Origin: an uncultured Candidatus Saccharibacteria bacterium
Lineage (GTDB): Bacteria; Patescibacteriota; Saccharimonadia; Saccharimonadales; JAGQNJ01
Reading direction: 5' to 3'
DNA: 64,000 nt
Assembly: GCA_964602865.1 (NCBI GenBank)
Contig: CAZRSX010000004.1
Coordinates: forward strand, 20,388 to 84,387
Shown here: positions 1-64,000 of the stretch, in pieces
Position numbering within the stretch: the stretch's first letter is position 1
Layout of the letters: each line of letters opens with the position of its first letter
Notes under the pieces: model-generated
What the model saw: the letters and a program-made list of their open reading frames with translations, nothing else
Databases searched by the model: none
Told to the model about the DNA's origin: nothing
Position numbers and translations under genes: made by a program

Positions 1-1091
1 CCGCGAGCCGCCACGTCGGTGGCCACCAAGATGTTGACTTCGCTGTTTTTGAAGCGCTTGAGAGCACGTTGGCGCTGTCCCTGCGTCTTGCCGCCATGAA
101 TCGCGTCAGTGGCAAAACCGCGAGCACTGAGTTCTTTGTGAAGCTTCTCGACATTACGCTGGGTTTCGTCAAAGACAATAATTTTCTCAACGTGGTCTTT
201 GCTCAAAATATCGTGCAGTTTGTCCATCTTTTCGCCCGCAGAACGGTATTTCACCACGTCTTGATTGACATTTTCGCTGGTGTTACTGGTCTTGACGGTC
301 ACGGTCACCGGCTCACTAGAGAATGTCTGTATGAGGTTGTTTACTTTGTTATCAAGCGTTGCCGAGAAGAAAAACGACTGGCGAGGATAAGCAAGCTTGC
401 TCAAGATCGCCGTAACGTCTTGCACAAATCCCATGTCCAGCATGCGGTCGACTTCGTCTAACACAACGGTGTTAAACCTGGCAAGGTCAAGGCTGCCGCG
501 TTCCAGGTGATCTTTGATGCGTCCTGGGGTACCGATGACGATTCGCGGGTTGTGCCGCAAATCGCGCAGTTGTCCGCCCATGTTGGTGCCACCAATCAGC
601 AGCGCACCAGTCAGCCCGCTGCTTTTACCGATAGAACGGCATTCTTGCTCGATCTGCTCAGCAAGTTCGCGAGTCGGGGCAATCATCAGCGCCCGAGAAC
701 GCGGATCATTGATGAGCTTGTGAATTGTCGGGATGGCAAAGGCCGCTGTTTTACCGGTACCAGTGTTAGCGACACCAATAACGTCTGCGCCGCTGAGGCC
801 CAGCGGAATCGTCTGGTCCTGAATAGGCGACGGCGTTACGAAGCCCTTCGCGCTCAAGTTTGCCTTGATCTTTTGGTCGATGGCAAAGTCCTGGAACTGA
901 TGTGTCGGTTCGTAAACCTCTGCCTCTGTTATTTTGGCGTTGCGGACAAAACGGGCCGGGTCGATGTACTGTGACTTTCGGCGATTACCGCCGCCACTAC
1001 GGTTGCCCCGAGTATTGCTCGGGTAACGGGCGCGTTTTCGATTGCCACCGAAGGCTGACGGACGACTTGAGTGATAGTTATTATATGACAT
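1..1091 (-). CDS. DEAD-box ATP-dependent RNA helicase (C-terminal end runs off window start)
   Basis: Absent from ORF track because truncated. Manual reverse translation from ATG at 1091 gives MSYNNYHSSRPS...VANTGTGKTAAF (motif I), PTRELA, VLDEVDRMLDMGF (motif II variant), VATDVAARG. The + ORFs 69-461 and 507-974 are antisense shadows. Confidence 0.85.
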   Translation of the reverse strand, partial: MSYNNYHSSRPSAFGGNRKRARYPSNTRGNRSGGGNRRKSQYIDPARFVRNAKITEAEVYEPTHQFQDFAIDQKIKANLSAKGFVTPSPIQDQTIPLGLSGADVIGVANTGTGKTAAFAIPTIHKLINDPRSRALMIAPTRELAEQIEQECRSIGKSSGLTGALLIGGTNMGGQLRDLRHNPRIVIGTPGRIKDHLERGSLDLARFNTVVLDEVDRMLDMGFVQDVTAILSKLAYPRQSFFFSATLDNKVNNLIQTFSSEPVTVTVKTSNTSENVNQDVVKYRSAGEKMDKLHDILSKDHVEKIIVFDETQRNVEKLHKELSARGFATDAIHGGKTQGQRQRALKRFKNSEVNILVATDVAAR

Positions 1092-1255
1092 TAAAAAATG
1101 AATCCTTAAAGTTTATTAGGTAGTGTTATCGATTGTCGGTAATGAAATCGAGTAACTTTTTTTAGGTCCTAATAACCCGGATTCATCAAAACAATAGCCT
1201 CCAGTTTACCATAACCCCTGTTCCGTGTCAACGGCAGAACCGAATTTTCTGCATC

Positions 1256-2392
1256 CTATCTAGTAGACAGGATGTCCAGGTACGCAGTATAGCTAAAACG
1301 GCGATTCCTCTTGTTGCCAGTCACTTCTTTGAGTATACCCAGATTGACAAAACGCCCAACTAGCATGTTTGATGATTTATCGGATAAGTCCGTAAGTCTG
1401 TTGACTGTTTTTATGGTAACTGTGGGGTATGCGAATAACTCGTGCAGTAGAGTTAAGCCTGTATTCATTCCTCTACCTAAATTTTTCATCTTCGCCCTAT
1501 CCCGCTCTCTTAGCTCAATAATGGACTTGGCTGTCCTCACGGCTTCATCCGCAGTTTCTATAACTCCCCTTAAAAAGAACTTAACCCATGTCTCGTAATC
1601 ACCTGAGGTTCGTACGGTTTGGAGTAGGTCATAATACTCCTGTTGGTTTTTTTTGAGAAAAAAGGAAAGATACAACAATGGTCGCTTGAGTATATCCTCA
1701 TGGCAAAGGTAAAAGGTGATTAGTAGTCGCCCCACTCGACCGTTGCCATCAAGGAACGGATGAATAGTTTCAAACTGACTATGTAGTAAAGCCGTCCTAA
1801 TAAGTGGAGGTAGGTCCTTATACTCTCTTATATAATTCTCAAATTCATACAGAGCAGGTTTCATATCGTGTACGGCAGGTGGTACGTAGATTGCGTTACC
1901 TGGCGCGCTTCCGCCTATCCAGTTTTGGGTAGTTCTAAATTCGCCAGGTGTTCTGTTCTGCCCCCTTACCCCCTCTAGTAGTCTTTTGTGAATCTCTTTT
2001 ACTAGCCTGAGACTTAGCGGTAAACCGTCTCCTGAACCCACCTGGCTTAGCCCGTAGTTCATAGCATTAATATAATTCACAACTTCGTCAACATCTGAAC
2101 GTTCGTCAACCTCTAGGTTGCCCGCTTCGTAGTCAAGGACGTCAACTAGTGTTGCTTGTGTTCCTTCGATTTGGCTCGAAATAACGGCTTCTTTGCGTAC
2201 ATACATAAAGACAAATAGTTCAGGATCTGGAATGAAATCGCCCAAGCTATCAAGCCGACCAATAGCCAAATCTGCCTGTGAGTTTAATGCCAACATTTCT
2301 CTATCGATCTTTAACTCGGGATTTGGTGGTAACTTACTTGGGTTAAAAGCTTTGTAGCCGGACGACTGTCGTAAATACACACCACTTCTCAT
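1256..2392 (-). CDS. Fic/DOC family protein (AMPylase-type)
   Basis: Canonical Fic motif HPFLDGNGRVGR in the 378-aa ORF. AT-richer than neighbours. Confidence 0.9.
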   Translation of the reverse strand: MRSGVYLRQSSGYKAFNPSKLPPNPELKIDREMLALNSQADLAIGRLDSLGDFIPDPELFVFMYVRKEAVISSQIEGTQATLVDVLDYEAGNLEVDERSDVDEVVNYINAMNYGLSQVGSGDGLPLSLRLVKEIHKRLLEGVRGQNRTPGEFRTTQNWIGGSAPGNAIYVPPAVHDMKPALYEFENYIREYKDLPPLIRTALLHSQFETIHPFLDGNGRVGRLLITFYLCHEDILKRPLLYLSFFLKKNQQEYYDLLQTVRTSGDYETWVKFFLRGVIETADEAVRTAKSIIELRERDRAKMKNLGRGMNTGLTLLHELFAYPTVTIKTVNRLTDLSDKSSNMLVGRFVNLGILKEVTGNKRNRRFSYTAYLDILSTR

Positions 2393-2416
2393 TTTTTGCC
2401 TTTCTTCATAACAGAT

Positions 2417-2445
2417 AGTATACGCTTCTTTAATATACTTTTCAA
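2417..2445 (-). promoter_or_regulatory. Candidate sigma70-type promoter of the Fic gene (TTGAAA-17-TATACT)
   Basis: Reverse strand reads cTTGAAAagtatattaaagaagcgTATACT, about 24 nt before the SD-like gaaagg and ATG 2392. Confidence 0.4.
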
Positions 2446-2514
2446 GCCTAAAGTAAAATAGTGGAATACGTTATTTTACCTTGCTACAATTACAATTTTT
2501 ATTAATTTCCTGAA

Positions 2515-2545
2515 CAAAAAAGCTCGAACTTTCGTTCAAGCTTTT
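2515..2545 (-). terminator. Intrinsic terminator after tmRNA
   Basis: Reverse strand: AAAAGCTTGAAC gaaa GTTCGAGCTTTTTT directly after the tmRNA CCA end. Confidence 0.5.
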
Positions 2546-2546
2546 G

Positions 2547-2953
2547 TGGTGGAGCTGGTGGGTACTGCCCCCACGTCCGCAAGTTTATCGATGTTAGTCT
2601 TCTACAGGTTTAGTTTGTTTGAATACTTGAAGCTATGCGTAAAAACAAACAAAAGTACATAGCTCGCAGTCCTAAAGTCTTAGCGTATCTTATGGATCAT
2701 AAGACACGAGCAACCCTGGAAATATGGCGTGCACTAACACTACCAAGATATCGCGCTAGGCACGGCTTTGGTGTTTAAACTAAAGCTGTTGCGGGTTCGC
2801 GTACACCGAAAGCAGCTTGAAGGCTGTTTACAAATGCAGTTGAAAGACCGCGGCTTTTAGAAGTTGCATCTAAAAATTTTGCCATATAACGCTTAGCAAG
2901 CGACCTGCTGATCTAACTGATAAAGTCCAACGTCGAGCTTAAAATTCAGCCCC
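2547..2953 (-). ncRNA. ssrA: tmRNA (transfer-messenger RNA)
   Basis: Reverse strand begins GGGGCTGAATTTTAAGCTCGACG and ends GGACGTGGGGGCAGTACCCACCAGCTCCACCA. The acceptor stem has the G3:U70 pair. An internal tag-like frame ends ...ATALV-TAA (stop 2775-2777). The resume codon was not determined. Confidence 0.8.
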
Positions 2954-3065
2954 GTAACAGCGTATTGTACCGCAAATCACTGTTTTTTGCAATAGCGCTC
3001 ATGCTTGCAATAGAGGTAGTTAGGGTCTATAAGTATGGTAATAATTACTAGCACAGGAGATTGAG

Positions 3066-3351
3066 ATGCCAGCAGAAAGAATAGATGAGAGCTTAGGGGT
3101 ATACAACCAAGCGAACTTTGGTCGCGTCATTACTGCCATGGTGACGCCGTTCTACGAAGACGGTTCACTCAACTTTGATATGGCTCAAGAACTCGCTGCC
3201 AGCAAAAGCGATGATGCGCCATCTCGGACTGGCAGTTGGCAGGGGTCGTTCGCCGATGGTAGTTTCACCCGAAACCGAACACGAGCTTGAGCAACGAGCT
3301 GCCGAGGTTTACCAGCAGCTTGAAGCCGCTCGGGCCAATTCTGGAATATAA
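3066..3351 (+). pseudogene. dapA: dapA (4-hydroxy-tetrahydrodipicolinate synthase) relic with large internal deletion and frame change
   Basis: N-terminus NFGRVITAMVTPFYEDGSLNFDMAQEL matches the DapA N-terminus. A second frame, (A)MMRHLGLAVGRGRSPMVVSPETEHELEQ...*, matches the DapA C-terminus (LRGLDVG..RLPLVPLTEEE). About 240 codons between are missing. Confidence 0.6.
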
Positions 3352-3369
3352 CCGGTCTTGGCTTGATTT

Positions 3370-3828
3370 TTAATTGTTGCAGCTACCGAGGCGGGTGTCT
3401 TGGCAGGCTCGCTGGTGCATGACTTCCAGCATGTCTTGGAGCGCAGCCTGTTGGCTGGGGCTAAGCCGTTCGAACACCGGTGCATGATAATCATTAAGTG
3501 CTTTCATGGCTTTATCGACCAGCGCCTCGCCCTTGGCTGACAGCCCTGTGGTTTTTTCACGGCGATCTTTTTGGTTTGCCACGCTAGTGAGATAGCCAAT
3601 TTCATGGAGCATTTTTATCTGTCGACTGACGCTAGCTTCGGTTTGGCCAAGTTTCTTGGCGATTTGCTTTTGCTGCACACCCTGATGCCACTTGAGCGCC
3701 ATCAATATCTTGAACTGCGAAAAGCCGATATCCAGGCGTTCTTGCAGCAGCAAATCCGACTGGCGATCAAGCACATTCGACAAGTGATGCAACAGATAGC
3801 CGAGATTATTAATTGGTTGTCCATTCAT
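3370..3828 (-). CDS. MarR family transcriptional regulator
   Basis: 152 aa with a winged-HTH MarR pattern (GFSQFKILMAL...QKQIAKKLGQTEASVSRQIKMLHEIGYL...DRREK). Confidence 0.85.
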   Translation of the reverse strand: MNGQPINNLGYLLHHLSNVLDRQSDLLLQERLDIGFSQFKILMALKWHQGVQQKQIAKKLGQTEASVSRQIKMLHEIGYLTSVANQKDRREKTTGLSAKGEALVDKAMKALNDYHAPVFERLSPSQQAALQDMLEVMHQRACQDTRLGSCNN

Positions 3829-3907
3829 CCCGTTAGAATCCTCCTGTTGAAATTAGTTTTTGGTTATTCATAATCGTTATGCTTGTCACGACGTGAATTC
3901 TAACGGG
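3829..3907 (-). mobile_element. Miniature derivative of the GIY-YIG cassette (11-bp inverted repeats, no nuclease ORF) on the MarR start codon
   Basis: cccgttagaat (3829-3839) and attctaacggg (3897-3907) form a perfect inverted repeat. Flanks read ATGAG / ATGAA in gene orientation. Confidence 0.5.
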
Positions 3908-3992
3908 GCTCATCACACAAAATCCCTCAATTACGTATTACTTTACGCGTTAACCATTAGCACGTCAAGTAATCTTGCGGAGTTATCCACAA

Positions 3993-4781
3993 CTATTTAT
4001 AGCTGTTATACAGAGCGTACCACTGCTCTAGGGACAGTTCTTGGGCACGAGAGTTCGGATCGATGCCTGCTTTTTGGAGTAGTTCCTCGGCCTCTGGCTT
4101 CCCCATCTGTAGTCCACCGCTCAAGCTGCTGCGGAGCTTTTTACGCCGCTCGCTAAACCCGGCTTTGACAATACGAAAAAACTGCGTCGTATCAACATCG
4201 TTAAACAGGGGTGCGTGGCGGTAGACAAGTTTGATAACCTGCGAATCGACTTTTGGGGGTGGCGTAAACAGATGCGCCGGTACGACTTCACCGAGGCTCA
4301 CTTCACAATAAAACTGCACGCTGACAGCAAGCAACGACAGCTTGCCCGGAGCAGCCGCAATTCGTTCGGCTACTTCTTTTTGTACCAGTAGCGTCAAGCT
4401 ACTGGGCGGGTTGGCGGACTCAAGCAGCACCCGGAGTAAATTGCTGGTGAGGTAATACGGAATGTTGGCAACGACTTTGTAGCCCGCAGGCAACTGACTG
4501 GTATCAAACTGCAAGATATCGTCAGGCACTACCTTGACGTTGGTACCCCCGTAACGGGCGGCTAGTTTTAGTGCCAACGTTTGGTCGTACTCGACCGCAA
4601 CCACCTTGCCAGCATGGTTGGCCAGTACTGCGGTCAGCGTGCCCGGACCCGGACCGACTTCGAGCACGGTATCATGCGCGTGCACATCGGCAAACTCGAC
4701 AATGTGCTCAAGCGTTGGCTGGTCAGTCAGCCAGTGCTGGCCAAGCGTTTTGTTGGTGTGGGGCAGATCTACAGATTTAAT
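3993..4781 (-). CDS. rsmA: 16S rRNA (adenine1518/1519-N6)-dimethyltransferase RsmA/KsgA (start uncertain)
   Basis: VLEVGPGPGTLT SAM motif and NIPYY motif. The conserved N-terminal KTLGQHWL lies upstream of the first canonical start (GTG 4685). The frame is open to a TGA at 4803-4805. Only ATT (4781) or CTG (4766) are available as starts. Confidence 0.8.
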   Translation of the reverse strand: MKSVDLPHTNKTLGQHWLTDQPTLEHIVEFADVHAHDTVLEVGPGPGTLTAVLANHAGKVVAVEYDQTLALKLAARYGGTNVKVVPDDILQFDTSQLPAGYKVVANIPYYLTSNLLRVLLESANPPSSLTLLVQKEVAERIAAAPGKLSLLAVSVQFYCEVSLGEVVPAHLFTPPPKVDSQVIKLVYRHAPLFNDVDTTQFFRIVKAGFSERRKKLRSSLSGGLQMGKPEAEELLQKAGIDPNSRAQELSLEQWYALYNSYK

Positions 4782-5191
4782 AGTTTGAGTCCTGTTTTGG
4801 GGTCAATCGATTTCGTTAAGTTATTACCGTACCACCGGTGTAAAAAGATTTCACAGGTACCGCTGACCGTGATTTCGCGGACGTGGCCGCCGATGGTGGA
4901 TAAATCACCGCGCGAGAACACGCCGTGGATGTGAAAGGCCGGTTCTGCGTCAGTCCAGGTGAGATTGCCTTGTAGGCTCAAAATCTCCAATGGTTCGTCA
5001 GCAACCTGCCATTGGTATTCTTGGGTGTTTAGATCATAAAACCCGAGCTCGGCTGCACTGGCGCCACCCAAACCACTGATCCAGCAGCTTGAGAGCTGCT
5101 CGTCTCTGGCCAGGCGCACCAGCAACTCAATGACCTTCTCGCCTCGAGAAAGCCGGACAATATGATTGTAACCATCAAAGCGAAACTTCAT
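4769..5191 (-). CDS. PPC (DUF296) domain DNA-binding-like protein
   Basis: 140 aa. Pattern ...RLSRGEKVIELL...ISGLGGASAAELGFYD...LEILSLQGNL...HIHGVFS.. is typical of the PPC/DUF296 fold. Confidence 0.65.
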   Translation of the reverse strand: MKFRFDGYNHIVRLSRGEKVIELLVRLARDEQLSSCWISGLGGASAAELGFYDLNTQEYQWQVADEPLEILSLQGNLTWTDAEPAFHIHGVFSRGDLSTIGGHVREITVSGTCEIFLHRWYGNNLTKSIDPKTGLKLLNL

Positions 5192-5256
5192 CCCGTTAGA
5201 CCTTTAGTGTTTAAAAGTACGTATACATCGTGCATCATGGCTCTAACGGGATTCAT
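5191..5256 (-). mobile_element. In-frame internal-deletion derivative of the GIY-YIG cassette on the start codon of the PPC gene
   Basis: Reverse strand: ATGAATCCCGTTAGAGCCATGATGCACGATGTATACGTACTTTTAAACACTAAAGGTCTAACGGGATGAAG. The first 24 nt are identical to 43654-43677. It encodes MNPVRAMMHDVYVLLNTKGLTG*. Confidence 0.6.
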
Positions 5257-5286
5257 AGGTATAGTGTAGCAGAAGTAGATTGGAGG

Positions 5287-6537
5287 CTAGTACCAGCCTT
5301 GGCCTTGGAAGGTGTTCCAGGCGCCACACGGATTGCCGTAGCGGCCGGCCACATAGCCAAGCCCCCAGGTAATTTGGGTCGACGGATTAAATCGCCAATC
5401 GGCGCCAGCCGAGGCCATCTTTGAGCCGGGCAGTGCTTGCGGGATACCGTAGGCGCCGGTCATCGGGTTACCAGCGGTTGTACTCCAGCCGGACTCACGA
5501 CTCCAAAGCTGGTAGAGGCAGTAGAACTGGTCTTCGCCCCAACCGCGGGCGGCGGCCAGGCGGCGGCCAATTTGAACGTTTTCTGATGGGTCGGTCACTA
5601 CCACTTTGGTGCCTCGCGCCACGATCCGCGGTACTGGTTGCAGCGCTACGACGGATTGAATTTTCTTGCGTGAGACTTCCTCGCCGTTTTCCAGTTGAAT
5701 ATCATAGGTCACAACGCGGCGGCCAGGTTGGCCTGCTTCGCGCAGCTCTTCAACCCCTTGGAATAAGTTTGGATCGTCAATGTACTCAGTTGGTGCTGGT
5801 ATTCGCTCCTCTGTTGTGGTGATAGTTTGGCCGGGCCGCGTAATGACGATTTTTGTAGATTTTGTCAGTGCCGTATCAAGCGCTGGCGTCACCGCATCGC
5901 CCTCAGACAGCACCACTTCTTTTTCTTTGAGCAAATCTTCCACTGTTTTGGCTTGGGTACGCACGGGCAGTACTTGGCCATACAAAATCAACGTTACCGG
6001 TGTGGCGCGATTGATACGGTAGTACTCTGCAAAACCGCTGGCAATCACATCTGTTGGGCTTTCCGGGACGACGTGGTCTTCAGGAAAGACAACAATGCCG
6101 GCGTTGCGGGCAATAATGCGTGGCGACCGTGAAGCGGTGTCAACACTAATGCTGCGCTTGCCGTCCTGAATGACAACTTCACGCGTACGGTAGATGTTGA
6201 CGTTGAAATCGTCTTGGTAAATCGGCGTATCCAGAGCCGGTTCAACCACATCGCCGTCGTTGACCATGATATCGAGTTTGTCCAGCAGTTCAGCAACGGT
6301 TTTGGCACGCGTCGGCACGGTACGCTCTTCGTCATCGACAAAGACATGCACCACGCGCGAGTCAGCCGGACCAATCGTCTGTGCGTTAAAGCCAACGATA
6401 GCTACGAGCGCAATAATAACCAGTAGCAACAGTGTAATGACCGGCACCACAAAGGGATGTTTTTTGAGTTCAAAAAAACGCTGTTTGTGCCGCTGGATTG
6501 TTGTTTCTTGTTCAATGGTTGCCATAGTTCGTGTCAC
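5287..6537 (-). CDS. RpfB/YabE-like cell-wall protein (DUF348 repeats, G5 domain, C-terminal lytic-transglycosylase-like domain)
   Basis: N-terminal TM segment, repeated DUF348-like modules, and a G5-like segment. The C-terminus is LWSRESGWSTTAGNPMTGAYGIPQALPGSKM...WGLGYVAGRYGNPCGAW. Confidence 0.65.
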   Translation of the reverse strand: MTRTMATIEQETTIQRHKQRFFELKKHPFVVPVITLLLLVIIALVAIVGFNAQTIGPADSRVVHVFVDDEERTVPTRAKTVAELLDKLDIMVNDGDVVEPALDTPIYQDDFNVNIYRTREVVIQDGKRSISVDTASRSPRIIARNAGIVVFPEDHVVPESPTDVIASGFAEYYRINRATPVTLILYGQVLPVRTQAKTVEDLLKEKEVVLSEGDAVTPALDTALTKSTKIVITRPGQTITTTEERIPAPTEYIDDPNLFQGVEELREAGQPGRRVVTYDIQLENGEEVSRKKIQSVVALQPVPRIVARGTKVVVTDPSENVQIGRRLAAARGWGEDQFYCLYQLWSRESGWSTTAGNPMTGAYGIPQALPGSKMASAGADWRFNPSTQITWGLGYVAGRYGNPCGAWNTFQGQGWY

Positions 6538-6609
6538 TGGAATGAGGATGCGTGCCCTTCATTTGTATGCGCAAAATCCCCAGAAAGTGCTACCGTTTAT
6601 TGTACCAAA

Positions 6610-7077
6610 TCAGCCTTCTGCTCGCCACGCTGCGATCGTATCAAGCGTGTGGGCTTGGGCATTTTTTGGAGTGAGCGACTCCAGCGGTAACCACTGTGCC
6701 TCGATAATTTCCCAGTGCCGCGGCTTCAATGGTGCTGGCTTATTGAGCATGGCAAAAAACTGATGATAGGTAAATTTCAACCCATGTTGGTTTTGCTGCG
6801 CTATTCCGAGCGGTTGAATCTTGTCTGGGGCGAGCTGTATACCGGTTTCTTCATACAGCTCCCGCGCGACGCCCTGCTTTGGATTCTCACGTCGGTGTAA
6901 ACCACCGCCTGGCAGCGACCAGCTGCCGTCACTCAACCAGCCGCGCAGCACCAAAACCTTACCATCAGCCATCACCAAAATCCGGGTACGAGGTTGGTAG
7001 CGCAAATAAACATGGAGGAACGGTACTGTTGCCCAAAAAGCCAGTCGACTTATAAAAAGCCTGGTTTTTTGCATCAT
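6610..7077 (-). CDS. NUDIX hydrolase
   Basis: Nudix box GGGLHRRENPKQGVARELYEETGI. Confidence 0.85.
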   Translation of the reverse strand: MMQKTRLFISRLAFWATVPFLHVYLRYQPRTRILVMADGKVLVLRGWLSDGSWSLPGGGLHRRENPKQGVARELYEETGIQLAPDKIQPLGIAQQNQHGLKFTYHQFFAMLNKPAPLKPRHWEIIEAQWLPLESLTPKNAQAHTLDTIAAWRAEG

Positions 7078-9215
7078 AGTTTCTCCAGCGGCGCGATTGA
7101 TATGTCCAGATGCTTTGTGCCTTTGCCCTTGAAATAAATGGTCGCAACATCGCCGTTTAGCTCAAGCACCGTGCCAAGCCCAAAGAGTTGGTGTTTGACG
7201 CCGTCTCCTTCTTCGATATCGGGGACCACCCGAGGCTCACTCGACGCCGAAGCAAACGATGTCGGGGCAGAAAACGCCGACGCCAGTCTATCGCCCGCAA
7301 ATTCGTTCGACAATTTGCCATCAATTTCACTCAAGAAGCGGCTGGGCGGGTTGTGCTGCACACCACCATACAACAAACGAGCAGAGGCTGCGATGAGATA
7401 GAGCTCTTCTCGCGCGCGGGTCATGCCAACGTAGCAGAGACGTCGTTCCTCTTCCATTTCTTGCTGGTCATACAGCGCACGGGAGTGCGGGAAAATGGTT
7501 TCTTCCATACCGGCCATAAACACTACCGGAAACTCCAAACCCTTTGCGCCATGCAAGGTCATGAGGGTGACGGCATCGCCGTTAAAATCGGCACTGTCCA
7601 GATCACTGAGCAACGACACTTCTTCCAAAAAGCCGTCCAGCCCGACGTCTTGGTATTCTTGAGCCACGCTCAATAGCTCTTTGACGTTTTCTTTTCTGGA
7701 TTCACCCTGCACCGTGCCATCGTCAATGTATTGCAGGTAATCAATCCGTCTGATCAATGAGTCAATAATTCCCGAAACACTGGCGTCTTCGGCAACTTCT
7801 CGGGCGCTCACCAAAATGTCACTGAGTTCCAGTAGGCCGTTCTTGGCCTTGGCCGGCAGTGGACAGTCGTTGACACGAGCGATTGCTTCAGACAGTGTCA
7901 GCTGCTCGCTCGCCTGCCACGCATAGAAATGCTGCAATGATTTTGCACCGATACCACGAGTCGGCACATTCACAATCCGTTCAAAGCTTGCCAGGTCGTC
8001 AGGTTGATACATGAGTCGCACATAAGCCAGTACGTCTTTAATCTCTTTGCGGTCGTAAAAACGAACACCGCCGACAATGCGGTACGGCACGCCGTAATGT
8101 ACGAACACTTCTTCAATTGAGCGGCTTTGGGCGTTGGTGCGATAGAGCACAGCAAAGTCGCGAAAGGTGCGATACCCGCCGTCAACGGCGTTTTTGATGC
8201 GGCGGACAATGGCCTCGCCCTCAGCGCGCTCGTTACCAACTGCCAATACTTGAACCGGCGAGCCGCCTTCAGTATCGGTCCACAGTTTTTTATCCGAGCG
8301 CTGCTGGTTTTTGGTAATAATAGCGTGGGCGGCGTCCAGAATCGGCTTGGTGCTGCGGTAGTTACGCTCCAGTTTTATGGTGGTACAATTTGGATAATCC
8401 CGCTCAAAATTCAAAATGTTACGAAAATCTGCCCCGCGCCAACTATAGATTGATTGCCAGTCGTCGCCAACTACGGCAATGTTATTGTTGTCGTTGGTGA
8501 GCAGTTTGACCAGCTTGTACTGGGCCGCGTTGGTATCCTGATACTCGTCGATCATGATGTACCGAAACTGCTTGCGCCATTTGTCTCGGATCTCTTGGTT
8601 CGTGTCAAGCAGCCGAACTGTTTTGGCGATCAAGTCATCAAAGTCCAGCCCGCCGGCGTCCTTGAGTGCCCGTTCATACAACGGGTAGACTCGTGCCGCT
8701 TCGGACTGAGTCGGGCTGTTGGCAATGCTAGCGTAGGCATCGGGCGAGATGAGCTCGTTTTTAGCACTGCTGATGTAGTTTGCGATAGTTCGCGCTGGAT
8801 GAGTTTTTTCGTCAATCATCAACTCTTTACTAATCTTTTTCACGGTGTTGAGTCGATCTGATTCGTCAAAGATAACGAAGTTTTTCGGCACACCGACGAA
8901 CTCTCCGTCTTGCCGCAGTAAGCGGACACAAATACTGTGAAACGTACCCATGTACGGCATAAAGCTGCGGTTGTCAGCGTTTTCGCCCAGCAGCACTGCA
9001 ACGCGTTGGCGCATCTCTTTGGCTGCTTTATTGGTAAAAGTTACAGCCAGTATGTTATATGGCGAGGCCAAGTTATGAGCGATAAGATAGGCGATGCGAT
9101 GTGTGAGTGTTTTGGTCTTGCCGCTCCCTGCACCCGCCAGAATGAGCAATGGCCCGTCAGTCGTTTTGACTGCACGGGCTTGCTCATCATTCAATCCCTC
9201 AAGAAGTTCTTGCAC
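7074..9215 (-). CDS. pcrA: ATP-dependent DNA helicase PcrA/UvrD family
   Basis: 713 aa with AGAGSGKT, TFTNKAA, IMIDEYQDTN, SIYSWRGA, VLYRTN, TLHGAKGLEF, YVGMTRA. Confidence 0.9.
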   Translation of the reverse strand: MQELLEGLNDEQARAVKTTDGPLLILAGAGSGKTKTLTHRIAYLIAHNLASPYNILAVTFTNKAAKEMRQRVAVLLGENADNRSFMPYMGTFHSICVRLLRQDGEFVGVPKNFVIFDESDRLNTVKKISKELMIDEKTHPARTIANYISSAKNELISPDAYASIANSPTQSEAARVYPLYERALKDAGGLDFDDLIAKTVRLLDTNQEIRDKWRKQFRYIMIDEYQDTNAAQYKLVKLLTNDNNNIAVVGDDWQSIYSWRGADFRNILNFERDYPNCTTIKLERNYRSTKPILDAAHAIITKNQQRSDKKLWTDTEGGSPVQVLAVGNERAEGEAIVRRIKNAVDGGYRTFRDFAVLYRTNAQSRSIEEVFVHYGVPYRIVGGVRFYDRKEIKDVLAYVRLMYQPDDLASFERIVNVPTRGIGAKSLQHFYAWQASEQLTLSEAIARVNDCPLPAKAKNGLLELSDILVSAREVAEDASVSGIIDSLIRRIDYLQYIDDGTVQGESRKENVKELLSVAQEYQDVGLDGFLEEVSLLSDLDSADFNGDAVTLMTLHGAKGLEFPVVFMAGMEETIFPHSRALYDQQEMEEERRLCYVGMTRAREELYLIAASARLLYGGVQHNPPSRFLSEIDGKLSNEFAGDRLASAFSAPTSFASASSEPRVVPDIEEGDGVKHQLFGLGTVLELNGDVATIYFKGKGTKHLDISIAPLEKL

Positions 9216-9221
9216 CCGTCT

Positions 9222-9230
9222 ATTGTACCA
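9222..9230 (-). promoter_or_regulatory. Extended -10 box (TGGTACAAT) 6 nt upstream of the pcrA GTG start (leaderless geometry)
   Basis: Reverse strand: cTGGTACAATagacggGTGcaa. Confidence 0.4.
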
Positions 9231-9235
9231 GCTGT

Positions 9236-10057
9236 TTAGAGCATATCCGTGAGTGGATTGATGCCGAGGTCTATCAGTTCGACGTCGGCGGCAAAGTTAA
9301 GACCGACTGCAATAAGCAAGGCAAGTATTAGCAGGGTCAGGAACACGTTTTTGACACGCCGTTTTGCGACCTGGGTGGTTGGCACATAATAAGTCCGAGC
9401 AGCGACCAATTCATCGAGCTTTTCTCGCTCGGCTGCTGCTACCTTGTCTTCTTCTTGCTGTTGTTTCTTGGAAGCAGCCTGCTTGGCAAGTTCGTCAACT
9501 AAGCCGCCTTCTGGTGCGGCCGATTCGTCGGTCGAATCCTCTGCTGCTACTGCGTCGTCGTCTGACTCTTCTGATTCGTCCGGTTTTGTTTCGGCCTGCT
9601 CATCATCTGGACTTGTCGCTGCCTCTGCGTCGACCGCTGGTTTTTCGGACTCAGTATCACTACTATCGACAGTGTCTTCCCTGCTCGGTTCTACTATCTC
9701 TGGTGTTTTCTCCTCGGTCGCCGCTTCGACGGCAGCCTCGGCTTCCTGGACGGTTTCATCCTCGGTGTTGCTGACGTCTTTGGCTTGTACGACATCCTTT
9801 TTCTCATTCGCCTCGTCAAGCGGCGCGATGTTCAGACTCTTGCGGAGAGATTTTGGCGGCTCTTTCTTTGGCTCGGTTCCGGCTGGTACTTCTTTGTTGA
9901 GCATCGGGTCCTCAACCATGGGTTTGTGCGTCACTATAATAGGTCGCACGCCGGTGTTTGGCCTCTTGCTGGCTGCCGTTACGTCAAGTGCGCCGTCATT
10001 CGATGGCTTTTTTGTCGTTTTATTCGTCTTTTTTGGCATCTGGTTCCTCTGGTTCAC
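9236..10057 (-). CDS. Hypothetical acidic low-complexity protein with C-terminal TM anchor
   Basis: 273 aa, Glu/Asp/Ala/Thr-rich, with C-terminal VFLTLLILALLIAVGL. Overlaps the tpiA 3' end by 38 nt. Confidence 0.45.
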   Translation of the reverse strand: MNQRNQMPKKTNKTTKKPSNDGALDVTAASKRPNTGVRPIIVTHKPMVEDPMLNKEVPAGTEPKKEPPKSLRKSLNIAPLDEANEKKDVVQAKDVSNTEDETVQEAEAAVEAATEEKTPEIVEPSREDTVDSSDTESEKPAVDAEAATSPDDEQAETKPDESEESDDDAVAAEDSTDESAAPEGGLVDELAKQAASKKQQQEEDKVAAAEREKLDELVAARTYYVPTTQVAKRRVKNVFLTLLILALLIAVGLNFAADVELIDLGINPLTDML

Positions 10058-10826
10058 TTTGTAAGCTATGCGCTACTGCGGCAATGCTCGAAAACTTATG
10101 GTAGTTAATGCTTGCACCGCCCACCAGGACGCCATCGCAGTCAGGTAGCTCAAGATAGCCTCGTGCTATATGCTCGTCAACGCTGCCGCCGTACAATACC
10201 CGCACGGCTTCGGCCGTTTTCTTGCCGTATAAACCAGCAACTTGCTTGCGAATGAAACGAAAAGCCCGTTCGACTTCGTCTGGCTTGGCCAGGTCGCCCT
10301 CAAACGTGCTAATGGCCCAGATTGGCTCATAGGCAATGGCCATAGCGGCAACTTCTTTGGCAGTCAGGCCGTGCAGAGCGGTCGTAATCTGATCATGCAA
10401 AACTTGATTGGTTTCGCCCTGGCGGCGCTCAGTCTTTGTTTCGCCAACACAGAGAATCGGCGTAATGTCATTGCGCACCGCGGCCGTAACCTTGTCGCGA
10501 ATCAAATCAAGCGATTCGTGGAAGTAAATGCGTCGTTCCGAGTGCCCGATAATTGCATAGTGAACTAGGTCGCGGAGCATGGTAAACGACACCTCGCCAG
10601 TAAAAGCACCTTCGTCCTTTGGATGAGCATTTTGGGCAGCGAGACGAAACTTACGCCGGTCTATCTGTACACTCAGCGGCTGGAGCACCAGCATGCTTGG
10701 TGCCAACACGACTTCAATAGAACGGTAGATCTTGATGCGCTCATGCAGACGGTGCAATAGCAGGCTTGCCTGACTGGCGTTCAGGTGCATTTTCCAATTC
10801 CCGACAACGAGTGTGCGCTTATCCAT
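10020..10826 (-). CDS. tpiA: Triose-phosphate isomerase
   Basis: VVGNWKMH, IIGHSERR, IAYEPIWAI, YGGSV. Confidence 0.9.
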   Translation of the reverse strand: MDKRTLVVGNWKMHLNASQASLLLHRLHERIKIYRSIEVVLAPSMLVLQPLSVQIDRRKFRLAAQNAHPKDEGAFTGEVSFTMLRDLVHYAIIGHSERRIYFHESLDLIRDKVTAAVRNDITPILCVGETKTERRQGETNQVLHDQITTALHGLTAKEVAAMAIAYEPIWAISTFEGDLAKPDEVERAFRFIRKQVAGLYGKKTAEAVRVLYGGSVDEHIARGYLELPDCDGVLVGGASINYHKFSSIAAVAHSLQSEPEEPDAKKDE

Positions 10827-11021
10827 AATAGTTATGCTTATTGTACCACGGCTTTCGCACTTGAGTGCTCAGTGCATTTTCTCAGTGAGGAACGGACCGA
10901 GCCGTACATATGGGTACAGTGAAGAGAGTACCGCAGCTGAAAAATGTGCTGAGCGCCAAGAAGACAGCAGCGTCTCTGGCTGCGCCAGAGAGCAGGCTGG
11001 CTGGTGCGGAGGGTGTGTACC

Positions 11022-12311
11022 TCATTTATTTGCTAAAGCCTCCACGCCGGGTAATTTTTTACCGGCGATTAAATCCAAACTCGCACCGCCGCCAGTTGAT
11101 ACGTGGTTAAAAAACTTCACCAGCCCACGCTGCTCAACATACGCAGCGGTATCGCCGCCGCCAATCAAGGTATAGGGCCGATGGCCAAACTCGCCAAGCA
11201 TGCCCTCAATGATGAGTTCTGTCCCGTGCGCAAACGGGCCAACCGGTCCTTGCACGCCCGGTACCTCAGCCACGCCCATGGTGCCATTCCACACAACCGT
11301 GTTGGCAGTTTGCATCGCACCAGCGATGAACGCGCCAGAAAACGGGCCGATATCTAGTATCTTCTCATCGGCTTTCACAAGATCGCTGTCGTGCGGCGGT
11401 TTTTTAGGATAATTTTCGATGCTCGCAATCACATGCGCGTCCCAGTCAACGATGCGCGTCTTGGCAGTTTTGCTGATTTCATCAGCCACCACTGCATCTT
11501 GCGGCATATAAAACACAAAATGGCGCTTAGCGGCTTCGGTTTTGGCTTTTTTGATAAGTTCTCGTGCTTCGTCAATGTCGCCTTTTTCGGCCATGCTTTC
11601 ACCGATACGAATGCCGCGGGCCAGCAGAAACGTGTTTGCCATCGCCCCGCCAACCACCAAGATATCGGCTGTTTTGATAAACGTCTCGATGACTTCTATT
11701 TTGTCCGATATCTTTGCGCCGCCAACGATGGCCATCAGCGGACGCTTGGGATTCTGCATGGCGTCTTGGATGGTTGTGACTTCTTTTTCGAGCAGTAGTC
11801 CGGCAACGCTCGGCAAAAACTTGGTGATTGCATCCATGGACGCATGCTTGCGGTGTGCATTGCCGAAGGCGTCTTGCACAAAATAGTCCACCTGCTCCGC
11901 AAGCGCTTTGGCAAAGTCTTTGTCATTGGCATCTTCGCCAGCATGAAAGCGTGTGTTTTCGAGCAACAATATGTCTCTTTTTTTAAGATTCTTTTTTGTG
12001 GTGCGGGCTTCTTCGCCAATGCAATCTGAGGCAAATAGTACTGTTCGTTTGAGTAACGTTTCCAGCTCCTTGGCAACAGGCTGCAGGCTATCTTTTTTGA
12101 CAAACGTACCGCCAGGCCGGTTTCGATGACTCATGAGTATAATTTTGCAGTCTTTCTTTAGCAGATATTTGATGGTGGGTAACGCCGAGTGCATACGGTA
12201 GTTATTGGTAACGTTTCCGTCCTCATCACCCGGTACATTAAAATCAACGCTCACCAGCACCCGCTTGCCGTCAAGCTTGACGTCGCGAACAGTCTTTTTG
12301 CCAAAACTCAT
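11022..12311 (-). CDS. pgk: Phosphoglycerate kinase
   Basis: RVDFNVP-type start (LVSVDFNVP), ENTRFH, GGAKISDKI, GGGDTAAY, STGGGASLD. Confidence 0.95.
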   Translation of the reverse strand: MSFGKKTVRDVKLDGKRVLVSVDFNVPGDEDGNVTNNYRMHSALPTIKYLLKKDCKIILMSHRNRPGGTFVKKDSLQPVAKELETLLKRTVLFASDCIGEEARTTKKNLKKRDILLLENTRFHAGEDANDKDFAKALAEQVDYFVQDAFGNAHRKHASMDAITKFLPSVAGLLLEKEVTTIQDAMQNPKRPLMAIVGGAKISDKIEVIETFIKTADILVVGGAMANTFLLARGIRIGESMAEKGDIDEARELIKKAKTEAAKRHFVFYMPQDAVVADEISKTAKTRIVDWDAHVIASIENYPKKPPHDSDLVKADEKILDIGPFSGAFIAGAMQTANTVVWNGTMGVAEVPGVQGPVGPFAHGTELIIEGMLGEFGHRPYTLIGGGDTAAYVEQRGLVKFFNHVSTGGGASLDLIAGKKLPGVEALANK

Positions 12312-13738
12312 AGCACCCGCACCTTTATGGTATCGGTCGAGCCGACGACTCCAGGATACTGCCCGGAAACCGTCACCACCACGTCGCCTTTATGCAATGC
12401 TTTTGCGTCGCTGAGCCAGTTGGTCAGTTTGGTCGCCGCGTATTTATCCACCGGCCGGGTATAGCTTTTGGTGCCGTAGACGATGGCCAGCTGGTGCGAG
12501 ACACGGTCGTCAGACGTCACCGCAATAATCGGGATTTTTGAGCGATGCGCGGCAATCTCAAGCACGGTTGCACCGGATTTGGTCTCAGCAACGATGGCAC
12601 GTGCATTGATGGTGTTGGCCAGATTGATGATTGCGTTTGAGATAGCGTTTTGATGGGTATGCTCTTTTGTTTCGGCAAATTGCGCTTTGACGGTTGAGTT
12701 TTCCTGTGTGTACTTGATAACTCGTTTCATGACGCGCACTGCCTCTATGGGATACTGGCCGTTGGCAGTTTCATCGCTCAACATCACCGCGTCGGCGCCG
12801 ACAATCACTGCCGTGGCGACGTCAGAAACTTCGGCCCTGGTTGGTTCTGGGTCTTCGGTCATGCTGGCCAGCATCTGGGTGGCGACAATGGTCGGCTTTT
12901 TGTAGCGCAGCCCCAAGCCGATGATGTGGCGCTGCATGACTGGCACTGATTCGGGCATTGTTTCAACTGCCAGGTCACCGCGGGCAATCATGACCGCGTC
13001 CGCTTCCAGCATGATAGCTTCGATGTTTTCTGTGGCAGCACGGGTTTCAATCTTGGCGATTATCTTGGACGCGCTACCGAGATTTTTGAGCTGGCGCCGC
13101 AACCGTTCGATATCTTTTGCGCTCTGCACAAAACTCAGCGCCACATAGTCGATATCTTGAGTCGAGCCAAAGACAATATCGGTTTTGTCCTTTTCCGTAA
13201 TGATATCGCCTGCGAAATCAGTATCAGGCAGATTCATGCCTTTGCGCTCAATCAATATGCCGTCATTTTCAGCCCGCGCATGGACCACGCCGTCGGCTAC
13301 GCTCGTGACAATGGTGCGGATCTTGCCATCATAGATGTATATCCGCTCGCCGCGCTTTACTTTTTTGCTCAGGTCATACTGGGTAGGGATAATGCCGGAG
13401 CGTTTGTAGTCTGCCTTGTACTTGAATTGCAGCGGCTGGCCGCGGCGCACGTTGACAATGCCGTCGAAATCGCCTAAGCGAATTTTTGGCCCTTGTAAGT
13501 CCTGAATGATGGCAACCGGCTTGCCATACGCGGCAGAGGCTTTGCGAATCCATTTGATTTGCTGCACTCTTTCGTCTTGCGTGCCGTGGCTAAAATTGAG
13601 CCGAAAACCGTTGGCACCAGCAGATAACATCTCTTCGATGGCTGCATATGAGTTTGTTGCTGGCCCCACCGTTGCGATGATTTTCGTGCGCTTAAATTGA
13701 TCAACTGGCACATTTGGTGCCCTGTGCGTCACTTCCAT
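12308..13738 (-). CDS. pyk: Pyruvate kinase
   Basis: RTKIIATVGP, FRLNFSHG, KIETRAA, MIARGDL, TQMLASM. Confidence 0.95.
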   Translation of the reverse strand: MEVTHRAPNVPVDQFKRTKIIATVGPATNSYAAIEEMLSAGANGFRLNFSHGTQDERVQQIKWIRKASAAYGKPVAIIQDLQGPKIRLGDFDGIVNVRRGQPLQFKYKADYKRSGIIPTQYDLSKKVKRGERIYIYDGKIRTIVTSVADGVVHARAENDGILIERKGMNLPDTDFAGDIITEKDKTDIVFGSTQDIDYVALSFVQSAKDIERLRRQLKNLGSASKIIAKIETRAATENIEAIMLEADAVMIARGDLAVETMPESVPVMQRHIIGLGLRYKKPTIVATQMLASMTEDPEPTRAEVSDVATAVIVGADAVMLSDETANGQYPIEAVRVMKRVIKYTQENSTVKAQFAETKEHTHQNAISNAIINLANTINARAIVAETKSGATVLEIAAHRSKIPIIAVTSDDRVSHQLAIVYGTKSYTRPVDKYAATKLTNWLSDAKALHKGDVVVTVSGQYPGVVGSTDTIKVRVL

Positions 13739-13786
13739 AATACCCTTCTAGTTTACTTGCTTATGGTTACTTCGCACAAGAGGTAA

Positions 13787-13816
13787 ACAAAAAACCCTCT
13801 TCTGGGAGAGGGTTTT
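13787..13816. terminator. Bidirectional intrinsic terminator
   Basis: aaaaCCCTCTtctgggAGAGGGtttt between the surface-protein gene and pyk. Confidence 0.6.
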
Positions 13817-13827
13817 GTCGTATACAG

Positions 13828-13846
13828 TGGTGGCCTCAAGGGGAAT
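13828..13846 (-). repeat. Copy A of the tRNA-Glu 3' end (att-like repeat)
   Basis: tggtggcctcaaggggaat versus the tRNA 3' end tggtgacctcaaggggaat (18/19). Confidence 0.6.
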
Positions 13847-13898
13847 TAAGCCACCTTCAACGAACTCATCGCTCCCGCCCAGTCTGTCACGCAGTGTA

Positions 13899-14951
13899 TT
13901 AACGCCATCTTTTGGCTACTAGGAATCTGTTTCGGAGTGCCCGTGCCAGTATGAGCACGGCGCCGAGGAAGCTGGCCGCTACCGACTTGAGTGCGAGTGT
14001 CTGGTTGTCACCCGTGCTGGCCAGACCCTCTGATGTAAGCTGCACGGTAGCATTGTCGCTCGTAACATTGGCTGCGGCCATCATGATGGCCGGGTCAACG
14101 TACGCGGCGCCGGCACATTCAGCGGGAACAGCTGAGCCGTCATCTGCGGCAACGACCCGCCAGGTATAGCTGCCTTCTGTAAGATTGGTAAAGGTGTGGG
14201 CGGCGGTTGAGCCCGAAGCAACGCCGGGGACTGTGGCGCTCTGTGCTATAGTGGCAAAGTTGTCTTTGGAAAGCTGGAACTCCAGCGTACCGCTACTGCC
14301 GGTGCTGCTGGCAAAATGAACACTGGCTGGCAATGAGGTCTGACCCCCAGTCGGTACGGTGACCGAGTGATTAGCTGGCTGGAGGTTGGTGAGCGTCAGG
14401 GTCGGGGCATGGAAGATAATGAGATTGGTGATGGCTGTCGTTGTATAGTAGGGCCAACTGCTCGGAGGAGCTGGCGGCAAAACGCCATCTGCATAAGAGG
14501 TAAGCTCTATGTTGATCGGTATAAGGAGCGACGAGAGCCCGGGGTCAAAAGCCGGCGCGGTCAGGGTGAAGGGCTGCATAAATGGTGTGGGGGCAAGCAC
14601 GGTAGTAGCTATGTCTGGGTTGGTCGGCGATATAGATACCAGTGGTGAGGGAACAGCAATGGTATCTTGCGTAATGGTTAACTCAGCGGGGTAATTATCA
14701 GAATAATAGCTAACGTTATCACTTGTATATGCCGAGTTATAAACATATGCGGCAAGCTCTACCGAACTGCCTGCGGCCAGACACACGGTTTGCTCGTATA
14801 TGACATAATCTGGATCCTGGGCTTGCTCCGGCGTGAAGCCGATGTTCATGACAAGACCGTACTCATCAGTCTCAGCAAACGCCGTGGACTGCATACTTTG
14901 CTTGACCAATTGCTTGAAATCACCCCGCGGCAAAAAGTCTTGCAGCGGCAT
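13899..14951 (-). CDS. Surface protein with LAxTG-type sortase sorting signal
   Basis: The C-terminus has LASTGDN, then hydrophobic AASFLGAVLILA, then a basic tail RALRNRFLVAKRWR. No homology call is possible by eye. Confidence 0.55.
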   Translation of the reverse strand: MPLQDFLPRGDFKQLVKQSMQSTAFAETDEYGLVMNIGFTPEQAQDPDYVIYEQTVCLAAGSSVELAAYVYNSAYTSDNVSYYSDNYPAELTITQDTIAVPSPLVSISPTNPDIATTVLAPTPFMQPFTLTAPAFDPGLSSLLIPINIELTSYADGVLPPAPPSSWPYYTTTAITNLIIFHAPTLTLTNLQPANHSVTVPTGGQTSLPASVHFASSTGSSGTLEFQLSKDNFATIAQSATVPGVASGSTAAHTFTNLTEGSYTWRVVAADDGSAVPAECAGAAYVDPAIMMAAANVTSDNATVQLTSEGLASTGDNQTLALKSVAASFLGAVLILARALRNRFLVAKRWR

Positions 14952-14953
14952 GG

Positions 14954-15874
14954 TTATATAAACGACATGACGGCGTCGCTTTGGTAAGACCTCTCCAGAA
15001 AGGCTTCGTAGGCTTCTACGGCCTCTGCCCCAGAGAGCATGAGCGTGACATCCGCCTTGCAGAGCTGCAGCCGCGCAAACCGCTTCACCAGCGCGGTGTT
15101 ACTGTTTAGAAGCTGCTCGGCCTCGGTGTATTGGTCACGCGCAATGAGAGCGTGCACCATTTTTTCTATGACCAATACTCTCTGTTCATCACTCAGCGCA
15201 AGACCAAGGAGACTCTTGGCTGTCTTCCCGGCTACCTGATAGTCATGCGCAAAGAGTTCGCCTTCAAGTTTGGCGAACAGCAGGCTCGGCTCTTTGGGGT
15301 ACTGCTTGATAGCTTTTTTCAGCATTTGAGCGGTTTGCGTATAGCGGTACTGTTTGTCATCTGATTTACTAGCATGGTTGATATAAATGTCGGGGTAGGC
15401 CGCACGTTTTACAACGACGCTTCTTGTACGCGGGACGATTTTGTCGTGTATCGGAAATATGTAGTGAAACTCGGAGCGTTTAAAAATCAGGTCTCTCATG
15501 ATTGTCGTGCGGCTGGCGCCATTGGTTTCCGGTATCCAGTGCAAGGCTATGAGATTTGCATCCGTAAAGTTGTTCTTTTTGGCGCGCCCTAAGTTGGCAA
15601 GGCTGTCGGCATCAATAGAAAAATCGGCATCCCACTTTAAGCAATACTGCTGCGTAGCCTGCTGGGCACAAAAATTATAGGCTGCCGAGAAATCGTCAAT
15701 CCACTGAAAATCAAAAAAGTTTGTGGTGTACTTTTTGGCTATTTGTTTTGTTTTGTCGGTAGACCCAGTGTCCACGATGACCAACTCATCTGCCACCGGA
15801 AGGATCGAGGTGATAGCGTGCTCAAGACAAACCTCCTCGTTTTTAACAATCATACAAACTGATAATGTGGCCAT
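14954..15874 (-). CDS. Glycosyltransferase family 2 with C-terminal helical (TPR-like) region
   Basis: LSVCMIVKNEE...VIVDTGSTDKT...DADF signature. Start placed at the ATG 6 nt after TATACT (track ORF extends to 15907). Confidence 0.75.
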   Translation of the reverse strand: MATLSVCMIVKNEEVCLEHAITSILPVADELVIVDTGSTDKTKQIAKKYTTNFFDFQWIDDFSAAYNFCAQQATQQYCLKWDADFSIDADSLANLGRAKKNNFTDANLIALHWIPETNGASRTTIMRDLIFKRSEFHYIFPIHDKIVPRTRSVVVKRAAYPDIYINHASKSDDKQYRYTQTAQMLKKAIKQYPKEPSLLFAKLEGELFAHDYQVAGKTAKSLLGLALSDEQRVLVIEKMVHALIARDQYTEAEQLLNSNTALVKRFARLQLCKADVTLMLSGAEAVEAYEAFLERSYQSDAVMSFI

Positions 15875-15953
15875 ACGAGTAGTATAGCAATAGGGATTTG
15901 ATGCCACGATGAAATCAATCTAAAAAGCCCAGCGCACGGTGAGCGTTTTAGAT

Positions 15954-15972
15954 TGGTGACCTCATGGGGAAT
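15954..15972 (-). repeat. Copy B of the tRNA-Glu 3' end (att-like repeat)
   Basis: tggtgacctcatggggaat (18/19 to the tRNA 3' end), 125 nt from the gene. Confidence 0.6.
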
Positions 15973-16057
15973 ATGGTATATAATCCGCCCGTTTGTCGCT
16001 TCGCTCCGGGGGATTATCGAACCGCCTGACGGGGTTCGATTGTTTCACGCATGAAAC

Positions 16058-16102
16058 CACCAGTGAAAATACCCGACACAGAGTCGGGCACTTTCACTGG
16101 TG
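16058..16102 (-). terminator. Long hairpin downstream of and overlapping the tRNA-Glu CCA end
   Basis: CACCAGTGAAA..CCGAC acaga GTCGG..TTTCACTGGTG. Confidence 0.45.
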
Positions 16103-16172
16103 ACCTCAAGGGGAATCGAACCCCTATTGCCAGGATGAAAACCTGGTGTCCTAACCGTTAGACGATGAGGCC
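16098..16172 (-). tRNA. tRNA-Glu (anticodon UUC), CCA encoded
   Basis: GGCCTCATCGTCTAACGGTTAGGACACCAGGTTTTCATCCTGGCAATAGGGGTTCGATTCCCCTTGAGGTCACCA. Manual cloverleaf; anticodon loop TTTTCAT. Confidence 0.9.
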
Positions 16173-16233
16173 ATAATGGTAATTTATTATAGCGTAATTG
16201 TTGATGTACACTCTATTGAGGCCCTTAGGACAG

Positions 16234-16365
16234 CCTGGTGTCCTAGTCACCCGTCAATTTCCCTGAAATTGCGGTCGACCCCTCCCCTAGCTCGGTTGCA
16301 TTCGCAATCCGGGTTTCCGGCCTTGCGTACTGCCACTGGCAGTCCTCACATTAGACGATGAGGCC
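16234..16365 (-). other. Partial tRNA-Glu copy (positions about 1-31) interrupted by an approximately 97-nt GC-rich hairpin-rich insert
   Basis: ttagacgatgaggcc (16351-16365) and cctggtgtccta (16234-16245) are identical to the tRNA gene. They are separated by an insert with stems ACTGCC/GGCAGT, CCGG/CCGG and CAATTT/AAATTG. Confidence 0.4.
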
Positions 16366-16471
16366 TTGTTATCTGTTATAACCGCAGAATTGTATCATAA
16401 ATTACCCCATGAGAAAACCCCTGCTAACAGGGGTCTTCTTCATAGTGAGCGGTCAGTCTCTGTTTTGTTAC

Positions 16472-18166
16472 TTAGCGCTTGCGGCGCACAACAACTTGGT
16501 AGGCAGTTGTACCGGCTACAGACACTGCTGCAAAGATACCTGCGACACCACCAACACCAGTTTTTGGCAGCTCAGTGACACATTCTGGGCTATCCTTTGG
16601 CAAGTGTTCTTTACCGGAGATAGGACAGTTGTCTGGATTTTCCTTACACTCAGGGCTGTCCTTTGGCAGGTGCTCCTTGCCAGGAATCGGACAGTACTCT
16701 TGAAGGTCTGTCTTGATGACCACCACACAATCGTTGCTGGTTACCGTTTGCTGTTGACCGTTAACATTAAAGTTAACGCTCACACGAGTCGGGAAGGTAC
16801 CGCGCTCTGGGAAGGTGTGCTCAACCACTTCCTGGTCAGTTACCAACACCTCGGTACCGTCACCAAAGTCATAGCTGTAGCTCACAAACTCTGCGCCGTT
16901 TCGAGCAGTATAGTCGGTCGTGAACTGGTAACGACGATTGCTCAGGCGGGTCGTTTTCAGCGCATCACAGCTGTATTCTGGCTCTGGTTGTGGCGGTTCA
17001 CAGTTGTCGCGGGTAATGATGACGTCTGCCGTATCGTTTTCTTCAGGGTTCTGATCAGAACGGGCATAGGCCACGTTACGGATACGGATTTGACATTCTT
17101 CGAAGTCACCGCCTACTTTAGTCGCAAACATCATGTAGAAACCGCTATTTGCGCCGTAGTTGCCCACGTTGATACCGCCGTCGAATAATGGTTTGTCATT
17201 CTGAACAGCATTCTGCTGAGCATCAATCCAGCGAACCGTACCAGGTACCAAAGTCACGTGTGGCGGCAATACATCACGGGTGATGATGTTCCGGTTTACA
17301 CCGGCACCTTTGGTGTCAACATCAATCAGCCATTCAACTGTATCGCCGGGTTTTGCATCGACTGTTTCTTTCCAGTCTGAAGTACCTTTGACGCGTACTT
17401 TTTTGCTGATGTCTAGCTCGGGCTTTGGTGCTTCCTCTTCAACAATAATCTTTACACGGACATGCACGACTGCTTCGTATTCGAAACAACCAGGCAGGTT
17501 ACCGTCAAGGGCATCGTCACCAATCAGTGTACCGCTGGTTACAACGCTATTTGGTAGTCGCTTACCTTCTTTGAAAGCACTGTTGTTGTATAGAATCGCA
17601 GAGCCAGGAATGTATTCGACACGGAATTTCTTGTTACTGACCAGGTCAACGGTATCTTCTACCATTCGCGGTGTTGCGTTGCTGGCGCTAATGTAACTGC
17701 GTGCACGCAAGGCTTGAGCAGTACCAGTTGGCAAGGCAACACGAACAGTGGTGTTCTTGGCAACGCCAAGGCCGCTTGCATTTGTAGACTGATTAGCGTT
17801 GTTGTGAATGTAGGTTCGCAAAATAACTTCTTTGCTGCCGTCTGTGACGTTGTTCAAAACGTTCTGATAGCTACCGGCTGCCGTTTGGTCGGTTCGGCGA
17901 GCGTCCAAGAAAGCTCGTTCATCACCATAGCTTGGCGTGTTGATGAATGAGTTAAATACTGGGCCGGTCAACGAACCACAACGGTCATATTTGTCGCTGT
18001 CGTTAGGGTTACATGGCTTGTTGTAGTCAAATGGCTGACGATCTGGGTAGAACTCAGCAACGGCCAATGGAACTGCAACCAGCGCGATCAACGTCGTTGC
18101 AACCGCAATAACTGCAACTTTTGGCGAACGGGTTACAAATTTCTTGAGTTTGTTAAATAGTTTCAT
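16472..18166 (-). CDS. LPXTG-anchored surface protein with PKD-like domain
   Basis: N-terminal signal/TM. PKD-like YSYDFGDGTE. Tandem CPI(P/S)GKEHLPKDSPEC repeat. C-terminal LPKTG followed by a hydrophobic stretch and RRKR. Confidence 0.8.
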   Translation of the reverse strand: MKLFNKLKKFVTRSPKVAVIAVATTLIALVAVPLAVAEFYPDRQPFDYNKPCNPNDSDKYDRCGSLTGPVFNSFINTPSYGDERAFLDARRTDQTAAGSYQNVLNNVTDGSKEVILRTYIHNNANQSTNASGLGVAKNTTVRVALPTGTAQALRARSYISASNATPRMVEDTVDLVSNKKFRVEYIPGSAILYNNSAFKEGKRLPNSVVTSGTLIGDDALDGNLPGCFEYEAVVHVRVKIIVEEEAPKPELDISKKVRVKGTSDWKETVDAKPGDTVEWLIDVDTKGAGVNRNIITRDVLPPHVTLVPGTVRWIDAQQNAVQNDKPLFDGGINVGNYGANSGFYMMFATKVGGDFEECQIRIRNVAYARSDQNPEENDTADVIITRDNCEPPQPEPEYSCDALKTTRLSNRRYQFTTDYTARNGAEFVSYSYDFGDGTEVLVTDQEVVEHTFPERGTFPTRVSVNFNVNGQQQTVTSNDCVVVIKTDLQEYCPIPGKEHLPKDSPECKENPDNCPISGKEHLPKDSPECVTELPKTGVGGVAGIFAAVSVAGTTAYQVVVRRKR

Positions 18167-18178
18167 GCTGAGTCTCCC

Positions 18179-19447
18179 TTATTTCCTAGTTTTCTTAGCT
18201 TTAGCACGAGCTAACGCAAGACCGCCGACCGGCAGTATCGGTACCGCTCCAAAGAGCACAGCAACATTGCCATCAGTTTCAGCTTCCTCACCTGGACGGC
18301 CACCTGTAATTCTTATGTCCGCGTCCCGCGGTTCGGTTGGCTGTGGGTTCGTTTGTGGCGTAGATGTGGACACACTTGTTGAAGCAGTTTGTGGCGGATT
18401 GGTACTTGGTGGCACCGTACCAGTTGTTGCCGGTGTCGTTGGCGCTGGCGCAGGACGGGCAGTCGTAGTTGTAGTCGCAAGTGGAGGTACAGGGGGTCGT
18501 GGTTCATGATCAGTATAGCCATCGTCGTCAGTCGGCTGGCCTGGTTCACCTGGGCCAGGCCTGTCAGGCGTGCCAGGATCTTGATCGGCATCATCACCAG
18601 TTTGTTCTGGCAAATCACCATCGTCAAATTTATCTATTGTTGGTGGTTCTGGCTCACCTGGAGGGGTTGGAGGGGTTGGAGTAATAAGTTTCAGCTCGGG
18701 GTTGGCACAGTCTGCTCGCAGAGTCGCGTCCCAAACAATGTTGCCGTCTTCGTCTGCATAGATCCAGTATATGTCACCCGCGGCGGCTCTACGGCCACTG
18801 TTAACCGCAACAACTTCGCCGTCAACATAGTACGTAGTACCTTCAACGGTAACTGGAACAAGCGCTTGCACGGGGATGTAGCCCTCGCCATTCAATGCCC
18901 GTTCGAGGTCTTCTGATTGGCCTTCCATGGCTTCCTCAAGATTTTCACGAGCGGCAATCGCGCGTTCGCTATTACTTGCGTAAAATGCAGCGATTTCTTC
19001 TTGTGATTCAAGTACACCTAGCTCTTCGGTAGTAAACGCCTCTGCACCACGCTCAACTGGGTTACTTTCAAAGTCAACAGCTTCACCAGCAACTAGTTCA
19101 TCTGGTCCAAAACCCTGAAATCGCTCAAGAAGTTGATCCGCGAACTGCTCTGTGAATAATTGAGAAAGTTGAGCCTCACTAAGCTGACTTTCTGTAGTTG
19201 TCGTTGTGTCTGATTCTACAACCTCAGTCGTTGGGGCAGTCGTGGTGTCGTTCGCTGTCTCGGCTCCGGCGCCGCCACAAGCAGTCAGCGCAATAGCTGC
19301 CAAGCCGCCTGCAGCAATCATGCCACGTGCGCGCTCAATAAGACTTGGTTGTCGCTCGGGCTGTGGCGATACCACAACATCGCCTGCATACGGCAGGTGT
19401 GGTCGCGCTTCTTGGGTAGCTTGAACATTTTCAGGTAACATTGACAT
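18179..19447 (-). CDS. Thr/Pro-rich envelope protein (lipobox-like LTAC, C-terminal TM plus basic tail)
   Basis: AAIALTACGG; long PT-rich linker; C-terminal VLFGAVPILPVGGLALARAKAKKTRK. SD GAGGAGG upstream of the ATG. Confidence 0.5.
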   Translation of the reverse strand: MSMLPENVQATQEARPHLPYAGDVVVSPQPERQPSLIERARGMIAAGGLAAIALTACGGAGAETANDTTTAPTTEVVESDTTTTTESQLSEAQLSQLFTEQFADQLLERFQGFGPDELVAGEAVDFESNPVERGAEAFTTEELGVLESQEEIAAFYASNSERAIAARENLEEAMEGQSEDLERALNGEGYIPVQALVPVTVEGTTYYVDGEVVAVNSGRRAAAGDIYWIYADEDGNIVWDATLRADCANPELKLITPTPPTPPGEPEPPTIDKFDDGDLPEQTGDDADQDPGTPDRPGPGEPGQPTDDDGYTDHEPRPPVPPLATTTTTARPAPAPTTPATTGTVPPSTNPPQTASTSVSTSTPQTNPQPTEPRDADIRITGGRPGEEAETDGNVAVLFGAVPILPVGGLALARAKAKKTRK

Positions 19448-19485
19448 TATACTTCCACCTCCTCACAAGGTTTATTTACCGTTAC

Positions 19486-19514
19486 AATTTACCATAAGCT
19501 AGACTTGTTGTCAA
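19486..19514 (-). promoter_or_regulatory. Candidate promoter TTGACA-17-TAAATT for the 18179-19447 gene
   Basis: Reverse strand: TTGACAacaagtctagcttatggTAAATT. Confidence 0.5.
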
Positions 19515-19564
19515 GACTTTTTTACACAAAAATGACTATTTTACAATATTGCTTATGTTTTTAC

Positions 19565-19635
19565 AGAGACAGCGCCGGTTTCAGCATGATCTGACCCCTT
19601 ATACTGCTCTGGTAGTGCGGTGGATTTTCAAAGAT
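19565..19635 (-). repeat. R1: most decayed copy of the histidine-kinase 3' tail
   Basis: Reads ...LPEQYKGSDHAETGAVSVKT*. cccttatactgctct (19596-19610) is identical to 20014-20028. Confidence 0.45.
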
Positions 19636-19928
19636 TTTCTAGCGGAATACCGGTCTTTTCTGATACCTTGCGTGCCCATGCTAGCAGCTTCTCAAACTGG
19701 TTATCGCGTGCTGCTAGCTCTATTTCCGTATTTATCGATTCTGGCTACAAAGCCATCAATAGTATTGAGAAGCCTATTATGCGACTCTTTAAGCTGCGTT
19801 ATTTCCGATTCAATCGTATTGAATCGGCCATCTACCTGCTGCATAAATGCATGCAAGATGCCCGTTATCTCATCCGTCTGTTCTTTTAGAACAGTTTGTA
19901 GCTCTTTTTTAGTAACCGTGTCACTCAT
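19628..19928 (-). pseudogene. Small coiled-coil protein gene split by a +1 frame change
   Basis: Frame A: MSDTVTKKELQTVLKEQ...GFVARIDKY then GNRASSTR*. The adjacent frame continues (T)EIELAARDNQFEKLLAWARKVSEKTGIPLENL* (stop 19628-19630). Confidence 0.45.
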
Positions 19929-19973
19929 AGTACAGGCATTATACCATGCAGCGTGTGCCAACTTACTGTTGCT

Positions 19974-20085
19974 TTACGCCTTATTATCTGCGGTCTCGGC
20001 CTCATGCGCGGCACCCTTATACTGCTCTAGCGATAGCGGTTTTTTGGCGAAGTTAAAGCCGAAGGCGCTTCCCCTGCCCGTCAGT
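19974..20085 (-). pseudogene. R2: relic of a histidine-kinase 3' end
   Basis: Reads G(R)GSAFGFNFAKKPLSLEQYKGAAHEAETADNKA*. Positions 20035-20080 match 20826-20871 at 44/46 nt. Confidence 0.6.
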
Positions 20086-20506
20086 CATTCGACGAAAAAG
20101 GATTAATAACACGCAGACCCTTGAACATGCGGAAGTCTTTCGTATTATCGGTGGCAATAGTTGTTATGCCGGCCGCCATGGCGGTGGCAGCCAGATACGC
20201 ATCAAATATTTTATCTCCGGCAAGCCCGTTTTTACTGATCAGCTCTAGCGCAATCAAGTGTGTTTTGTAGTCTGGCGCAATGATCTGAAGGGCTTGCACG
20301 ATCCCATTAATTTCGCGTATGGCGGCCGCTGCAGACATGGGATTCGGGAACTTGCTGTGAGTCAAGACCCGAAGTGTTTCAAATATGTTCTGGTGCGCTA
20401 CGGCCAGACCCTTTTTCTGGTGTGCCAACAAAAATTTCCGAGCTGCCGCCTGTTTAGGGCTGTCGTTGTTGATGGCGTTAACCAGTATATTTGAATCAAC
20501 CAACAT
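20081..20506 (-). CDS. vapC: PIN-domain toxin VapC
   Basis: 141 aa with MLVDSNIL... PIN pattern. 4-codon overlap with the upstream antitoxin. Confidence 0.85.
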   Translation of the reverse strand: MLVDSNILVNAINNDSPKQAAARKFLLAHQKKGLAVAHQNIFETLRVLTHSKFPNPMSAAAAIREINGIVQALQIIAPDYKTHLIALELISKNGLAGDKIFDAYLAATAMAAGITTIATDNTKDFRMFKGLRVINPFSSND

Positions 20507-20735
20507 ACTTTTCGGGGTCCGGGTAATAGTCGCTGCGCGTCAGTTTGTCTGTGGGAGCACCCAAGTTATGTCCGTGGAACATGATTTTTACCTCGCGTTT
20601 GGCGGCGCGTTTTAGATAATCTTCCAGGGCTTGATTAAAAATAGCCTGTAGTGTGCTACCTTCATCAATGGCCCGCTTTTCGGCTATCTGTTTTAAGTTT
20701 TTATCAATCCGTAGTGTTGTGCGAGTTAGGCTCAT
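20496..20735 (-). CDS. vapB: Ribbon-helix-helix antitoxin (VapB-like)
   Basis: 79 aa. TLRIDKNLKQIAEKRAIDEGSTLQAIFNQALEDYL is RHH-like. Genetic context with vapC. Confidence 0.7.
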   Translation of the reverse strand: MSLTRTTLRIDKNLKQIAEKRAIDEGSTLQAIFNQALEDYLKRAAKREVKIMFHGHNLGAPTDKLTRSDYYPDPEKYVG

Positions 20736-20767
20736 ACGTAGGATATTAGCATACGTATGCTAATATG

Positions 20768-23017
20768 TCAACTATTATATTCTTTGGAATGGCTGCTTGT
20801 GGCGCCGTTGAGGTGTTCGGGTTCCAGCGGTTTTTTGGCGAAGTTAAAGCCGAAGGTGCTTCCCTTGCCCTCTTGCGTCTTGAATACAATGGCGCCGCCT
20901 TGCGCGACCACCACTTTTTTGGCCATAAAGAGGCCGAGCCCGGTACCGTCAGGGCGGGCCTTTTTAGCATTGCTGGCACGGTAAAACTTGCCAAACAGAT
21001 GGTGCTGCTCGCTCTTGGGCACGCCCAAGCCGTCATCGACCACTCGAAATTCGATCGAATCGCCCAGATCTTCCAGCTCTACCTTGATATGCCCCCCTGT
21101 TGGCGTGTAGTAAATAGCGTTATCGGCAAAGTTCATGATCACCTGGCGTATCTTGGTCTCATCAAGCATGAGGGCTGGGAAATTCTTTGGCTTCTGATAG
21201 GTCAGCTCCAGGCCGCGACCCTTCGCCGTCTCTGTTAATTGGGCGATCTCGCCCTCGACCACATCAGCCAAATTCGTCGGCTTGGCCTCTATGATGAACT
21301 TGCCGGTGCGCAAACGCGAGACGTTGAGCAGGTCGGCTATCAGATAGACCATGCGTTGCGAGCTGACAAAGGCCTGGTCAAGCAGCTCCTTTTGCTTGCT
21401 GTTGACCTTGCCCGCGTCGCCCTCCAGCACCATGCTGACATAGCCTTTTACAGAGGTCAGCGGCGTGCGTAACTGGTGCGATGCCATGCTGATGAAGTCG
21501 TCTTTGGTCTGGTCCATTGCTTTGAGCTTCTCGTTGGCTTTGCGCAAATTCCTGGTCGCTTCATCAACCTTGCCTTCCAATGTTTTCGCAAAGTTCTGAA
21601 TTTCCTCATATTGCAACGCGTTCTCGATTGCAATTGCCAGTTCGTTGGTGACAATTTCCATGGCGTCGGTGTCCTGCGAGTTGTAAATTGTACCGCTCTT
21701 TTTATTACCCAAAACCATATAGCCGACCCCTTCGCTGTTGGTGCTCTTCGTTATGCGGGCAACCACGGCAATATTTTCCTGGACCAGCAAAGCCTTTAGA
21801 TCCGTCTCTTTGGCTTCCAACAGATCTGTCAGCATGAGTTTTGTTTTGTTGCTCGATATGTAGCTCCGCATTTGGTCAATCACTTTTTCGGTAACCTCTG
21901 TATTCTGAGTATGTAAAACGCGTACACCTTGCTCCTCGTCAATCAGGGCAAAGGTGCAAAATTCGGACCGTAGGTATTTCTCTATCACACCAGCTGACTT
22001 TGCCAGCAGTTTCTCCAGCTCAATCGTGGAAACAATGGCCTGGTTAAACTCATCCAGAAGGTCTTTGGTATCATAGGCATCTCTGTAAAAAAGTTTGTTG
22101 GTAACACGATCAAAGAATCTTTTTGCCGGTAAGTATGTCAATGCGAGCACTACAGTGGTTATCACATAAAAGAGCCTCAAAAAGTCATCATTGGCACCTA
22201 GTCGAGATAAATAGCCGGATGCTACCAAGAGAGCAGCAGCAGCAGCAGCAGCCAGAGAGCCAAGAGATAATACGTACCCCAGTGTGCGAGCAACAACTAA
22301 GCGAAGGTCAAACAGCCTGTGTCGAGTGATAGCATAGGCCATACCAATTACCCAAAAAGCCAAAGATAACGATCCGATTCCTGCAAGATTATAATTTCCC
22401 AGTATCGGCAAAACCGCCGTACACACCAATACAATAGGTATAGTAATTATAAAGGTAACAATTATTGTATCAATCTGCGCCTTAAGTATGCCGTTTAGCT
22501 TAAAATGTCCTCGTATAAGTAAGCTGGATATCAAACAGAATTGTACAAACAGCGAAAGAAAATAATACACAGACAATATACCGAAAGTGTTTACGTATAC
22601 TCCCTGGTTCAACTCTACTGAGCTAACTACTAATGGAGTAAGTGATGCCACCCAAGCAAAGCAAAGTGCTAGTAGTCCTATTATGGACATTTTTTTAGAT
22701 AATCTGCGTCCAGCTATGCAAATGATGAACACATAAATCGACAACATCGCTAGGCCGCCAGTCACTAACGTTACCCTATTGGATAAAAGTGCGGCATTAT
22801 TCGATAAACTAGTATCGTTGGCGAAATAATTAGTGGTTAGCCATGTTGACATACTCAATGAAACAGCAAAATAGGCTTGGTTCAGTTTTTGTCGAGGATT
22901 TCTCAGCAATACCAATAAGCCGATTACAAGTAGCACCGCCAGAACAATTACTAATAAAACTGTATACAAATCGAGCATTTCCATAGTAATTATGCTCGTG
23001 CCTATCTTATCAGTCAA
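20768..23017 (-). CDS. Sensor histidine kinase with N-terminal multi-TM (7TM-type) input region, GAF-like middle, HisKA and HATPase_c
   Basis: About 8 hydrophobic helices in the first 300 aa. H-box SHQLRTPLTSVKGY, N-box DNAIYYT, G-boxes DDGLGVP and GTGLGL. TTG start abuts the ThiF stop (ATG alternatives at 22984/22978). Confidence 0.9.
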   Translation of the reverse strand: MTDKIGTSIITMEMLDLYTVLLVIVLAVLLVIGLLVLLRNPRQKLNQAYFAVSLSMSTWLTTNYFANDTSLSNNAALLSNRVTLVTGGLAMLSIYVFIICIAGRRLSKKMSIIGLLALCFAWVASLTPLVVSSVELNQGVYVNTFGILSVYYFLSLFVQFCLISSLLIRGHFKLNGILKAQIDTIIVTFIITIPIVLVCTAVLPILGNYNLAGIGSLSLAFWVIGMAYAITRHRLFDLRLVVARTLGYVLSLGSLAAAAAAALLVASGYLSRLGANDDFLRLFYVITTVVLALTYLPAKRFFDRVTNKLFYRDAYDTKDLLDEFNQAIVSTIELEKLLAKSAGVIEKYLRSEFCTFALIDEEQGVRVLHTQNTEVTEKVIDQMRSYISSNKTKLMLTDLLEAKETDLKALLVQENIAVVARITKSTNSEGVGYMVLGNKKSGTIYNSQDTDAMEIVTNELAIAIENALQYEEIQNFAKTLEGKVDEATRNLRKANEKLKAMDQTKDDFISMASHQLRTPLTSVKGYVSMVLEGDAGKVNSKQKELLDQAFVSSQRMVYLIADLLNVSRLRTGKFIIEAKPTNLADVVEGEIAQLTETAKGRGLELTYQKPKNFPALMLDETKIRQVIMNFADNAIYYTPTGGHIKVELEDLGDSIEFRVVDDGLGVPKSEQHHLFGKFYRASNAKKARPDGTGLGLFMAKKVVVAQGGAIVFKTQEGKGSTFGFNFAKKPLEPEHLNGATSSHSKEYNS

Positions 23018-24085
23018 TTATAGATTGCTAGCAACCTGAGTACGATACTCTACACGAGCTTGTCTTTGTTTGTCGCTATAGCTAGCTGACGGGTTTAATC
23101 CTAAAGTATTACGAGCCAATATGCGCAAGACCCGCATCGTAGATACTAGCCTGGAGCGCTTAGTAACAAAATCTTCACCTTGACTGGGATTAACGCAGTG
23201 TACTTCTGGATAAAAATGCGGTTTACCGTAGCGTTTGTCACCTAGGGTCAAAAGTTTCTCGAACTCATCCATTGCTAGATCCGTTGCGTTAAAAACGCTC
23301 CGTAAAGCAGTAGGCAGAGAAACGCCTTTCTTTTGAGTAGCCAGCAACGTTTGAAAATCTGTCGTTAGTGGAATATTCGGAATAGTGGGTAGCTGAAAAC
23401 CTGTAATTTTTTTATTGTATTCTTCGGCTGTTTGGTCTGGTCTGCCACCCGTAGAGTGCTCAAAGGTATGTTCTAAATCATTTGGGTCAAAAGTCGTGAC
23501 CATACCGCCACGCTCGATATCTGTTGCACAAATCACGAAACGACCAAACCTACGAGCAGTACGGTGATACATTAGCATGAGATGAGGTTCGGTAATTTCT
23601 ATTTCATCGAATCCAACCGTTAAGCCCCTGTTCTTTGCGTCGTATCCTAAAAACTCATCAACGTTATGCTCTTGCACTCCTTCACTATAAACCCGCACTT
23701 CGGCAGTAGGATTGTGTTGAGTTATCAACTCCGCGACAACATCAGCTTTTGGACGCCCTACGTCATCTGGTGTGAATATTGGGATACGACCAACGTTGCT
23801 CGGTTCGACCGTTTCAATATCGGCAATACTAAAATCACCTACGCCCTCTTTGGCTAACATTACAGCAAGTGTCGCACCGCCACCACCGCAGCCCGCTATA
23901 CGAGCGGATGAGTCAATAAACTTCTGGCGCAAATCCTCTGTATAAAACCCCATAGCCCTATCAAAGTATAGTGAGCATGGATCGTCCATCAGTACCTCAC
24001 CGGCTGGGGGGTCTATCAAGTGGCGGCCCTGCAGAGTATATGAAGCTTTTTCTATAGTATCGATAAATTCAGTCATTTCACTCAC
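23018..24085 (-). CDS. ThiF/MoeB/HesA-family E1-like adenylyltransferase with about 140-aa C-terminal extension
   Basis: IAGCGGGGATLAVMLAKEGVGDFSIADIETVEPSNVGR matches the GxGxxG...D.D.V..SN..R signature. Confidence 0.8.
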   Translation of the reverse strand: MSEMTEFIDTIEKASYTLQGRHLIDPPAGEVLMDDPCSLYFDRAMGFYTEDLRQKFIDSSARIAGCGGGGATLAVMLAKEGVGDFSIADIETVEPSNVGRIPIFTPDDVGRPKADVVAELITQHNPTAEVRVYSEGVQEHNVDEFLGYDAKNRGLTVGFDEIEITEPHLMLMYHRTARRFGRFVICATDIERGGMVTTFDPNDLEHTFEHSTGGRPDQTAEEYNKKITGFQLPTIPNIPLTTDFQTLLATQKKGVSLPTALRSVFNATDLAMDEFEKLLTLGDKRYGKPHFYPEVHCVNPSQGEDFVTKRSRLVSTMRVLRILARNTLGLNPSASYSDKQRQARVEYRTQVASNL

Positions 24086-24860
24086 CCATTAAGCTATCTG
24101 GGAAATATCCCAATCCGGACGTTTCCTCAGCGCTCCTAAAGAACTCCTGCAGATTAACACCGCAAAAATCAGTCACCACTGAGGTAGGAACTTCGTTTAG
24201 CGGAGTCATCAGCGGATATAACGTACGGATACCCCCCGGTTCCTCCACTTCTTTTTGTTCAGTAACAGGAATCAACGGTATGCCCATTCCCTCAAGTAAA
24301 CGCTTTACTGGTGCCTCAATCTCAAAATATGTTGTGGGTATACCACGATTAAGCAAACCATCTACCACAACACGTACCAGGGCAACTGCCGCAATATGTG
24401 GAATCTTATTTCTATCGTTAGAAATAAATCTTGAGGTTTCCGACTTGGGCATATTAATTTTTAAATTGAATTCTGCTTCCAACGGTAGTGGAGTAGCATC
24501 AGATTCACCAACAATACCACGAATACCTGCTACCACTTGTGCTGTCTTGTGGTTTCCATCCGTAGCACTTTTAACTATCGCGTAGTGCAGTGACTGGTCA
24601 TCATACTCATCATACTCACGACCTTGTGCATCAAGACATTCCAGAGGTAAGAAACCTCGTTTGTGAACATATTCATTACCACGCAAATGACCAATAGCGC
24701 CCCAAAGCTCCTCATCGTGTATCGTACCAAATGCAGCAACTTCACCAATGTAATAAACAGCTTCCGGATGCTCCCCAAAAATACGTTCGTGGGGAACACT
24801 AAGTTTTGGCTGGTCTGTTACCGATTTAGTTATTTCTGGTGAGATTGTTGTTATTGCCAT
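24078..24860 (-). CDS. LuxI/FeeM-like (autoinducer-synthase fold) N-acyltransferase, tentative
   Basis: HLRGNEYVHKRGFLPLECLDAQGREYDEYDDQSLHYAIV...VVAGIRGI...ETSRFIS parallels the LuxI pattern R..VF...GW....G.E.D.YD...Y......G..R...E.SRF. Confidence 0.5.
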   Translation of the reverse strand: MAITTISPEITKSVTDQPKLSVPHERIFGEHPEAVYYIGEVAAFGTIHDEELWGAIGHLRGNEYVHKRGFLPLECLDAQGREYDEYDDQSLHYAIVKSATDGNHKTAQVVAGIRGIVGESDATPLPLEAEFNLKINMPKSETSRFISNDRNKIPHIAAVALVRVVVDGLLNRGIPTTYFEIEAPVKRLLEGMGIPLIPVTEQKEVEEPGGIRTLYPLMTPLNEVPTSVVTDFCGVNLQEFFRSAEETSGLGYFPDSLMGE

Positions 24861-24870
24861 GCTGATACCT

Positions 24871-25794
24871 CTATCCGGTTACTTCAACGGGTGAAGAACT
24901 ATTAGTTGGTGATTTTTTAGTAAAAATCCTCTTCGGTAAACTTCTTCTTCTCTCCGGTTGAGAAGACTCCGTTATCTGAGTTTTGCTCAATTCATCTTCA
25001 TTCTGATCTTTTTGACTGATCTTTTTCAATATAGCTCGTCTCTCTTTCCATTTGACAATTCCGAAAATTGATCCAACCACAGCGCCCATAGTCAAAGGGT
25101 TACTAATAACATCGGTGATCACTTCTGTAGCATTGTCAACTCCAGCCCATTCAACGCCACGAGCAGCTCCCAGTACTACTGCTGCGCTTACGGTGTAGTT
25201 CAATGTAACCCCCCCAGCCGCAATAGCAACGGTTCTTAGATTGTCCCTTGGTGTTCGTTCTCGATTCCTTAGGTTTTCGTAAAGCACGGTTCCGGAAGTC
25301 AATACAAGTGACGCAATCGCATATATCCGAGCAATATCACCGGCAGAGCTTTTTCCTCTCGCCTCTCTCTTTGCTTCTTGCTCTTGAATCTTTTGCTTGT
25401 TGATGTACCGATTACTTATTACATCCATAGCTGGACGTAGTTTCTCTGCACAGTAAGCAACACCAAGCCCTGATAGAAGCTCTGATGTCGCTGTAACTCC
25501 CCCTGAAACTGCAGCAGCCGCAAGAATATTTCCACCGGTAGCCGCCATTGTTGCTCCTGCAGCTACACCCACCAGCATTTCATTAGTGGGCAGTTGCTGA
25601 AATCCCGTAATTCCTGTTGTTCCTAAAAGTATTGCCTTATCTTGACTACTTAATTCTCTTGCCGATTCTTTGCCAGCATCTAAAATATCAGCGACATTTT
25701 CGGGATGTCTACTCGCAGACCACCATACATTAACAGCATGCAAATAATCACCTGCGATAGGAGCTTGGGATACTAGAATTTCTGCGCTATTCAT
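24871..25794 (-). CDS. Hypothetical Gly/Ala-rich multi-TM membrane protein
   Basis: 307 aa, with glycine-zipper-like hydrophobic segments and a basic/Ser-rich tail. First gene of the operon. Confidence 0.45.
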   Translation of the reverse strand: MNSAEILVSQAPIAGDYLHAVNVWWSASRHPENVADILDAGKESARELSSQDKAILLGTTGITGFQQLPTNEMLVGVAAGATMAATGGNILAAAAVSGGVTATSELLSGLGVAYCAEKLRPAMDVISNRYINKQKIQEQEAKREARGKSSAGDIARIYAIASLVLTSGTVLYENLRNRERTPRDNLRTVAIAAGGVTLNYTVSAAVVLGAARGVEWAGVDNATEVITDVISNPLTMGAVVGSIFGIVKWKERRAILKKISQKDQNEDELSKTQITESSQPERRRSLPKRIFTKKSPTNSSSPVEVTG

Positions 25795-25820
25795 AAAATA
25801 TAATCTCCGACTTAAAAATA

Positions 25821-25860
25821 AAAAGACACCCTCCGCCCTTTTCTGGCTTTGGTGTCTTTT
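25821..25860 (-). terminator. Terminator-like hairpin located inside the 5' leader of the operon (possible attenuator)
   Basis: Reverse strand: AAAAGACACC-20 nt-GGTGTCTTTTTATTTTT, lying between the promoter at 25880-25908 and ATG 25794. Confidence 0.45.
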
Positions 25861-25879
25861 CTTCTAAAGTACTGTGGAC

Positions 25880-25908
25880 ATAATACTACAAAAACGTCAA
25901 CGTGTCAA
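25880..25908 (-). promoter_or_regulatory. Candidate promoter TTGACA-17-TATTAT
   Basis: Reverse strand: cgcTTGACAcgttgacgtttttgtagTATTATgtcc. Confidence 0.5.
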
Positions 25909-26023
25909 GCGATTTTGTAAAAATACTTTTGGTTATTTACCTCAAGGGACTGGCGTCGTATTTTAGCATAAGACAAAAACGTCAACTCCAAAATATCTGT
26001 CTTTTTGCCTACGTTTTAGTTAC

Positions 26024-26419
26024 TTAGTATTTCAAGTCCAGCCCAGAGTGAAAACCCTTAGGTTTCTCATAATGCTTGCTCAAGAAACGTCGTCTTAGAA
26101 TCCAGCCCGCGGCACCTACCAAAAGGGCTAGGCTTGCGGCTCCTGTCATTTCGGGAATATTGTTAGCCTCTTGACTGGCAAGCGCTTCATCAGAAGTGGA
26201 GACTGGTATTTCAGGGCTTAGTATTTGATCTTCAACAACTTGTCCTATTTGAGCACCAGCAAGTGCTGCAAGTCCAGTTGAAAGTACTACACCTCCAAAT
26301 GTTCTAACACCGTCTACCATTCTCAAATAATCAGGGTCATTCCAAGGATCATTCCAACCAGTTTTGGGTTCATCACCAAAAAGATCTGGATTGTTTTGGG
26401 AGTCTATGTCTATTGTCAT
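26024..26419 (-). CDS. Small two-TM protein with internal IPEMTG-hydrophobic-RRRF (sorting-signal-like) segment
   Basis: 131 aa; acidic N-terminus (DPWNDPDY); two hydrophobic helices. Confidence 0.45.
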   Translation of the reverse strand: MTIDIDSQNNPDLFGDEPKTGWNDPWNDPDYLRMVDGVRTFGGVVLSTGLAALAGAQIGQVVEDQILSPEIPVSTSDEALASQEANNIPEMTGAASLALLVGAAGWILRRRFLSKHYEKPKGFHSGLDLKY

Positions 26420-26485
26420 AATTTTTATTATGAATAATTTTTAACATTTGTCAAGTAGCATCAGGTCGCCTGCATAAATTTAGGC

Positions 26486-27460
26486 TTAGGTAATCGCGGT
26501 TTGTTTCTTATACTTGGCCTTCCGCGCAGTATCTCCCCACGGTTCAATGGTATATTTTCTGAAGAAGTTATTGGCTCCTATGGCAACCATAAACATTCTG
26601 AGGTGTTGTATGTCGTAGTCTGCACCAAGGTTCACATAGCTAAAGCCTTGCTCTGTAAACCATCTGGAAAACACATATGCAATTAGCTCGAAGCCGAACA
26701 TTGATTGGTGCGTTGCCTTGATGTGTTTTACTACGACGTATCTTTTGTCGCTGGGAACTTTGTACAGACAAAAACCATATAATTCGTTGTCTACATAGAG
26801 GCACAGATTATCTATGCCAAGCCGATCAGCATTCTTTATGTAGAATGTCATGCAATCGTCCTCTATGCTACCGAAGTCGTTGATCGGATTTTTTGTACGC
26901 CATGCTACCGCAGACAACAATTGATCTTTGCCAGCCTTGGTATTTAAATCCACCTTCGTGGCAACAATGTGCTCGGCACCAAATTCTTTGAACTGTTTTT
27001 CTACTTTTTTACGCCAGTGGCCCACCATATTACCCAAAGGATAAAAGTGGGATAATGGCACAATGCATTCATTTAAACGCCTGGTTTCTTCCAGATGAAA
27101 AAGTTCGTGATATTTAATCTGTTGAACCGTGAATTCCGGCACATTGACCAGGCGAACGGGTTCACCCTGAGCTTGTAAATAATCAAAAATCTCGCATATG
27201 GACTCGTCTATATTTTTTGTGCCGATCAAAGAAAGTCCAGAGTTAATTTCATCACCCGGCAACCAATAAGGTATAACCAGGTTATCATTAAGCTTGCTTA
27301 TAGTGATGTTGTTTAAAGGGTTCCACCAGGCCATAAGACCAGGAAACGAAATGTCATAAATTGGCGGGAAATCAGCAATCAAGGCTTCGTAAGCCTCTTT
27401 ATGGCCAAAAGTAAGCTCGGTAAATGTGGGAAAACTACTAAATGTATGTGTCGTTTTCAC
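26486..27460 (-). CDS. DUF2156 / phosphatidylglycerol-lysyltransferase-C-terminal-like (aminoacyl-tRNA-dependent transferase fold), tentative
   Basis: Pattern ISFPGLMAWW ... GHWRKKVEKQFKEF ... VNLGADYDIQHLRMFMVAIG..FFRKYTI resembles DUF2156. Start set at the GTG preceded by AGGAG (track ORF extends to 27535). Confidence 0.5.
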   Translation of the reverse strand: MKTTHTFSSFPTFTELTFGHKEAYEALIADFPPIYDISFPGLMAWWNPLNNITISKLNDNLVIPYWLPGDEINSGLSLIGTKNIDESICEIFDYLQAQGEPVRLVNVPEFTVQQIKYHELFHLEETRRLNECIVPLSHFYPLGNMVGHWRKKVEKQFKEFGAEHIVATKVDLNTKAGKDQLLSAVAWRTKNPINDFGSIEDDCMTFYIKNADRLGIDNLCLYVDNELYGFCLYKVPSDKRYVVVKHIKATHQSMFGFELIAYVFSRWFTEQGFSYVNLGADYDIQHLRMFMVAIGANNFFRKYTIEPWGDTARKAKYKKQTAIT

Positions 27461-27741
27461 TTTATTACTCCTGATACGTACCACGATACTCTTGTATTGG
27501 TAAATGCGCCAGCTAAAAATCATTGCAAGATGCAACGCTATAGCTGAGGAACCGGATAATGGTCAATCAAGGATTGACAAATGTGGCTGCAAGGCAATCT
27601 GATGAGCTCAGCTTGTCGTTTTCACTCATATATTATACCACGATTACTGCTATTATGCTTATAGCTTGGTCCTTCGTGCTGATGGGATAATTACCTTGCT
27701 AAAATATTTACGTACATACAAAAATCTGCTATAAACTATTT

Positions 27742-28332
27742 ATGTACGTGCTTGGACAAGGCTTGAGTTTACCAGAGACAGAGCGTCCCCTGCCTTCGTT
27801 TGTGGTAACGGGAGCATCGGCTTCTGGCAAAACTACCCTGGTAGAGGAAGCTTTACAGTATGGTTATGCACACCTACCAACAGAGACAACAAGATCTCCA
27901 AGGGTCGGCGAGACTCCTGGAGTCCATAGCACATTCATAGAAGAATCTGCTTTTCAGGAAAACTTCGTAGCTGGTAAATACCTGGAGGAGAGTCTCGAGT
28001 ATGCACGCGTAGGAGTCACCCGTGTTTACTATGGCACTCCTAAGTCATGGCTCAAGGAGTTGCGTACAGACGGACGATGTGCGACACCGATTGCTCCAGA
28101 CATTGCACGGGTTGTACTTCGTTATGCTAATGTACAGTGGATACACCTTGTCTGTGATGACCTTGACAGGGCCAAGAGACTACGAACACGCGGCATAAGT
28201 GAGCGAGAGGTGGTAGCCCGTATGAATGGCGGGCATAGTATTAGAGAGCTGCCTGAAGAGTCAGTGGTCATTAATACCTCCGAGGTACGACCAGCAATCA
28301 TATTACAACGAATTATGGAGCATAGATCATGA
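27742..28332 (+). CDS. Guanylate-kinase-like P-loop nucleoside-monophosphate kinase
   Basis: GASASGKTTL ... TETTRSPRVGETPGVHSTFIEESAF...GKYLE...YYGTPK parallels Gmk (GPSGxGKST...TTRxPRxGExDGxDYxF...YGT). Confidence 0.7.
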   Translation: MYVLGQGLSLPETERPLPSFVVTGASASGKTTLVEEALQYGYAHLPTETTRSPRVGETPGVHSTFIEESAFQENFVAGKYLEESLEYARVGVTRVYYGTPKSWLKELRTDGRCATPIAPDIARVVLRYANVQWIHLVCDDLDRAKRLRTRGISEREVVARMNGGHSIRELPEESVVINTSEVRPAIILQRIMEHRS

Positions 28333-29774
28333 GTGGGCTTTATGAAAATCAAAAAACAGTTCGCAGTCTTAGGGCAATGATTGAGGACGTGCGCCCTCAG
28401 GGTAGCGAGACCTATTTTTTTGTGCTCGGACATCCTCGATCAGATATCGGCAAGGGGACACTGGTTGCACAGTTACTAGCCTGCACACCAGGATCAGATG
28501 CGATTAAATTTGATGGGCTGCTTAACACGAATGAAAACGGTCGCCACACTGCAGTCGGTCATGATGATTTTGGCGTATACGAGCGGTTTAATTCGGGTCG
28601 GAGTTGGGGTCGCGAACATTATCTGTTGGGAGGTGAGCTGTACCGAGACTTCATTAATGAGTTTGGCGAAAACGAAAATCTTCAGATTAATCCTCACCTA
28701 TCGCTCTATGTGGAATACAGGATTCATAAAATGTGGCAGGACGTTGGCCGACCAAAGCATTTTTTCATTGAGGTTGGGGGGCTACTCGCAGACCCTGAAG
28801 TTGATCCCATATTTACCCCCATCATACAACGTCTAGGAGAGGATGGTCTGGGTAAAGTTATTATGCTGACGGAAATGTCTTGGAATGGTGAACATATTAA
28901 AACTAAGGCGGCCCAGAGTGCAGTACAAGAACTTGCTTCTCGTCATATTAGGCCATGGTGCGTAGTGGTCAGAGATGCTCCAGATATTACCAACACCACA
29001 TGGTCAGAACGGCTTGAGTTTGAGCGAGTAATCTCGGCCAAAATTTTCAATAGCTTTAACTTCCGTCTAATGCGTGTTATATCTGTCCCTTATTTTGCGA
29101 ATTTACAGAAGTACACGGAATACATTATACAAAGATTCAGACCATTCCTATCAAGAAGCGAGTCGAACAACATCGTTATTGCCACAGGCAATGATGCTAA
29201 GTTTGCAGATTTTAGACTGTATCTTGACGGCAGACATTATTTACAGCAATCAAGAGAAATGCCTCAACGCGTAGAGGTGCCTGAAGGTATTAGCTCAATC
29301 GAAGATAACGCAATCGCCAAAGCAAGGGCATGGGCTGTAACGACTGGCCAGCTTGCCATTGGTGACGACACGGGGTTCTTTATGCGTGAACTCAACGGTG
29401 AACCAGGAGTAGCGCTTCGCCGTTGGGGCGGCGAACTTGGCGAGGATGCAACACATGAAGATTTTTGGCATTATCTGCAAGATAAAACCAAGAACCTGCG
29501 CAATCTTGGCTGCTACTTTGAGCAGTGTATTGCTATTGTGTCCCCAAACGGGGAAATGCGCATTATACGCAACCGCAATGAAGGCGTGTTAAATAGGGAA
29601 AAGTTGCAACTTCCATACAATGGGAGTGGCTATCCTCTCGGTGCCGCATTTGAGTCAAACGCACGCGAACAAGGCAAAACATGGGACAGCATGACCGATC
29701 AAGAAAAGCGGGACTTTGATAAGGAGTTAATTGCTAAAATTGCCAACGCGCTTGATTCGCTTTCTCGCACCTAG
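28329..29774 (+). CDS. Fusion: CTP-synthase N-terminal (amidoligase) domain-like, without glutaminase domain, plus Ham1/RdgB-type NTP pyrophosphatase domain
   Basis: N-terminal half: YFFVLGHPRSDIGKGT, FDGLLNTNENG, DFGVYERF, FFIEVGGLLADPE, IKTKAAQSAVQEL parallel PyrG. C-terminal half: VIATGNDAKF, IEDNAIAKA, GDDTGF...GEPG parallel RdgB. Confidence 0.7.
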   Translation: MSGLYENQKTVRSLRAMIEDVRPQGSETYFFVLGHPRSDIGKGTLVAQLLACTPGSDAIKFDGLLNTNENGRHTAVGHDDFGVYERFNSGRSWGREHYLLGGELYRDFINEFGENENLQINPHLSLYVEYRIHKMWQDVGRPKHFFIEVGGLLADPEVDPIFTPIIQRLGEDGLGKVIMLTEMSWNGEHIKTKAAQSAVQELASRHIRPWCVVVRDAPDITNTTWSERLEFERVISAKIFNSFNFRLMRVISVPYFANLQKYTEYIIQRFRPFLSRSESNNIVIATGNDAKFADFRLYLDGRHYLQQSREMPQRVEVPEGISSIEDNAIAKARAWAVTTGQLAIGDDTGFFMRELNGEPGVALRRWGGELGEDATHEDFWHYLQDKTKNLRNLGCYFEQCIAIVSPNGEMRIIRNRNEGVLNREKLQLPYNGSGYPLGAAFESNAREQGKTWDSMTDQEKRDFDKELIAKIANALDSLSRT

Positions 29775-29811
29775 ATTAATTTTAAACTTGCGAGGAGACT
29801 ACCCCTTCACG

Positions 29812-30435
29812 CTAATACAGCTCGTGTTCCTCAAGATAAGAGTGCAGGGCTTTGCCGAGTTTAGCCCAACTGATTTCAACCTGTAGCTGCTCAGATGGGC
29901 TCAGGTCAAAGAAATTCTTTCCTCCAAACTGAGGAAACTCCCAAATTGAACACAGCCAAATTCCCGGTTTGTATTTGTTCGGATCAAAATGATTTCCCAT
30001 GAGTCCCTCTATCCCCTTGACGGCGATGCTAAACAACCGCTTGTCATTTTTACACAGTGCTATCGCCTCTTGCCAGAACATTGTCCGCTCAAAACCGGTT
30101 TTGCCTCGCATCAGGTGCAACACTTTGTCGATTCTATCTCTGTCGGTCGCATTATTACCTGCAAATCGTCGAGTATAGAGCGGGTTCCATTCTGGTAGCG
30201 ATGGAATAATCACACCTCCGTCCGTTGCTACAACCAGCCCGTCAAAAGTTTTTGAGTACTCTTGTGCCTTCAGAATTGCATTTTTCTCAAATGAGGCCTC
30301 ATTTTCCTGAATCTGGAGATCTTCAACGTCATCAAGTGTGTAGAATTTTACATCCCTATTTTTCCGTTGAAACATCTGTTTGATCTTATGAACTTTGTGA
30401 GGATTTTTTGTCGCGATGAGAATATTTTGCGGCAT
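29812..30435 (-). CDS. Divergent Ham1/RdgB-like NTP pyrophosphatase paralogue
   Basis: ILIATKNPHKVHKI...ENEASFEKNAILKAQ...VVATDGGV. Start at the ATG preceded by GGGAGAT (track ORF extends to 30498). Confidence 0.6.
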   Translation of the reverse strand: MPQNILIATKNPHKVHKIKQMFQRKNRDVKFYTLDDVEDLQIQENEASFEKNAILKAQEYSKTFDGLVVATDGGVIIPSLPEWNPLYTRRFAGNNATDRDRIDKVLHLMRGKTGFERTMFWQEAIALCKNDKRLFSIAVKGIEGLMGNHFDPNKYKPGIWLCSIWEFPQFGGKNFFDLSPSEQLQVEISWAKLGKALHSYLEEHELY

Positions 30436-30642
30436 TTTTATCTCCCAGATAATTGGTTTTGCTCCATAATAACATCTTGCTCTCTTGATAGGCTTCAAAG
30501 ATTAAGTGTCATGGGCTTTTGACAGAGCCACGCTTGACAAACGCCGAAGCGGGGCATATAACTATAAGCAGAACATTAGAAGCAAAAAGCAGCGTATCGT
30601 CCACGAAGGCGGTGCGCTGTTTTTCATGTAGAAAGGCGCATC

Positions 30643-31014
30643 ATGGCACACAAAATCCTTATCATCGAAGACGACCAAGCTATCTCACAGATGTATCGTA
30701 TTAAGTTTGAGAGTGAGGGGTATAGTGTTGAGACGGCTGAGAATGGGAAGTTAGGCTTAGCGTTAGCAGAGACTATGAAGCCAGACATTATTCTGTTGGA
30801 CTTAATGATGCCCGAGATGACTGGTGATGAGATGTTGAAGAAACTGAGAGCTACCACATGGGGTAAGACCATCAAGGTGGTGATATTGACGAATATGGGG
30901 GAGGCCGAGATAACCGAAAACGTTTTGGAGCTGGGCGTCGACGGTTTTATCGTCAAGGCGCAGTACACTCCTACTCAGGTGGTCGAGAAGCTCAAACAGA
31001 TCCTGACCGAGTAA
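30643..31014 (+). CDS. Single-domain response regulator (receiver only), RR-1
   Basis: ILIIEDD...DIILLDLMMPEMTG...VVILTN...KA. N-terminal 81 codons are identical in DNA to RR-3. Confidence 0.9.
   Translation: MAHKILIIEDDQAISQMYRIKFESEGYSVETAENGKLGLALAETMKPDIILLDLMMPEMTGDEMLKKLRATTWGKTIKVVILTNMGEAEITENVLELGVDGFIVKAQYTPTQVVEKLKQILTE
30661..30903 (+). repeat. 243-bp perfect direct repeat, copy 1
   Basis: Base-for-base identical to 35470-35712 (checked by eye line by line). Confidence 0.95.
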
Positions 31015-31073
31015 GGCAGTCTAGGCTTAATATCAATGCTGCTGAGGCCAGCATAAACAAAGTAACTCTAGTG

Positions 31074-32093
31074 CTACGAGACAGGAACCGTGCTAAAGTC
31101 TGAGATAACACCGTGTGTGGCATGCTGAGATAAGCGGACAAGCGAAGAATTGTCATAGACGTCTCCACGGACAGTTATAATGTCTCCTACAACGGCACAG
31201 CCAATATACTGATACCCTTCGAGAAGCACCGTTACTTTATCTCCTGATCTATTTTCACAGAGCAAAGCCGGTGATGTACAGAAACCTTCTGAATCATCAA
31301 TAACTTGGAGCTGCCCTTCGTAAGGACAGCTCCGTTCATGGCAAGGTACTGCATCCCAAAGGCTCGGTGAGCCGGGATCCCGTGCAACTTTAAGATCTAT
31401 CGAAAGTGGGTACGGATCGGGCAACCTTATCTGTGAAGTTGCCCATCGCTTTGCTTTTAAGTGTTGGCGTTTTTCGGGTAGTCGTTGATACGGGTCAATA
31501 TCTGACCATAAAAATGCTGATTGGAGCTCGTTCATTACGCCCTTAAACTCTTCAAAATTTGATGCCTGAAAAACAATGTCAACATCATCAACCGGTTTTG
31601 GCGCTACCCCTACAAGCCCGAACGAAGCTGCTCCGTACAGCGCTAGATCATCGGTCGTTACCCCCGCTTTTTCGAGAGCCGTACAGGCTATTTGTAAGGC
31701 AGCCTGAAACGGCTGGGCTAAATCACTTTCAAAACCAAACCACGTATCAAGCTTCTTGTACTTCGAATCAGCCGATGTACAGCTAGATGTATCCAAAAAT
31801 ATTCCGACGGCCTCTGCGGAAGTATAGGCTAAAAGACGTTCAACTATCTCGTTACGTTCTATTGTTTCAAGTCGCTCACGTTCTTCTGGCAATCCTTGGT
31901 ATACAAATCTTCGGAAATATTCATCTCCCTCAAGGGCTCGTTTTGTAGCCTGTTCTGGTTGTGTTTGATAATACGCTGCAACTGCATCATGCTGATTCAA
32001 ACCAAGAGAACGACCGAGACAATATATAACGCTAAGCTCGTCTTGCACGTATACCCATTCGTTTTGAATAGATTCAGTGACGGGTGTGTTCAT
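31074..32093 (-). CDS. Pol-beta-superfamily nucleotidyltransferase-like protein with N-terminal helical domain and C-terminal OB-like domain
   Basis: LYGAASFGLVGVAPKPVDDVDIVF fits the G[SA]...DxD NTase signature. The C-terminal beta-rich VTVLLEGYQYIGCAVVGDIITVRGDVY is OB-like (inference). Confidence 0.45.
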   Translation of the reverse strand: MNTPVTESIQNEWVYVQDELSVIYCLGRSLGLNQHDAVAAYYQTQPEQATKRALEGDEYFRRFVYQGLPEERERLETIERNEIVERLLAYTSAEAVGIFLDTSSCTSADSKYKKLDTWFGFESDLAQPFQAALQIACTALEKAGVTTDDLALYGAASFGLVGVAPKPVDDVDIVFQASNFEEFKGVMNELQSAFLWSDIDPYQRLPEKRQHLKAKRWATSQIRLPDPYPLSIDLKVARDPGSPSLWDAVPCHERSCPYEGQLQVIDDSEGFCTSPALLCENRSGDKVTVLLEGYQYIGCAVVGDIITVRGDVYDNSSLVRLSQHATHGVISDFSTVPVS

Positions 32094-33193
32094 GGCCGGT
32101 TTACATTTTCTAACGATTCGGCCTGTGCTGCGTACATCATTGCTTCTGTAACTGTCATCGCACTAATCCCGTCCTTGAGTGTAGCAGACCAACTAAAGTC
32201 AAGTGGAATGCCTGCCGCGATTAACAACATCTCGGCCATTTGAAACGCGAAGCAATCGTGCCAACTAAATGGGTGTGCGCCCTGAACAGTTGGAGAGGCC
32301 CACATTGTAGAGAACATTTCGTCAGGTCGAACATTTTTCTGAGAAACCGTTCCCGTTATATCTCGTATAAATAAATCATTCAAGAAAGCACGATCAATAC
32401 GTAACGCGCCCTTTTCACCATCTATTTCAATATACCCAGTTAAAGGATGCCCGGGACTTGTTCTTGATGCGCTCAAGGTACCAAACGCACCATTCTCAAG
32501 GTTTATCAATGAACTCACTGCATCGTCATTCGTGGCTGATCTCGTGCCCGGGACACTCCATACTCGGCTCGCAGCCTGTACTGAGGTTATATCTCCAGCC
32601 AAAAATTGCAGCAAATCAATATGATGAGAACCTAAATCATCAATAGCACCATGCCCAGCTTGCTTCCTATCAAAGCGCCAGTCATACGAGCCATCGGGTC
32701 GACGCATGTTTAATAGATACACCGATCTGACCATTCGTATTTTGCCAAGATGTCCTGCATTAATATACTCTTTAGCCCGTTGCACTGCGGGGACGAAACG
32801 ATTGACATACGCCACGCGTAGACGTGGATTATCGTTGCCAAGTCTATATATCTCCATGGCTTCTGCATACTCTGCAGCCATGGGCTTTTCTAGAAGCACT
32901 GCAATTCCAGCTTTCACTGCCTGCTTTATAATCGGAAGGTGCTCATTATTAGGTAGAGCCACAATGATTAGGTCAAGGTCGTAATCAAACAGTCGTTCCC
33001 AATTCTTTTCTGCATGCTCCCAGCCGTACTGCTCGGCAGCAGCATGAGCGCGCTCTACCTCTGTATCTACCGCGACAACCAATTCCGGTTTAACTTGTTT
33101 CGAAATAGTTGAACCTTTAACTAGAATCAAAGAACGTGCATGTATATTTCCTGCAAATCCGCAACCTGCGAGTCCAACTCTTACTTTTCTCAT
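32090..33193 (-). CDS. Gfo/Idh/MocA family oxidoreductase
   Basis: MRKVRVGLAGCGFAGNIHA Rossmann start; ..EKPMA..; start at the internal ATG (track ORF extends to 33391). Confidence 0.8.
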   Translation of the reverse strand: MRKVRVGLAGCGFAGNIHARSLILVKGSTISKQVKPELVVAVDTEVERAHAAAEQYGWEHAEKNWERLFDYDLDLIIVALPNNEHLPIIKQAVKAGIAVLLEKPMAAEYAEAMEIYRLGNDNPRLRVAYVNRFVPAVQRAKEYINAGHLGKIRMVRSVYLLNMRRPDGSYDWRFDRKQAGHGAIDDLGSHHIDLLQFLAGDITSVQAASRVWSVPGTRSATNDDAVSSLINLENGAFGTLSASRTSPGHPLTGYIEIDGEKGALRIDRAFLNDLFIRDITGTVSQKNVRPDEMFSTMWASPTVQGAHPFSWHDCFAFQMAEMLLIAAGIPLDFSWSATLKDGISAMTVTEAMMYAAQAESLENVNRP

Positions 33194-33204
33194 AAAACGT
33201 TCTC

Positions 33205-33642
33205 CTAAAGAGATTCCTCTATCATAGCTATCATCTGTTTTGTCATTTCTGCAGTCATTGGAACTTGAGGCCTTTGGTCTCGCCATGGTGCGCGATCCGG
33301 ATCCGCTTCTTCGCTCGGAAAACGTGGAATGAGATGCATGTGTATATGAGCTACCTTGTTGCCGAGTACTGCAATATTGACTCGCTTGCAATGAGTCGCT
33401 TGCTTAATAGCACGTACTACCTTCTGCGAATCTTGTACAAAAGTACTCAGCAATTCTGGTGGCACCATTTCCCAGGAATCATAGTGCTCGCGGAGTGCCA
33501 GTATGCACCGTCCGCGAAAACGAGAGTCGTTGTACAAAACGAGATCGCTGACTGGCAAAGATTTTATTCGGTCGCGTAGTTTGAACCCACAGGCTGGGCA
33601 TGGAGCGTCAAAAAGAGGTTTTGTTAGATCATCAGATTTCAT
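33205..33642 (-). CDS. HIT family nucleotide hydrolase/transferase
   Basis: Histidine triad HIHMHLIPR; N-terminal CPACGF zinc motif. Confidence 0.85.
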   Translation of the reverse strand: MKSDDLTKPLFDAPCPACGFKLRDRIKSLPVSDLVLYNDSRFRGRCILALREHYDSWEMVPPELLSTFVQDSQKVVRAIKQATHCKRVNIAVLGNKVAHIHMHLIPRFPSEEADPDRAPWRDQRPQVPMTAEMTKQMIAMIEESL

Positions 33643-33700
33643 GAGTACACTATACGCTTCTAATAATAACTAGTAAACGTCAATCTTGTTATAATGCTCA

Positions 33701-34285
33701 GTGATGGGAAATCTTATTTTAATACGACACGGTGAGTCGGAATGGAACGCTTCAGGCAGATTTGCCGGAACGGCTGATATATCACTAACTACTAAGGGAC
33801 GCCAACAAGCTCGCGACATTGCTCGGCACCTTCCCCGCCTCAAGCTTAACGCTGTTTACGCTTCCGAACTTAAACGTGCGAAGCAAACGTTACATGAAAT
33901 AGTAACCACTCGTGGCTTATCAGGCGTTTCTATTGTCACCGCCGGTGCGCTCAACGAACGAGATTATGGCAACTTCACCGGGCAACTTAAAACTGAAATC
34001 ATTAGTAAGATTGGCGAGAATGGATATGCTCAACTGCGCAATAGATGGGACTATAAGCCGCCGGCCGGAGAATCCCTAGAGATGCTGTCTGATAGAGTTG
34101 TGAATTTTTTCGAATCAAGAATTATGCCAGATTTAAAAAAAGATTACAACGTACTTGTGGTTTCTCACAACAACACGCTTCGAGTGCTCATTCTGCACTT
34201 GAGAAAACTTCCGCCGACTAAAATTCAGACTATCCAATTAGGTAATGGGGAGATTGTCTCATTCTCATTTGAAAAAACTTTATGA
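33701..34285 (+). CDS. Histidine phosphatase family protein (phosphoglycerate-mutase-like)
   Basis: LIRHGESEWN catalytic motif; ...VVSHNNTLR. Confidence 0.8.
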   Translation: MMGNLILIRHGESEWNASGRFAGTADISLTTKGRQQARDIARHLPRLKLNAVYASELKRAKQTLHEIVTTRGLSGVSIVTAGALNERDYGNFTGQLKTEIISKIGENGYAQLRNRWDYKPPAGESLEMLSDRVVNFFESRIMPDLKKDYNVLVVSHNNTLRVLILHLRKLPPTKIQTIQLGNGEIVSFSFEKTL

Positions 34286-34294
34286 CCGTCTGTT

Positions 34295-34864
34295 TTAGGC
34301 TTTAGGGTCATAAATGCTTATTGAAAGGTGCACACGTTCTTTCTGAGAGGCGTTGAGTGCAGTGTGGGGTAGTGTAGTACTGAATACGTACAGTCTCCCG
34401 TCTACCGCCACGTGACACATTTCTCCATTCCTGCACGCTACGAAACAGTCAGGGTTTGTTCGTATGGCCAACTGTGCATGAGGGGCTGCATCTTGGTGCA
34501 TTGTAATGATTGTTGTTGGCGGTAATACGCTAAGACGCATAATACTAAAGGCAAACGGCAGACTTTTAACAAGGCTCGAGAGATTTGTGTTTTGATACTC
34601 TTTTTTCAGCACCGCTTGTGTGTCACGATCAAAAAAGCCGCCCTTATTAAGCTCGTCATAATGAATAATGCCTGCTTCATCCTTCTCTGGGTCTGGTGCT
34701 TCGGTGAGTAGAATAGAATACGGTTTTGTGAAATCAGTTTCAGGCGAAGCATTGTGTTTATACGCTGCTAGTAATTTCTCGCAATCCTCAACGATAAGAT
34801 CTGTGTTTATGCTTAACTCAATGACATCCTGTAGGAAATCCTTTGATACTTGTACTTTTTTCAT
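34295..34864 (-). CDS. Aspartyl/asparaginyl beta-hydroxylase-like cupin (2OG/Fe(II) oxygenase), tentative
   Basis: HQD ... LPHTALNAS ... KERVHL fits the HxD...H...R arrangement. Confidence 0.45.
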   Translation of the reverse strand: MKKVQVSKDFLQDVIELSINTDLIVEDCEKLLAAYKHNASPETDFTKPYSILLTEAPDPEKDEAGIIHYDELNKGGFFDRDTQAVLKKEYQNTNLSSLVKSLPFAFSIMRLSVLPPTTIITMHQDAAPHAQLAIRTNPDCFVACRNGEMCHVAVDGRLYVFSTTLPHTALNASQKERVHLSISIYDPKA

Positions 34865-35037
34865 TTCATACCTTCTGCTGTTAATCTAACTCTAAATGAA
34901 AAGTTTTTGCAAACACTTATAAAAAGCAAACCTGCGCAATAGCCAACTGTGGTTCGCATGCCAGGTGCTGTTTTTGAGCAAATTTTAACGCTAGCTTTGA
35001 TGCTCACAAGCCTACTTTGCTATACTAAGAACAATTT

Positions 35038-35433
35038 ATGACAACACAAAAAATTACCGTTGTTGAAGACGAGCCCGCTATTTGCAACATGTATAAAATG
35101 AAGCTTGCGAGTTCTGGGTTTGATGTCAGCGTTGCGTTTAATGGCAAAGAAGGCCTTGAGGTCGTCGAAAAACACAAGCCCACCCTCATATTGCTGGATA
35201 TCAAAATGCCGGTCATGAGCGGCGATGAAATGCTTGAGAAGCTCCGCCAAACAGATTGGGGTGCCGATATTCGCGTGATTATTTTGACCAACATCAGCCG
35301 CGATGAGGCGCCGCATAACTTACGACTGCTGAATATTGACCGCTACATTGTCAAAGCCCACTACACACCGACACAAGTGATTGATATCGTCAACGAAGTC
35401 CTTGGCCTGCCAAATAAGCCGCCGCGCCGATAA
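35038..35433 (+). CDS. Single-domain response regulator, RR-2
   Basis: ITVVEDE...TLILLDIKMPVMSG...VIILTN...KA. Confidence 0.9.
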   Translation: MTTQKITVVEDEPAICNMYKMKLASSGFDVSVAFNGKEGLEVVEKHKPTLILLDIKMPVMSGDEMLEKLRQTDWGADIRVIILTNISRDEAPHNLRLLNIDRYIVKAHYTPTQVIDIVNEVLGLPNKPPRR

Positions 35434-35451
35434 CATGATAAGATTAAACAT

Positions 35452-35823
35452 ATGCCAGCAAAAGTAGCCATCATCGAAGACGACCAAGCTATCTCACAGA
35501 TGTATCGTATTAAGTTTGAGAGTGAGGGGTATAGTGTTGAGACGGCTGAGAATGGGAAGTTAGGCTTAGCGTTAGCAGAGACTATGAAGCCAGACATTAT
35601 TCTGTTGGACTTAATGATGCCCGAGATGACTGGTGATGAGATGTTGAAGAAACTGAGAGCTACCACATGGGGTAAGACCATCAAGGTGGTGATATTGACG
35701 AATATGGGGGAGCAAGAAATCCCTGACGACGTTAAAAAACTCGGTGTCGTGGCAGTGATTTTGAAGGCCGACATGACCCCGCGCCAAGTCGCGGAACTCG
35801 TCAAAACACAACTCAAAACATAG
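35452..35823 (+). CDS. Single-domain response regulator, RR-3
   Basis: Receiver motifs; shares the 243-bp identical block with RR-1, then diverges. Confidence 0.9.
   Translation: MPAKVAIIEDDQAISQMYRIKFESEGYSVETAENGKLGLALAETMKPDIILLDLMMPEMTGDEMLKKLRATTWGKTIKVVILTNMGEQEIPDDVKKLGVVAVILKADMTPRQVAELVKTQLKT
35470..35712 (+). repeat. 243-bp perfect direct repeat, copy 2
   Basis: Identical to 30661-30903. Confidence 0.95.
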
Positions 35824-35840
35824 CACCACATGCTTATGTT

Positions 35841-35871
35841 TTGACAGATATCAAAACATAACTGGTACAAT
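35841..35871 (+). promoter_or_regulatory. Candidate promoter TTGACA-19-TGgTACAAT, 6 nt before the murD ATG (leaderless geometry)
   Basis: TTGACAgatatcaaaacataacTGGTACAATagctgtATG. Confidence 0.5.
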
Positions 35872-35877
35872 AGCTGT

Positions 35878-37242
35878 ATGAAGATTGCGATTTTAGGTTA
35901 CGGCGACCAAGGCCGCGCTGCTTTTGAGTACTGGAACAAACCAGGCAACGAGATCACCATCTGCGATCAAAAACAACTTGATGGTCTGCCGGCCGATGCA
36001 CAGACCAAACTCGGCGGTGACCATCTGATGGACCTTGAAGCATTTGATCTCATCGTGCGGTCTCCCAGTGTACACCCGAGCGACATAGTCGCTGCCAACC
36101 CCGACCATCCGGAAGTCATGAGCCGTGTCACGACTGTTACCAACGAGTTTTTTAAGGTCTGTCTCAGCAAAAACATCATCGGGGTGACCGGCACAAAGGG
36201 CAAAGGCACGACATCGACACTTATCACCGAGATCTTGAAAGCCGCCGGACACCGCGTGCATCTTGGGGGGAATATCGGCACCCCGCCACTCGACCTGCTG
36301 CATGAGGGCATCGTGCCAGTCGATTGGGTCGTGCTGGAGCTAGCCAACTTTCAACTGATTGACCTGCATTATTCGCCAAAAATTGCCGTCTGCCTGATGA
36401 TTGCCGCCGAGCACCTGAATTGGCACAAAGATATGTACGAATACATTACCGCCAAACAGCAGTTGTTCATCCACCAAAGCCGTGACAACGTGGCAATTTA
36501 CAATGCGCGTGACTTATATTCCGAAGAAATTGCCGCCGCATCTCATGCAGCAAAAATAACCTACGAGGTGCCGCCACTAGAGGAAGAGGCCCTTGACACC
36601 AGCGGTGTGTACGTTGAAGACGATCATATCATCGCCTTCGGTAAAAAGGTTTGTAGCGTCCAAGACGTGGCCTTGCTCGGTCGGCACAACCTGGAAAATG
36701 TCTGCGCTGCCATCGCTGCAACCTGGGAAATCATCAAACACGATTCCGGCCTCATCAAGAAAGTTTTGCGCGGCTTCCCCGGCCTGCCCCACCGCCTAGA
36801 GATCATTAAACAAATCAAGGGTGTATGGTATGTCAATGACTCATTCGGTACTACACCCGAAACGGCGGTCGTAGCACTGCAGACCTTCAAGCAGCCCAAG
36901 GTACTTATCGTCGGAGGTTCGGATAAGGGTTCGGACTATTCACAACTTGCCGCCGCGATTTTACAGGCCGATATCCGTCATATCGTGGCGATCGGGCAAA
37001 CCGGACCACGGGTTATTGAGCTCATGAAAGCCCAAGCAAACGGCAAAAAGATAAACTATACCGTCCTGGACATGTCTGCCGACATGAATAAAATTGTCCA
37101 AACGGCTCAGGCGCAAGCCAGAAAAGGCGACGTTATCTTGCTTTCGACGGGCAGCGCCAGCTTTGGCATGTTTGCAAACTACAAAGATCGCGGCGAACAG
37201 TTCAGAGCTACTGTGCAAGCACTTGCCGCAACTGCGAAATAA
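35878..37242 (+). CDS. murD: UDP-N-acetylmuramoylalanine--D-glutamate ligase
   Basis: Mur ligase P-loop GVTGTKGKGTT. MurD-type N-terminal Rossmann ILGYGDQG. Sits next to murI. Confidence 0.85.
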   Translation: MKIAILGYGDQGRAAFEYWNKPGNEITICDQKQLDGLPADAQTKLGGDHLMDLEAFDLIVRSPSVHPSDIVAANPDHPEVMSRVTTVTNEFFKVCLSKNIIGVTGTKGKGTTSTLITEILKAAGHRVHLGGNIGTPPLDLLHEGIVPVDWVVLELANFQLIDLHYSPKIAVCLMIAAEHLNWHKDMYEYITAKQQLFIHQSRDNVAIYNARDLYSEEIAAASHAAKITYEVPPLEEEALDTSGVYVEDDHIIAFGKKVCSVQDVALLGRHNLENVCAAIAATWEIIKHDSGLIKKVLRGFPGLPHRLEIIKQIKGVWYVNDSFGTTPETAVVALQTFKQPKVLIVGGSDKGSDYSQLAAAILQADIRHIVAIGQTGPRVIELMKAQANGKKINYTVLDMSADMNKIVQTAQAQARKGDVILLSTGSASFGMFANYKDRGEQFRATVQALAATAK

Positions 37243-37852
37243 CCGGTTGTTCTGGCTGCAGAACTATCGCCCGACCTGTTGCTTTTTTCGTAATAATATC
37301 CTCTATCCAGTGGTAGTGCGTACAGCCAAGCACAATAACATCTGCGCCGGCTTGGCATACATCCTCGGTGACTTTTTCGATTGTGTGCCGGTCGATCTCA
37401 CTGTTTTCAATCATAGAAGACCAGTCGCTACAGTCAGGCTGTAGCACGCGAACCCCTGCCGCATAGGTTGTTTTGAGCCACTGGTAGCGCGCGCTTGCAA
37501 GCGTGGTTGGCGTTGCAAAAATCGCCACCGTCTTTGACGTTGTGTGTTCGGCAGCCGGTTTGACCATCGGCTCCATACCAACCAGCGGCACATCTAATGC
37601 CTTGCGAAGCTCTGGTGCTAGCGTCGTCGTCACCGTGTTGCAGGCAACGACGATGACATTGCACTGCTGTTGCATGTCACGCAAAATCGGCAGCACCAGT
37701 TTCATAAGTTCGTCTGGCGACTTTGTGCCGTATGGAACATTTTTTGTGTCGTTGACAAACAGTACTTTGTGCTCTGGCATTGCCTTTTCGATAGCGCGAA
37801 CAACGCTCAAACCACCAACACCAGAGTCAAATACACCGATTACTTTACTCAT
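37208..37852 (-). CDS. murI: Glutamate racemase
   Basis: IGVFDSGVGGLSV, VVACNT, LGCTHY. Start at MSKVIG (track ORF extends to 37891). Confidence 0.85.
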   Translation of the reverse strand: MSKVIGVFDSGVGGLSVVRAIEKAMPEHKVLFVNDTKNVPYGTKSPDELMKLVLPILRDMQQQCNVIVVACNTVTTTLAPELRKALDVPLVGMEPMVKPAAEHTTSKTVAIFATPTTLASARYQWLKTTYAAGVRVLQPDCSDWSSMIENSEIDRHTIEKVTEDVCQAGADVIVLGCTHYHWIEDIITKKATGRAIVLQPEQPVISQLRQVLAQ

Positions 37853-38663
37853 TCGCAACCGTAGTGCGAGCAGCGCGGATGACATTATCAAAAAGCGCCG
37901 AAACCGTCAGCGGGCCAACACCGCCTTTTTCGGGCGTAATCGTTATGCCTGGCAGCTCGCGCACGTCGGCTGCCACGTCGCCAACCAAGCCATTGCTGTC
38001 TGTGGCCACGCCAGCATCGACAATAATTGCGTCCGGCTTGACCATGTCGGCGCGAATCAGCCCCGGTACACCGGTCGCCGACACCAGGATATCGGCACGC
38101 CTGGTTACTTCGCCTAAGTTCTGGACGTTTTTGTCTGCCACCTCGACATCATAGCCCGAAGCTTGCCACATGTTCGCCAGCGGCCGTCCGACCAGCCGGC
38201 CATGGCCGACAATCACAACATGCTTGCCAGTAAAATCAACGTTGTAGCCAGCGAGCAGCCAACTGATGGCCAACGGTGTTGGTGCGTCGTACACCGTCTC
38301 TTTTGCCAGGCCGTCAACGTCTTTTTCGGGTGCGACCGCATTCAAGACTTCATCTGTTTTGGAGCGATCCGGCAACGGAATCTGCACGATAATGCCGTGC
38401 ACGCTGTCGTCACGATTGAGCGTCTGGATTGTTGCTATCGCTTCGGATTGGTCAATCGTTTTAACGTCAACCTCAACCAATATATCCGCCCCATAATTGC
38501 TTTTTATCTTCATGTAACTATCAACGATCGCGTCTGGATTTGTGCGGATAATGACCAATTTTGGTGCAATGCCGTGGGCTTGGCGCAACGCTCGCACCTG
38601 TTTGGCTTGCCGTTCTTTGATATAGCCGACCAGCTCCGAACCATTCAATAATTTTTTTGCCAT
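37845..38663 (-). CDS. folD: Bifunctional methylenetetrahydrofolate dehydrogenase/cyclohydrolase
   Basis: GIIVQIPLP, VVIVGHGRLVGRPL, ITPEKGGVGPLT. Confidence 0.9.
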   Translation of the reverse strand: MAKKLLNGSELVGYIKERQAKQVRALRQAHGIAPKLVIIRTNPDAIVDSYMKIKSNYGADILVEVDVKTIDQSEAIATIQTLNRDDSVHGIIVQIPLPDRSKTDEVLNAVAPEKDVDGLAKETVYDAPTPLAISWLLAGYNVDFTGKHVVIVGHGRLVGRPLANMWQASGYDVEVADKNVQNLGEVTRRADILVSATGVPGLIRADMVKPDAIIVDAGVATDSNGLVGDVAADVRELPGITITPEKGGVGPLTVSALFDNVIRAARTTVANE

Positions 38664-38742
38664 ATGTTATCGATTATTATACCACAATTAACAGAGGAGG
38701 TCCGCTTGAACCCCCTCGTTGTTTTTTGGCTTTTTCGTAAAA

Positions 38743-39204
38743 TTAGGCTTTCTTTGGCGTAGCTGGCTTGGTGTATTTTGCATCACTGAATGCCAAAATT
38801 GGGAAACCGACCACCGGCACCAAGATAAGCAGTACAGCGTACACGGTGTCCTTGCCAAAGGCTTTGGCCAGTTCAATCGCAATCAGTACATAGAGTACAA
38901 ATGCTGCAATTCCAGCAAAAATACCTAGTAGCGGAATGATAGCGCCAAGTCCAACCAACGCCCACCAGCCTGGCTTGCCAGCAATTTCGGCCAATACCCA
39001 ACCGTTATAAACAGGAATGATGGCTTTCCAGCCTTCAACACCGGCTTTTTCGAAGATTTTCCACATTGAAATGATCATGACTGCAGCAACTGCCAGCCAG
39101 ATGATCAAAAATACGCCGCTAAAGAGCGCGAGTCCGGCAGCAGTGCCGTTGTTGACCTCTGTTGTTGTATATGTATATGTTGTTTGAGCTAATGCATCGA
39201 GCAT
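38743..39204 (-). CDS. DUF5684-like small membrane protein
   Basis: MWKIFEKAGVEGWKAIIPVYNGWVLAEIAGKPGWW signature. Confidence 0.6.
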   Translation of the reverse strand: MLDALAQTTYTYTTTEVNNGTAAGLALFSGVFLIIWLAVAAVMIISMWKIFEKAGVEGWKAIIPVYNGWVLAEIAGKPGWWALVGLGAIIPLLGIFAGIAAFVLYVLIAIELAKAFGKDTVYAVLLILVPVVGFPILAFSDAKYTKPATPKKA

Positions 39205-39502
39205 TGTATCCCCTCCAGATTATTGCTATTACCTGCATTATACTGCTGATAATTGTTTCGTGCAAAGAGTTATGCACAGATTTACAACAGGGGCGATTCC
39301 TGATACAATAGCGACCTGCAAAAGCCGCTGGCAGCTTGCTTGGCTTTAGGCTCATGCTAGGAAGACCCTTGTTTGCGAAATTAGGTGTATACAAATACAC
39401 CTGGTTGAGCAAATCAAGGAGGCTGACAACGCAGGAGCCAAAGAGCATAAACGGAGTTTTTGGCTCCGACAAAAAGCAGGTTTATGCGGCCAAGCAAGCT
39501 GG

Positions 39503-39579
39503 GGGCCATTAGCTCAGCTGGTTAGAGCACCTGCCTCTTAAGCAGGGTGTCCTGGGTTCGAGTCCCAGATGGCCCTCCA
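39503..39579 (+). tRNA. tRNA-Lys (anticodon CUU), CCA encoded
   Basis: GGGCCATTAGCTCAGCTGGTTAGAGCACCTGCCTCTTAAGCAGGGTGTCCTGGGTTCGAGTCCCAGATGGCCCTCCA. Confidence 0.9.
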
Positions 39580-39779
39580 TCCTCCGTCGCAAATCCTTTT
39601 AAGGATTAGCTATGGAGGATTTTGGTTTTATGTGGGGCTTGATCCAAGACACGCCTCAAGGGTGTCTTGGGGGAGAACAGCCAGTGGCTGTTCGGACGGA
39701 AACCTTCCGATGGCAACTGGTTTGCCAATCGTGAAGTTTTGGGGTCGCGGAACGTGACCGAGTCCCAGATGGCCCTCCA
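39580..39779 (+). repeat. 179-nt hairpin-rich insert followed by a second perfect 21-nt copy of the tRNA-Lys 3' end
   Basis: cgagtcccagatggccctcca occurs at 39559-39579 and 39759-39779 (exactly 200 bp apart). Insert stems: AATCCTT/AAGGATT, CAAGACAC/GTGTCTTG, ACAGCCA/TGGCTGT. Confidence 0.7.
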
Positions 39780-39787
39780 ATTCAAGT

Positions 39788-39807
39788 AGCCCCAAAAGGG
39801 GCTTTTT
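39788..39807 (+). terminator. Intrinsic terminator
   Basis: AGCCCCaaaaGGGGCTTTTT after the second tRNA-end copy. Confidence 0.7.
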
Positions 39808-39943
39808 GTTTAGAAAGTTTGGTGTTCTTCAAAGACGCAAGTTCCGAGCTGACTAGAAGTAAGTCGAGCCTCTCCTGACCTTCCAAACGTAGATTAAATA
39901 AGACAGAAGCAATTTACCCTTGTCTTTTGTTACTATAGTTTAC

Positions 39944-40459
39944 ATGCAAAGAGTTTCAGTTGTAGGGTGTCCCGGTGCTGGCAAGAGTGTTTTTTCTGCG
40001 CATCTTCATTCGCTCACCACATTGCCGCTTATATATCTTGACACTATGTATCACGATTCAAAACATAACTACAAAAATGATGTAAAAGGTTGGCAGAAGG
40101 CGGTGGGGAACATAGTAGCTGGACAGAAATGGATTATGGACGGGGACTTCGTTAACACTTTTGATGCAAGGTTTGAAGCATCTGATACAATTATATTCCT
40201 TGATTTTCCCACACTTGTCTGCCTACTACACGCTATCAGAAGAAGATTAGATTATCGGCGCCACCCAAGACTGGAAATGCCGAGACATTGGAAGGAAAGG
40301 TTGCCTCTAGAGTTTATCGGCTACATTCTCACGTACCGCAAAAATGAGCGTCCAAAAGTAATTAACTCGTTGAGTAAATGGGAAAGAGACAGGCAAATCT
40401 TAACCTTTCGTAGTGTAAAGCAGGCCGAAGACTACTTACAGAGCATCAGTTTAAGCTAG
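39944..40459 (+). CDS. P-loop NTPase (adenylate-kinase-like / topology-modulation-type)
   Basis: RVSVVGCPGAGKS Walker A. About 170 aa. Start at the ATG after TATAGT. Confidence 0.6.
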   Translation: MQRVSVVGCPGAGKSVFSAHLHSLTTLPLIYLDTMYHDSKHNYKNDVKGWQKAVGNIVAGQKWIMDGDFVNTFDARFEASDTIIFLDFPTLVCLLHAIRRRLDYRRHPRLEMPRHWKERLPLEFIGYILTYRKNERPKVINSLSKWERDRQILTFRSVKQAEDYLQSISLS

Positions 40460-40546
40460 TTTTAAAAACATCGACTTGGATCTCCGAGATTACTGCGTCT
40501 ACCCAAGGTCTTGACAGCATAATCTAACGTATATACAATAGATTAT

Positions 40547-40822
40547 ATGAAAACCGCGGTCGTAAACTTCAAAACTGATGATGCCACTAAGGCCAAGGCT
40601 CAAGCCGTGGCTAAGCAGATAGGTATTCCTCTCAGCAATCTGCTTAATGCCTATCTCTATGAGTTGGCTTCCACCGGAAGCGTACACTTCACGGCTTCAG
40701 AACCAATGACCGAAAAAATGGAACAGCTCATCGCTACTGCGGAAAAAGAAATTGCCGCGGGCAAAGTCAGTGAACCATTTGAGACCTTAGAAGAAATGTT
40801 TGAGCACCTGGATAACCTGTGA
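40547..40822 (+). CDS. RelB/DinJ family antitoxin
   Basis: VNFKTDDATKAKAQAVAKQIGIPLSNLLNAYL is DinJ-like; overlaps the toxin gene by 4 nt. Confidence 0.75.
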   Translation: MKTAVVNFKTDDATKAKAQAVAKQIGIPLSNLLNAYLYELASTGSVHFTASEPMTEKMEQLIATAEKEIAAGKVSEPFETLEEMFEHLDNL

Positions 40823-41079
40823 TGGTTATTAAAACCACTAAGTCCTTCGACAAACAATACGCTAAACTAAACGTTAAAATAAAAATTTCATTTAAGGGGC
40901 GGGTTGAGATATTCAAAGGCAACCCATTCGATGCAAGGTTGCGAAATCACGCACTCAAGGGTAAGTATCTAGGTTACAGGAGTATAGATATAACCGGAGA
41001 CGTGCGAGCCTTGTATACGGTTCGGGGCGACACGGTTATCATCTTTGGCTTTATTGGCACGCACAGTCAGCTATACTGA
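40819..41079 (+). CDS. RelE/YafQ family mRNA-interferase toxin
   Basis: KSFDKQYAKL...NPFDARLRNHALKGKYLGYRSIDITGDVRALY...GTHSQLY. Confidence 0.8.
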   Translation: MMVIKTTKSFDKQYAKLNVKIKISFKGRVEIFKGNPFDARLRNHALKGKYLGYRSIDITGDVRALYTVRGDTVIIFGFIGTHSQLY

Positions 41080-41553
41080 GGGCTTCCGCCGCCACACTTG
41101 GAAGGTGTAGGTGATGCTGTTCTCTAGGATGGGGTCGCTTTCGGATTTCAGCTCAAACTTGCCCTGAAACTCCGGGAAAAACTTGGTGCAACCAAACTCG
41201 CCTTGGAGCTGCGTGATGTAAAGTTCATCAGCTAAATCCAGCGTGCTGGCGAATAATCCCGCGCCGCCGCCGACCCACACGTCGCCATCGAATTCCTGTA
41301 AAAATTTTCGGGCGTCAGCCACAAGCTCAAAACCGGCCCGCAATTGTTCCGGCTTGGTGGTGGCAACCAAATTGCGCCGGTTTGGCAACGGCTGTTGCTG
41401 CTCAACATACCAGCCGTAGCCCATCATGACCGCACCGCCCTCTGTTTTGGCGCGAAACTGCGCCACGTCGCCCGGAATTTTGCCCTGCCATGGTATGCCG
41501 TGCTCGTTGGCAATACCCCGTTTGCTGTCAATCGCTGCAATAAACCGAATCAT
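41071..41553 (-). CDS. folA: Dihydrofolate reductase
   Basis: MIRFIAAIDSKRGIANEHGIPW...MGYGWY...LPNRRNLV...VWVGGGAGLF. Confidence 0.85.
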   Translation of the reverse strand: MIRFIAAIDSKRGIANEHGIPWQGKIPGDVAQFRAKTEGGAVMMGYGWYVEQQQPLPNRRNLVATTKPEQLRAGFELVADARKFLQEFDGDVWVGGGAGLFASTLDLADELYITQLQGEFGCTKFFPEFQGKFELKSESDPILENSITYTFQVWRRKPSV

Positions 41554-41630
41554 ACTACGTTTAAGTATACCAATCAGAGCGACGCTCACCTATCTCGATA
41601 AGGATAGCGGCAAGAACTATAGTCTGCTCA

Positions 41631-42257
41631 TTAAGAAGTAATCGTGTATCCGTCGTGTGGTTCTACCGCTACTATCGCTGGGCTTGCGTGCTGAGCTTCC
41701 GGAGATAGGGCAACTCTGTTTGGATACTTGGTCATAAAACCTAGGAGTTCGTTTGCATACGTATTGAGGCCGATGCTAACGCACGTCTTTGGGTTCAGTT
41801 CAAATTGACGCAATCTACCGAACGAGTCGCGTACTGTGATTTGTTCTACTGACTGTCTCTCCCGCAAATATGCCCCGGCCATTGCGAGCCGACCAGCGGT
41901 TTCCAGAAGGCCACTTTTTCTTTCGGCCCAAATTTTGTGAGCTGTTTCTTTATCATCTTCAATGCCTTTAGCAGTTTCTATAAAATCATTGACCTTTGTG
42001 TCAATCTTGCCCACGACTCTTACAACACCCTTTACTTCCCTCCGATCGGACGCCGGCGGCTGGGTTATATCAACACCAGCCAAAAACTCCCATGCTCGCT
42101 CAATGCTACCCCGCAACTCCGGAGGTTGGGCGTCACGCAACAGATCATGCATATCGGTCGTACCGAGATCACCGAGTCTGTACTGCAATAGGGTTGTTGC
42201 CGCCTCGAGGACATGCAGAGAAGCTCTCGTACTCATAGAGTACTTATGATACCACAT
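41631..42257 (-). CDS. Hypothetical protein
   Basis: 208-aa ORF; no recognisable motif. Confidence 0.35.
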   Translation of the reverse strand: MWYHKYSMSTRASLHVLEAATTLLQYRLGDLGTTDMHDLLRDAQPPELRGSIERAWEFLAGVDITQPPASDRREVKGVVRVVGKIDTKVNDFIETAKGIEDDKETAHKIWAERKSGLLETAGRLAMAGAYLRERQSVEQITVRDSFGRLRQFELNPKTCVSIGLNTYANELLGFMTKYPNRVALSPEAQHASPAIVAVEPHDGYTITS

Positions 42258-42354
42258 TTATAATAGTTAGTAAATGTCCAGTCTGTCTGAGTCCGGACGA
42301 CATTCGGTTAGAATATACCATATAAAAAGTCCCATAAATGTGAGGCATTTTATA

Positions 42355-42431
42355 TGGTACACCCGGTAGGATTCGAACCTACGACCCCTTGTTCCGAAGA
42401 CAAGTGCTCTAATCCGCTGAGCTACGGGTGC
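42355..42431 (-). tRNA. tRNA-Arg (anticodon UCG), CCA encoded
   Basis: GCACCCGTAGCTCAGCGGATTAGAGCACTTGTCTTCGGAACAAGGGGTCGTAGGTTCGAATCCTACCGGGTGTACCA (G1:U72). Confidence 0.85.
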
Positions 42432-42687
42432 ATATACTGTGTGGATTGAAACGTACGGACTTGCCGGTTGGCCAGCGGATTAGAGCGTGTGCTCGATTTT
42501 ATCCTTGTGCCTTCGGCACAATACTTAAGTTACGGGTGTGCAAAAGACCGAATAATTATAACAGATATTACCTCTGTCCGATACAGTCGGTACGAACAAT
42601 TGGGCAATCCCCGCCCACCGCCGGCGCGACTAGCCCGGAATCAATCAGCCCAAACTCGATAAAAACACGAAATACGTCAGTCTGAAA

Positions 42688-43044
42688 CTACTCAACCTCT
42701 GACGCAATTTCAGCACGAATCTCATCTTGCATATCAGACGCAACACCGTCCAGTTTTTCGTTGATACCGACTTCCATCCGGCCGGCAACCTCGTCAACCG
42801 CCGGCGCAATTTCTTGGCCAAGCGAAGCTTGTATTTCGGGCGTGCCTTTCCTGACAATACTCTCGGCCGCATCGTCTTTCAGCCGCTGGCCGGCAACATA
42901 GACACCTGCGCCCACTGCCGTGCCGATTGCCGTTGCTGCAAATAAGACTTTAGCGACAAAGACACCGCAACGGCGCAAACGCTGCGGCCGCTCAACACGC
43001 TCAATACTTTCACCTACCTCTGGCGCCGTTTCAACTAGGGTCAT
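42688..43044 (-). CDS. Hypothetical small membrane protein, translationally coupled to the XRE gene
   Basis: 118 aa, one TM segment (VLFAATAIGTAVGAGVYVAG); 4-nt overlap with the upstream gene. Confidence 0.4.
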   Translation of the reverse strand: MTLVETAPEVGESIERVERPQRLRRCGVFVAKVLFAATAIGTAVGAGVYVAGQRLKDDAAESIVRKGTPEIQASLGQEIAPAVDEVAGRMEVGINEKLDGVASDMQDEIRAEIASEVE

Positions 43045-43553
43045 TGTTCGGCTGGTTCGCTGAGCAGTCGCGGCTGGGCAGGTTTTTGTGCCGCCTCAAT
43101 TGTTGTTATTAGTTTTTCACAAAGCGCCTGGCTCATGCCAATACGCGAAATCGGCATGGCTTGGCCATTGGGGCCAGGCTGCAAGAAGCTCACCACCACG
43201 CCGTGTTCGCTGACCGTCACCTCAACATTATCGGCGTACATCACTTGTGTGTTCAGCGGCATGAGCATAAAAATCTGCTTGGCCATTTGCTCGTCAAACG
43301 GCTGATCTTGAGCTTCTTCTTTGTAGCCGGCCAGCGCTAGTAGCCGCCTCGCTTCAGACTCATCGACATCAAAATGGCTCATCAGTAGCACCAGAATATC
43401 CTCGCTTGGATTCTCAGCCCCCGTTTCAATTCGTTGCAAGGTATCAATATCAATCTCAACGGCGCCGGAAACCTCAGCCAGACTTTCGTTCAGCGTTTCG
43501 CGCTTGTGTTTGAGGTATTCACCAATTTTGTTGTGCGATCCTTTGTCTCTCAT
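43041..43553 (-). CDS. XRE-family helix-turn-helix protein
   Basis: IGEYLKHKRETLNESLAEVSGAVEIDIDTLQRIETG. Confidence 0.7.
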   Translation of the reverse strand: MRDKGSHNKIGEYLKHKRETLNESLAEVSGAVEIDIDTLQRIETGAENPSEDILVLLMSHFDVDESEARRLLALAGYKEEAQDQPFDEQMAKQIFMLMPLNTQVMYADNVEVTVSEHGVVVSFLQPGPNGQAMPISRIGMSQALCEKLITTIEAAQKPAQPRLLSEPAEQ

Positions 43554-43653
43554 CCCTACGGTCTATACTACGTCCGTGTCAGCACCGATTCAAGCTCAAG
43601 CGTCAATTTTTGCACGTTTTACAACAGTTCTCAATGTGCGTAGAATAAAAGCA

Positions 43654-43936
43654 ATGAATCCCGTTAGAGCCATGATGTGCTATGTATATGTACTTCTGAA
43701 TACCAAGGGACAATTTTATATTGGTTGTACCTCAGACTTGAAAAGACGTATCGCTGAGCATAACAGTGGCAAAAGTACATATACGAAAACAAGAGGTCCG
43801 TATCGGCTTATTTATTACGAAGCTTGCTTAAATAGTCAGGATGCATTTGCAAGAGAACGATACCTTAAGTCAGGTATGAGCAGGCGATACATCAAGAACC
43901 GTACAAAACACTTCAGAGAGGCTCTAACGGGATGAA
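43654..43936 (+). mobile_element. GIY-YIG cassette bounded by 13-bp inverted repeats and ATGAA direct repeats
   Basis: ATGAA-TCCCGTTAGAGCC (43654-43671) ... GGCTCTAACGGG-ATGAA (43920-43936). Confidence 0.55.
43672..43935 (+). CDS. Small GIY-YIG nuclease family protein (UPF0213-like)
   Basis: YVYVLLNTKGQFYIGCTSDLKRRIAEHNSGK...LIYYE...A.ARERYLK. The upstream in-frame ATG at 43654 is also possible. The TGA stop overlaps the murB ATG (ATGA). Confidence 0.8.
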   Translation: MMCYVYVLLNTKGQFYIGCTSDLKRRIAEHNSGKSTYTKTRGPYRLIYYEACLNSQDAFARERYLKSGMSRRYIKNRTKHFREALTG

Positions 43937-44951
43937 CATACAAAAAAACGTCTCGCTGGCTCAGTATTCCACCATGCGCTTGGGCGGCACCGCGCGCTTT
44001 TTGTGCGACATAACCAACAAAGACGAACTGCAAAAAGCCTTAGTCTTCGCCAAGGAACAGGACGTTAACACCATCATGATCGGCTCTGGCAGCAACATCA
44101 TCTGGCGTGGCGACTACGATGGATTGGTTGTGGTAAACAGATTACGTCATTTTCGTAAAAAGGTGGTAGGCAAAAATACCGCCCAATTTACCATCGGCGC
44201 GGGCGAAGAGTGGGACGACGTCGTGAAGCGGACAGTCGATGTGGGCTACAGTGGTATCGAGTTTCTGTCGCTCATTCCTGGCACGGCTGGCGCGACGCCG
44301 GTGCAAAACGTTGGTGCCTACGGCTGCGAAATCAAAGACACTCTGGTATCTGTCGGTGTCTACGATACCAAGGCCCAAAAGTTCGTCACCATACAGGCAA
44401 GCGACTGCCAGTTTGGCTACCGCACCAGTCGATTCAAAACCACCGACAAAGGTCGGTTTTTTATCACCAGCATCACGCTCCGGCTCACCAAAACGCATCC
44501 TTCCCCACCGTTTTATGCGTCGCTGCAAGCCTATTTTGACGCCCATAGCATCACCACCTTCACGCCAGCCGTGGTGCGCGAGGCAGTCATTGCGGTGCGC
44601 ACCAAAAAGCTGCCCGATCCCGATGTGGTCGCCAACAACGGCTCGTTTTTCGCCAACCCGGTTATCAGCAAGAGTGCATTTGCCGCGCTCGAAATCAGAC
44701 ACCCCGCCATTGCCCACTGGCCAGCTGGTGATAGGGTCAAAATTTCAGCGGCCTGGCTCATTGAGCAGGCCGGATTTAAAAACGTTCATGATAGTGAGAC
44801 TGGCATGGCCACCTGGGACAAGCAGCCACTGGTGCTTATCAACGAACATGCCCGCTCAACCGACGATTTGCTGACTTTTAAAGCCAAGATTGTCAGCGCC
44901 GTGCATAGCAAATTCGGCATCACGCTCGAACAAGAACCCGAACTTATCTAA
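43932..44951 (+). CDS. murB: UDP-N-acetylenolpyruvoylglucosamine reductase
   Basis: FAD-binding MurB pattern: SLAQYSTMRLGGTARF...IGSGSNI...GIEFLSLIPGTAGATPVQNVGAYG...GYRTSRF. Confidence 0.9.
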   Translation: MNIQKNVSLAQYSTMRLGGTARFLCDITNKDELQKALVFAKEQDVNTIMIGSGSNIIWRGDYDGLVVVNRLRHFRKKVVGKNTAQFTIGAGEEWDDVVKRTVDVGYSGIEFLSLIPGTAGATPVQNVGAYGCEIKDTLVSVGVYDTKAQKFVTIQASDCQFGYRTSRFKTTDKGRFFITSITLRLTKTHPSPPFYASLQAYFDAHSITTFTPAVVREAVIAVRTKKLPDPDVVANNGSFFANPVISKSAFAALEIRHPAIAHWPAGDRVKISAAWLIEQAGFKNVHDSETGMATWDKQPLVLINEHARSTDDLLTFKAKIVSAVHSKFGITLEQEPELI

Positions 44952-45083
44952 TATTTTCTGCGGGGCGGCCAGACCAAGCCGTATTCACTCCAGAACACTT
45001 AACTACACCACTCCTATCTGTTATATTACTAGTAAGCTTATGCAGTTTTTTGTGAACACAGTAATGACCAGGAGATATGGCTA

Positions 45084-46655
45084 GTGGCGCGGTTGCCGGT
45101 ACCGGGCAACGATGACGGAGCATGGGGTGATATCCTCAATGATTTTTTGAGTGTCGAGCTTAATGCTGACGGTACGTTAAAGAAAGCCTCGGCTATCACT
45201 TCGGCCCAAAACGCTGCTAATAACGCGTTGCCGAAATCTGATGTTGACACTGACATAACACTAGCCGCCAACAGCGACGATAAAGTTGCCAGCCAACGTG
45301 CCATAAAAACGTACGTTGACAACCAAGTTGCCAGCGGCGCCCCCGACGCGACCAGCACCACCAAAGGTAAACTACGCCTTGCTGGTGATCTCAGCGGCAC
45401 GGCTGACGTGCCGACCGTACCGGCGCTGGAACACAAGGTCAACCTGGCCGGCGACACCATGACCGGCAAGCTCACCGTACCGAGCCTTCAGGTGTCAGGC
45501 GGATCGCCAACCACCGGCTACGTCCTGATGAGCGACAATGTCGGCAATGCCACCTGGAGCCCGGTACCAAGCGCCCCGGTAACCAGCGTGGCCGGTAAAA
45601 CCGGTGTCGTAACGCTGGTAAAGGCCGATGTCGGCCTGGCAAATGCCGATAACACCTCCGACGCCAATAAGCCAATCTCCTCTGCCACGCAAACCGCGCT
45701 CAACGCTAAAGAAAATACCGCCAACAAAGGCCAGCCGAACGGCTACGCCAGCCTCGATGGTAGCGGCACAATCCCGGTTGCCCAGCTGCCCAACCAATCC
45801 GGCTCGTATATCCCTATCACCGCCAAGGGTGCCGCCAACGGCGTGGCCGAACTCGATGGCAACACGCGCCTGCCAACTGCCCAGCTGCCAAGCACCATAC
45901 CATTTGCCAATCTGCCGGTTGGCACCAGCGGCAGCACGGTTACAGCCGGCAATGATTCCCGGGTAGTAAACGCTATTCAAAGCTCCGCGCTCGACACCGA
46001 TAACACCCTGGACGCCAGCAGCGACTCTCGCATTGCCACCCAAAAAGCCACCAAGGAATACGTCGACAACCAGATTGCCAGCGGCACCGCGCCTGATGCC
46101 ACCACCACGACCAAAGGTGTCGTGCAGCTCACTGGCGACTTGAGCGGAACGGCAACCGCACCGACAGTCGTAGCTGCGGCTGGTGTTAAAAGCGCCACCA
46201 CCACCGTGACAACCAGCGGCGCAACGGCGCCAAGCAGCGGGCAATTTTTACGTGCCAGCAATAGCACCACCGCCACCTGGCAGGCTATTCCGCGAACGTT
46301 TGGCTGGTATTTCAACGACGAAGTAACAGTCGGCGACGCCCAGGGGCCAATCTACCGTCTGGACGCCAATGCGACAATCCTCGGCTGCGACATCAACGCC
46401 AAGGGTCCGCCGGCTCTGACCGCAGAGTTTGATATTAAGATCGCCAACGCAGCAACCGGACCCTTTAACTCCATCTTTTCTGCAACCCCAAAGATTACCG
46501 GCGGCGAATACGTGGCAGCCGGCAGCACGCTGTCGACGACAAATGTCAACGCCGGCATTTTTATCCGTTTTGATGTTATTGACCCCGGCGATGACAGCAT
46601 GGGCGAAAACGCCGCTGCCGGCATCACCGTTCAGCTAAGGTTACAAACACGATGA
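45084..46655 (+). CDS. Phage tail-fibre / minor-tail-like protein
   Basis: N-terminus LPVPGNDDGAWGDILNDFLSVELNADGTLK. Repeated ATQKATKEYVDNQIASG..DATTTTKG..QL.GDLSGTA..PTV. VAGKTGVVTLVKADVGLANADNTSDANKPIS. Confidence 0.7.
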   Translation: MARLPVPGNDDGAWGDILNDFLSVELNADGTLKKASAITSAQNAANNALPKSDVDTDITLAANSDDKVASQRAIKTYVDNQVASGAPDATSTTKGKLRLAGDLSGTADVPTVPALEHKVNLAGDTMTGKLTVPSLQVSGGSPTTGYVLMSDNVGNATWSPVPSAPVTSVAGKTGVVTLVKADVGLANADNTSDANKPISSATQTALNAKENTANKGQPNGYASLDGSGTIPVAQLPNQSGSYIPITAKGAANGVAELDGNTRLPTAQLPSTIPFANLPVGTSGSTVTAGNDSRVVNAIQSSALDTDNTLDASSDSRIATQKATKEYVDNQIASGTAPDATTTTKGVVQLTGDLSGTATAPTVVAAAGVKSATTTVTTSGATAPSSGQFLRASNSTTATWQAIPRTFGWYFNDEVTVGDAQGPIYRLDANATILGCDINAKGPPALTAEFDIKIANAATGPFNSIFSATPKITGGEYVAAGSTLSTTNVNAGIFIRFDVIDPGDDSMGENAAAGITVQLRLQTR

Positions 46656-46686
46656 TACAATTAATAGTAATGAAAGGAATATTCTA

Positions 46687-47532
46687 ATGGCTGGCAGTTA
46701 CCCCGACGTCCCCGGTTATCGGTTTGCGTATGATACAGACGGCACCGTGCTTGTTAGTTGCGCGACAAACCTTGTTGGACCCATCACAACTTACGATAAC
46801 GCCTTCAAATCAATTCTTAATCAGAATAGTGCTAGTGTTCCGGCAAACCTGCCTACTTTTGGGGCTTATTTAATTTTTATCTTCCCCGAGCCTAGAACAA
46901 TTACCGGCTACTTCCTTAACATTGCCGGTGCTGGTCCACCAAACGGAATCATACAGACTTCGGACGATACTACCACCGGGCTAGATGGCACCTGGACTAC
47001 CCAAACAAACTCCTACTCTTTTATAAGTAATAGTTCTACATCACCAACCTATCGTACCAGTATCGAGCCAGTTGACTGGCAAGACATTACCGCGGTTCGC
47101 GTAGCCACTCACAACTGGGGCAACCATGCGATCCACTTCTATGGTTACATTGCCGATACCGAAAGCCCGGACAGACTACGAGTCGTCGACACCAGTGACG
47201 ACGATATTGCCGCCCAGCTTGATTTTGGTAACATCCCGCAAAGAAGCAGCGTGACGAAACAATTTAAAGTGATCAACAACAGCACTACGCAAACTGCCGA
47301 CAATATCACCGTTTCCGTTGCCGCTACAGCTCATTCAGATGCTTCGCCAACGCTGGTCGGCCAGTACCAGGTTTCTACCGACAACGTCGCCTTTGCCAAC
47401 TCTGTAAATATCGGCGATCTTGGTCCCGAAGAAAGCTCTGGCACATTATATTTGCGCAACGCTGTTGCCGATACTGCCCAGCTTGGTCTGTGGACGGCCC
47501 GCATAACCGCCAGTGCGGCGGAGTGGAGCTAA
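46687..47532 (+). CDS. Hypothetical protein co-transcribed with the tail-fibre-like gene (possible carbohydrate-binding / Ig-like domains)
   Basis: 281-aa ORF; context only. Confidence 0.4.
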   Translation: MAGSYPDVPGYRFAYDTDGTVLVSCATNLVGPITTYDNAFKSILNQNSASVPANLPTFGAYLIFIFPEPRTITGYFLNIAGAGPPNGIIQTSDDTTTGLDGTWTTQTNSYSFISNSSTSPTYRTSIEPVDWQDITAVRVATHNWGNHAIHFYGYIADTESPDRLRVVDTSDDDIAAQLDFGNIPQRSSVTKQFKVINNSTTQTADNITVSVAATAHSDASPTLVGQYQVSTDNVAFANSVNIGDLGPEESSGTLYLRNAVADTAQLGLWTARITASAAEWS

Positions 47533-47541
47533 GACGCAGGC

Positions 47542-47799
47542 ATGGCAAACTCGGGTGACGGCTACGCCTACATCTACGCAAACATTGGCGCGGCACCGCT
47601 AAACTCGCAAGTGGGGTATGCGTATACGTACCAAAACGTCGGCGCAGCGCCCGTTAACTCACAGGTTGGGTACGCCTATAGTTATGAAAACGTCGGAGCG
47701 GCGCCAGTCAACGCACAAGATGGCTATGCGTACACGTATGAGAATATTTTGCTCTATATTTTAAGCGGCTCTGATCAACTACCACCAACTATTAACTAA
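47542..47799 (+). CDS. Small repeat protein (18-aa GYAY.Y.N(V/I)GAAP(V/L)N(S/A)Q. units x3.5)
   Basis: 54-nt tandem coding repeats. Confidence 0.4.
   Translation: MANSGDGYAYIYANIGAAPLNSQVGYAYTYQNVGAAPVNSQVGYAYSYENVGAAPVNAQDGYAYTYENILLYILSGSDQLPPTIN
47560..47745 (+). repeat. 54-nt tandem repeat x about 3.4 (coding)
   Basis: Units start at 47560, 47614, 47668 and 47722. Confidence 0.8.
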
Positions 47800-47871
47800 T
47801 TGTTTGGCAAGCCCTAGTCGGGGTTAGAGAGTAGGAGTTCTAGTTTCTATTTTCTAGTTTCCGGTTGATGG

Positions 47872-49149
47872 TTAGTTGTCGCTGGGGAGGGGGAAAGCTT
47901 TGGTAAAGGCGACAACTTCGGCGTGGATTTTATCGAGCGTTGCTTCATCGTTGCGGGCTTTGATGGCACGCAGCATCCAATCGGCAATAATCGCCATATC
48001 GGATTCTTTCAAGCCGCGCGTGGTGATAGCCGGTGTACCAAGGCGGAGACCGCTGGGACGGAAGGGCGGATTGGTGTCGTTCGGAATAGCGTTGCAATTG
48101 GCGGTCAGACCAACGCGGTCCAGCACGTCTTGCGCCTGCCGGCCGTCAATGCCAAAGCTGGTGGGCATATCAATCATAATCATATGATTGTCAGTGCCGT
48201 TGGTCACTAGTTTGAAGCCGCGCTGCATCAGCTCGTCGGCCAAACGCTTGGCATTGGTAACAATCTGTTTGGCGTAGGCTTTGAAGGCGGGCGTATCGGC
48301 TTCGCCAAAGGCCACCGCTTTGGCGGCAATCGTATGCATGTGCGGCCCGCCCTGGAAACCCGGGAAGACTTCGCGGTCAATTAGCGTCGGCAAATTCTCG
48401 ACGGTTTTCTCCGGGCTTTTTAGCGGATTGCCTACCGTGCCTTTGGTGAGGATTAAGCCGCCGCGCGGGCCGCGCAAAGTCTTGTGCGTGGTGGTAGTAA
48501 TAATATGAAAGCCAAAGTCAAACGGGTTGGGCGAGACGCCGCCGGCGATCAAGCCAGCGATATGCGCCATGTCAGCCATCAGCACTGCATTCACTTCCCG
48601 ACCGATCTCGGCAAACTTGGCGTAGTCCAGGCTACGCGGATAGCCCGAAAAGCCGGCCAGAATAATCTTGGGTTTTTCTTTGAGCGCGACGTCGCGCATG
48701 GCGTCGTAGTCGATCTCCCCCGTTTCGACATCTTTGATGCCGTAGCGCACAAAGTTATACAGCTTGGCGCTGCTGGTGATAGGGTGGCCGTGCGTCAAGT
48801 GGCCGCCGTGATCAAGCTTCATGGCCATAATCGTGTCGCCTGGTTCCAACCACGCCTGATAGACCGCGATGTTGGCCGGTGCGCCGCTGTGCGGCTGGAC
48901 GTTGGCATGATCTGCCTTGAAGAGCTTTTTAGCTCGGTCAATGGCCAGCTGCTCGATCAAATCGGTGTTTTCCTGGCCGCCGTAGTAGCGCTTGCCGGGG
49001 TAGCCTTCGGAATATTTGTTGGTCAGAATGCTGCCGTTGGCAGTGAGCACATCGCGAGACACGTAATTTTCTGATGGGATCAGCTCCAAGCCTTCGCGTT
49101 GGCGTTTTTCTTCGGCTTTGATGATTTTTTCGATTTTCTTGTCGTTCAT
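47872..49149 (-). CDS. glyA: Serine hydroxymethyltransferase
   Basis: LIPSENY, YYGG, TTTTHKTLRGPRGG. Confidence 0.95.
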   Translation of the reverse strand: MNDKKIEKIIKAEEKRQREGLELIPSENYVSRDVLTANGSILTNKYSEGYPGKRYYGGQENTDLIEQLAIDRAKKLFKADHANVQPHSGAPANIAVYQAWLEPGDTIMAMKLDHGGHLTHGHPITSSAKLYNFVRYGIKDVETGEIDYDAMRDVALKEKPKIILAGFSGYPRSLDYAKFAEIGREVNAVLMADMAHIAGLIAGGVSPNPFDFGFHIITTTTHKTLRGPRGGLILTKGTVGNPLKSPEKTVENLPTLIDREVFPGFQGGPHMHTIAAKAVAFGEADTPAFKAYAKQIVTNAKRLADELMQRGFKLVTNGTDNHMIMIDMPTSFGIDGRQAQDVLDRVGLTANCNAIPNDTNPPFRPSGLRLGTPAITTRGLKESDMAIIADWMLRAIKARNDEATLDKIHAEVVAFTKAFPLPSDN

Positions 49150-49278
49150 AATAAAAATACCTCTGTTAGATTGCGGTCGCGAGTTGGTCGTACATTCCCC
49201 TAGGTCATGGTCTTATTGTACTGCATACGACCAGCTTTGACGATATGTGCACCCGAAATCCACCTGCCCAAAATACTT

Positions 49279-49308
49279 AAATAAAATTAACGGCCGCTAA
49301 TTTTATTT
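49279..49308. repeat. Hairpin H1 (aaataaaattaACGGCCGCtaattttattt)
   Basis: Near-palindrome; same core as H2. Confidence 0.6.
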
Positions 49309-49380
49309 TATATATGTCATAATTTCTTTCTGTCGTTCGCACAAATTGTAAAATAGATTTGGCGGCCGTATAATTTATTC

Positions 49381-49956
49381 ATGGCTCGTGATAAAGAAAC
49401 TAGTGCGATGATCGATGCCCTTTTGAAGTTTGCAGTAGCAGGGGGTACTATCGGAGTTGCCGTACTTGCACCGAACGCCGTGAAGGAGCTAGACAAGCCG
49501 CTCAAGCGTTTTTTTGACACAATGGATGAACGGCAAAAACAGCGGGAACTGCGAAGGCTCACCACCTATATGCGCACACGAGGACTTGTACGCGGCAGCT
49601 ATGACCATGGTCTCGTTGTCACCAAAGCGGGGCGAAAGCGGGCAGAAAAAATCGCTTTTGAGGCTCTCTCGATTCCAAGACCCGCGAAATGGGATCACAA
49701 ATGGCGTCTGGTACTTTTTGATATCCCCGAATCAAAACGCCATGCCCGTGCAGCACTGACAGCCAAACTCCGGTTGCTTGGCTTCCAAATCTTGCAGCAA
49801 AGCGTCTGGATTCACCCCTTCCCGTGTCAACAAGAGATACAAACCCTTGCCGTTCGCTACGACATCGCCGAATGGATAAGCTACATCGAAACATCGCATA
49901 TCGACTACGAAGACAGACTTATAAAACGCTTCAAAACAACGTTTATCTTAAAGTAG
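49381..49956 (+). CDS. PaaX-like / Cas2-fold domain protein, tentative
   Basis: WDHKWRLVLFDIPESKRHARAALTAKLRLLGFQILQQSVWIHP resembles the PaaX C-terminal / Cas2-like ferredoxin fold pattern. Confidence 0.4.
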   Translation: MARDKETSAMIDALLKFAVAGGTIGVAVLAPNAVKELDKPLKRFFDTMDERQKQRELRRLTTYMRTRGLVRGSYDHGLVVTKAGRKRAEKIAFEALSIPRPAKWDHKWRLVLFDIPESKRHARAALTAKLRLLGFQILQQSVWIHPFPCQQEIQTLAVRYDIAEWISYIETSHIDYEDRLIKRFKTTFILK

Positions 49957-50003
49957 TCAGCGTGCTGAGCTACCAATCGTAATTGTACTACCTACCATAC
50001 ATC

Positions 50004-50033
50004 AAATAAAACTGACGGCCGCTAGTTTTATTT
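50004..50033. repeat. Hairpin H2 (aaataaaactgACGGCCGCtagttttattt), possible terminator
   Basis: 27/30 identical to H1, with a compensatory T/A to C/G change in the stem. Confidence 0.6.
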
Positions 50034-50168
50034 GAGTGTTTCTAGTTTTATTAGTTTTATGAGAGTTGGTTGTGTTTGACAAGAGAGGTACACACAAAAC
50101 AAGAGAGATACATATAGGAGAAAAAGAAAGGACGCTATTTATTCGTTTTGTGATATAATTCGTGCCAC

Positions 50169-51689
50169 ATGAAAAGTACCAACGAGAAAATCGCTGCTTT
50201 GATTTACCAGATACGACAAGAGAGGGGTTTAACCCAGGCCGAATTTGCCAAGCGTCTCGGCACCAGCCAATCCGCCGTCAACCGCATCGAGCACGGCCGG
50301 CAAAACCTCAGCCTGGACATGCTGGGCCGGATCAGCGATGTGCTTAACAAACCACTAATCAACATATCTGAGGGCGCGGTTAACTTACGGATTGAAGGCG
50401 GCCGCGAATTATCTGGCGACATCGCCGTCAAGACCAGCAAGAACGCCGCCGTTGCCCTGCTGTGCGCCAGTCTGCTCAACAAGGGCACCACGCGGCTCAA
50501 ACGCGTGCCCCGCATCGAAGAAGTCAATCGAATTATCGAAGTGCTGCAAAGCATTGGCGTCAGCATTAAGTGGAGCGACAGTGACTTGGAAATAAAACCG
50601 CCTGCCCAGCTGAACCTGGACAAAATGGACAAGGCTGCAGCCCGTAAAACCCGCACCGTCATCATGATGATTGGTCCGCTCATGCACCATTTTGATCGGT
50701 TTAACATTCCCTATGCCGGCGGTTGTGAGCTCGGTCGCCGTACCGTGCTACCCCACTTGTACGGCCTGGAAGAATTCGGTGTCGAGGTATTCACCAAAAC
50801 CGGCCATTATCATGTTTTGGCGGACAAAAAACTGCCGAAGCGGCCCGTGGTACTGTACGAATCGGGCGACACCACCACCGAGAATATCCTCATGGCTGCC
50901 GCTGGTTTTGAGGGCGAAACTATTATAAAAATGGCCAGTGCCAACTACATGGTGCAGGATATCTGTTTCTTCCTGAAGAAACTCGGTGTCAAGATTGACG
51001 GTATCGGCACCAGTACGCTCCGAGTGCGCGGCGTCAAAAATATCAAAAAGAATGTCACCTATGCACCGAGCGAAGATCCGGTGGAAGCCATGACCTTTGT
51101 CTCGGCAGCTATCACCACCAACTCGCAGATTACCATCCGCCGCGTGCCAATTGAATTTATGGAGCTTGAGCTATTTAAGCTGGAGAAAATGGGCCTCAAA
51201 TATGCAATGGGCGAGCCATACAAAGCAGACAATGGCCAGACGAACCTAGTTGATATCACCATTCACAAGCACAACGGCAATCTGGTCGCTGCTCAAGAAA
51301 AAATCTACGGCCGGCCGTTTCCTGGCGTCAATATCGACCACGTGCCGTATTTTGTGCCGATCGCTGCTGTTGCGAAGGGTCGCACGCTGATACACGACTG
51401 GATTTATGAAGACCGGGCGCTGATGTACACCGAGATGAAAAAGATTGGCGTTGACCTCGAACTTGCCGACCCGCACCGCGCATTCGTTAACGGACCAACC
51501 CGCTTCCGCGCTGCTGATTTAGTAGCACCAAATGGTATCCGGCCGGCGGTGATGTTGCTCATCGGTATGTTGGCGGCTGAAGGTACATCGACACTACGAA
51601 ACGTCTATACTATCAACCGCGGCTACGAAGACCTGGCCGAGCGCCTCAACTCACTTGGTGCAAATATTCAAGTCGTCCACGAAGTTTAA
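50169..51689 (+). CDS. murA: N-terminal XRE HTH domain fused to UDP-N-acetylglucosamine 1-carboxyvinyltransferase
   Basis: The first 65 aa are IRQERGLTQAEFAKRLGTSQSAVNRIEHG. The rest is MurA-like (SKNAAVALL, YAGGCELGRRTV with the catalytic-loop Cys, NRGYE). Confidence 0.85.
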   Translation: MKSTNEKIAALIYQIRQERGLTQAEFAKRLGTSQSAVNRIEHGRQNLSLDMLGRISDVLNKPLINISEGAVNLRIEGGRELSGDIAVKTSKNAAVALLCASLLNKGTTRLKRVPRIEEVNRIIEVLQSIGVSIKWSDSDLEIKPPAQLNLDKMDKAAARKTRTVIMMIGPLMHHFDRFNIPYAGGCELGRRTVLPHLYGLEEFGVEVFTKTGHYHVLADKKLPKRPVVLYESGDTTTENILMAAAGFEGETIIKMASANYMVQDICFFLKKLGVKIDGIGTSTLRVRGVKNIKKNVTYAPSEDPVEAMTFVSAAITTNSQITIRRVPIEFMELELFKLEKMGLKYAMGEPYKADNGQTNLVDITIHKHNGNLVAAQEKIYGRPFPGVNIDHVPYFVPIAAVAKGRTLIHDWIYEDRALMYTEMKKIGVDLELADPHRAFVNGPTRFRAADLVAPNGIRPAVMLLIGMLAAEGTSTLRNVYTINRGYEDLAERLNSLGANIQVVHEV

Positions 51690-51691
51690 AC

Positions 51692-53020
51692 TTAGGCTAC
51701 TCGCAAAGCACGCTCACCAATATCACGCCTAAACTGCATACCCCTAAAGTATATCCCTCCGTCTTCTTGACCAATTACGCCCAGTGCTTTATTGCGCGCC
51801 TCGACTAAGTTCGCGCCGAATGCGGTTACATACAGCACGCGGCCGCCTTTCGTGTATAGCTTTCCATCGTCACCAAGTATAGTTCCACCGTGATAGATGC
51901 GAATGTCGTCACCAAACTCTCTGTCAAGTCCCATGATTTCATCGCCTGTTACTGGTGTCTCCGGATAGTTCTCGGCCATCAAGCAAAAACTCATAGCATG
52001 CTCACCGAACAGCTGTGGTAAAACAAACTGGTCAAGTCGCCCTTCAGCACCAGCCATCATTAGTTCTGCAAAGTCTAAACCCGATCGAGTTAATCGTGGG
52101 ATAACTACCTGCGCTTCTGGGTCACCAAAACGCACATTATCTTCGAGTTTCCAGTCTCCCATCCAACCTTCAAATAGAAAACCTTCATAATTAAGACCCT
52201 CTCGCTTAGAAGCCTCGGAGAATGTCTCAAGATTCTCAGTTTTTGCTTTTTGTCGAGCTGGTGTCCACAGACTCTCTGGAACAGGCGAGTAGGCACCGCT
52301 TCCCCCTCCATTCAGTCCGGTATCACCCTCCCCCACACGTTTATGATCTTGGGCTGCAGGCAACTCTATGAAGTTACCGTTTCGATCCCAAAAACTGTAG
52401 TCAGAGACCTCTGGATCCTCAGTTGGTTTTTTCTCCTGAAAAACGATTCCTCGCGCAGCAGCATCACTAAAGCCCCCGTCCAGCAACATATCAACAAAAG
52501 CCCTATACTCTTCCCGGGTATCAAACACTCCGGCACCCTTACCGCCAGCTTCACCATCTGCTTTTGCAACATACTGACTCGGGTCATATTTTTCTACAAA
52601 GGCTCGAGCTTCTTCCGCTACATGTGGTGCACGGGCGATTCCGAGAGCTGGTACTACAGGAAGATCGTTGCGCTCACAAAATTCTTGAAAAAATATTTTA
52701 CTGCCTTCAAGTTGAGCGGCCTTTTTGGACGGCCCGATAGTTTGAATGTTGTTTGCACGCAGTGCATCAGCTAGACCTGCGATGAGTGGTGCTTCCGGAC
52801 CAACTACAACCATATCAAGCTGTTCTTGGCGTGCAAATTGCACAATCCCCTCAATATCGCCTGAACAGATGGGCACACTTACGCCCTTCTCAAGCATGTC
52901 AACGCCGGGGTTACCATTAAGACAGTAGACTGTATCAACAATTTCTGACTCACCCAGTGCTTCTGCAAGAACATGCTCGCGACCACCGCTCCCTATAACT
53001 GCAACTTCCATTCCCGCCAT
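51692..53020 (-). CDS. purD: Phosphoribosylamine--glycine ligase-like ATP-grasp enzyme
   Basis: VAVIGSGGREH, GPEAPL, GPSKKAAQLEGSK, KADGEAGGKG, QDHKRVGEGDTG.NGGGSGAYSP, RFGDPE, GGRVL. Confidence 0.85.
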   Translation of the reverse strand: MAGMEVAVIGSGGREHVLAEALGESEIVDTVYCLNGNPGVDMLEKGVSVPICSGDIEGIVQFARQEQLDMVVVGPEAPLIAGLADALRANNIQTIGPSKKAAQLEGSKIFFQEFCERNDLPVVPALGIARAPHVAEEARAFVEKYDPSQYVAKADGEAGGKGAGVFDTREEYRAFVDMLLDGGFSDAAARGIVFQEKKPTEDPEVSDYSFWDRNGNFIELPAAQDHKRVGEGDTGLNGGGSGAYSPVPESLWTPARQKAKTENLETFSEASKREGLNYEGFLFEGWMGDWKLEDNVRFGDPEAQVVIPRLTRSGLDFAELMMAGAEGRLDQFVLPQLFGEHAMSFCLMAENYPETPVTGDEIMGLDREFGDDIRIYHGGTILGDDGKLYTKGGRVLYVTAFGANLVEARNKALGVIGQEDGGIYFRGMQFRRDIGERALRVA

Positions 53021-53133
53021 TTTGATCCCTCCGATGAATAATATGTATGACTATATAAACCAGCAAACAGAATGGCAAGCATAAGCGTTTTTGAGTAAAT
53101 AAAAAGACCCTTGCATCAAGAGTCTTTTGAACT

Positions 53134-53211
53134 TGGGGTGCCTGAAGGGACTTGAACCCTCGATCTCCGGAACCACAACCCGGCGCTTTAACCAGCTAAG
53201 CTACAGGCACC
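53134..53211 (-). tRNA. tRNA-His (anticodon GUG) with encoded G-1 and CCA
   Basis: G-GTGCCTGTAGCTTAGCTGGTTAAAGCGCCGGGTTGTGGTTCCGGAGATCGAGGGTTCAAGTCCCTTCAGGCACCCCA. Confidence 0.9.
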
Positions 53212-53622
53212 TCGTCAGAATCGATTGCCAGCTTTTGCAAGTTCACTAATTCATTCTCTTGCTTTTAGCTTCTCATCGTTTCTTCCTCTCAACTTTTCAA
53301 ACAGTCAGAGCGAATGAATCGACTCCTTGGTTTGAAAAGTTGGTTTGGAGATATGAGAACAGGGGTCATTGTACTGCATTGTGCCTCATTCTGCAAGAGA
53401 AGATCCCTGGTGATCAGATTCAGATACACCGGTAGCAGCCCTAGCACATGTCGCTGGTGAAACCGAGAGAAGCCAAAAACAAAGTCGTAACACAGCGCTA
53501 TATATAGCGTGCCGACACCATATATGGTGTCATTTAGAAATGGGCCCATCGATCAAACAATTCCAGACCAAGAAGCGCCACAAAACCAAATAGTTCTCGG
53601 GCCAGTGCACTATACTACTAGT

Positions 53623-54288
53623 ATGAAGCGGCGTCACTTTTTACCAGTTTTTATTGCGGCCTTAATGGGCGAAATTATTGTTACGGAAGTTTTTGATCTA
53701 AACAGATTTATTGCAACCCCGCTGCTTGCTATAGCTTTGTATTTTTTATATAGCTACTTTGGGCTGAGCCGAGAAGACATCGGAGCATCAAAAATATCAA
53801 CGAAAGCGATTACCTGGTCGGCGGCAATATTTGGCTTGATACTTACATTCTTGGGGCTTGTCTATTTTGTGGTACCGGATGTTTTGCTGGATGAACGGTA
53901 CAATCAATCGCTTGCGAAAACTTTAATCTCGATGGTTATTGTGCTGCCCATAACAACAGTACTACTGGAAGAGCTCGCCTTTCGCGGCGTATTGCTTGGC
54001 TACTTATTAAAATCCAGCTCAAAGACCGGGGCGTTGTTGATAAGTTCGGTCCTGTTTGGTTTGTGGCACGTGATGTCGTCGCGTTATGTGCAGGTTGATT
54101 CATTCTTGTTTATTGATTATCCGCCACAGCTACTTATCAGCCTGGTAATTGTTTTTGTAACGGGTGCAGCCGGTTGGGTGTTTTCGATGTTGCGCCTGAA
54201 GACAGGCAGCATACTGGTGCCGATTGTGGCTCATTGGAGCTTCAATGCATTCGGGATGCTGTTTGCCTGGCTGGCCTGGAACAGTTAG
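53623..54288 (+). CDS. CPBP family intramembrane glutamic endopeptidase (CAAX protease-like)
   Basis: EELAFRGVLLG and FGLWH motifs. Start at the ATG 6 nt after TATACT (track ORF begins at 53509). Confidence 0.8.
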   Translation: MKRRHFLPVFIAALMGEIIVTEVFDLNRFIATPLLAIALYFLYSYFGLSREDIGASKISTKAITWSAAIFGLILTFLGLVYFVVPDVLLDERYNQSLAKTLISMVIVLPITTVLLEELAFRGVLLGYLLKSSSKTGALLISSVLFGLWHVMSSRYVQVDSFLFIDYPPQLLISLVIVFVTGAAGWVFSMLRLKTGSILVPIVAHWSFNAFGMLFAWLAWNS

Positions 54289-54307
54289 AGCTAATGAGCT
54301 CTTAGGG

Positions 54308-55954
54308 CTACAAAATTTCTTTCAATCTCATGGTGTCAGCGTCGCTCCACTCTGCAGGGTTCAGCACATTCGCCCAACCGTCTATAACCTTTTCGCCGTA
54401 TTTATGCCCATGACCGTCTGGAACGCCGTAGGCCAACGGCAGATCAATCACCACTTGCCAAAACGTGACAAATGGATACCACCGAGTGCTGGCTATAACG
54501 TCATTACCCCTGGCTTCTTTTAGCCAGTCCGGTTTATGCAAGATGAGATTTGGACTCCACCATACGACTGGGTCTGAGGCATGCTGAAAGTAAACGACCC
54601 GTGTGCTGCCCCATTCGCTGGACGGTTTGTCCAGATCCGAGGGGTAGTCGGCAAATCTAATGAGACTGCCCTGCTGATAGATCGGTTGCCACTCCGGAGA
54701 GCCAGCATCGCGGTTCGCGACGAAATCCGACCAAACATGCCCGGAATTTGGCGGACCGACAAACATCGCCCCGTCCGTCCGATTGGCCAAATCGGCTGAC
54801 CCGCTAAAGGCACCTTCGGCGCCGAAAGCACCAAGACTCTCGCCGTAAACTACCAGCTTGGGACGATTGGCCGGATCAAGTTTGCTCCACCAATCATAGG
54901 TCGCGTTAAAAAGTGCCTTGCCGGCAGCCTGAGCCTTTTCTTTGTCGGCCAAAAACGAAATCCAGCTGGGCAGGTATGAATACTGCATGCCGACCGTTGC
55001 CGAATCGCCACCGTACATATACTCGAGTGCCGCTACGGACTGCGGATTTATCCCACCGCTGCCCGTAGAGTTGGCTACTAAAATTACGCCGCGGCTGCTG
55101 GCATTAGTGCGCTCCAATTCCCAAATGACCTGCTCAACTTGAGCCTGTTGATTGTCAGCAGACTTTATACCAGAATAGATTCGAATCGGCTGCTTTACTG
55201 ACTGACCCTTAAATGTAGCGATATCTTCCTTTTTAGTAGTTTTGCCAATAAAATCCCGGCCCGCTTTACCTAAACTTTCCCAAGCGACTTGCGAACCGGA
55301 ACCTCCGGATACTTCGGGTATAGTAAGCTGTTCAATTCCTTCGGACGTACCGGTGTTTTGGTAGCCAAACAAGGTGTTAGAAACCGACAATGCCACTCTG
55401 AACACAACACCATCAATAAAAAGTATCAGGAGGATGGCCGTCAGTATGGCGCCGAGCCGCCTGGCGGTTTTGGGCGAGGTTTTCTTGGCAAACTTAGCAG
55501 CTAGTTTGCGGGAAAGCTTCAAAATCTTCCGGCTCATGCCAACTAACAAATAGGCTACAAAAAAGGCGGTGATGACAATAATTGCCGGCTCAAAAAAGTC
55601 AGCCTTTTGCGAATCGGTGATAACGCGGATCTCGTTCTGCCATTGGTAGCCTTTGACAATAAAAAATACTGTCAGCAGGCCTAAACTGACGTGCGCAGCC
55701 AGTCGCCAATTGCGGGAATACTTATTATTGAGATACTTGGCATTCAATGACCGGGAAACATTGCCAATCAGCGATCCAAAGCCATAGCCGATTGCCAATG
55801 AAATGCCGCTGGCAATTCCTTGCATGATTGAAGTACGGGGTAACAAAGAAGGTGTCAGCGACAAACAAAAGAATAGCACGCCGCCAATCAGGCCGGCATA
55901 CCTCGGCTGCTTAGCCTCAAACCAGTTGTCTATAAAGTTTTTTTTCTTACTCAT
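54308..55954 (-). CDS. Membrane-anchored alpha/beta-hydrolase family protein (Abhydrolase_9-like)
   Basis: N-terminal multi-TM; GESLG nucleophile elbow; paralogue of the next gene. Confidence 0.6.
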   Translation of the reverse strand: MSKKKNFIDNWFEAKQPRYAGLIGGVLFFCLSLTPSLLPRTSIMQGIASGISLAIGYGFGSLIGNVSRSLNAKYLNNKYSRNWRLAAHVSLGLLTVFFIVKGYQWQNEIRVITDSQKADFFEPAIIVITAFFVAYLLVGMSRKILKLSRKLAAKFAKKTSPKTARRLGAILTAILLILFIDGVVFRVALSVSNTLFGYQNTGTSEGIEQLTIPEVSGGSGSQVAWESLGKAGRDFIGKTTKKEDIATFKGQSVKQPIRIYSGIKSADNQQAQVEQVIWELERTNASSRGVILVANSTGSGGINPQSVAALEYMYGGDSATVGMQYSYLPSWISFLADKEKAQAAGKALFNATYDWWSKLDPANRPKLVVYGESLGAFGAEGAFSGSADLANRTDGAMFVGPPNSGHVWSDFVANRDAGSPEWQPIYQQGSLIRFADYPSDLDKPSSEWGSTRVVYFQHASDPVVWWSPNLILHKPDWLKEARGNDVIASTRWYPFVTFWQVVIDLPLAYGVPDGHGHKYGEKVIDGWANVLNPAEWSDADTMRLKEIL

Positions 55955-55966
55955 GTTTACTCCTCT

Positions 55967-57685
55967 TTAATTGGGCGCTAAATATTCATCCAGCACTGGC
56001 TGTAAATGCTCGCGTAATTTTTGGGTTTGTTCGTTAGACCAGTTATCCGGGTTTACAACTCCAACCCAGCCGTCGACGACGTTCAGGCCATACCGATGGC
56101 CATGCCCGGAGGGTGCGCCAGAGGCAAACTGCAGATCCAACAATTGCTGCCAGAACGTCACGACGGGCATCCAGTGCATGCTGGGCGAAACATCCGGGCC
56201 GCGAGGATCATTCAAAAACTCTGGCCTCGAGTAAAGTGTTCGTATGCTAAACCAGCCAACGGGATCGCTGGAATTCGCCAAATATACAATCCGCTTGTCC
56301 TGCCAATCGCCAGCAGGAACGTTCAAATCGGCTGGCTCTATGGCAAATCTGAAGTTTTTGCCCTCGTCAATTACAGGCAGCCAGACTGGTGAAGCAGCGG
56401 CTCGGCTGCCTATCAACTCTTGTCGTATTTTATTAAAGAAAGTCGGCCCTATCATCAGTACGCCGGTAACTTTATCAACCATGTCATCCGCACTGTCAAA
56501 GGCCGCCTCCGTGGACGAAGATCCAAGACTTTCGCCTGCTACAAATATCTTGGGCCGCTCGGCTTCGGGCAGGCTGTTTACTTTATCCACTATGGTATTA
56601 ACGATTTTCCTGCCTGCTTCGTTGCCCACCCCCGGGTTGGTAAACATGGTAGTAGCGCTCGGTGCATAGGAATATTGCAGCGCCACCTGAGCAGTGTCTC
56701 CGCCCAGTATGTACTCTGGTGCTGCTGCATTGACCGGCGGTATTTCGCCGTTGCCGCTGGGGGTCTGGATAAATATCGCCTTGCGCGCGTAAGCATTGGT
56801 TCGGTCCAGTTCTTTTAAGATCAGATCAATACGCCCGTCAATAGTGTCGGCGGATCTGAGTCCGCCATAAATACGTATCGGCTGTAGTGCCGAGGAATTG
56901 CCCAAAAAGCTATTTATGTCTTCGCTAGAAGGTCCGCCGGCAATAAATTCTCGGCCTTTTGCTCCCAACTGTTCCCAGGTGATAAACGATTCCGGGCTGC
57001 CGGAACGCAACGGGGTTGTTGGCTGGGCCAGGTCAGTTTGCACAGTGTCATTCGCAATGCCTGCAGCATAATCAATTGCGGCAAAAAGATTCTGAGCCAG
57101 TCCGCCCAAAAGCACGTAGACTACAAAACCCAGGGCCAGCGTGTAGCCAATCAATTTTGCAGCCATCTCGGGCATTATCTTCTTTGCCAACAGGGCAGTA
57201 AGATGGAAGAACCCCTTGACTGCCCGACCCGCCACAATTAAAAACAGGGCAAAAATAATCGATACGGCAACCATGCTGGAAATTTGCCACGGCTCTTTGA
57301 TCTCCATGGACATGAGCTGCCTCAGCTGCTTATCCCAGTGTTCGCCGGCAAAAACGAAGGCTATAACCACTAATGTGCCGCCTACATAAAGAGCCCGCCA
57401 AAGTGTGGTTTTTGTTGCGTCTTTCAGCCCCAACCTATAAGCGTAACGCTTCATAAGTTTATAAGTGCAAGCACCTATACCATATCCAATCGCAGCGGTT
57501 AAGCCTGCAAGCAATCCCTGCAAAACCCAGCCTCTCGGTATTAAGGTAGGCGTCATGGCCAGAGCAAAGAAGGCTACACCACCAACCAGTCCACCATAAT
57601 TGAGCGGCCTAAACAGCCAGCGGCCCAGCCCTGCTAAAGCTAGGTAAAATCTTTTTTTAATCCCTGGACTTTCGATGTTGACCAC
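55967..57685 (-). CDS. Membrane-anchored alpha/beta-hydrolase family protein (paralogue)
   Basis: Same architecture; GESLGS; shared blocks YSYxPS, GHGHxYG. Confidence 0.6.
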   Translation of the reverse strand: MVNIESPGIKKRFYLALAGLGRWLFRPLNYGGLVGGVAFFALAMTPTLIPRGWVLQGLLAGLTAAIGYGIGACTYKLMKRYAYRLGLKDATKTTLWRALYVGGTLVVIAFVFAGEHWDKQLRQLMSMEIKEPWQISSMVAVSIIFALFLIVAGRAVKGFFHLTALLAKKIMPEMAAKLIGYTLALGFVVYVLLGGLAQNLFAAIDYAAGIANDTVQTDLAQPTTPLRSGSPESFITWEQLGAKGREFIAGGPSSEDINSFLGNSSALQPIRIYGGLRSADTIDGRIDLILKELDRTNAYARKAIFIQTPSGNGEIPPVNAAAPEYILGGDTAQVALQYSYAPSATTMFTNPGVGNEAGRKIVNTIVDKVNSLPEAERPKIFVAGESLGSSSTEAAFDSADDMVDKVTGVLMIGPTFFNKIRQELIGSRAAASPVWLPVIDEGKNFRFAIEPADLNVPAGDWQDKRIVYLANSSDPVGWFSIRTLYSRPEFLNDPRGPDVSPSMHWMPVVTFWQQLLDLQFASGAPSGHGHRYGLNVVDGWVGVVNPDNWSNEQTQKLREHLQPVLDEYLAPN

Positions 57686-57936
57686 TCTACAAACTCCGTT
57701 TGTAGAACATTATGTTCCGAAATCGTTACAATGTCGATGAAAAACACAGTTTTTTAGCAAGAGTTAATAGTTCTTTACGGATTGCCAGCAAGCCATTAAC
57801 TCCATGGCATTTATATTTAATCCGTTGTAGATATTCGGACAGACAAGATTAAAATACCCCTGTTCGAGGTATTTTCGCACTCCATAGAATTGGGATAGCT
57901 TAGTTTACGAGATTAGAGCCATTTTCAGTCAACTAT

Positions 57937-58194
57937 TTACTGATAAATATTACGTCGATGACCAACTTTAGTAACTTGTACGATTTTTACTGTTTCCTCA
58001 ATTACATATAGAATTCTGTAATTACCGTGCCTAGCCCTATACTCCTCCCGGCCTGATAACTTTTTGGACCAAGTGGGTCTCGGATTACTTCCCAGCGACT
58101 CAATACGATCCATGATTTTCACAGCATCGTTAGATGGTATTCTTCTCAGATCTTTTCTGATAACATCCGGTAAAATTTGGACGTTATATCGTGC
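57937..58194 (-). CDS. RelE/ParE family toxin
   Basis: MARYNVQILPDVIRKDLRRIP...LSGREEYRARHGNYRILYVIEE. Start at the internal ATG (track ORF extends to 58254). Confidence 0.75.
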   Translation of the reverse strand, partial: ARYNVQILPDVIRKDLRRIPSNDAVKIMDRIESLGSNPRPTWSKKLSGREEYRARHGNYRILYVIEETVKIVQVTKVGHRRNIYQ

Positions 58195-58414
58195 CATTTT
58201 GCTGAAGTTCTTTGAGGGCGGCTTCGTAGGAAAGAGGCTGCTGCTTTTTAGCAAGCCGTAACCTGATCGAGTTTATGTCCTCTAGATCCTCGCTGAGCTG
58301 AGCTTGCAAGGCCTCATTCATAAGCGCCGAAATAGATGAGCCTGTTTCAACAGCTCGCAACTTGAGTGTTTTATACATATCTGAGTCCAAATATAGTGTG
58401 GCCTTTGTAGTCAT
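58184..58414 (-). CDS. Antitoxin (RHH-like) paired with the RelE/ParE toxin
   Basis: 76 aa; ATLYLDSDMYKTLKLRAVETGSSISALMNEAL; 11-nt overlap with the toxin gene. Confidence 0.6.
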   Translation of the reverse strand: MTTKATLYLDSDMYKTLKLRAVETGSSISALMNEALQAQLSEDLEDINSIRLRLAKKQQPLSYEAALKELQQNGTI

Positions 58415-58508
58415 CCTACCATTTTACTGTTATGACGTCATGCTGTCAATATTAATTAAGGGCGATAAAAATAGACGCCAGTTCTGACGTCTACTAATTA
58501 ATCCCATG

Positions 58509-58674
58509 TGGTAGAGTTTTACTCCTACGCTAGAACCTATTTTAGCACGAAGTGCTGAACCAAGCCCCGCCGCCTATTCCAGCAAAGCTGGAATGCGCCC
58601 CACCAGAAAAACCCTTTGCATTTTGAGATTTCCCCCCGCCGATTTTTTAATTTTTAAGGAAAAGGCTGTTTCTG
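58509..58674 (+). repeat. Left copy (L) of an approximately 150-nt inverted repeat
   Basis: Shares the blocks tggtagagttttac, cgctagaaNctatttt, agccccgccgcct, gatttttta, aaggaaaagg and tttctg with the reverse complement of 61488-61626. Confidence 0.65.
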
Positions 58675-58707
58675 GTCGGTGCGCTGTCGCTTTGCGACAT
58701 TTGCGGC

Positions 58708-59073
58708 TTATGATTTTGGTTCGTAAAACTCTAGCCAATGTCCGTCAGGGTCTTGAAAGGTAAGAAGTGTGCCGTAAGGTTCAACTTGCTTTTGTATGAT
58801 TTTGACTTTTAACTCTTGCAACTTTTGTTCGGCTTGGCTGATGTCGGCGACTTGCAACATTATACGCAGTTTTCGGGGTTCTACTGCGCCTTTTTCTTTT
58901 GGTCTTTCAAGTATCGCAAATACTGTTTCGCCAGTAACAAACTCAACCCAACTGCCATCTACAAGTCTTGGCTCAACACCTAGAACAGACCGATAAAACT
59001 TTTTTGATTTCTCAACATCACTAACGTATGTCCAGGCGGCGTAGATTTTCTGGACAGCGTGTTGCTTACTCAT
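58708..59073 (-). CDS. VOC/glyoxalase family protein
   Basis: 121 aa; ...VSDVEKSKKFYRSVLG...FQDPDGHWLEFYE. Start at MSKQHAV (track ORF extends to 59247). Confidence 0.75.
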   Translation of the reverse strand: MSKQHAVQKIYAAWTYVSDVEKSKKFYRSVLGVEPRLVDGSWVEFVTGETVFAILERPKEKGAVEPRKLRIMLQVADISQAEQKLQELKVKIIQKQVEPYGTLLTFQDPDGHWLEFYEPKS

Positions 59074-60106
59074 AATCTTTCGCCGCAGGAATAACACCTT
59101 TGTATGCCTGCTCAAATTGTATCGTTTCTGCCGAACGGCAAGCGTCATAGATACTTTCTTGCACCGCGCGGGCGGCGGCGCGTCCGATAATATCAACTTG
59201 GGTATATAAGCTGTCGTCTGTTTCTTGGAAATACTGCAACATATCATTGAACGGATTTTTCAGTTCGCCTGTGCTAAAAACAAAAACCGTGTCGCCGTCA
59301 GACGAAGTATGCACAGGATTTATAGCACGGACTTGTCCGTGCGAAGCCAAATGCGCCACTTTTTCTAAATGCAGTTTGCTGCCTAAATCTACATTTATGC
59401 CGACAACAGATATTGTCGTATTTGACCTATCTTGTGTCACGAAATCTATCAAATCCTCATAGGACTTAAACTTGGTGTTTTCATCTCTGTTGCCAGCAAT
59501 AATCTCGCCGTTTGGTGCAATTATATTGCCGAGTGCATTTACAACTGATAGCGCAACAACGGTTATGCCGTTGCCCAAATCAACACACGCCGAGCCAACA
59601 CCCGCTTTCATTGCGCCAGTTTTTGTACCACCCTCGACCCAACGGAACTTGCCAACTGATGTACCAGTGCCTGCCCCAACATTACCGCTCACGACCGGTT
59701 CATTACTAGCGTTTTCGTATGCCTCGCGCCCATAAGCAGGGTCGTATGGCGCAACTTGCATACCCTGATCGTAGACGATTGCGCCAGTTATGGACGGATT
59801 AAAAATCTGTTTGTCTTTGCCGGAGCGCGAGCCTTTTTGGTCGCGGCGCAGACATTCCATAATTTCGCTTGCCGACATCAAGCCGGTGTTGCTACCGCCA
59901 GCAATAAAAATGCCACTTTCGCCATAGTTTGTTTTATCTGCCTTGTTAGCCTCTGTACCATACGCACCGACGGCTCCGCCGTAGGCTTTGTATGCTACTT
60001 GGTAAGGCTTATCAAAAAGAATTACAGTACAGCCTGTCAGTTTGTCCAGATGTGTTGCGTGCCCGACACGAACACCACTAAGGGCAGTCAAAGTTTTGTT
60101 GTCCAT
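59066..60106 (-). CDS. P1 (DmpA/S58-like) family peptidase
   Basis: LTALSGVRVGHATHLDKLTGCTVILF ... GTGTSVGK ... VVGINVDL. Confidence 0.7.
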   Translation of the reverse strand: MDNKTLTALSGVRVGHATHLDKLTGCTVILFDKPYQVAYKAYGGAVGAYGTEANKADKTNYGESGIFIAGGSNTGLMSASEIMECLRRDQKGSRSGKDKQIFNPSITGAIVYDQGMQVAPYDPAYGREAYENASNEPVVSGNVGAGTGTSVGKFRWVEGGTKTGAMKAGVGSACVDLGNGITVVALSVVNALGNIIAPNGEIIAGNRDENTKFKSYEDLIDFVTQDRSNTTISVVGINVDLGSKLHLEKVAHLASHGQVRAINPVHTSSDGDTVFVFSTGELKNPFNDMLQYFQETDDSLYTQVDIIGRAAARAVQESIYDACRSAETIQFEQAYKGVIPAAKDYE

Positions 60107-60136
60107 AGTTCAATAATAACAGATTTCACTCTGTTT

Positions 60137-60156
60137 ATGTGTCGCTTGCGACACAT
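60137..60156. promoter_or_regulatory. Perfect palindrome ATGTGTCGC-tt-GCGACACAT in a divergent intergenic region (candidate operator)
   Basis: 9-bp arms. A related TGTCGCtttGCGACA occurs at 58685-58699. Confidence 0.35.
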
Positions 60157-60235
60157 AGCAACTTTGTTGCCCCGAGCCACGCCGCCGACTTCATTATTAG
60201 TGATAAAATTAGAAATAGAAGCATTGGAGGTAAAA

Positions 60236-60619
60236 ATGCCAAAACAATTAACGTTCGAAGAAGCATGCATACTTGTTATGCAACATACCAAAGCGCGTAA
60301 ATTGGACAAGACGAATTCATCACGAGATCTTGCAATCTCACTTTCGTTAGAAGCAAATGAGTTACTTGAGTATTTTCAGTGGCATGATGAATCTTTTGGC
60401 AGTAAAGAAGATATGGCAAGTGAGCTTGCTGATATTCTTATTTATGCAATTCAGTTCGCTGACAGGTATGAAATTGATATTCCCTTAGCGATTGCAAAGA
60501 AAATTGAAAAACAAGATAAAAAATATCCTGTCGAAATATTCGAAATTGAAGATGAGAAGGAGCGCAATAAAGCATGGCTTGAAGCAAAAAAGAATTACAA
60601 GAAAGATACCACACTGTAA
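60236..60619 (+). CDS. MazG-like nucleotide pyrophosphohydrolase
   Basis: LSLEANELLEYFQW....ELADILIYAIQFADRYEIDI. SD GGAGG precedes the ATG (track ORF begins at 59756). Confidence 0.75.
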   Translation: MPKQLTFEEACILVMQHTKARKLDKTNSSRDLAISLSLEANELLEYFQWHDESFGSKEDMASELADILIYAIQFADRYEIDIPLAIAKKIEKQDKKYPVEIFEIEDEKERNKAWLEAKKNYKKDTTL

Positions 60620-60637
60620 CCCAGAACCTTAGTTAAT

Positions 60638-61486
60638 ATGAACGGTTTAATTATCATTGCGCGACCTATAACCAAACAAGCAGACTCATATCTGTTCATT
60701 GACGATGCTGGCACATTGGACAAATTGGTCCTTGAAAATGGTAAAACAATAACAATCTCGGTAGATAAAAGCACAAAATACTGCGTTGGCTGGTACGATA
60801 TAGAATCACACACAAACCATCTATGTGAATCGCGTGCCGTTGTTGATGCAAAATATGAGTCTTGTTTTGCGTGTCGCAAGAAAACCGATTTTAACCCCGC
60901 GTTTTATAACACGTCAGATATATCAACCAAACAGGCGCAGTATAACGATGCCCCGCACTCGGTATATGTAGCATATTTTGGCAATGGTTTAGCAAAAGCA
61001 GGTATTATGTCCGATTCGCGTGGGCTTGAGCGACTTTACGAGCAAGGCGCATTACTCTATTCAATAGTTGCTTCTTGCCCAAATGCAACAGCCGCACACA
61101 ACATAGAAAACAAGCTTATACAAAAAGGGTTAAAGAATAGCATTACAAAGAAACAAAAAAGCGACGCCTTATCTAAAGTCTTTGATGTTAGTTCTGAGTG
61201 TCAAATCTTTAAGAGGATACTGAGCGATATAGGCTACGCTGACAATAAGATTGTAGTCAATCTTGATATATTCTTCTTTGGAGAGTACCCAAAAGCTCCA
61301 GTCCAGGAGCTTGGCGACCATCCCATATCAGGACAAATTAAGGGAGTTGTTGGACGGTATTTAATCCTTGAAAACAATGAGCGGCTCTATGGATACTGGC
61401 TACCTAATCTGTGCGGATACGAAGCCTCATTCAGCGATAAGGTAGACTTGATTAAGCGAGAGCCACAACAGATTAGTTTTTTGTAG
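60638..61486 (+). CDS. Hypothetical protein with CxxC zinc-ribbon-like motif (possibly DUF2797-like)
   Basis: 282 aa; HLCESRAVVDAKYESCFACRKK. Confidence 0.3.
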   Translation: MNGLIIIARPITKQADSYLFIDDAGTLDKLVLENGKTITISVDKSTKYCVGWYDIESHTNHLCESRAVVDAKYESCFACRKKTDFNPAFYNTSDISTKQAQYNDAPHSVYVAYFGNGLAKAGIMSDSRGLERLYEQGALLYSIVASCPNATAAHNIENKLIQKGLKNSITKKQKSDALSKVFDVSSECQIFKRILSDIGYADNKIVVNLDIFFFGEYPKAPVQELGDHPISGQIKGVVGRYLILENNERLYGYWLPNLCGYEASFSDKVDLIKREPQQISFL

Positions 61487-61487
61487 A

Positions 61488-61626
61488 CAGAAAATCCCTT
61501 TTCCTTTTCTAAAAAATCTGGGCGGTGCGCAGCGGGCAGACTTGCCCGCTAGGCGGCGGGGCTGAGCTTGCATTGCTCAACAATTTTTCTCAAAATAGTT
61601 TCTAGCGGAGTTGTAAAACTCTACCA
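61488..61626 (-). repeat. Right copy (R) of the inverted repeat, 12 nt from tRNA-Arg(UCU)
   Basis: See 58509-58674. The central hairpin differs in sequence but keeps hairpin potential (attccagcaaagctggaat versus agcgggcaagtctgcccgct). Confidence 0.65.
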
Positions 61627-61638
61627 AAAATCCATTTT

Positions 61639-61715
61639 TGGTACCCCGGGAGGGACTCGAACCCCCGACCTTGACGTTAGAACCGTCTTGCTCTAATCCA
61701 CTGAGCTACCGGGGC
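61639..61715 (-). tRNA. tRNA-Arg (anticodon UCU), CCA encoded
   Basis: GCCCCGGTAGCTCAGTGGATTAGAGCAAGACGGTTCTAACGTCAAGGTCGGGGGTTCGAGTCCCTCCCGGGGTACCA. Confidence 0.8.
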
Positions 61716-61808
61716 GTGGTAACAGCTGGTATTATACCGTATTACCTCATATTTGTTGCAAAACCTGCATGAGAGGCGCATACTAAGCACCAAGAAAGCA
61801 TAAACGCT

Positions 61809-63227
61809 ATGGCAAAAGAATCACAAACGCCAGAACCAGCCACCGCACCAGAGATTGACCCGGATCATGTTAACTTAGATATCGAAACGACGGACGATAG
61901 CCAGCCGATAGACACCTCGCAGACCATCGAGGAAGCAGCCAACAAAACCGAAGACGACTCAAGTGAGGACGACACGCTCTATCGCCAAGCTGCAAGTGAA
62001 GTGGCCATTGAAGAACCAGTCGATCAGCCGCCGAAAAAACCGAAAAAAAGCCGGAAAAAATTCCTTGTTGTCGGGCTCGTATTACTTTTATTGGCTGTCG
62101 CGGGCGGCTGGTACTTCTTCCTCCGTGAAAAGCCCGCGCCCGCGCCAAGCCAGGCGCCTGAGCAAACCGAAGCCCCGCAAGCCATCGGCTATGAGCCTGA
62201 TGCGATTGCTTATACGTTCCGCGAATCAAGCAACCTGCCGCACACACTATTCTGGCGTTTAGCTACCGGCGAGAACCGCACGCAAGTACGGGTACTTGAC
62301 CGCGGCGATGAGATAAGCCAGTTCGATGTGTTCGGCCAAACCGTTGTATACAGCACCGCTCGGAGTGTGCAACTCAGCAATGACGGCGGACGAAGCTACA
62401 AAGAGGCATTGGCGCTGGCGCCCGGCGAGCAAGTAACCAGTCTCAGGATATCCGACAAAGGCAATGTTGCAGTGGCGCTGCTTCCAGACAATCGAGAAGC
62501 AAACACCGTCAAATCAATTAGCGCGACTGATGGAACCGTCAACGAACTGTTTACAAGTAAATCTGCCGGGGTGTTTGTAGAGAGCTGGAACGAAGACAAG
62601 CAGCTGATAGTCTACCAGGAAGGTTGTTACAACTGCGACGGCAATAGTTTTGGCTTGAGCACTATCAACCTTGCCGACAAAAAAGTCACCAAGCTGCTCG
62701 GTTCAGTTGACGGCAAAGAGGTGTCAAGCTACGCCGTAGCTCGCGACGGCAGCAAAGCGGTGTTTGTACAAGGCTCCATTGATAGTTCAAGCGATGGCCT
62801 GGGCTATACAACCAAAGCACCGTACAAGATCCAGTCCCTTGATATTGCCAGCAATAAAGTCAGCCTCATCACCACTATCGGCACAGCTGGCGAAACAAAC
62901 GAAAACGGCACCGTACGGCGTCGAAACATTCTGGTTGGCTTTGTAGCAGGCAGCCAAGCGCCATATTACGCTGACGGCAACAGCGTACAGTTGCTCTTCC
63001 CGAGTCCGGATGGTGACGGCGAAGTTAAGCCGCCAGTTACGCTCTATGAGGCTCGCGAACCAATTCAACACCTACCATACGTCGGCGAGAAAGTGGTTAT
63101 TGCTGGCAGCGGCGAGCAAGACGCGCCTGACTACACGCTGGTGCATTACAATATTGAGAATCAACAAGCGACGACTATATTTGAAGGTGATAGCAACACC
63201 TTACTCTTTGGCGTCACAACGAAATAA
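61809..63227 (+). CDS. Hypothetical membrane-anchored protein (acidic N-terminus, one TM, beta-rich ectodomain)
   Basis: 472 aa; TM FLVVGLVLLLLAVAGGWYFF. A beta-propeller-like fold is a guess only. Confidence 0.4.
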   Translation: MAKESQTPEPATAPEIDPDHVNLDIETTDDSQPIDTSQTIEEAANKTEDDSSEDDTLYRQAASEVAIEEPVDQPPKKPKKSRKKFLVVGLVLLLLAVAGGWYFFLREKPAPAPSQAPEQTEAPQAIGYEPDAIAYTFRESSNLPHTLFWRLATGENRTQVRVLDRGDEISQFDVFGQTVVYSTARSVQLSNDGGRSYKEALALAPGEQVTSLRISDKGNVAVALLPDNREANTVKSISATDGTVNELFTSKSAGVFVESWNEDKQLIVYQEGCYNCDGNSFGLSTINLADKKVTKLLGSVDGKEVSSYAVARDGSKAVFVQGSIDSSSDGLGYTTKAPYKIQSLDIASNKVSLITTIGTAGETNENGTVRRRNILVGFVAGSQAPYYADGNSVQLLFPSPDGDGEVKPPVTLYEAREPIQHLPYVGEKVVIAGSGEQDAPDYTLVHYNIENQQATTIFEGDSNTLLFGVTTK

Positions 63228-63362
63228 TCTGAATACAAAGACTATTGTGGTGCGGTGTTTTGGACAAAATCAGAACTCTTTTACAGCAATCGCAGATCTG
63301 TAAACGAGGCGTTCGCCGAGCTTCAGGGGGAAGAGGTGTTTAATTTATTTCAAAATGATACC

Positions 63363-63380
63363 GGAGGGGTAAACCCCTCC
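63363..63380. terminator. GC-rich hairpin GGAGGGGtaaaCCCCTCC
   Basis: Lies between the 61809-63227 gene and the 3' end of tRNA-Gly; weak T tract. Confidence 0.4.
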
Positions 63381-63387
63381 TTGATAA

Positions 63388-63462
63388 TGGTGCGGGATAC
63401 CAGAGTCGAACTGGTCTCTTCAGTTTGGAAAACTGACATATTAGCCGATATACGAATCCCGC
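63388..63462 (-). tRNA. tRNA-Gly (anticodon UCC), CCA encoded
   Basis: GCGGGATTCGTATATCGGCTAATATGTCAGTTTTCCAAACTGAAGAGACCAGTTCGACTCTGGTATCCCGCACCA. Confidence 0.9.
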
Positions 63463-63496
63463 GACTTTAACTTCGGTATTATAGCAAAAAATAGGG

Positions 63497-64000
63497 CTAC
63501 TGTCGTGCGTTTAACGCTTCCTGTAGTTCGGGCGCATCTAATTCCAGCGTCTGTCCGGGCACTGCCCTGCCCTCGAGCAACGCTTGCGCGACGATGTTCT
63601 CAACCGCTCGCTGCACAACACGGCGAAGCGGTCGAGCACCAAGCCGCGGATCATAGCCAACTTCTGTCAGGAGCCGCTTGGCGGCCTGCGTCAGCCCGAC
63701 GCTCACTTTCTTGCCGGCCAGTGTTTTATTGATAGACACAAGCAAAAGATCAACCACCTGCAACAACTCGTCTTTGTTGAGCGGTCTGAATAATACCGTT
63801 TCGTCAAAACGGTTGAGGAACTCTGGCCTAAACTGGTTTGAGCTTATCAGCTCATCGATAAACTGTTGCTCAAAATCTTCAAGCCGCTCGCCGCGCTCAA
63901 TGTGCGCGCGGATTTTATCCGCCCCGGCGTTGCTGGTCGCGATAATAATGGCGTCTTTGAAACTCACCGGCTTGTTTTCGGCGTCGCGTAGAATCCCTTC
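63497..64000 (-). CDS. Clp/Hsp100 AAA+ ATPase, C-terminal part (N-terminus outside window)
   Basis: IIATSN...RPEFLNRFDETVLFRPL...GARPLRR sensor-2 region. Confidence 0.8.
   Translation of the reverse strand, partial: EGILRDAENKPVSFKDAIIIATSNAGADKIRAHIERGERLEDFEQQFIDELISSNQFRPEFLNRFDETVLFRPLNKDELLQVVDLLLVSINKTLAGKKVSVGLTQAAKRLLTEVGYDPRLGARPLRRVVQRAVENIVAQALLEGRAVPGQTLELDAPELQEALNARQ

Follow-up and report, generated by a model that had tools for sequence, protein, structure and literature searches.

Prophage e14, like phage 21, integrates within the 3' end of the E. coli icd gene: it supplies an alternative 3' end, the gene stays functional, and the native end is left downstream as a pseudo-copy. 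The e14 prophage measures about 15 kb, encodes its own integrase and crosses over at a fixed site. In the vap regions of Dichelobacter nodosus and in tRNA-flanked islands, tandem inserts are parted by copies of tRNA 3' ends, and modules of the vapBC type are found by att sites; the vap regions, located at tRNA genes, and islands of the tycheposon type are kilobase-scale, and carry integrases. The minimal mobile elements of Neisseria lack mobility genes and are exchanged by transformation, through homologous recombination in the conserved genes that flank them; each lies between a pair of unlike flanking genes, where a double crossover swaps one element for another. To our knowledge, a natural population of minicircles, composed of a promoter, a gene and a conserved gene end, has not been described. 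Tandem accretion of CIMEs at the 3' end of a protein gene is known for the ICESt1/ICESt3 family, at fda of Streptococcus thermophilus (general model in PMC5704250).

The locus described here, at the 3' end of a Saccharibacteria sensor histidine kinase gene, contains units holding either vapBC alone or a small gene alone. Like CIMEs, they are integrase-less, are flanked by direct repeats copying the 3' end of the target, leave the target intact and are stacked successively at one end. Unlike CIMEs, they measure only 0.4-0.8 kb and consist of one promoter and one gene or operon, with no traces of integration or transfer genes; their junctions seem too tight for deletion remnants, crossover positions vary between events, repeats of this kind reach at least 130 nt, the replacement end is a diverged allele, and no cognate integrase is present among the families listed for the window (the whole 64-kb stretch of DNA analyzed). 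As in e14, the gene end is replaced and the native one left downstream as a copy, but the units are tiny, stacked and without a recombinase. The vap regions and tycheposons differ, as the units described here are minimal and have a kinase gene for their target; the Neisseria elements, in turn, neither duplicate a gene end nor stack. Campbell-type integration, by which naturally transformable bacteria may receive circular or multimeric DNA, and where a single crossover in one segment duplicates the segment on both sides of the insert, needs only RecA and DNA uptake; it differs in being mainly a laboratory tool, with homology of at least 150 nt. Integron cassettes also are single-gene mobile units found in arrays, with toxin-antitoxin cargo, an implied circular intermediate and the newest unit nearest to the insertion point; in this locus, however, the repeat copies the target gene, not a cassette-specific site. 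An integron array was rejected: fold tests of cores and relics gave no attC hairpin, no intI, attI or Pc was found (the integrase was sought among the families listed for the window), and each unit has its own promoter.

All genes of the locus are on the minus strand, in the order kinase, live tail A, vapBC, tail B, small gene, tail C. The features, in this direction, are:

20768-22984, minus strand: sensor histidine kinase (7TM-GAF-HisKA-HATPase_c; Pfam), 738 aa from MEMLD, identical protein P0001
20826-20870, minus strand: core copy A (GKGSTFGFNFAKKPL), 43/45 identical to 20035-20079
20768-20825, minus strand: live tail A (EPEHLNGATSSHSKEYNS, then stop); homology of the kinase to relative L082 extends as far as 20805
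20743-20771, minus strand: predicted vapBC promoter (TTGACA-17-TAATAT with TG; promoter scan) and palindrome, conserved in L081 and L176
20496-20735, minus strand: vapB antitoxin, 79 aa, ribbon-helix-helix, overlapping vapC by 11 nt
20081-20506, minus strand: vapC PIN-domain toxin, full length, 141 aa (PF01850, E 2.2e-13)
19975-20079, minus strand: relic 2, core copy B (20035-20079) plus tail B (SLEQYKGAAHEAETADNKA, then stop), 77% identical to the L082 kinase end
19629-19946, minus strand: small-gene unit, with extended -10 (TGGTATAAT, 19938-19946), ATG at 19926-19928 and coiled-coil gene
19553-19628, minus strand: relic 3 (tail C; KSTALPEQYKGSDHAETGAVSVKT, then stop), assigned by stop-to-promoter-block spacing and similarity statistics
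19454-19522, minus strand: native intergenic promoter of the next gene (hyp422, 18179-19447), 84% identical to L082 6578-6646

The kinase start was taken at MEMLD, while the mechanical ORF extends to 23017; the surrounding ThiF-kinase-hyp-PKD synteny is kept in relatives. Core copy A, the identity block of the vapBC insertion, corresponds to the last strand of the HATPase_c domain, the Pfam match stopping at residue 726 of 749. The tails lie outside the catalytic domain and are freely variable among orthologs, whose consensus, FAKKPLLPE[HN][YF]KG, accommodates all three of them.

The tails proved to be true copies of the kinase 3' end, as the earlier note had claimed. The repeat between 20035-20079 and 20826-20870 (E 1.6e-9) is the third strongest found by self-BLAST of the whole 64 kb; its longest exact stretch is 31 nt, and the edge of homology is separated from the vapC stop codon by 1 nt. 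The repeat had been reported as 44/46 at 20035-20080 and 20826-20871: it is present, but the count on that span is 43/46. The copy located 3' of vapC, relic 2, translates as TGRGSAFGFNFAKKPLSLEQYKGAAHEAETADNKA followed by a stop, and was the working kinase end until vapBC came in. Live tail A is a diverged kinase-tail allele, brought in with the vapBC unit: just 30 of about 60 nt match between tails A and B. The contrast between 96% identity in the core (43/45) and about 50% in the tails (Fisher p 1.4e-7) indicates that the tails are different alleles, and excludes a simple in situ duplication; it is quite probable that the incoming DNA brought its own, allelic kinase end. The rare motif FGFNF, common to copies A and B, indicates a closely related donor.

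In relic 3, the 15 bases identical at 19596-19610 and 20014-20028, noticed previously, are part of a 26-nt repeat with 81% identity. In the formal alignment named by the earlier note as a test of its claim (5000 shuffles), the similarity of relic 3 is significant to tail B (p ~4e-4 for the nucleotide local score, p ~2e-4 for protein) and to the tail of the closest ortholog (p ~6e-4 to 1e-3), but not to live tail A (p 0.3-0.8).

Three allelic tails, in direct orientation and with a common, conserved, recombination-prone core, might recall silent cassettes, kept downstream for switching the kinase C-terminus in the manner of pilin variation. Recombination between direct repeats, however, would delete the cargo, with no reversible tail switch; the variable position of the tails beyond the catalytic domain, the decay of relic 3 and the lack of such cassettes in relatives make this reading hardly credible. 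A diversity-generating retroelement was rejected as well: no RVT family is found among those listed for the window, and both core mismatches have A in the gene and G in the downstream copy, the reverse of the polarity of such elements.

The order of events may be read from the flanking sequences. The promoter block of hyp422 is conserved in relatives (four-genome alignment, promoter scan): it lies 31 nt from the stop of relic 3, and 30 nt from the kinase stop in L082. Since its stop is at the orthologous position relative to this block, tail C is taken as the native kinase end. The native 5' flank (ThiF) stays with the live kinase, while the native 3' flank stays with relic 3. Empty sites are present in the three closest lineages (L082, L170/171, L172-175), where a single kinase has its stop 100-135 nt before the next gene; vapBC or an adjacent relic is absent in the 80 species-representative loci, save L049. 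The event next to the gene features a 96% identical repeat and an intact cargo, the distal one an 81% repeat and a frameshifted cargo: higher identity and intact cargo indicate that the vapBC event, adjoining the gene, is the younger.

Alternatively, the relics could be the remains of tandem kinase paralogs, whose bodies were deleted or overwritten by vapBC and the small gene. A distant relative, L068 (38% identity), does contain two full-length tandem kinases, whereas only one is present in the three closest lineages. The distribution of native flanks does not fit this alternative, nor does the start of a relic, each time, 0-1 nt past a cargo stop codon; uniform decay cannot give a 96% core beside tails of about 50%, the same pattern is found at tRNAs, where decay of tandem genes is no option, and at least six events would be needed, versus two for insertion. 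Tandem paralogs are accordingly very improbable. Empty sites, both native flanks and the core/tail contrast all argue for serial insertion, with the order and polarity described, which we consider highly likely; the earlier preference for insertion over deletion of a tandem kinase is thereby borne out.

An assembly artefact must also be weighed, in which the metagenome assembler would have strung in series alternative alleles of the kinase end, or its variants from different strains, or else a vapBC minicircle that existed free: the source is a MAG, the exact proteins are found once each among 15 billion sequences, and a k=31 Logan contig (L083) ends precisely at the 31-nt exact repeat. The same contig, though, joins relic 2 to the small gene, relic 3 and hyp422 with 100% identity (possibly from the same reads as the MAG), and, as it breaks at the repeat, the two left-hand junctions must both be present in reads. 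The exact repeat, only 31 nt long, is spanned by ordinary reads and larger k-mers; moreover, the same architecture is found in unrelated assemblies (L049, L085/86, L126, L149) and at tRNAs with empty-site controls. An artefact is therefore very unlikely. An empty chromosome plus a free 791-bp circle would give the same de Bruijn graph; this is disfavored, as the source contig crosses both copies, for which the assembler would have needed words exceeding the 31 nt of exact repeat.

The cargo of the younger event has, by its sequence, the features of a type II toxin-antitoxin module of the VapBC class. VapC scores 51 bits for PF01850 (cut-off 23.6), and its acidic residues, D4, E43, the D of "FDAY" and the D of "TDN", are present, and conserved in homologs; these number 537, the closest (77%) being in an unrelated context. 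For VapB, the match to RHH_1 (E 0.007) is under the Pfam cut-off, while a PHROG Arc-like repressor is matched at 1.5e-5. A perfect 24-nt palindrome at 20743-20766, also conserved in L081 and L176, overlaps the -10 box, and is likely the VapB operator. The -10 box ends 7 nt ahead of the ATG, a spacing which suggests that the vapBC mRNA is probably leaderless; the kinase stop codon, TGA, falls within the predicted -35 hexamer, TTGACA. Gene pairs of like size and order (75-79 aa, then 142-143 aa) are found in L081 and L176. Neither of these two vapBC relatives has flanking repeats, an observation which counts against insertion-duplication driven by homology.

The small gene between the tails, present as previously noted, shows as an ORF at 19701-19961, but turned out to be a +1 frameshifted copy of a 91-aa gene, from a family of 91-106 aa (P0242-P0249); the surplus base is a G at 19725/19726. 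The TGA at 19629-19631 is the true stop of the gene; relic 3 begins at the adjacent base, and nucleotide homology to L084-86 continues to 19632. The family matched no known one in Pfam or PHROGs. Flanking copies of a target end, exceeding the control maximum, are found at 14 of 71 small86-family loci, mostly at tRNA 3' ends, and this cargo family is found at four or more different target sequences.

Similar arrangements are found elsewhere. In L049, another MAG, the orthologous kinase end is repeated around a 76-aa gene (93.8% over at least 130 nt), the duplication beginning about 160 nt ahead of the kinase stop: this is an independent case at an orthologous kinase. In L149, a small86-family gene has copies of the end of a Kelch/Peptidase_S74 gene on both sides. 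Within the window, tRNA-Glu features two relics, with the native end farthest from the gene, and tRNA-Lys one. A downstream copy of their own 3' end is present for 17 of 83 surveyed tRNAs, against 0 in two controls; in the same survey, 5 cases of duplicated 5' ends were found. The tRNA repeats are 18-31 nt long with sharp ends, exact-identity blocks measure 13-21 nt at several tRNAs, and the T-loop junction of the element linked to tRNA-Lys is identical across five genomes. In all four protein-gene cases the relic starts 0-3 nt past the cargo stop codon, which speaks against random deletion end-points, such as internal deletion of an ICE or IME would leave. The duplication begins at a different codon in each of the three kinase events, and the two events of the window have separate identity blocks (20826-20870 versus 20014-20028/19596-19610). 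Recurrence at tRNA genes and in other genomes points to a recombinase-poor route of gene gain. The suggestion of a recurrent route is thus supported, while the special tie to two-component genes, proposed with it, is not, as most targets are tRNA genes.

Two ways of joining the units to the gene end may be envisaged. For site-specific accretion, the units would be integrase-less and att-flanked, either CIME-like or cassettes mobilized in trans: a tyrosine or serine recombinase, from elsewhere in the genome or from a visiting element, would join to the live gene end an attP holding a copy of the kinase 3' end, each newcomer adjoining the gene and displacing the older element. The marked 3'-end bias at tRNAs, together with sharp T-loop junctions, is the classical signature of tyrosine integrases; the sharp ends of the tRNA repeats, and the newest unit lying nearest to the gene, fit as well. 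No integrase, resolvase, transposase or reverse transcriptase, however, is found in the family lists, each capped at 25 families, for ORFs of 100 aa or more in the window, in the units or outside them, and no recombinase or reverse transcriptase among the 25 commonest families of 144 small-gene-family neighbors. To bring one cargo family to several unrelated targets, genomes of about 1 Mb would have to provide several specificities, and the crossover site is not constant, given the disjoint identity blocks and different starts. The core lacks an inverted-repeat organization: no dyad symmetry, inverted repeat or hairpin was found in it, and, when folded as DNA, neither the two cores nor the relics did better than shuffled sequences (z -0.5 to +2.0). 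Finally, the tight cargo-repeat junctions speak against deletion remnants of larger elements. Site-specific accretion is possible, but less likely than not.

RecA-type recombination is slightly favored over it, on indirect evidence. The incoming homology segment is duplicated directly on either side of the insert, as required by Campbell-type insertion-duplication. Homology is also indicated by the variety of targets of one cargo family, by varying crossover blocks and starts, by 5'-end duplications, by a core free of dyads or hairpins and by the lack of a listed recombinase; cultivated Saccharibacteria, moreover, are reported to be naturally competent and to incorporate DNA through homologous recombination (PMC10633639). 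Exact blocks are, for RecA, short (31 nt for vapBC, 15 nt at present for the older event, 13-21 nt at tRNAs). A simple Campbell model leaves unexplained both the constant start of relics just past the cargo stop and the origin of the first molecule joining a kinase end to a cargo.

The best explanation, held with middling confidence, is that of two successive, homology-driven insertion-duplications at the 3' end of one kinase gene, within its final ~100 bases. The starting point would be a kinase ending in KKPL.PEQYKGSDHAETGAVSVKT and a stop, with the next gene about 100 nt on. In the first event, a unit of about 0.42 kb, where tail B, as 3' fragment of a kinase, was joined to an extended -10 promoter and the 91-aa coiled-coil gene, would have crossed over with the chromosome in the EQYKG stretch, leaving an intact kinase with tail B, the cargo and the displaced native end, relic 3. 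In the second, younger event, a 0.79-kb unit, where "GRGSAFGFNFAKKPL + tail A", as 3' fragment of the kinase, was joined to vapB and vapC with their promoter/operator, would have crossed over in the conserved GKGSTFGFNFAKKPL stretch; the kinase would then end in tail A, and tail B would have turned into relic 2. As the insertion points are within the strand that closes the ATPase domain, a working kinase would be left, and the event survive, only where a replacement end was provided. Recombination would most likely be a single Campbell-type crossover, carried out by the general homologous recombination of the host on circular or tandemly repeated DNA, entering via natural transformation, with the copy of the conserved gene terminus as portable homology. 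After integration, the flanking repeats could permit excision as a circle, or transfer as an insert with homology arms, and VapBC would penalize loss of its unit.

Tentatively, Saccharibacteria, and perhaps other Patescibacteria, may gain accessory genes by a recombinase-independent cassette system. If so, a cassette would be a minimal, probably leaderless promoter, a gene and a copy of a conserved gene terminus, taken either from the 3' end of a tRNA or from the final 25-55 codons of a protein-coding gene, acting as portable homology. Natural transformation would spread the cassettes, whether as minicircles or as inserts flanked by repeats, and a single crossover would integrate them, their own end restoring the target gene, with stacking of the newest nearest to it. 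As a second class of cargo, a conserved, structured RNA about 110 nt long would lie in tRNA T-loops.

The same signature had also been ascribed by the earlier note to the receiver genes of the window. This found no support: they are two intact 123-aa paralogs. The paralogs (30643-31014 and 35452-35823) share their 5' 299 nt (91.6%), while their C-termini remain different and paralog-typical, and the repeat looks like the outcome of gene conversion or recombination between them, rather than a 3'-end relic.

The end of the histidine kinase gene is present three times in series between 19565 and 20871, as the earlier note had claimed, with counts slightly corrected: the 45-nt core at 20826-20870 is repeated at 20035-20079 with 43 of 45 bases identical, and ranks third among the self-BLAST repeats of the window (E 1.6e-9). 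The features of the locus, in gene direction, are the following.

23018-24085, minus strand: ThiF-like gene, the first in gene direction
20768-22984/23017, minus strand: histidine kinase (7TM-GAF-HisKA-HATPase_c)
20496-20735, minus strand: vapB, ribbon-helix-helix
20081-20506, minus strand: vapC, PIN
19975-20079, minus strand: kinase-end copy of 105 nt (relic 2)
19629-19928, minus strand: small gene
19553-19628, minus strand: kinase-end copy of 76 nt (relic 3)
18179-19447, minus strand: hyp422, the next gene, preceded by a conserved promoter
after hyp422, minus strand: PKD-domain gene, the last in order

Downstream of vapC, relic 2 translates as GRGSAFGFNFAKKPLSLEQYKGAAHEAETADNKA, followed by a stop; relic 3, the distal copy, translates as KSTALPEQYKGSDHAETGAVSVKT, also followed by a stop. 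The third tail, claimed on the basis of 15 identical bases, is confirmed: these bases are common to both relics, and the similarity of relic 3 to relic 2 and to the tail of the closest ortholog exceeds that of shuffled sequences (p 2e-4 to 1e-3). The tail consensus, derived from 120 orthologs, is FAKKPLLPE[HN][YF]KG; YKG is kept in both relics, while the live tail (A) has LNG instead.

All of the 80 kinase-related loci retrieved come from Saccharibacteria or Patescibacteria MAGs, and the order ThiF, kinase, hypothetical gene, PKD gene is widespread among relatives. In L082, the closest ortholog locus (65% aa identity), the kinase is followed, after 103 nt, by the hypothetical gene and the PKD gene; the same layout is found in L172-175 (59%, gap 135 nt) and L170/171 (58%, gap 105 nt). 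BLASTN of the window against L082 aligns three parts: the live kinase end to 20805, relic 2 and the promoter 19454-19522 (84%). The distance to the conserved promoter block is 31 nt from the stop of relic 3 and 30 nt from the kinase stop of L082; in a four-genome alignment the TAA of relic 3 falls in the same column as the stop codons of the orthologs. By this position relic 3 is the gene's native end, still joined to its native downstream flank. The native upstream flank is retained by the live kinase, and about 1.3 kb is inserted within the last 100 nt of the gene. Judging by repeat identity and cargo condition, the proximal vapBC unit is the younger (96%, cargo intact) and the distal small-gene unit the older (81%, cargo broken). 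The locus is a dated, polarised record of native end, older unit and younger unit, and shows that the terminus of what looks like an essential gene can take up single-gene units while the gene stays intact. A strain-level empty site was sought in the searched collection and not found: the nearest kinase is only 65% identical, the kinase and VapC proteins occur once each, and the sole identical DNA, L083, begins inside the repeat and is therefore uninformative on this point.

Outside the core, tails A and B (relic 2) match at 30 of about 60 positions, against 43 of 45 within it (Fisher p 1.4e-7). Tail A nevertheless clearly belongs to a kinase: its KKPLEPEH can be aligned with L082, and its ..NGA corresponds to ..KGA. 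A near-identical core, with diverged but kinase-like tails, indicates that two alleles of the kinase end have come together at the conserved core. Allelic tails would follow from incoming DNA equipped with a kinase end of its own, and not from a target-site duplication; both transposase target-site duplication and local duplication are rejected, given a core at 96% versus tails at about 50%, and repeats of 45-130 nt. Decay of a tandem kinase, lost by deletion, had been considered as the alternative to serial insertion. It is rejected, since the flanks, the sharp junctions and the single kinase of close relatives all speak for insertion. Tandem full-length paralogs of this kinase do occur in one distant Saccharibacteria genome (L068, 6013-10445; 723 and 754 aa).

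As to the cargo, vapBC has the look of a working module: the PIN domain of VapC, with its acidic residues in place, exceeds the Pfam cut-off, vapB overlaps vapC, and the promoter, close to consensus, is overlapped by a palindrome of 24 nt. The closest vapBC, that of L081 (73% nt), has an unrelated context; homology to it begins at the -35 box, and the kinase stop codon TGA sits within the -35 TTGACA. Flanking repeats are absent around vapBC in L081 and in L176, another relative. A link between vapBC and kinases at large was discarded: in L081 vapBC precedes a kinase-like gene, yet tblastn of the window kinase against all of L081 gives no match. The small gene belongs to a family of coiled-coil proteins of 91-106 aa, ending in GIPLENL, for which Pfam and PHROGs return coiled-coil noise only. 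In the window copy an extra G causes a +1 frameshift; nucleotide homology to family members goes on as far as 19629-19631, the true stop. In the inserted units the -10 boxes (19938-19946, 20743-20748) end 6-9 nt before the ATG, without a Shine-Dalgarno, as they do in small-gene relatives (L085, L099, L115, L126); this spacing suggests expression from leaderless mRNAs. For annotation, short "orphan" reading frames that follow small genes in such genomes may be relics of the end of the upstream gene.

The recurrence hinted at by the earlier note is supported beyond the window kinase. Another Saccharibacteria MAG, L049, has the end of the orthologous kinase (2030-2158) a second time at 2531-2660 (93.8%), up to the contig end: at least 130 nt of kinase end are present on both sides of a promoter and a coiled-coil gene of 76 aa. 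The second copy begins 3 nt past the stop of this gene; the gene-proximal copy has a 1-nt deletion which frameshifts the kinase end. This is an independent insertion in the orthologous kinase. Membership of the 76-aa gene in the window small-gene family was rejected (no BLASTP match; hhalign probability 2.7%).

The small-gene family was surveyed at 85 further loci, 71 of them analysable, the threshold being the maximum of a reversed-sequence control. Direct repeats flanking a family member exceed it in 14 loci; they are mostly tRNA-Gln or tRNA-Glu 3' ends, in units of 377-675 nt. Units flanked by target ends, 0.38-0.68 kb long, are listed below.

L085:1743-2208; L086; L126:2931-3414; L115; L099, with two units in series; L090; L095; L112; L088/L089; L149:1505-2043

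Their targets are tRNA-Gln, tRNA-Glu, a 29-mer and a Kelch-type gene. In the latter (L149) what is repeated is a Kelch/Peptidase_S74 gene end, stop included, and the relic starts at the stop codon of the cargo; in all four cases with a protein gene as target, 0-3 nt separate the cargo stop codon from the start of the relic. Units at tRNAs are anti-oriented, and the relic overlaps their -35 region. A candidate relic after the window ORF 55967-57685 turned out to be a false positive of the tail-copy scan, being the C-terminus of a tandem Abhydrolase_9 paralog (54308-57685; 548 and 572 aa, with similar C-termini).

The tRNA-Glu of the window (13828-16439) displays the same kind of stacking as the kinase.

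16098-16172, minus strand: live tRNA-Glu(ttc)
between the live tRNA-Glu and the first copy: non-coding insert, 125 nt
15954-15972: copy of the tRNA-Glu 3' 19 nt
14954-15907: GT2 glycosyltransferase, cargo
13899-14951: 350-aa gene, cargo
13828-13846: second copy of the tRNA-Glu 3' end, with the native terminator

About 177 nt lie between the live gene and a stretch (16351-16439) that holds the native promoter with the first 15 nt of the tRNA. L172, where PKD, tRNA-Glu, terminator and pyruvate kinase follow each other with nothing between, represents the empty site; in the window the distal copy adjoins the native flank, with the same logic as at the kinase. Copies of tRNA ends were searched in L001-L177 and the window (1.34 Mb, 83 tRNAs; 18 nt of the 3' end, up to 2 mismatches, within 4 kb): a 3'-end copy is found downstream of 17 tRNAs, about one in five, and upstream of none, while 5'-end copies are found upstream in 5 cases and downstream in none. 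The signature is frequent in the sampled loci, and two other protein genes carry it as well. In L084 (900-1300) tRNA-like 5' and 3' fragments cluster around a tRNA-Gln, beside a small-gene family member; one of them is preceded by GGGGTCGCGGAACGTGAC, a motif also present in the element linked to tRNA-Lys.

Downstream of tRNA-Lys (39503-39579), a 100% copy of its last 21 nt is located at 180 nt. Between the tRNA with its terminator and this copy, which starts in the T-loop, lies, within 39580-39779, a conserved, hairpin-rich element of about 110 nt, also found after tRNA-Lys in L052, L057, L059 and L066, after tRNA-Glu in L071 and at 16235-16350 in the window. At its 5' end it has an inverted T-arm copy, paired with the end of the tRNA that was displaced. 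Compensatory changes at three base pairs, plus G-U wobbles, suggest that it is an RNA; it may represent a structured RNA of a new kind, or else a mobile element that is non-coding. The tRNA-linked inserts match no known RNA family in Rfam, and a paper on Patescibacteria tRNA introns contains nothing on them. Rfam does identify a tmRNA gene in the window (2547-2953, minus strand; RF00023, 65.6 bits).

From the anatomy of the kinase locus we infer that the observed structure would result from one crossover joining the chromosome to a molecule that was circular, or repeated in tandem, and carried a target-end fragment, then a promoter, then the cargo. General homologous recombination has, in our estimate, about an even chance of being the route. 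Consistent with it, no integrase, resolvase, transposase or reverse transcriptase is among the families listed for window ORFs, nor among the commonest ones listed for 144 small-gene neighbours, each list covering up to 25 families; no relative is found among viral contigs, which also argues against a phage origin. One cargo family occurs at several unrelated targets, the two window events have identity blocks without overlap, the three kinase events start their duplication at different codons, and both 3' and 5' ends are found duplicated. The core lacks dyad symmetry or a hairpin, which excludes an integron attC as well. Natural competence is ascribed to Saccharibacteria (PMC10633639). Integration by a site-specific recombinase acting in trans is a possible, less probable, explanation: it is favored by the classical bias for tRNA 3' ends, by repeats of 13-21 nt, too short for RecA, by the identical T-loop junction in five genomes, and by the order of the units, predicted by a published accretion model (PMC5704250). 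The remaining probability falls to other explanations.

Among known systems, the kinase locus works like CIME accretion, e14 in icd and laboratory insertion-duplication; it scores negative in the defining tests for integron cassettes and for DGRs, the latter rejected also by the lack of reverse transcriptase among the window families listed and by the wrong polarity of mismatches. The identical crossover site that a single site-specific system would require is also lacking. What is new here is the presence of minimal, recombinase-less, self-expressed single-gene units with a copy of the target end, stacked at a protein-gene terminus; such units occur commonly in a phylum regarded as poor in mobile elements. 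Genomes of Patescibacteria are tiny, with few mobile elements that can be recognised; their ways of obtaining accessory and defence genes are, to our knowledge, little understood, and nothing specific on this phenomenon was found in the Saccharibacteria or Patescibacteria literature. If homology-driven, the route would give naturally competent bacteria with few recombinases a simple and general way to gain genes, and its design could be adopted as it stands for targeted insertion in cultivable Saccharibacteria; if site-specific, it would imply a so far unrecognised trans-acting recombinase with unusual target flexibility.

The same signature had also been attributed to the receiver genes of the window, and there it does not hold: two intact paralogous genes of 123 aa (30643-31014 and 35452-35823; also 35038-35433) are alike over their first 299 nt (91.6%), a similarity that ends sharply, and differ in their C-termini, which are paralog-typical. 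Lying 4.8 kb apart, the paralogs have probably undergone partial gene conversion or recombination with each other.

Follow-up and report, generated by a model that had tools for sequence, protein, structure and literature searches.

The operon described here pairs a guanylate-kinase-like NMP kinase with a fusion of a CTP-synthase-type amidoligase to a Ham1/ITPase-type domain. The reading that we favor, with a probability of roughly 0.45, is that ultra-small, host-dependent prokaryotes have gained and lost it as an accessory module for converting nucleotide bases, and that it is not a housekeeping PyrG. Judged from the residues kept, the predicted reaction is most likely the ATP-dependent amination of a nucleotide carbonyl with free ammonia or an amine. 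The fusion group, which comprised 29 representatives among 1.84 billion proteins, is discrete, rare, and previously undescribed.

To our knowledge, uracil nucleotides are turned into cytosine nucleotides by no route other than CTP synthase, all descriptions of which show a glutaminase fused to an amidoligase. The clade presented here has kept the whole predicted amidoligase chemistry, whereas glutaminase and tunnel have been dropped and a new conserved loop has evolved at the site of nucleophile entry; in addition, it has recruited a kinase of its own and repeatedly associates with Ham1, YjjX, Nudix, and HD proteins. It is a candidate for new base-conversion chemistry in CPR bacteria and DPANN archaea, which depend on scavenged nucleotides and whose nucleotide economy is poorly understood.

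Operon layout and partner proteins

The following features were located in the window, i.e., the whole 64-kb stretch of DNA analyzed (residue numbers are those of the fusion protein; Ec, E. coli).

27742..28332, + strand: guanylate-kinase-like NMP kinase, 196 aa, a dedicated paralogue
28329..28332, + strand: ATGA stop/start overlap of the kinase and fusion genes, seen directly in the sequence
28329..29774, + strand: amidoligase-Ham1 fusion, 481 aa (Pfam, AF2, Foldseek)
28428..28460, + strand: P-loop GHPRSDIGKGT, residues 34-44, in which K42 is Ec PyrG K18
28503..28589, + strand: K60, D62, the loop LNTNENGRHTAVGH, and D80 (alignment with PyrG)
28767..28799, + strand: IEVGGLLADPE, residues 147-157 (alignment with PyrG)
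28896..28934, + strand: IKTKAAQSAVQEL, residues 190-202 (alignment with PyrG)
29172..29771, + strand: Ham1/ITPase domain of the fusion (alignment with RdgB, fold)
29812..30435, - strand: second, divergent Ham1 paralogue, 207 aa (PF01725 match)

The stop codon of the kinase (TGA, 28330-28332) and the ATG of the fusion (28329-28331) overlap, the shared letters being ATGA, and the ORFs confirmed both the coordinates and the 4 nt overlap given in an earlier note on this DNA. This overlap suggests that the translation of the two genes is coupled; a GGAG sequence lies 8 nt upstream of the fusion ATG. No upstream riboswitch or regulatory RNA was found by Rfam, whose matches across the 64-kb window were limited to one tmRNA and to tRNAs, and between 27.3 and 30.8 kb no sigma-70-like promoter was detected and terminator-like sites did not exceed the chance level.

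The fusion protein is composed of the amidoligase (residues ~1-275) followed by the Ham1/ITPase-type domain (residues ~282-481). Its N-terminal half matched PF06418 (CTP_synth_N; E 3.7e-13, residues 79-270, 49.9 bits vs. a cutoff of 26.1) and its C-terminal half PF01725 (Ham1p_like; E 2.2e-22, residues 282-464, 80.3 bits vs. a cutoff of 22.5). No match to a class-I glutaminase (GATase, PF00117) was found by Pfam, the C-terminal half being a Ham1 with the ITPase fold. The AF2 model was confident (pLDDT 89, pTM 0.87), and Foldseek related the N-terminal half to CTP synthases (E about 1e-14) and the C-terminal half to the Ham1 of S. aureus (4bnq, TM 0.86). The three approaches confirmed what had been proposed from the letters alone, that a PyrG amidoligase domain devoid of glutaminase is joined to Ham1. 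The fusion scored below the PyrG equivalog cutoffs (TIGR00337, 35.9 vs. 462.75; NF003792, 40.3 vs. 308). Homologues fill more than 75 clusters (90% identity), so the protein is neither a chance ORF nor an assembly chimera. In public databases, the sole name given to these proteins is XTP/dITP diphosphohydrolase, so that the amidoligase half is invisible to annotation-based metabolic reconstructions.

The kinase presented a P-loop (GASASGKTT, 24-32), the motifs TTRSPRVGE (49-57), YLEES (80-84), and VYYGT (95-99), and a LID motif (KRLRTRG, residues 145-151). Its match to PF00625 (Guanylate_kin) was borderline (25.3 bits vs. a cutoff of 25.2), and it scored 54.6 bits with TIGR03263, the cutoff of which is 160.45. 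It has in common with Gmk (EC 2.7.4.8) the P-loop, TTRxPRxGE, the LE glutamate, YYGT, and the LID arginines, with R41, R44, and E72 of the Ec enzyme retained, whereas Ec Gmk Y53 and the acidic DID segment are missing. In Gmk, this acidic segment helps to read the 2-amino group of guanine. The kinase belongs to a small paralogous subfamily co-inherited with the amidoligase: it had only 25 homologues among 5.8e9 proteins and adjoined the fusion in about 34 of the 36 metagenome fusion loci, as well as in genome loci L002, L004-L008, and L010. It was absent from the Ham1-only loci (about 44 syntenic ones), and a more orthodox Gmk is present separately in related genomes. The two counts, of homologues and of shared metagenome loci, bear out the kinase as a true, dedicated partner. 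That this partner is guanylate-kinase-like and not UMP-kinase-like is unexpected for a UTP-using enzyme.

A predicted PyrG-type active site without tunnel or glutaminase

All four motifs that had been quoted in support of a PyrG-type domain were found, and they align to the P-loop, D72, E140-E149, and K187-Q192 regions of PyrG. The P-loop did not vary in any of the 22 family members aligned. K60, D62, and D80 correspond to Ec K40, D42 (the uracil contact), and D72; E148 corresponds to Ec E140 and is followed by G150-G151 and by D155 and E157, the counterparts of the ribose contacts D147 and E149. In addition, K191, T192, K193, and Q196 are the equivalents of Ec K187, T188, K189, and Q192, which bind the triphosphate of the substrate NTP. 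Along the 22 aligned sequences, Ec K18, K40, D42, D72, E140, G142-143, D147, E149, K187, Q192, and R211 were invariant, and the positions of Ec K189 and K223 were occupied by K or R only. None of the PyrG residues that bind ATP, take part in catalysis, or contact UTP has been lost in the fusion family. The roles of these residues in O4 phosphorylation and in the binding of UTP and ATP, that of K18 included, are documented for dmCTPS (PMC8325340).

The comparison of the tunnel with PyrG gave the opposite result to that of the UTP site: the UTP contacts are kept and the tunnel segment is gone. A clean deletion removes the tunnel residues Ec P54, H57, and V60 from the family alignment, the loop LNTNENGRHTAVGH standing where PyrG has its ammonia-tunnel segment (Ec ~48-64), and all family members have likewise lost Ec 105-110, the GTP-coupling segment (residue roles in both segments as in PMC8325340). 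This replacement loop was the most conserved stretch over 101 family members, the top 15-residue window being residues 59-73, and its region showed the lowest pLDDT of the AF2 model (63-67). The PyrG adenine-binding loop (Ec 239-241) had no aligned counterpart in the family. In summary of likenesses, the amidoligase half and PyrG (EC 6.3.4.2) have in common the fold, the P-loop, the K18/K40/D72/E140 catalytic set, the D42 base contact, the D147/E149 ribose contacts, and the K187/T188/K189/Q192 triphosphate site, whereas PyrG carries a glutaminase and a tunnel segment where the fusion carries Ham1 and a family-specific loop, with Ec 106-110 deleted. Given that the glutaminase domain and the tunnel segment are both gone, the nucleophile must come from solution. 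The residues kept predict a catalytically intact amidoligase half.

Inheritance of the Ham1 domain and of the accessory pair

The fused Ham1 keeps ATGNxxK (residues 285-291), N287, K291, E319, N327, K331, and D346-D347, the equivalents of RdgB N10, K13, E41, N49, K53, and D68-D69; it has the fold and the catalytic and phosphate-binding residues of RdgB/ITPA/Ham1 (EC 3.6.1.66, PF01725). It differs from these enzymes in its fusion to an amidoligase, in the loss of the YDP aspartate, and in the loss of the C-terminal SHR motif, replaced by a variable FDK/SDR-type sequence. In canonical ITPases, the SHR motif reads the 6-oxo group. The score with TIGR00042 was 61 (cutoff 145.35). Moreover, one subgroup (P0066, P0069, P0071, P0073) is degenerate, having lost the Ham1 catalytic residues, which means that hydrolysis is not universally needed. 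In related genomes, standalone orthologous Ham1 genes are found at the syntenic positions of the fusion, and Ham1-only genes nest inside the fusion clade in a rough NJ tree. The fused Ham1 is the resident ITPase-like gene of the lineage, onto which the amidoligase was joined; the notion of a purpose-built Ham1 partner did not hold, since the resident Ham1 is kept in these slots without the amidoligase.

The second Ham1 is convergent with the fusion across a 37 nt gap, matched PF01725 (E 4.8e-19) over profile positions 1-134 only, and was an outgroup in the Ham1 tree. The earlier note was right that a real Ham1 gene faces the pair; its inclusion in the module was rejected, as it was not conserved beside the fusion in any other locus, and only an analogous convergent Ham1-like gene was seen in L017.

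The fusion family was detected in 10 of 185,579 species-representative genomes, with carriers among the Saccharimonadales, other Patescibacteria, and one Nanoarchaeon. A score gap (at least 125 bits vs. at most 77 bits) separates the clade from canonical PyrG, and the clade was monophyletic in a rough NJ tree. The absence of the kinase and the amidoligase from the Ham1-only syntenic loci makes them an accessory pair, and the two were apparently lost repeatedly while Ham1 was kept, as far as a rough NJ tree indicates. At locus L013 of the archaeon, a split amidoligase and Ham1 lie 4 kb from a full PyrG with its GATase, so the split version is not the ordinary CTP synthase of that archaeon. No canonical PyrG was found in the 64-kb window or within ±10 kb of the other bacterial loci. 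In L016, the fusion is located in a core ruvA-ruvB slot.

Candidate reactions and comparison with known systems

We infer the following course for the proposed base-conversion module. The kinase, together with the NDP kinase of the cell, would raise a salvaged NMP to the NTP. The amidoligase (K42, K60, D80, E148) would then use ATP to phosphorylate a ring carbonyl of this NTP, by homology the O4 of a UTP bound through D62, D155/E157, and K191/T192/K193. A nucleophile from the solvent (in the simplest case free NH3, although another small amine may serve) would pass the conserved NTNxNGRH loop, which stands in for the tunnel, and reach the activated carbon, where displacement of the phosphate would produce an amino-nucleotide (CTP by homology). 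Finally, the fused Ham1 would hydrolyze non-canonical or surplus NTP to NMP and PPi, and the kinase could bring the NMP back into the cycle. The surroundings of a standalone amidoligase in L012, with a YjjX ITPase, Nudix genes, and an NDK-like gene, also speak for such a module.

More tentatively, the tunnel-less clade could be a new class of nucleotide amidoligase with a true reaction other than UTP + NH3 -> CTP, acting either in the re-amination of deaminated purine NTPs (ITP/XTP), as pool repair or salvage where PurA, PurB, and GuaA are lacking, or in the addition of a non-ammonia amine onto a pyrimidine to give an N4-modified product; the NTNxNGRH loop would then be the nucleophile site, and the kinase and Ham1 would handle the unusual nucleotide. 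A non-canonical substrate or nucleophile would represent a new enzyme activity, either of re-amination or of N4-modification, that would be of use for making nucleotide analogues.

Taken on its own, oxopurine re-amination (ITP to ATP, XTP to GTP, or GTP to 2-aminoadenosine triphosphate) is possible but unlikely. The substrate would be a 6-oxo/2-oxo purine NTP derived from the IMP, XMP, or GMP handled by the guanylate-kinase-like kinase, with the ITPase acting as a safety valve or in substrate capture, and adenine and guanine nucleotides would be recovered in organisms without PurA, PurB, or GuaA. Both partners belong to purine-type families (guanylate-kinase-like and ITPase/XTPase), and in L012 a standalone amidoligase is paired with a YjjX ITPase/XTPase. 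Furthermore, the sole base-specific contact kept (Ec D42 with uracil N3-H) would suit the N1-H of a 6-oxopurine equally, the deletion of the tunnel segment opens space beside the base, and the kinase has lost the acidic segment with which Gmk reads guanine. However, every characterized homologue uses UTP, the fused Ham1 is devoid of the SHR motif, and one ATP would be spent per ATP made.

It is improbable that the fusion is the sole housekeeping CTP synthase, that is, a minimal NH3-dependent PyrG fused by chance to RdgB beside gmk in a nucleotide-pool operon. This scenario agrees with the conservation of all UTP/ATP catalytic residues, the lack of a canonical PyrG in the bacterial regions searched, the ruvA-ruvB position of the L016 fusion, the adjacency of E. 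coli pyrG itself to the NTP pyrophosphatase mazG, and the absence of de novo nucleotide synthesis in Saccharibacteria (PMC10633639); if the fusion-bearing Saccharimonadales lack canonical pyrG, the fusion may simply be their CTP synthase. However, the family occurs rarely and sporadically, close relatives have about 44 syntenic loci in which Ham1 is kept with neither amidoligase nor kinase, the kinase is distinct from the orthodox Gmk of the lineage, and the TIGR00337 score is far under its cutoff. The idea of a sole core CTP synthase, which the earlier note had set against its own proposal, is contradicted by this rarity, by the apparent repeated losses with Ham1 kept, and by the coexistence with canonical PyrG in L013.

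We give a similarly small chance to a modified nucleotide or signal, in which a non-ammonia amine would be placed onto C4 to produce an N4-substituted cytidine nucleotide, and Ham1 would turn this product into its monophosphate, either to feed a later step or to keep it out of RNA. Standalone relatives speak for it: conserved cassettes in L012 and L018 include a PLP-decarboxylase (MfnA/histidine-decarboxylase-like), Nudix genes, an NDK-like gene, and an unknown of ~310 aa, and those in L019-L021 carry HD proteins in pairs with an SDR or an AAA_18 kinase ahead of them, with an aminotransferase upstream in L021, and some standalone cassettes adjoin integrase, resolvase, or TraG genes. The Arg/His-rich, highly conserved family-specific loop and the Kongming precedent, in which base-modified NTPs and Ham1-like proteins take part in signaling, point the same way. 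Against it, the recurrent neighbors of the fusion are the kinase and generic ABC ATPases only, with no amine-generating enzyme, transferase, or effector in the fusion loci, and PADLOC and viral searches gave no matches. In PADLOC 2.0 (2023), no significant match was found for the fusion, the second Ham1, or the standalone cassettes, and the kinase showed only a spurious P-loop match. The modified-nucleotide logic suggested earlier fits the amine-generating and nucleotide-processing enzymes beside standalone relatives, and its antiviral side found no counterpart in PADLOC. With no effector gene nearby either, a defence-island association was not observed and a defence system was discarded as the primary reading, and the absence of the family from all 2.9 million IMG/VR viral contigs led us to reject a phage origin.

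Finally, a non-catalytic amidoligase half, regulating or scaffolding a working ITPase, is very improbable: this domain was apparently lost repeatedly with Ham1 retained and the PyrG adenine-binding loop is not conserved, but the catalytic lysines, Mg2+ ligands, and NTP-binding residues are invariant in 101 members, standalone forms included, and the half that is degenerate in one subgroup is Ham1.

No named system matches the module, in agreement with the first reading of the sequence: neither PADLOC nor the literature on PyrG-like/PF06418 proteins and on the CTP synthase of Saccharibacteria or CPR bacteria offered a relevant counterpart. The closest parallels are of logic. Kongming (KomA deaminase, KomB Ham1-like sensor, KomC SIR2) likewise brings together nucleotide kinase, base modification, and a member of the Ham1 family; from it, Ham1-like proteins are seen to be capable of binding base-modified NTPs in signaling and not just of destroying them (10.1101/2024.12.20.629578, PMC13454610). 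The module differs in that its kinase is host-encoded, in that none of the genes between 20.7 and 37.2 kb showed a SIR2 or deaminase domain and no other effector is present, and in that the reaction predicted for it is amination and not deamination.

Z-genome phages make a non-standard amino-nucleotide with an NTP pyrophosphatase, an ATP-dependent activation of a purine carbonyl, and a guanylate kinase. The families involved are unrelated (adenylosuccinate-synthetase-like PurZ, MazG-like MazZ) and the pathway is viral, whereas the module family is absent from viral contigs, but the logic of PurZ, MazZ, and DatZ with the host Gmk is the same as that of the module.

Fusion of a CTP-synthase-type amidoligase to a Ham1 domain

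ORF analysis, Pfam and NCBIfam searches, AlphaFold2 modelling and Foldseek comparison agreed with the three open reading frames described in the earlier note:

27742-28332, + strand, guanylate-kinase-like protein (the kinase), 196 aa, TGA stop at 28330-28332
28329-29774, + strand, fusion protein, 481 aa, ATG start at 28329
29812-30435, - strand, second Ham1 protein, 207 aa, converging on the fusion gene with a 37-nt gap

The kinase stop and the fusion start overlap as ATGA, and GGAG can be read in the sequence 8 nt upstream. The kinase showed a weak guanylate kinase match in Pfam (PF00625, 25.3 bits against a cutoff of 25.2) and 54.6 bits to NCBIfam TIGR03263, whose cutoff is 160; it resembles Gmk without being an equivalog of it. 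The second Ham1 protein gave a partial Pfam match to Ham1, at profile positions 1-134 only. The proposed joining of a glutaminase-less CTP-synthase-like domain to Ham1 was confirmed by the CTP_synth_N (E 3.7e-13) and Ham1p_like (E 2.2e-22) Pfam matches of the fusion, with no glutamine amidotransferase domain found in its 481 aa by Pfam or NCBIfam. From the P-loop to about residue 225 the family profile aligned with solved CTP synthases, and over its C-terminal half with RdgB/ITPases. In addition, the AlphaFold2 model of the fusion was confident (pLDDT 89, pTM 0.87), and Foldseek matched its N-terminal half to CTP synthases and its C-terminal half to Ham1/ITPase proteins (TM 0.86 to 4bnq), the combined architecture being absent from solved proteins. 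By fold and Pfam score the C-terminal half belongs to the Ham1 family, but it is not an RdgB equivalog.

An alignment of 22 family members with E. coli PyrG and one canonical archaeal PyrG was read with the residue roles of the substrate-bound Drosophila CTPS structure (PMC8325340). Invariant in the family (E. coli numbering) were the P-loop with K18, K40, D72 and E140, which serve O4 phosphorylation (K16A and K38A kill dmCTPS), as well as D42 (hydrogen bond to uracil), D147 and E149 (ribose), R211 (ATP ribose), K187, Q192 and G142-G143, with only conservative variation at T188 (T/S), K189 and K223 (both K/R). The segment ~48-64, which with P54, H57 and V60 forms the ammonia tunnel (PMC8325340), was cleanly deleted with those three residues, as were positions 106-110 and the adenine loop 239-241. 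The tunnel segment is replaced by a family-specific loop (residues 64-80 of the window protein, LNTNENGRHTAVGHDD), the region of lowest model confidence (pLDDT 63-67), and residues 59-73 are the most conserved 15-residue stretch of the domain among 101 family members, level with the P-loop. Since the catalytic residues are kept and the tunnel segment is deleted, the catalytic centre for activating an NTP carbonyl with ATP is intact and the dedicated ammonia supply gone, and a new conserved element occupies the place where the nucleophile must enter. In sequence the fusion resembles the amidoligase half of PyrG, but it falls outside that family: it lacks both GATase and tunnel and scores far under the equivalog cutoff.

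Distribution of the family, its kinase and Ham1-only loci

Among 5.8 billion proteins a word-indexed search picked out 77 clusters, almost every one with the two-domain architecture of the fusion; those with names were from Saccharimonadales or Patescibacteria, annotated only as XTP/dITP diphosphohydrolase, and a few were standalone forms of ~280 aa (the amidoligase domain without fused Ham1), one of them from Nanoarchaeia. Searched exhaustively with the HMM, 1.84 billion representatives yielded only 29 clusters at E <= 1e-30 (~8 fusion, ~15 standalone), below which scores fall to canonical PyrGs at <=77 bits. Ten matching loci were present among 185,579 species-representative genomes, and a scan of viral contigs found none carrying the family. 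In a neighbour-joining tree the clade was monophyletic relative to PyrG, with one group of standalone forms basal and another interleaved with fusions. The fusion is a real and conserved form of the CTP-synthase amidoligase that is joined to an ITPase-family domain and has a kinase dedicated to it. It is apparently undescribed, literature searches having returned no description of this architecture; the module of kinase and fusion is accessory in ultra-small symbionts. An outlier in the representative library, P0119 (612 aa), carries a divergent amidoligase domain at its C-terminus (residues 326-596), preceded by a 325-aa region with no Pfam match.

The suggestion that the kinase is a genuine associate of the fusion held up well. 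It directly adjoins the fusion, on either side, in seven of nine distinct bacterial genome loci (one of them from a Paceibacterota, at 38% identity) and in ~34 of 36 metagenome loci, and it is the only recurrent neighbour. Only 25 homologues were found, 18 of them close. Carriers of the module include GCA_045643205.1, GCA_035758825.1, Nanosynbacter sp. TM7-075 (NZ_JAJQJW01) and the contigs of 300-620 kb that hold L039, L047, L051 and L090. Of the features of Gmk, the P-loop, the two arginines that bind phosphate, E72, YYGT and the arginines of the LID are present in the kinase, but Y53 and the acidic DID segment are missing; a separate, more orthodox Gmk is present in related genomes. The kinase is a dedicated partner of the fusion, co-inherited with it. 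In several loci (L056 5992-8080, L081, L090, L033, L043, L049, L051 and L052) the fusion or the kinase is split into two ORFs, which could reflect real decay or assembly frameshifts; the protein of L056, at 64% identity and 538x coverage, is the one most closely related to the window protein.

The metagenome scan also revealed ~44 loci in which a Ham1 of the fusion subtype (51-62% identity) stands alone, with HMM scores as high as those of fusions; in none of them was an amidoligase domain or an adjoining GK-like kinase found. The contigs that hold L059, L065 and L098 are examples of sister genomes with Ham1 only. These Ham1-only genes fill the fusions' syntenic slots in related genomes, as in the ruvA/ruvB neighbourhood of L016 and beside the downstream genes common to L006, L007 and L029, and they nest within the crown fusion clade at least at three places in the Ham1-domain tree. 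Given this nesting and the shared slots, the simplest reading is that amidoligase and kinase were recurrently lost while Ham1 was kept. The former two are an accessory unit; Ham1, the half that is resident in the lineage, has an independent function. It keeps the equivalents of RdgB N10, K13, E41, N49, K53 and D68-D69, without the C-terminal SHR motif and the YDP aspartate, and in a subgroup (P0066, P0069, P0071, P0073) nearly all Ham1 catalytic residues are replaced. In L016 (8538-12526) ruvA and ruvB flank the fusion, and the 192-aa protein encoded before it shows weak similarity to nucleoside 2-deoxyribosyltransferases.

The facing second Ham1 gene, counted in the earlier note as part of the combination, is adjacent but not conserved: it occurs near the fusion in no other of the genome and metagenome loci compared and the Ham1 tree places it as a distant outgroup; it was rejected as a module component. 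Only L017 (10001-12081), a distant fusion whose Ham1 half lacks catalytic residues, has an analogous neighbour, a convergent and also degenerate Ham1-like gene overlapping the fusion's 3' end; its genome is metabolically richer (succinyl-CoA ligase, hydrolases) and probably non-CPR.

Proposed reaction and its alternatives

The earlier note was right in its observation. Its interpretation, an amidoligase deprived of its ammonia source that would work with an NMP kinase and the fused Ham1 domain on a non-canonical nucleotide, is supported in part. The best supported, still tentative, reading (about 0.45) is an amination in four steps. The data show the architecture, the pattern of residues, the co-inheritance and the accessory status, and from these we infer the enzyme's activity, its base and nucleophile and what Ham1 does. 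An NTP would be supplied by the GK-like kinase together with the cellular NDP kinase; the amidoligase with ATP would phosphorylate a ring carbonyl, by homology O4 of UTP; a solvent-derived nucleophile, by default free NH3, would pass the conserved loop to give an amino-nucleotide; and the Ham1 domain would hydrolyse NTPs that are non-canonical or in excess, giving NMP that the kinase could recycle.

Re-amination of oxopurine NTPs is a less probable alternative; the kinase and Ham1 partners are both of purine-type families, and the sole retained base-specific contact would equally fit the N1-H of a 6-oxopurine. It is rather unlikely that the fusion is a housekeeping enzyme, the sole, NH3-dependent CTP synthase. 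In the nanoarchaeal locus L013 the fusion occurs in split form, as a standalone amidoligase, then a 301-aa ORF without known identity, then a Ham1 of the fusion subtype; since a full-length PyrG (CTP_synth_N 342 bits plus GATase) lies ~4 kb away, the family member is not the ordinary CTP synthase in at least this one genome. The earlier note had named the housekeeping case as its refutation; it does not hold in L013. No canonical PyrG was found in the window or within ±10 kb of the bacterial loci. In E. coli K-12, pyrG directly adjoins mazG, encoding another NTP pyrophosphohydrolase (L014, 2908029-2910685), which may be a loose parallel to the amidoligase-pyrophosphatase pairing.

Equally doubtful is an N4-modified nucleotide made with a non-ammonia amine, to which the Arg/His-rich loop and the cassettes of standalone relatives would point:

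Type 1 (L012 6782-13861; L018 4322-10782): PLP-decarboxylase, NDK-like, ~310-aa unknown, amidoligase and Nudix genes
Type 2 (L019 3611-8555; L020 3047-7915; L021 1856-7834): two paralogous HD proteins and amidoligase

The type 1 cassette, whose decarboxylase is MfnA/histidine-decarboxylase-like, looks like a small biosynthetic cluster, with additional YjjX-type ITPase/XTPase, GNAT and APH genes in L012 and PEP-mutase-like and Ldh_2 genes in L018. The type 2 HD proteins are weakly dGTPase-like and are preceded by an SDR in L019 and L021 (the latter with an aminotransferase further upstream) and by an AAA_18 kinase in L020. The resolvase and TraG of L019, which also has a cytidine/dCMP deaminase, and the integrase and Y-family polymerase of L020 suggest that these type 2 cassettes are tied to mobile elements. 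No PADLOC match was obtained for the cassettes of standalone relatives. Their recurring theme is kinase, amidoligase and NTP hydrolase, sometimes with an amine-generating enzyme. Finally, it is very improbable that the amidoligase half, with its invariant reaction-centre residues, is non-catalytic.

The phage Z-genome pathway follows a logic of kinase, base-modifying enzyme and NTP pyrophosphatase. The module shares that logic, but by other protein families. Kongming shares it too, likewise with other protein families and with an effector that is missing here.

Surroundings of the module in the window

The window, which contains a tmRNA and six tRNAs, is chromosomal, and the module sits in a block (22000-36000) of GC 0.40-0.48, against 0.50-0.53 in the flanks. 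The block encodes ThiF-like E1, GNAT-like, DUF2156/LPG_synthase_C-like, HIT, histidine phosphatase (His_Phos) and Asp/Arg-hydroxylase-like proteins and three response regulators; no integrase, effector or riboswitch was found around the module in the window. The block may be an acquired island, with no integrase seen. Within it, a co-directional run (23018-27535, - strand) comprises the ThiF-family E1-like protein, which also matches PADLOC E1-E2 models via its adenylation domain, a 260-aa protein weakly like exosortase-associated acyltransferases, two ORFs without family match and the DUF2156/LPG_synthase_C-like protein. This run may be a peptide or acyl-transfer system, and it is not kept beside the fusion in other loci.

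Two direct repeats were also observed. The copies of one, 299 nt long (92% identity, 30661-30959 and 35470-35768), coincide with the 5' parts of two genes for single-domain response regulators and enclose a segment of 4.8 kb; the third response regulator lies at 35038-35433. The other, of 45 nt (96% identity, 20035-20079 and 20826-20870, 791 nt apart), lies near the 3' end of a histidine-kinase gene.

Follow-up and report, generated by a model that had tools for sequence, protein, structure and literature searches.

Within the window, by which we mean the whole stretch of 64,000 nucleotides of Candidatus Saccharibacteria DNA that was analysed, murB, a cell-wall gene, carries on its start codon an intact insertion of 278 bp at positions 43654-43936, the length being measured from the start of the left ATGAA (43654) to the start of the right one (43932). 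The features of this locus, together with two short copies found elsewhere in the window, are collected in Table 1. The initial annotation had described an open reading frame for a GIY-YIG nuclease that is bracketed by complementary repeats and flanked on both sides by ATGAA, with the left ATGAA serving as the nuclease start and the right one as the murB start, where it is overlapped by the nuclease TGA. These assignments were confirmed from the sequence and its open reading frames, except that each arm of the inverted repeat proved to be one base longer than noted, at 14 bp per arm with 14/14 positions complementary. The left arm encodes the N-terminal leader (M)NPVRA of the nuclease and the right arm its C-terminal ALTG, the nuclease TGA (43933-43935) overlaps the murB ATG, and the MurB N-terminus, MNIQKN, agrees with those of its orthologues. 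The element's own DNA amounts to ~273 bp, to which the duplicated (A)TGAA is added; the first base of the duplicated segment is ambiguous, since the initial base of the right repeat is paired with the base immediately preceding the left core. If joined, the ends would read ...TCTAACGGGA-TGAA-TCCCGTTAGA..., with TCTAACGGGATGAATCCCGTTAGA as the expected junction. An Rfam search of the window at gathering thresholds returned only tRNAs and tmRNA, with no hit at any of the three element copies and no intron RNA, and a 15-nt internal repeat of the window element (43684-43698 / 43770-43784) was not conserved in the family.

Table 1. Positions, within the window, of the murB-site insertion, its surroundings and the two short copies.
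Feature	Positions	Strand	Remarks
Degenerate short copy	3824..3913	-	On start codon of MarR-family gene (3370-3828)
Internally deleted non-autonomous copy	5187..5256	-	On start codon of PCC-domain gene (4769-5191)
Host promoter-like site TTTACA-17-TAGAAT	43618..43646	+	Ends 7 nt upstream of left ATG
Direct repeat ATGAA, left copy	43654..43658	+	Original host start codon, now nuclease ORF start
GIY-YIG nuclease ORF, stand-alone, intact	43654..43935	+	93 codons + TGA; core from internal Met near 43672
Left terminal inverted repeat ATCCCGTTAGAGCC	43658..43671	+	Core CCCGTTAGA at 43660-43668
Right terminal inverted repeat GGCTCTAACGGGAT	43920..43933	+	Core TCTAACGGG at 43923-43931
Direct repeat ATGAA, right copy	43932..43936	+	ATG is murB start; TGA is nuclease stop
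murB, UDP-N-acetylmuramate dehydrogenase, 339 aa	43932..44951	+	FAD_binding_4 + MurB_C; intact

Alignment of orthologous murB loci, which had been proposed as a check, revealed empty sites. The nearest murB relatives (L174 and L175), whose MurB proteins are 72% and 70% identical, have the HTH_31 neighbour, a spacer of ~100 nt and an alignable promoter in common with the window, and they carry a single ATGAAC where the window reads ATGAA-element-ATGAAC. A further 37 Saccharimonadales murB loci were likewise without the element (0/37), which is therefore absent from 39 orthologous loci. The promoter motif is conserved at both of these empty sites, and a -10 box lies 7-9 nt before the murB ATG in about 30 of the 37 relatives. 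The suggestion that the element inherits the initiation signals of its host is thereby supported at murB, where the transcript is probably leaderless since so few nucleotides separate the promoter from the left ATG.

Two degenerate copies with the same geometry had been reported elsewhere in the window, and both exist. The PCC-site copy, read on the minus strand, consists of ATGAA-T-CCCGTTAGAGCC, the first ~13 nuclease codons and GG-TCTAACGGG-ATGAA; its leftover uORF, MNPVRAMMHDVYVLLNTKGLTG and a stop, terminates in an ATGA overlap, and a full-length element is present at the orthologous PCC start in a relative (L176). The marR-site copy, on the same strand, reads ATGAG-C-CCCGTTAGAATTC...AGGAGGATTCTAACGGG-ATGAA, and its interior is unrelated and now holds the AGGAGG Shine-Dalgarno sequence for marR. 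Both copies qualify as MITEs, being short and non-coding, with ends and a duplication like those of the autonomous relative.

The murB-site element is a member of a family that comprises 3,296 clusters at 50% identity (E<=1e-10), mostly from Patescibacteria. From 80 loci in other genomes and the window we examined 58 full-length and 23 short copies with exact cores. Exact CCCGTTAGA...TCTAACGGG pairs flank a homologous ORF in nearly all of the 80 loci, and this 9-bp core is nearly invariant across phyla, an invariance that is in part only apparent since the census accepted exact 9-mer cores alone. Exact partners were found for 162 of 180 exact 9-mers and some partner for 176, leaving four solo occurrences, and on this count both a chance inverted repeat and a general leader or ribosome-binding motif were rejected. 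The initial annotation would have been refuted had the motif stood free as a leader without its partner; it is almost always partnered and so is not a free-standing leader. The inner 3 bp and the outermost pair of the inverted repeat covary, with 3-4 Watson-Crick types and 0-1 mismatches for the stem pairs at offsets 9-11 of the 58 full-length copies, and compensated variants of the core were also recovered (CACGTTAGA/TCTAACGTG, CCCGTTACA/TGTAACGGG and TCCGTTAGA/TCTAACGGA). Indeed, this terminal stem, which extends to the host AUG, was the sole conserved structure found by RNAalifold in 48 aligned copies, no internal structure being kept. Short non-autonomous derivatives within the family keep the ends only, tandem copies have one repeat in common, and at one locus (L067) the gene is flanked by short hairpin copies.

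Approximately 80% of the copies occupy the authentic start codons of housekeeping genes that are unrelated to one another (SecA, ArgRS, GreA, RmlA, AtpG and others), and copies are always in the orientation of the host gene. In 63 of the 81 copies the right flank is an ATG or GTG with which an ORF of 60 aa or more begins, and the Pfam N-terminal domains of the host proteins start at residues 2-5. Occupied starts are either promoter-proximal, as at murB, or, in many instances, ATGA stop/start overlaps inside operons. The initiation contexts are mixed, with a -10 box at leaderless spacing in 13/57 and a Shine-Dalgarno-like motif in 14/57, and a requirement for either context was therefore rejected as the determinant of the target. 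A minority of copies, mainly from MAGs labelled as non-CPR, have inverted and not direct flanks and lie off start codons. Under a null model of selection alone about 27% of copies would be expected at starts, as compared to roughly 80% observed. That the codons are actively targeted, as opposed to being places where copies merely survive under selection, is an inference, and the start-codon targeting proposed for these cassettes may be partly or wholly a matter of survivorship.

The flanking repeats behave like a duplicated target. Repeat pairs vary by site (ATGAA, ATGAG and ATGGA), and their bases 4 and 5 track the second codon of the host gene (Fisher p=2e-7 and p=1e-5, respectively), with G/G in 5/5 variant cases at position 4 and no correlation at position 6; beyond ATGRR, the flanks have nothing in common. 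In addition, closely similar elements are found at unrelated genes. For example, two elements that are 95% identical have unrelated flanks (L057 at GreA, L065 at beta-CASP), and two from one MAG (L013 and L049), which share 90% identity and are each other's nearest neighbours, occupy a cytidylyltransferase gene (ATGAA) and secA (ATGAG). The three closest relatives of the window nuclease sit on PCC, NUDIX and atpG starts. The footprint of a transposed element that had been read from the inverted repeats and the ATGAA duplication is thus substantiated by a repeat that follows the host codon and by near-identical elements at unrelated genes, and we conclude that these sequences were inserted with duplication of their target. 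Very recent jumps were not caught, as a search for multi-site jumps through identical proteins found two such proteins (P0120 in 103 contigs and P0041 in 20 contigs) each at a single locus. There are sites, the rmlA start in Saccharibacteria among them, that are filled across many lineages, which looks like either long vertical inheritance or repeated homing. A search of IMG/VR contigs for phage carriage found no relatives.

The nuclease ORF possesses neither a start nor a stop codon that belongs to the element: the left copy of the duplicated target supplies the ATG and the right copy the TGA, so that the ORF takes over the promoter and initiation signals of the host gene. In agreement with this arrangement, [AG]TGA forms the last bases of 50/58 full-length copies, and 16/52 left repeats also close an upstream ORF. 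Of the three frames of the right end, TCTAACGGGATGA, one contains TAA, a second TGA and the last the host ATG. Upstream translation would therefore either be over by the time the host start is reached or run on, in the last of these frames, into the host gene; no upstream fusion of this kind was found among the 16 short copies whose left flank is of the ATG type. This geometry leaves the host gene as a downstream cistron with an ATGA stop/start overlap, from which functional coupling is inferred. More speculatively, the presence of identical AUGAA sequences on either side of a stable stem could permit ribosomes to be transferred from the left to the right AUG by initiation bypass.

The sole gene of the family encodes a stand-alone GIY-YIG nuclease of 85-93 aa from the UPF0213/Slx1-YhbQ branch. 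The window protein matches Pfam GIY-YIG (PF01541) at 3.6e-15 and 56.5 bits (cutoff 22.6), and Y10, Y12, Y22, G24, R32, H36, E56 and N82 are invariant or nearly so in the family alignment (A1), in which the catalytic columns, namely the GIY/YIG tyrosines and the Arg, His, Glu and Asn, are conserved. Its AF2 model (pLDDT 83) has a beta-beta-alpha-beta-alpha core. The closest solved structures by sequence are the UPF0213 proteins 1zg2 (1.4e-13) and 1ywl (7.5e-08), and Foldseek ranked these first and second for the model, followed by Slx1 (7cq3), which together with its single domain of ~90 aa qualifies the nuclease for membership in the UPF0213/YhbQ-Slx1 branch. It is not an Slx1 proper, having only 93 aa and no C-terminal PHD/RING-type zinc finger, nor is it a homing endonuclease of the I-TevI type, since it scored 20.1 bits against TIGR01453 (cutoff 56.05) with residues 11-39 alone matched. 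No separate DNA-binding domain is present in the 93-aa protein. The gene is under purifying selection and is found together with the element ends even in lineages that are very far apart. Among DNA substrates, Slx1 selects branched and stem-loop structures (PMC7017083).

Taken together, these data make it highly probable that the sequence at murB is a small mobile element inserted at a start codon and belonging to a large family, with the GIY-YIG protein inferred to be its mobilising enzyme in the absence of biochemical or genetic data. In the mechanism that we propose, the protein would recognise the conserved inverted ends, either as duplex or as a hairpin or cruciform, and cut at the element boundaries; a staggered cut would also be made at TGRR targets, and host repair and ligation might then complete the move and produce the 4-5-bp duplication. 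At start codons such an insertion would be harmless to the host and the nuclease would be expressed, and selection probably accounts for much of the survival at these codons and of the single orientation. GIY-YIG enzymes act by hydrolysis, and no strand-transfer chemistry is known for them, which means that the protein could not finish transposition alone. We nevertheless entertain, tentatively, the stronger possibility that the 85-93-aa protein is itself the transposase, one that recognises the ends as a hairpin or palindrome, makes a 4-nt stagger at (A)TGAA and has specialised on ATGA. If so, prokaryotic DNA transposons would gain a class with a new mechanism, and no smaller autonomous one would be known among them.

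That gap in GIY-YIG chemistry also leaves room for a separate recombinase that mobilises the element in trans, with the GIY-YIG gene as a passenger or a retention factor that, for example, cuts empty sites. The joined ends do resemble a core site, and their inverted arms around an asymmetric overlap of 4-5 bp would account for both the duplication and the fixed orientation; tandem arrays with one common repeat fit as well. However, full-length elements encode nothing besides the GIY-YIG gene, that gene accompanies the ends into very distant lineages under purifying selection, no recurrent recombinase gene lies beside the loci examined and the target flanks show no similarity to the arms, and we consider this possibility unlikely. 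Alternatively, the gene could be a free-standing homing endonuclease that cuts only the empty allele of its own locus and spreads by recombination between genomes, its inverted repeat serving RNA folding or expression in place of mobility. GIY-YIG is a classic homing-endonuclease fold, weak matches were obtained to a PHROG 'homing endonuclease' and to TIGR01453, identical proteins recur at one locus in many samples, and the rmlA and PCC starts are filled in several lineages. What makes homing quite improbable is that near-identical elements reside at unrelated genes, once inside one genome, next to a flanking repeat that tracks the host codon, and that nothing but the ends and repeats is retained in short derivatives, whose interiors are unrelated. 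Moreover, the I-TevI-type DNA-binding module is missing (20 bits against a 56-bit cutoff), and the flanks have no common sequence beyond ATGRR.

Finally, the sequence might be a domesticated translational leader, no longer mobile, whose conserved stem-loop and uORF regulate the downstream gene. The only conserved secondary structure does reach the host AUG, upstream translation is stopped by the ends whatever its frame and inheritance is stable at some sites. On the other hand, the sequence is missing from the 39 orthologous murB loci, copies that are 90-95% identical occupy unrelated genes and an intact nuclease is conserved; regulation of this type may fit a side-effect of the element and not its origin, for which we find it scarcely credible.

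Full-text literature on GIY-YIG and Patescibacteria, start codons, transposase/TIR/TSD, YhbQ/UPF0213 and CPR MITEs yielded no published description of a start-codon GIY-YIG element, which accords with the earlier statement that no described family of such cassettes was known, and the searchable literature held no report of mobile behaviour for UPF0213 proteins. A GIY-YIG domain protein is listed among the genes predicted to have been transferred from Patescibacteria to other bacteria (PMC12455944). The family is a large and apparently undescribed one located on the start codons of genes throughout the ultra-small CPR bacteria. If the insertions are indeed mobile elements, they constitute a type outside every current IS or transposon classification, ~280 bp long with a GIY-YIG nuclease as the only gene, and they would account for the small proteins annotated by the thousand as 'GIY-YIG nuclease family protein' in CPR/Patescibacteria, whose recurrent N-terminal MNPVR and C-terminal LTG would be the coding shadows of an inverted repeat. 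They would likewise exemplify how selfish DNA persists in extremely compact genomes, leaving genes unbroken by means of the ATGA start/stop motif, with essential genes such as murB, secA, argS, atpG and greA remaining as coupled downstream cistrons. At a practical level, element sites lead gene callers to assign wrong starts to host genes or to fuse them, and such sites can be searched for simply by the conserved 9-bp ends. A nuclease of this size that acts at a defined DNA site, by sequence or by structure, could be made into a tool, and the family offers the long-orphan UPF0213/YhbQ branch a concrete and testable DNA substrate.

Among known systems, the element resembles bacterial insertion sequences and MITEs, such as the Correia elements of Neisseria and the Rickettsia palindromic elements, in its terminal inverted repeats, short target duplication and tandem insertions, and in the coexistence of autonomous copies with short non-autonomous ones that have the ends alone in common. 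As with Rickettsia palindromic and Correia elements, its copies are tolerated in or beside genes and co-transcribed with them. The element has the inverted ends, site-varying duplication, non-homologous sites and presence/absence at orthologous sites by which insertion sequences and MITEs are recognised, and lacks a transposase of known class, its sole gene being GIY-YIG and not DDE, DEDD, HUH, serine or tyrosine. It differs further in its location, specifically at start codons and ATGA overlaps and in a single orientation, and in having an ORF whose start and stop are both provided by the duplicated target. We know of no autonomous insertion sequence as small as ~280 bp. The IS200/IS605 and REP/RAYT (REPtron) systems are similarly very small and hairpin-dependent, with a fixed 4-5-nt target, one orientation and abundant short palindromic derivatives, and the layout of L067 resembles a REPtron. 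Membership in IS200/IS605 is nevertheless ruled out, as the element has no HUH/Y1 transposase (TnpA), forms one long-range stem from both ends in place of separate sub-terminal hairpins, and is flanked by a direct repeat, which IS200/IS605 elements do not make. We take the resemblance of the ends to integron attC sites (GTTRRRY / RYYYAAC) to be a partial match; no integrase is present.

Comparisons can also be drawn from the side of the nuclease. Like the Seg genes of phage T4 and the I-TevI family, the element is a selfish GIY-YIG insert between or ahead of host genes that is expressed from host signals, but it has no DNA-binding domain and no relatives in the IMG/VR viral contigs, and it does have inverted ends, a duplication, MITE-like derivatives and many unrelated targets. 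To our knowledge Penelope-like retroelements stand alone among established transposable elements in integrating with the help of a GIY-YIG nuclease; in contrast to the element, they are eukaryotic, carry a reverse transcriptase and differ in architecture and mechanism. The best matches in both sequence and fold remain UPF0213, YhbQ, YazA and Slx1, stand-alone URI domains of about 90 aa like the nuclease itself, which is set apart from Slx1 by the lack of a zinc finger and from the branch as a whole by a family-specific basic C-terminal helix (GMGKRYLKNRLK...) and by termini, MNPVR... and ...LTG, that are encoded by the inverted repeat.

At murB, the GIY-YIG ORF, its inverted ends and the ATGAA on both flanks (see table) read as the initial annotation had described them, and the TGA of the ORF overlaps the ATG of murB, whose 339-aa product carries FAD_binding_4 and MurB_C domains and whose homologues assign the window to the Saccharimonadales (CPR/Patescibacteria). 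That annotation had proposed a unit inserted on a host start codon with duplication of its target, a reading that empty orthologous murB sites would support. Indeed, the nearest murB relatives, at loci L174 and L175 of other genomes (MurB 72% and 70% identity), keep the divergent HTH_31 neighbour and a ~100-nt spacer alignable to that of the window, promoter GTTTTACAACAG...GTAGAATA included, and have one ATGAACAT at the murB start where the window reads ATGAA-(278-bp unit)-CAT. The element was likewise absent from all 37 further Saccharimonadales murB loci examined in metagenomes. On this comparison the unit at murB is an insertion. Its flanking repeat also has the properties of a target duplication. 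In the 58 copies flanked left and right by xTG, position 4 of the repeat was G in both flanks in 5/5 variant cases (Fisher p=2e-7) and position 5 gave 5 G/G, 3 G/A and 0 A/G (p=1e-5), with no left/right correlation at position 6. Where the left and right repeats differ at position 1, the base on the right is complementary to the one immediately preceding the left core (the 9-bp part of each arm) and therefore belongs to the inverted repeat; with position 1 thus ambiguous, the duplicated segment is TGRR, possibly ATGRR.

Coordinates of the element, its short copies and neighbouring features (window positions unless a locus is named)
Feature	Position	Strand	Remark
Left inverted-repeat arm ATCCCGTTAGAGCC	43658-43671	+	Perfect 14-nt pairing with right arm
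Right inverted-repeat arm GGCTCTAACGGGAT	43920-43933	+	Perfect 14-nt pairing with left arm
Nuclease ORF, 93 codons	43654-43935	+	Pfam GIY-YIG 3.6e-15, inside inverted repeat
ATGAA direct repeats	43654-43658 and 43932-43936	+	Directly outside both arms
Internal 15-nt inverted repeat	43684-43698 / 43770-43784		Within nuclease ORF, 93% complementary
Short copy on MarR gene start	3824-3913	-	Same end motifs, interior unrelated
Short copy on PCC-domain gene start	5187-5256	-	First ~13 nuclease codons kept, joined to right end
tmRNA gene	2547-2953	-	Rfam 65.6 bits, ~400 bp from 3' end of marR gene
523-aa ORF	45084-46655	+	Repeated blocks
Inner-repeat short copies	L009:1544-1668, L019:625-752, L020:3302-3357, L043:4286-4411, L068:4260-4389		Second inverted repeat on GCGATCGC
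Inverted-flank layout	L067:3008-4531		Nitrospirota-labelled MAG
GIY-YIG ORF of L067	L067:4028-4288		Among four short hairpin copies

Scanning a single genome for each species gave 80 loci, almost all with exact CCCGTTAGA...TCTAACGGG pairs; together with the window they contain full-length copies (n=58, core spacing 257-274 nt) and short, MITE-like copies (n=23, 36-110 nt); because this census demanded exact cores, core invariance is overstated. Each 14-bp repeat runs from an outermost T:A or C:G pair through the core to three variable pairs, at each of which 3-4 Watson-Crick types and 0-1 mismatches are seen across the 58 full-length copies. Rare core variants are compensated (CACGTTAGA/TCTAACGTG, CCCGTTACA/TGTAACGGG, CCCGTTAGT/ACTAACGGG and TCCGTTAGA/TCTAACGGA), and RNAalifold on 48 copies found no conserved structure other than the repeat stem. 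The 15-nt repeat inside the window's nuclease ORF, which sets YVYVL codons against STYT codons, showed no conservation in the 48-copy alignment and is probably a coincidence. Tandem copies have one repeat in common. An unpaired, general leader motif, named at the outset as an observation that would refute mobility, can be rejected, since the end motif lacked its partner in only 4/180 occurrences.

On the right flank, 63 copies have ATG and 9 have GTG, and this codon starts an ORF of at least 60 aa in 63/81. Host proteins are complete, with Pfam N-terminal domains beginning at residues 2-5, and include SecA, ArgRS, GreA, beta-CASP RNase, RmlA, Mur ligase, GT4 glycosyltransferase and cytidylyltransferase; all full-length copies at gene starts are co-oriented with the host gene. 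As judged from these sequences, the family resides on start codons. Many Saccharibacteria (L001, L002, L004, L007, L016, L021, L084-L093) carry the element on the start of rmlA (MKGII..., glucose-1-phosphate thymidylyltransferase), at times as a full-length copy whose right end has decayed, with a short copy after it; this suggests an old site or a hotspot. The family has a second layout, in L067, L038, L055, L066 and L072, where the flanks read TTTAC...GTRAA, lengthening the inverted repeat without a direct repeat, and these copies lie away from start codons; the arrangement in L067 recalls REP/RAYT. In distant CPR lineages, one sub-family of short copies contains an additional inverted repeat, inside the first, based on GCGATCGC, the same octamer as in the cyanobacterial HIP1 palindrome. 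About 13 of the 80 loci are taxonomically labelled as non-CPR, perhaps owing to horizontal transfer or to mis-binning.

Two further copies in the window, as initially annotated, were recovered by their end motifs, both on the minus strand and directly on start codons. By its sequence the PCC-gene copy is an internal-deletion derivative of the nuclease element, and a full-length element of a close nuclease relative occupies the orthologous PCC site, so the deletion arose in place. The window also holds six scattered tRNA genes, a tmRNA gene and a 523-aa ORF with repeated blocks similar to 'K(A/T)YVDNQ(V/I)ASG...TTKG...L(A/T)GDLSGTA..P.V', which looks like a fibre or tail-fibre-type repeat protein.

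Comparison of copies demonstrates, at the sequence level, that the element moves between unrelated genes. For example, the elements of L057 and L065 are 95% identical over 285 nt, yet they lie in unrelated surroundings (600 nt to either side), upstream of genes for GreA and a beta-CASP RNase. Similarly, two copies in one MAG (L013 and L049) are 90% identical and mutual nearest neighbours among 48 copies; one occupies a cytidylyltransferase gene, where the repeat reads ATGAA, and the other secA, where it reads ATGAG, each repeat agreeing with the second codon of its own host. Of the three closest relatives of the window nuclease (77-81% identity), one lies on a PCC gene, another between nusB and a NUDIX gene, and the third between atpA and atpG. 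A very recent jump was not caught, as two nuclease proteins seen in many samples had one locus each, and a search of viral contigs gave no nuclease relatives. The initial observation is thus confirmed overall and its interpretation supported in insertion with duplication, start-codon residence and movement.

Whether start codons are sought or merely survived is less certain. In the same loci, ATG(AA|AG|GA) occurs at 214 called gene starts, at 573 sites between genes and at 2,988 within them; random insertion with only intragenic events lost would place ~27% of copies at starts, versus ~80% observed. Active preference is a well-motivated inference, suggested but not established, because gene calling was crude and intergenic insertions may be costly too. 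Upstream contexts mix leaderless and Shine-Dalgarno types, and initiation signals are therefore not what is recognised.

The insertion fits closely into host expression. In the window, 7 nt separate the end of a TTTACA-17-TAGAAT promoter from the left ATG. A -10 box (TATAAT or TATACT) lies 7-9 nt before the ATG, without a Shine-Dalgarno motif, in ~30/37 Saccharimonadales murB genes (L094-L133; window 43618-43653), so that murB is probably leaderless and the nuclease ORF would have captured its promoter and leaderless start; many other genes of this order may perhaps also be expressed as leaderless mRNA. The ORF has neither start nor stop of its own, taking ATG from the left ATGA(A) copy and TGA from the right, and in 50/58 full-length copies this stop and the host start overlap in [AG]TGA. 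The left TGA closes the upstream gene as well in 16/52 copies, indicating insertion in an operon's ATGA stop/start overlap with the coupling chain preserved. ATGGA repeats lack the TGA, and four of five such cases are on short copies. The right end TCTAACGGGATGA holds TAA, TGA and ATG, one per frame; in the 16 short copies whose left flank is of ATG type, what remains of the upstream ORF stops at its TAA/TGA in 8 and earlier in the other 8, and in none of the 16 is it fused to the host protein. The terminal stem appears in the minimum-free-energy fold (transcript z = -2.4, single-stranded DNA z = -3.4) and extends into the AUG of the host gene, and translation across the nuclease ORF would open it. 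Translational coupling is a well-motivated inference from this geometry, its function being inferred.

Close homologues of the nuclease number in the hundreds (~93 aa, mostly Patescibacteria), and 3,296 of 1.84 billion cluster representatives match its profile at E<=1e-10. An alignment of 35 homologues (58-81% identical) shows conserved catalytic residues, an MNPVR(A/D/T) N-terminus followed by a variable-length linker, and an (A/S)LTG C-terminus; since these terminal peptides are translated repeat arms, their conservation is at the DNA level. An AF2 model (pLDDT 83) matches the UPF0213 orphan proteins 1zg2 and 1ywl, the nearest solved structures, and then Slx1. The NCBIfam search gave no family above its cutoff, and a group-I-intron endonuclease identity was rejected (20 bits against a 56-bit cutoff). 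Gene callers are misled at element sites: among the homologues P0098, P0255 and P0260, P0098 carries a doubled MNPVR leader, probably from tandem copies, and calls of 600-655 aa enclosing the domain are probably read-through or fusion with host genes. One study includes a GIY-YIG domain protein in its list of genes for which transfer from Patescibacteria to other bacteria is predicted (PMC12455944).

Short copies with unrelated interiors keep only ends and repeats, from which the ends are inferred to be the cis-acting sites, and the GIY-YIG nuclease is the only protein the element ever encodes. In the simplest model, which is inferred, the nuclease would bind the inverted ends, whether as duplex half-sites or paired in a stem, and would cut at the element boundaries and, staggered, at TGRR targets, with host repair and ligation completing the move. 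Slx1, the closest relative to have been characterised, is structure-selective (PMC7017083). Movement by a recombinase acting in trans is not excluded: the ends, once joined, would resemble the core site of a recombinase, TCTAACGGGA-TGAA-TCCCGTTAGA, and we know of no strand-transfer chemistry for GIY-YIG enzymes. A catalytic role of the nuclease is accordingly put forward only as a well-motivated inference.

No published description was found in the full-text literature, and a prior one is not fully excluded, as most subscription journals were outside the scope of the search. The element works like insertion sequences with terminal inverted repeats, target duplications and MITE derivatives, but lacks a transposase of known class. 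Like IS200/IS605 and REP/RAYT it is small, hairpin-dependent and of single orientation at a fixed short target, but it differs from IS200/IS605 in duplicating its target and in having one end-to-end stem. A further resemblance is to free-standing GIY-YIG homing endonuclease genes, whose DNA-binding domain and single cognate target it lacks. The element belongs to none of these groups; we rate it as a transposon/MITE architecture whose enzyme and niche are without precedent, and a new class of transposase is a substantial possibility.
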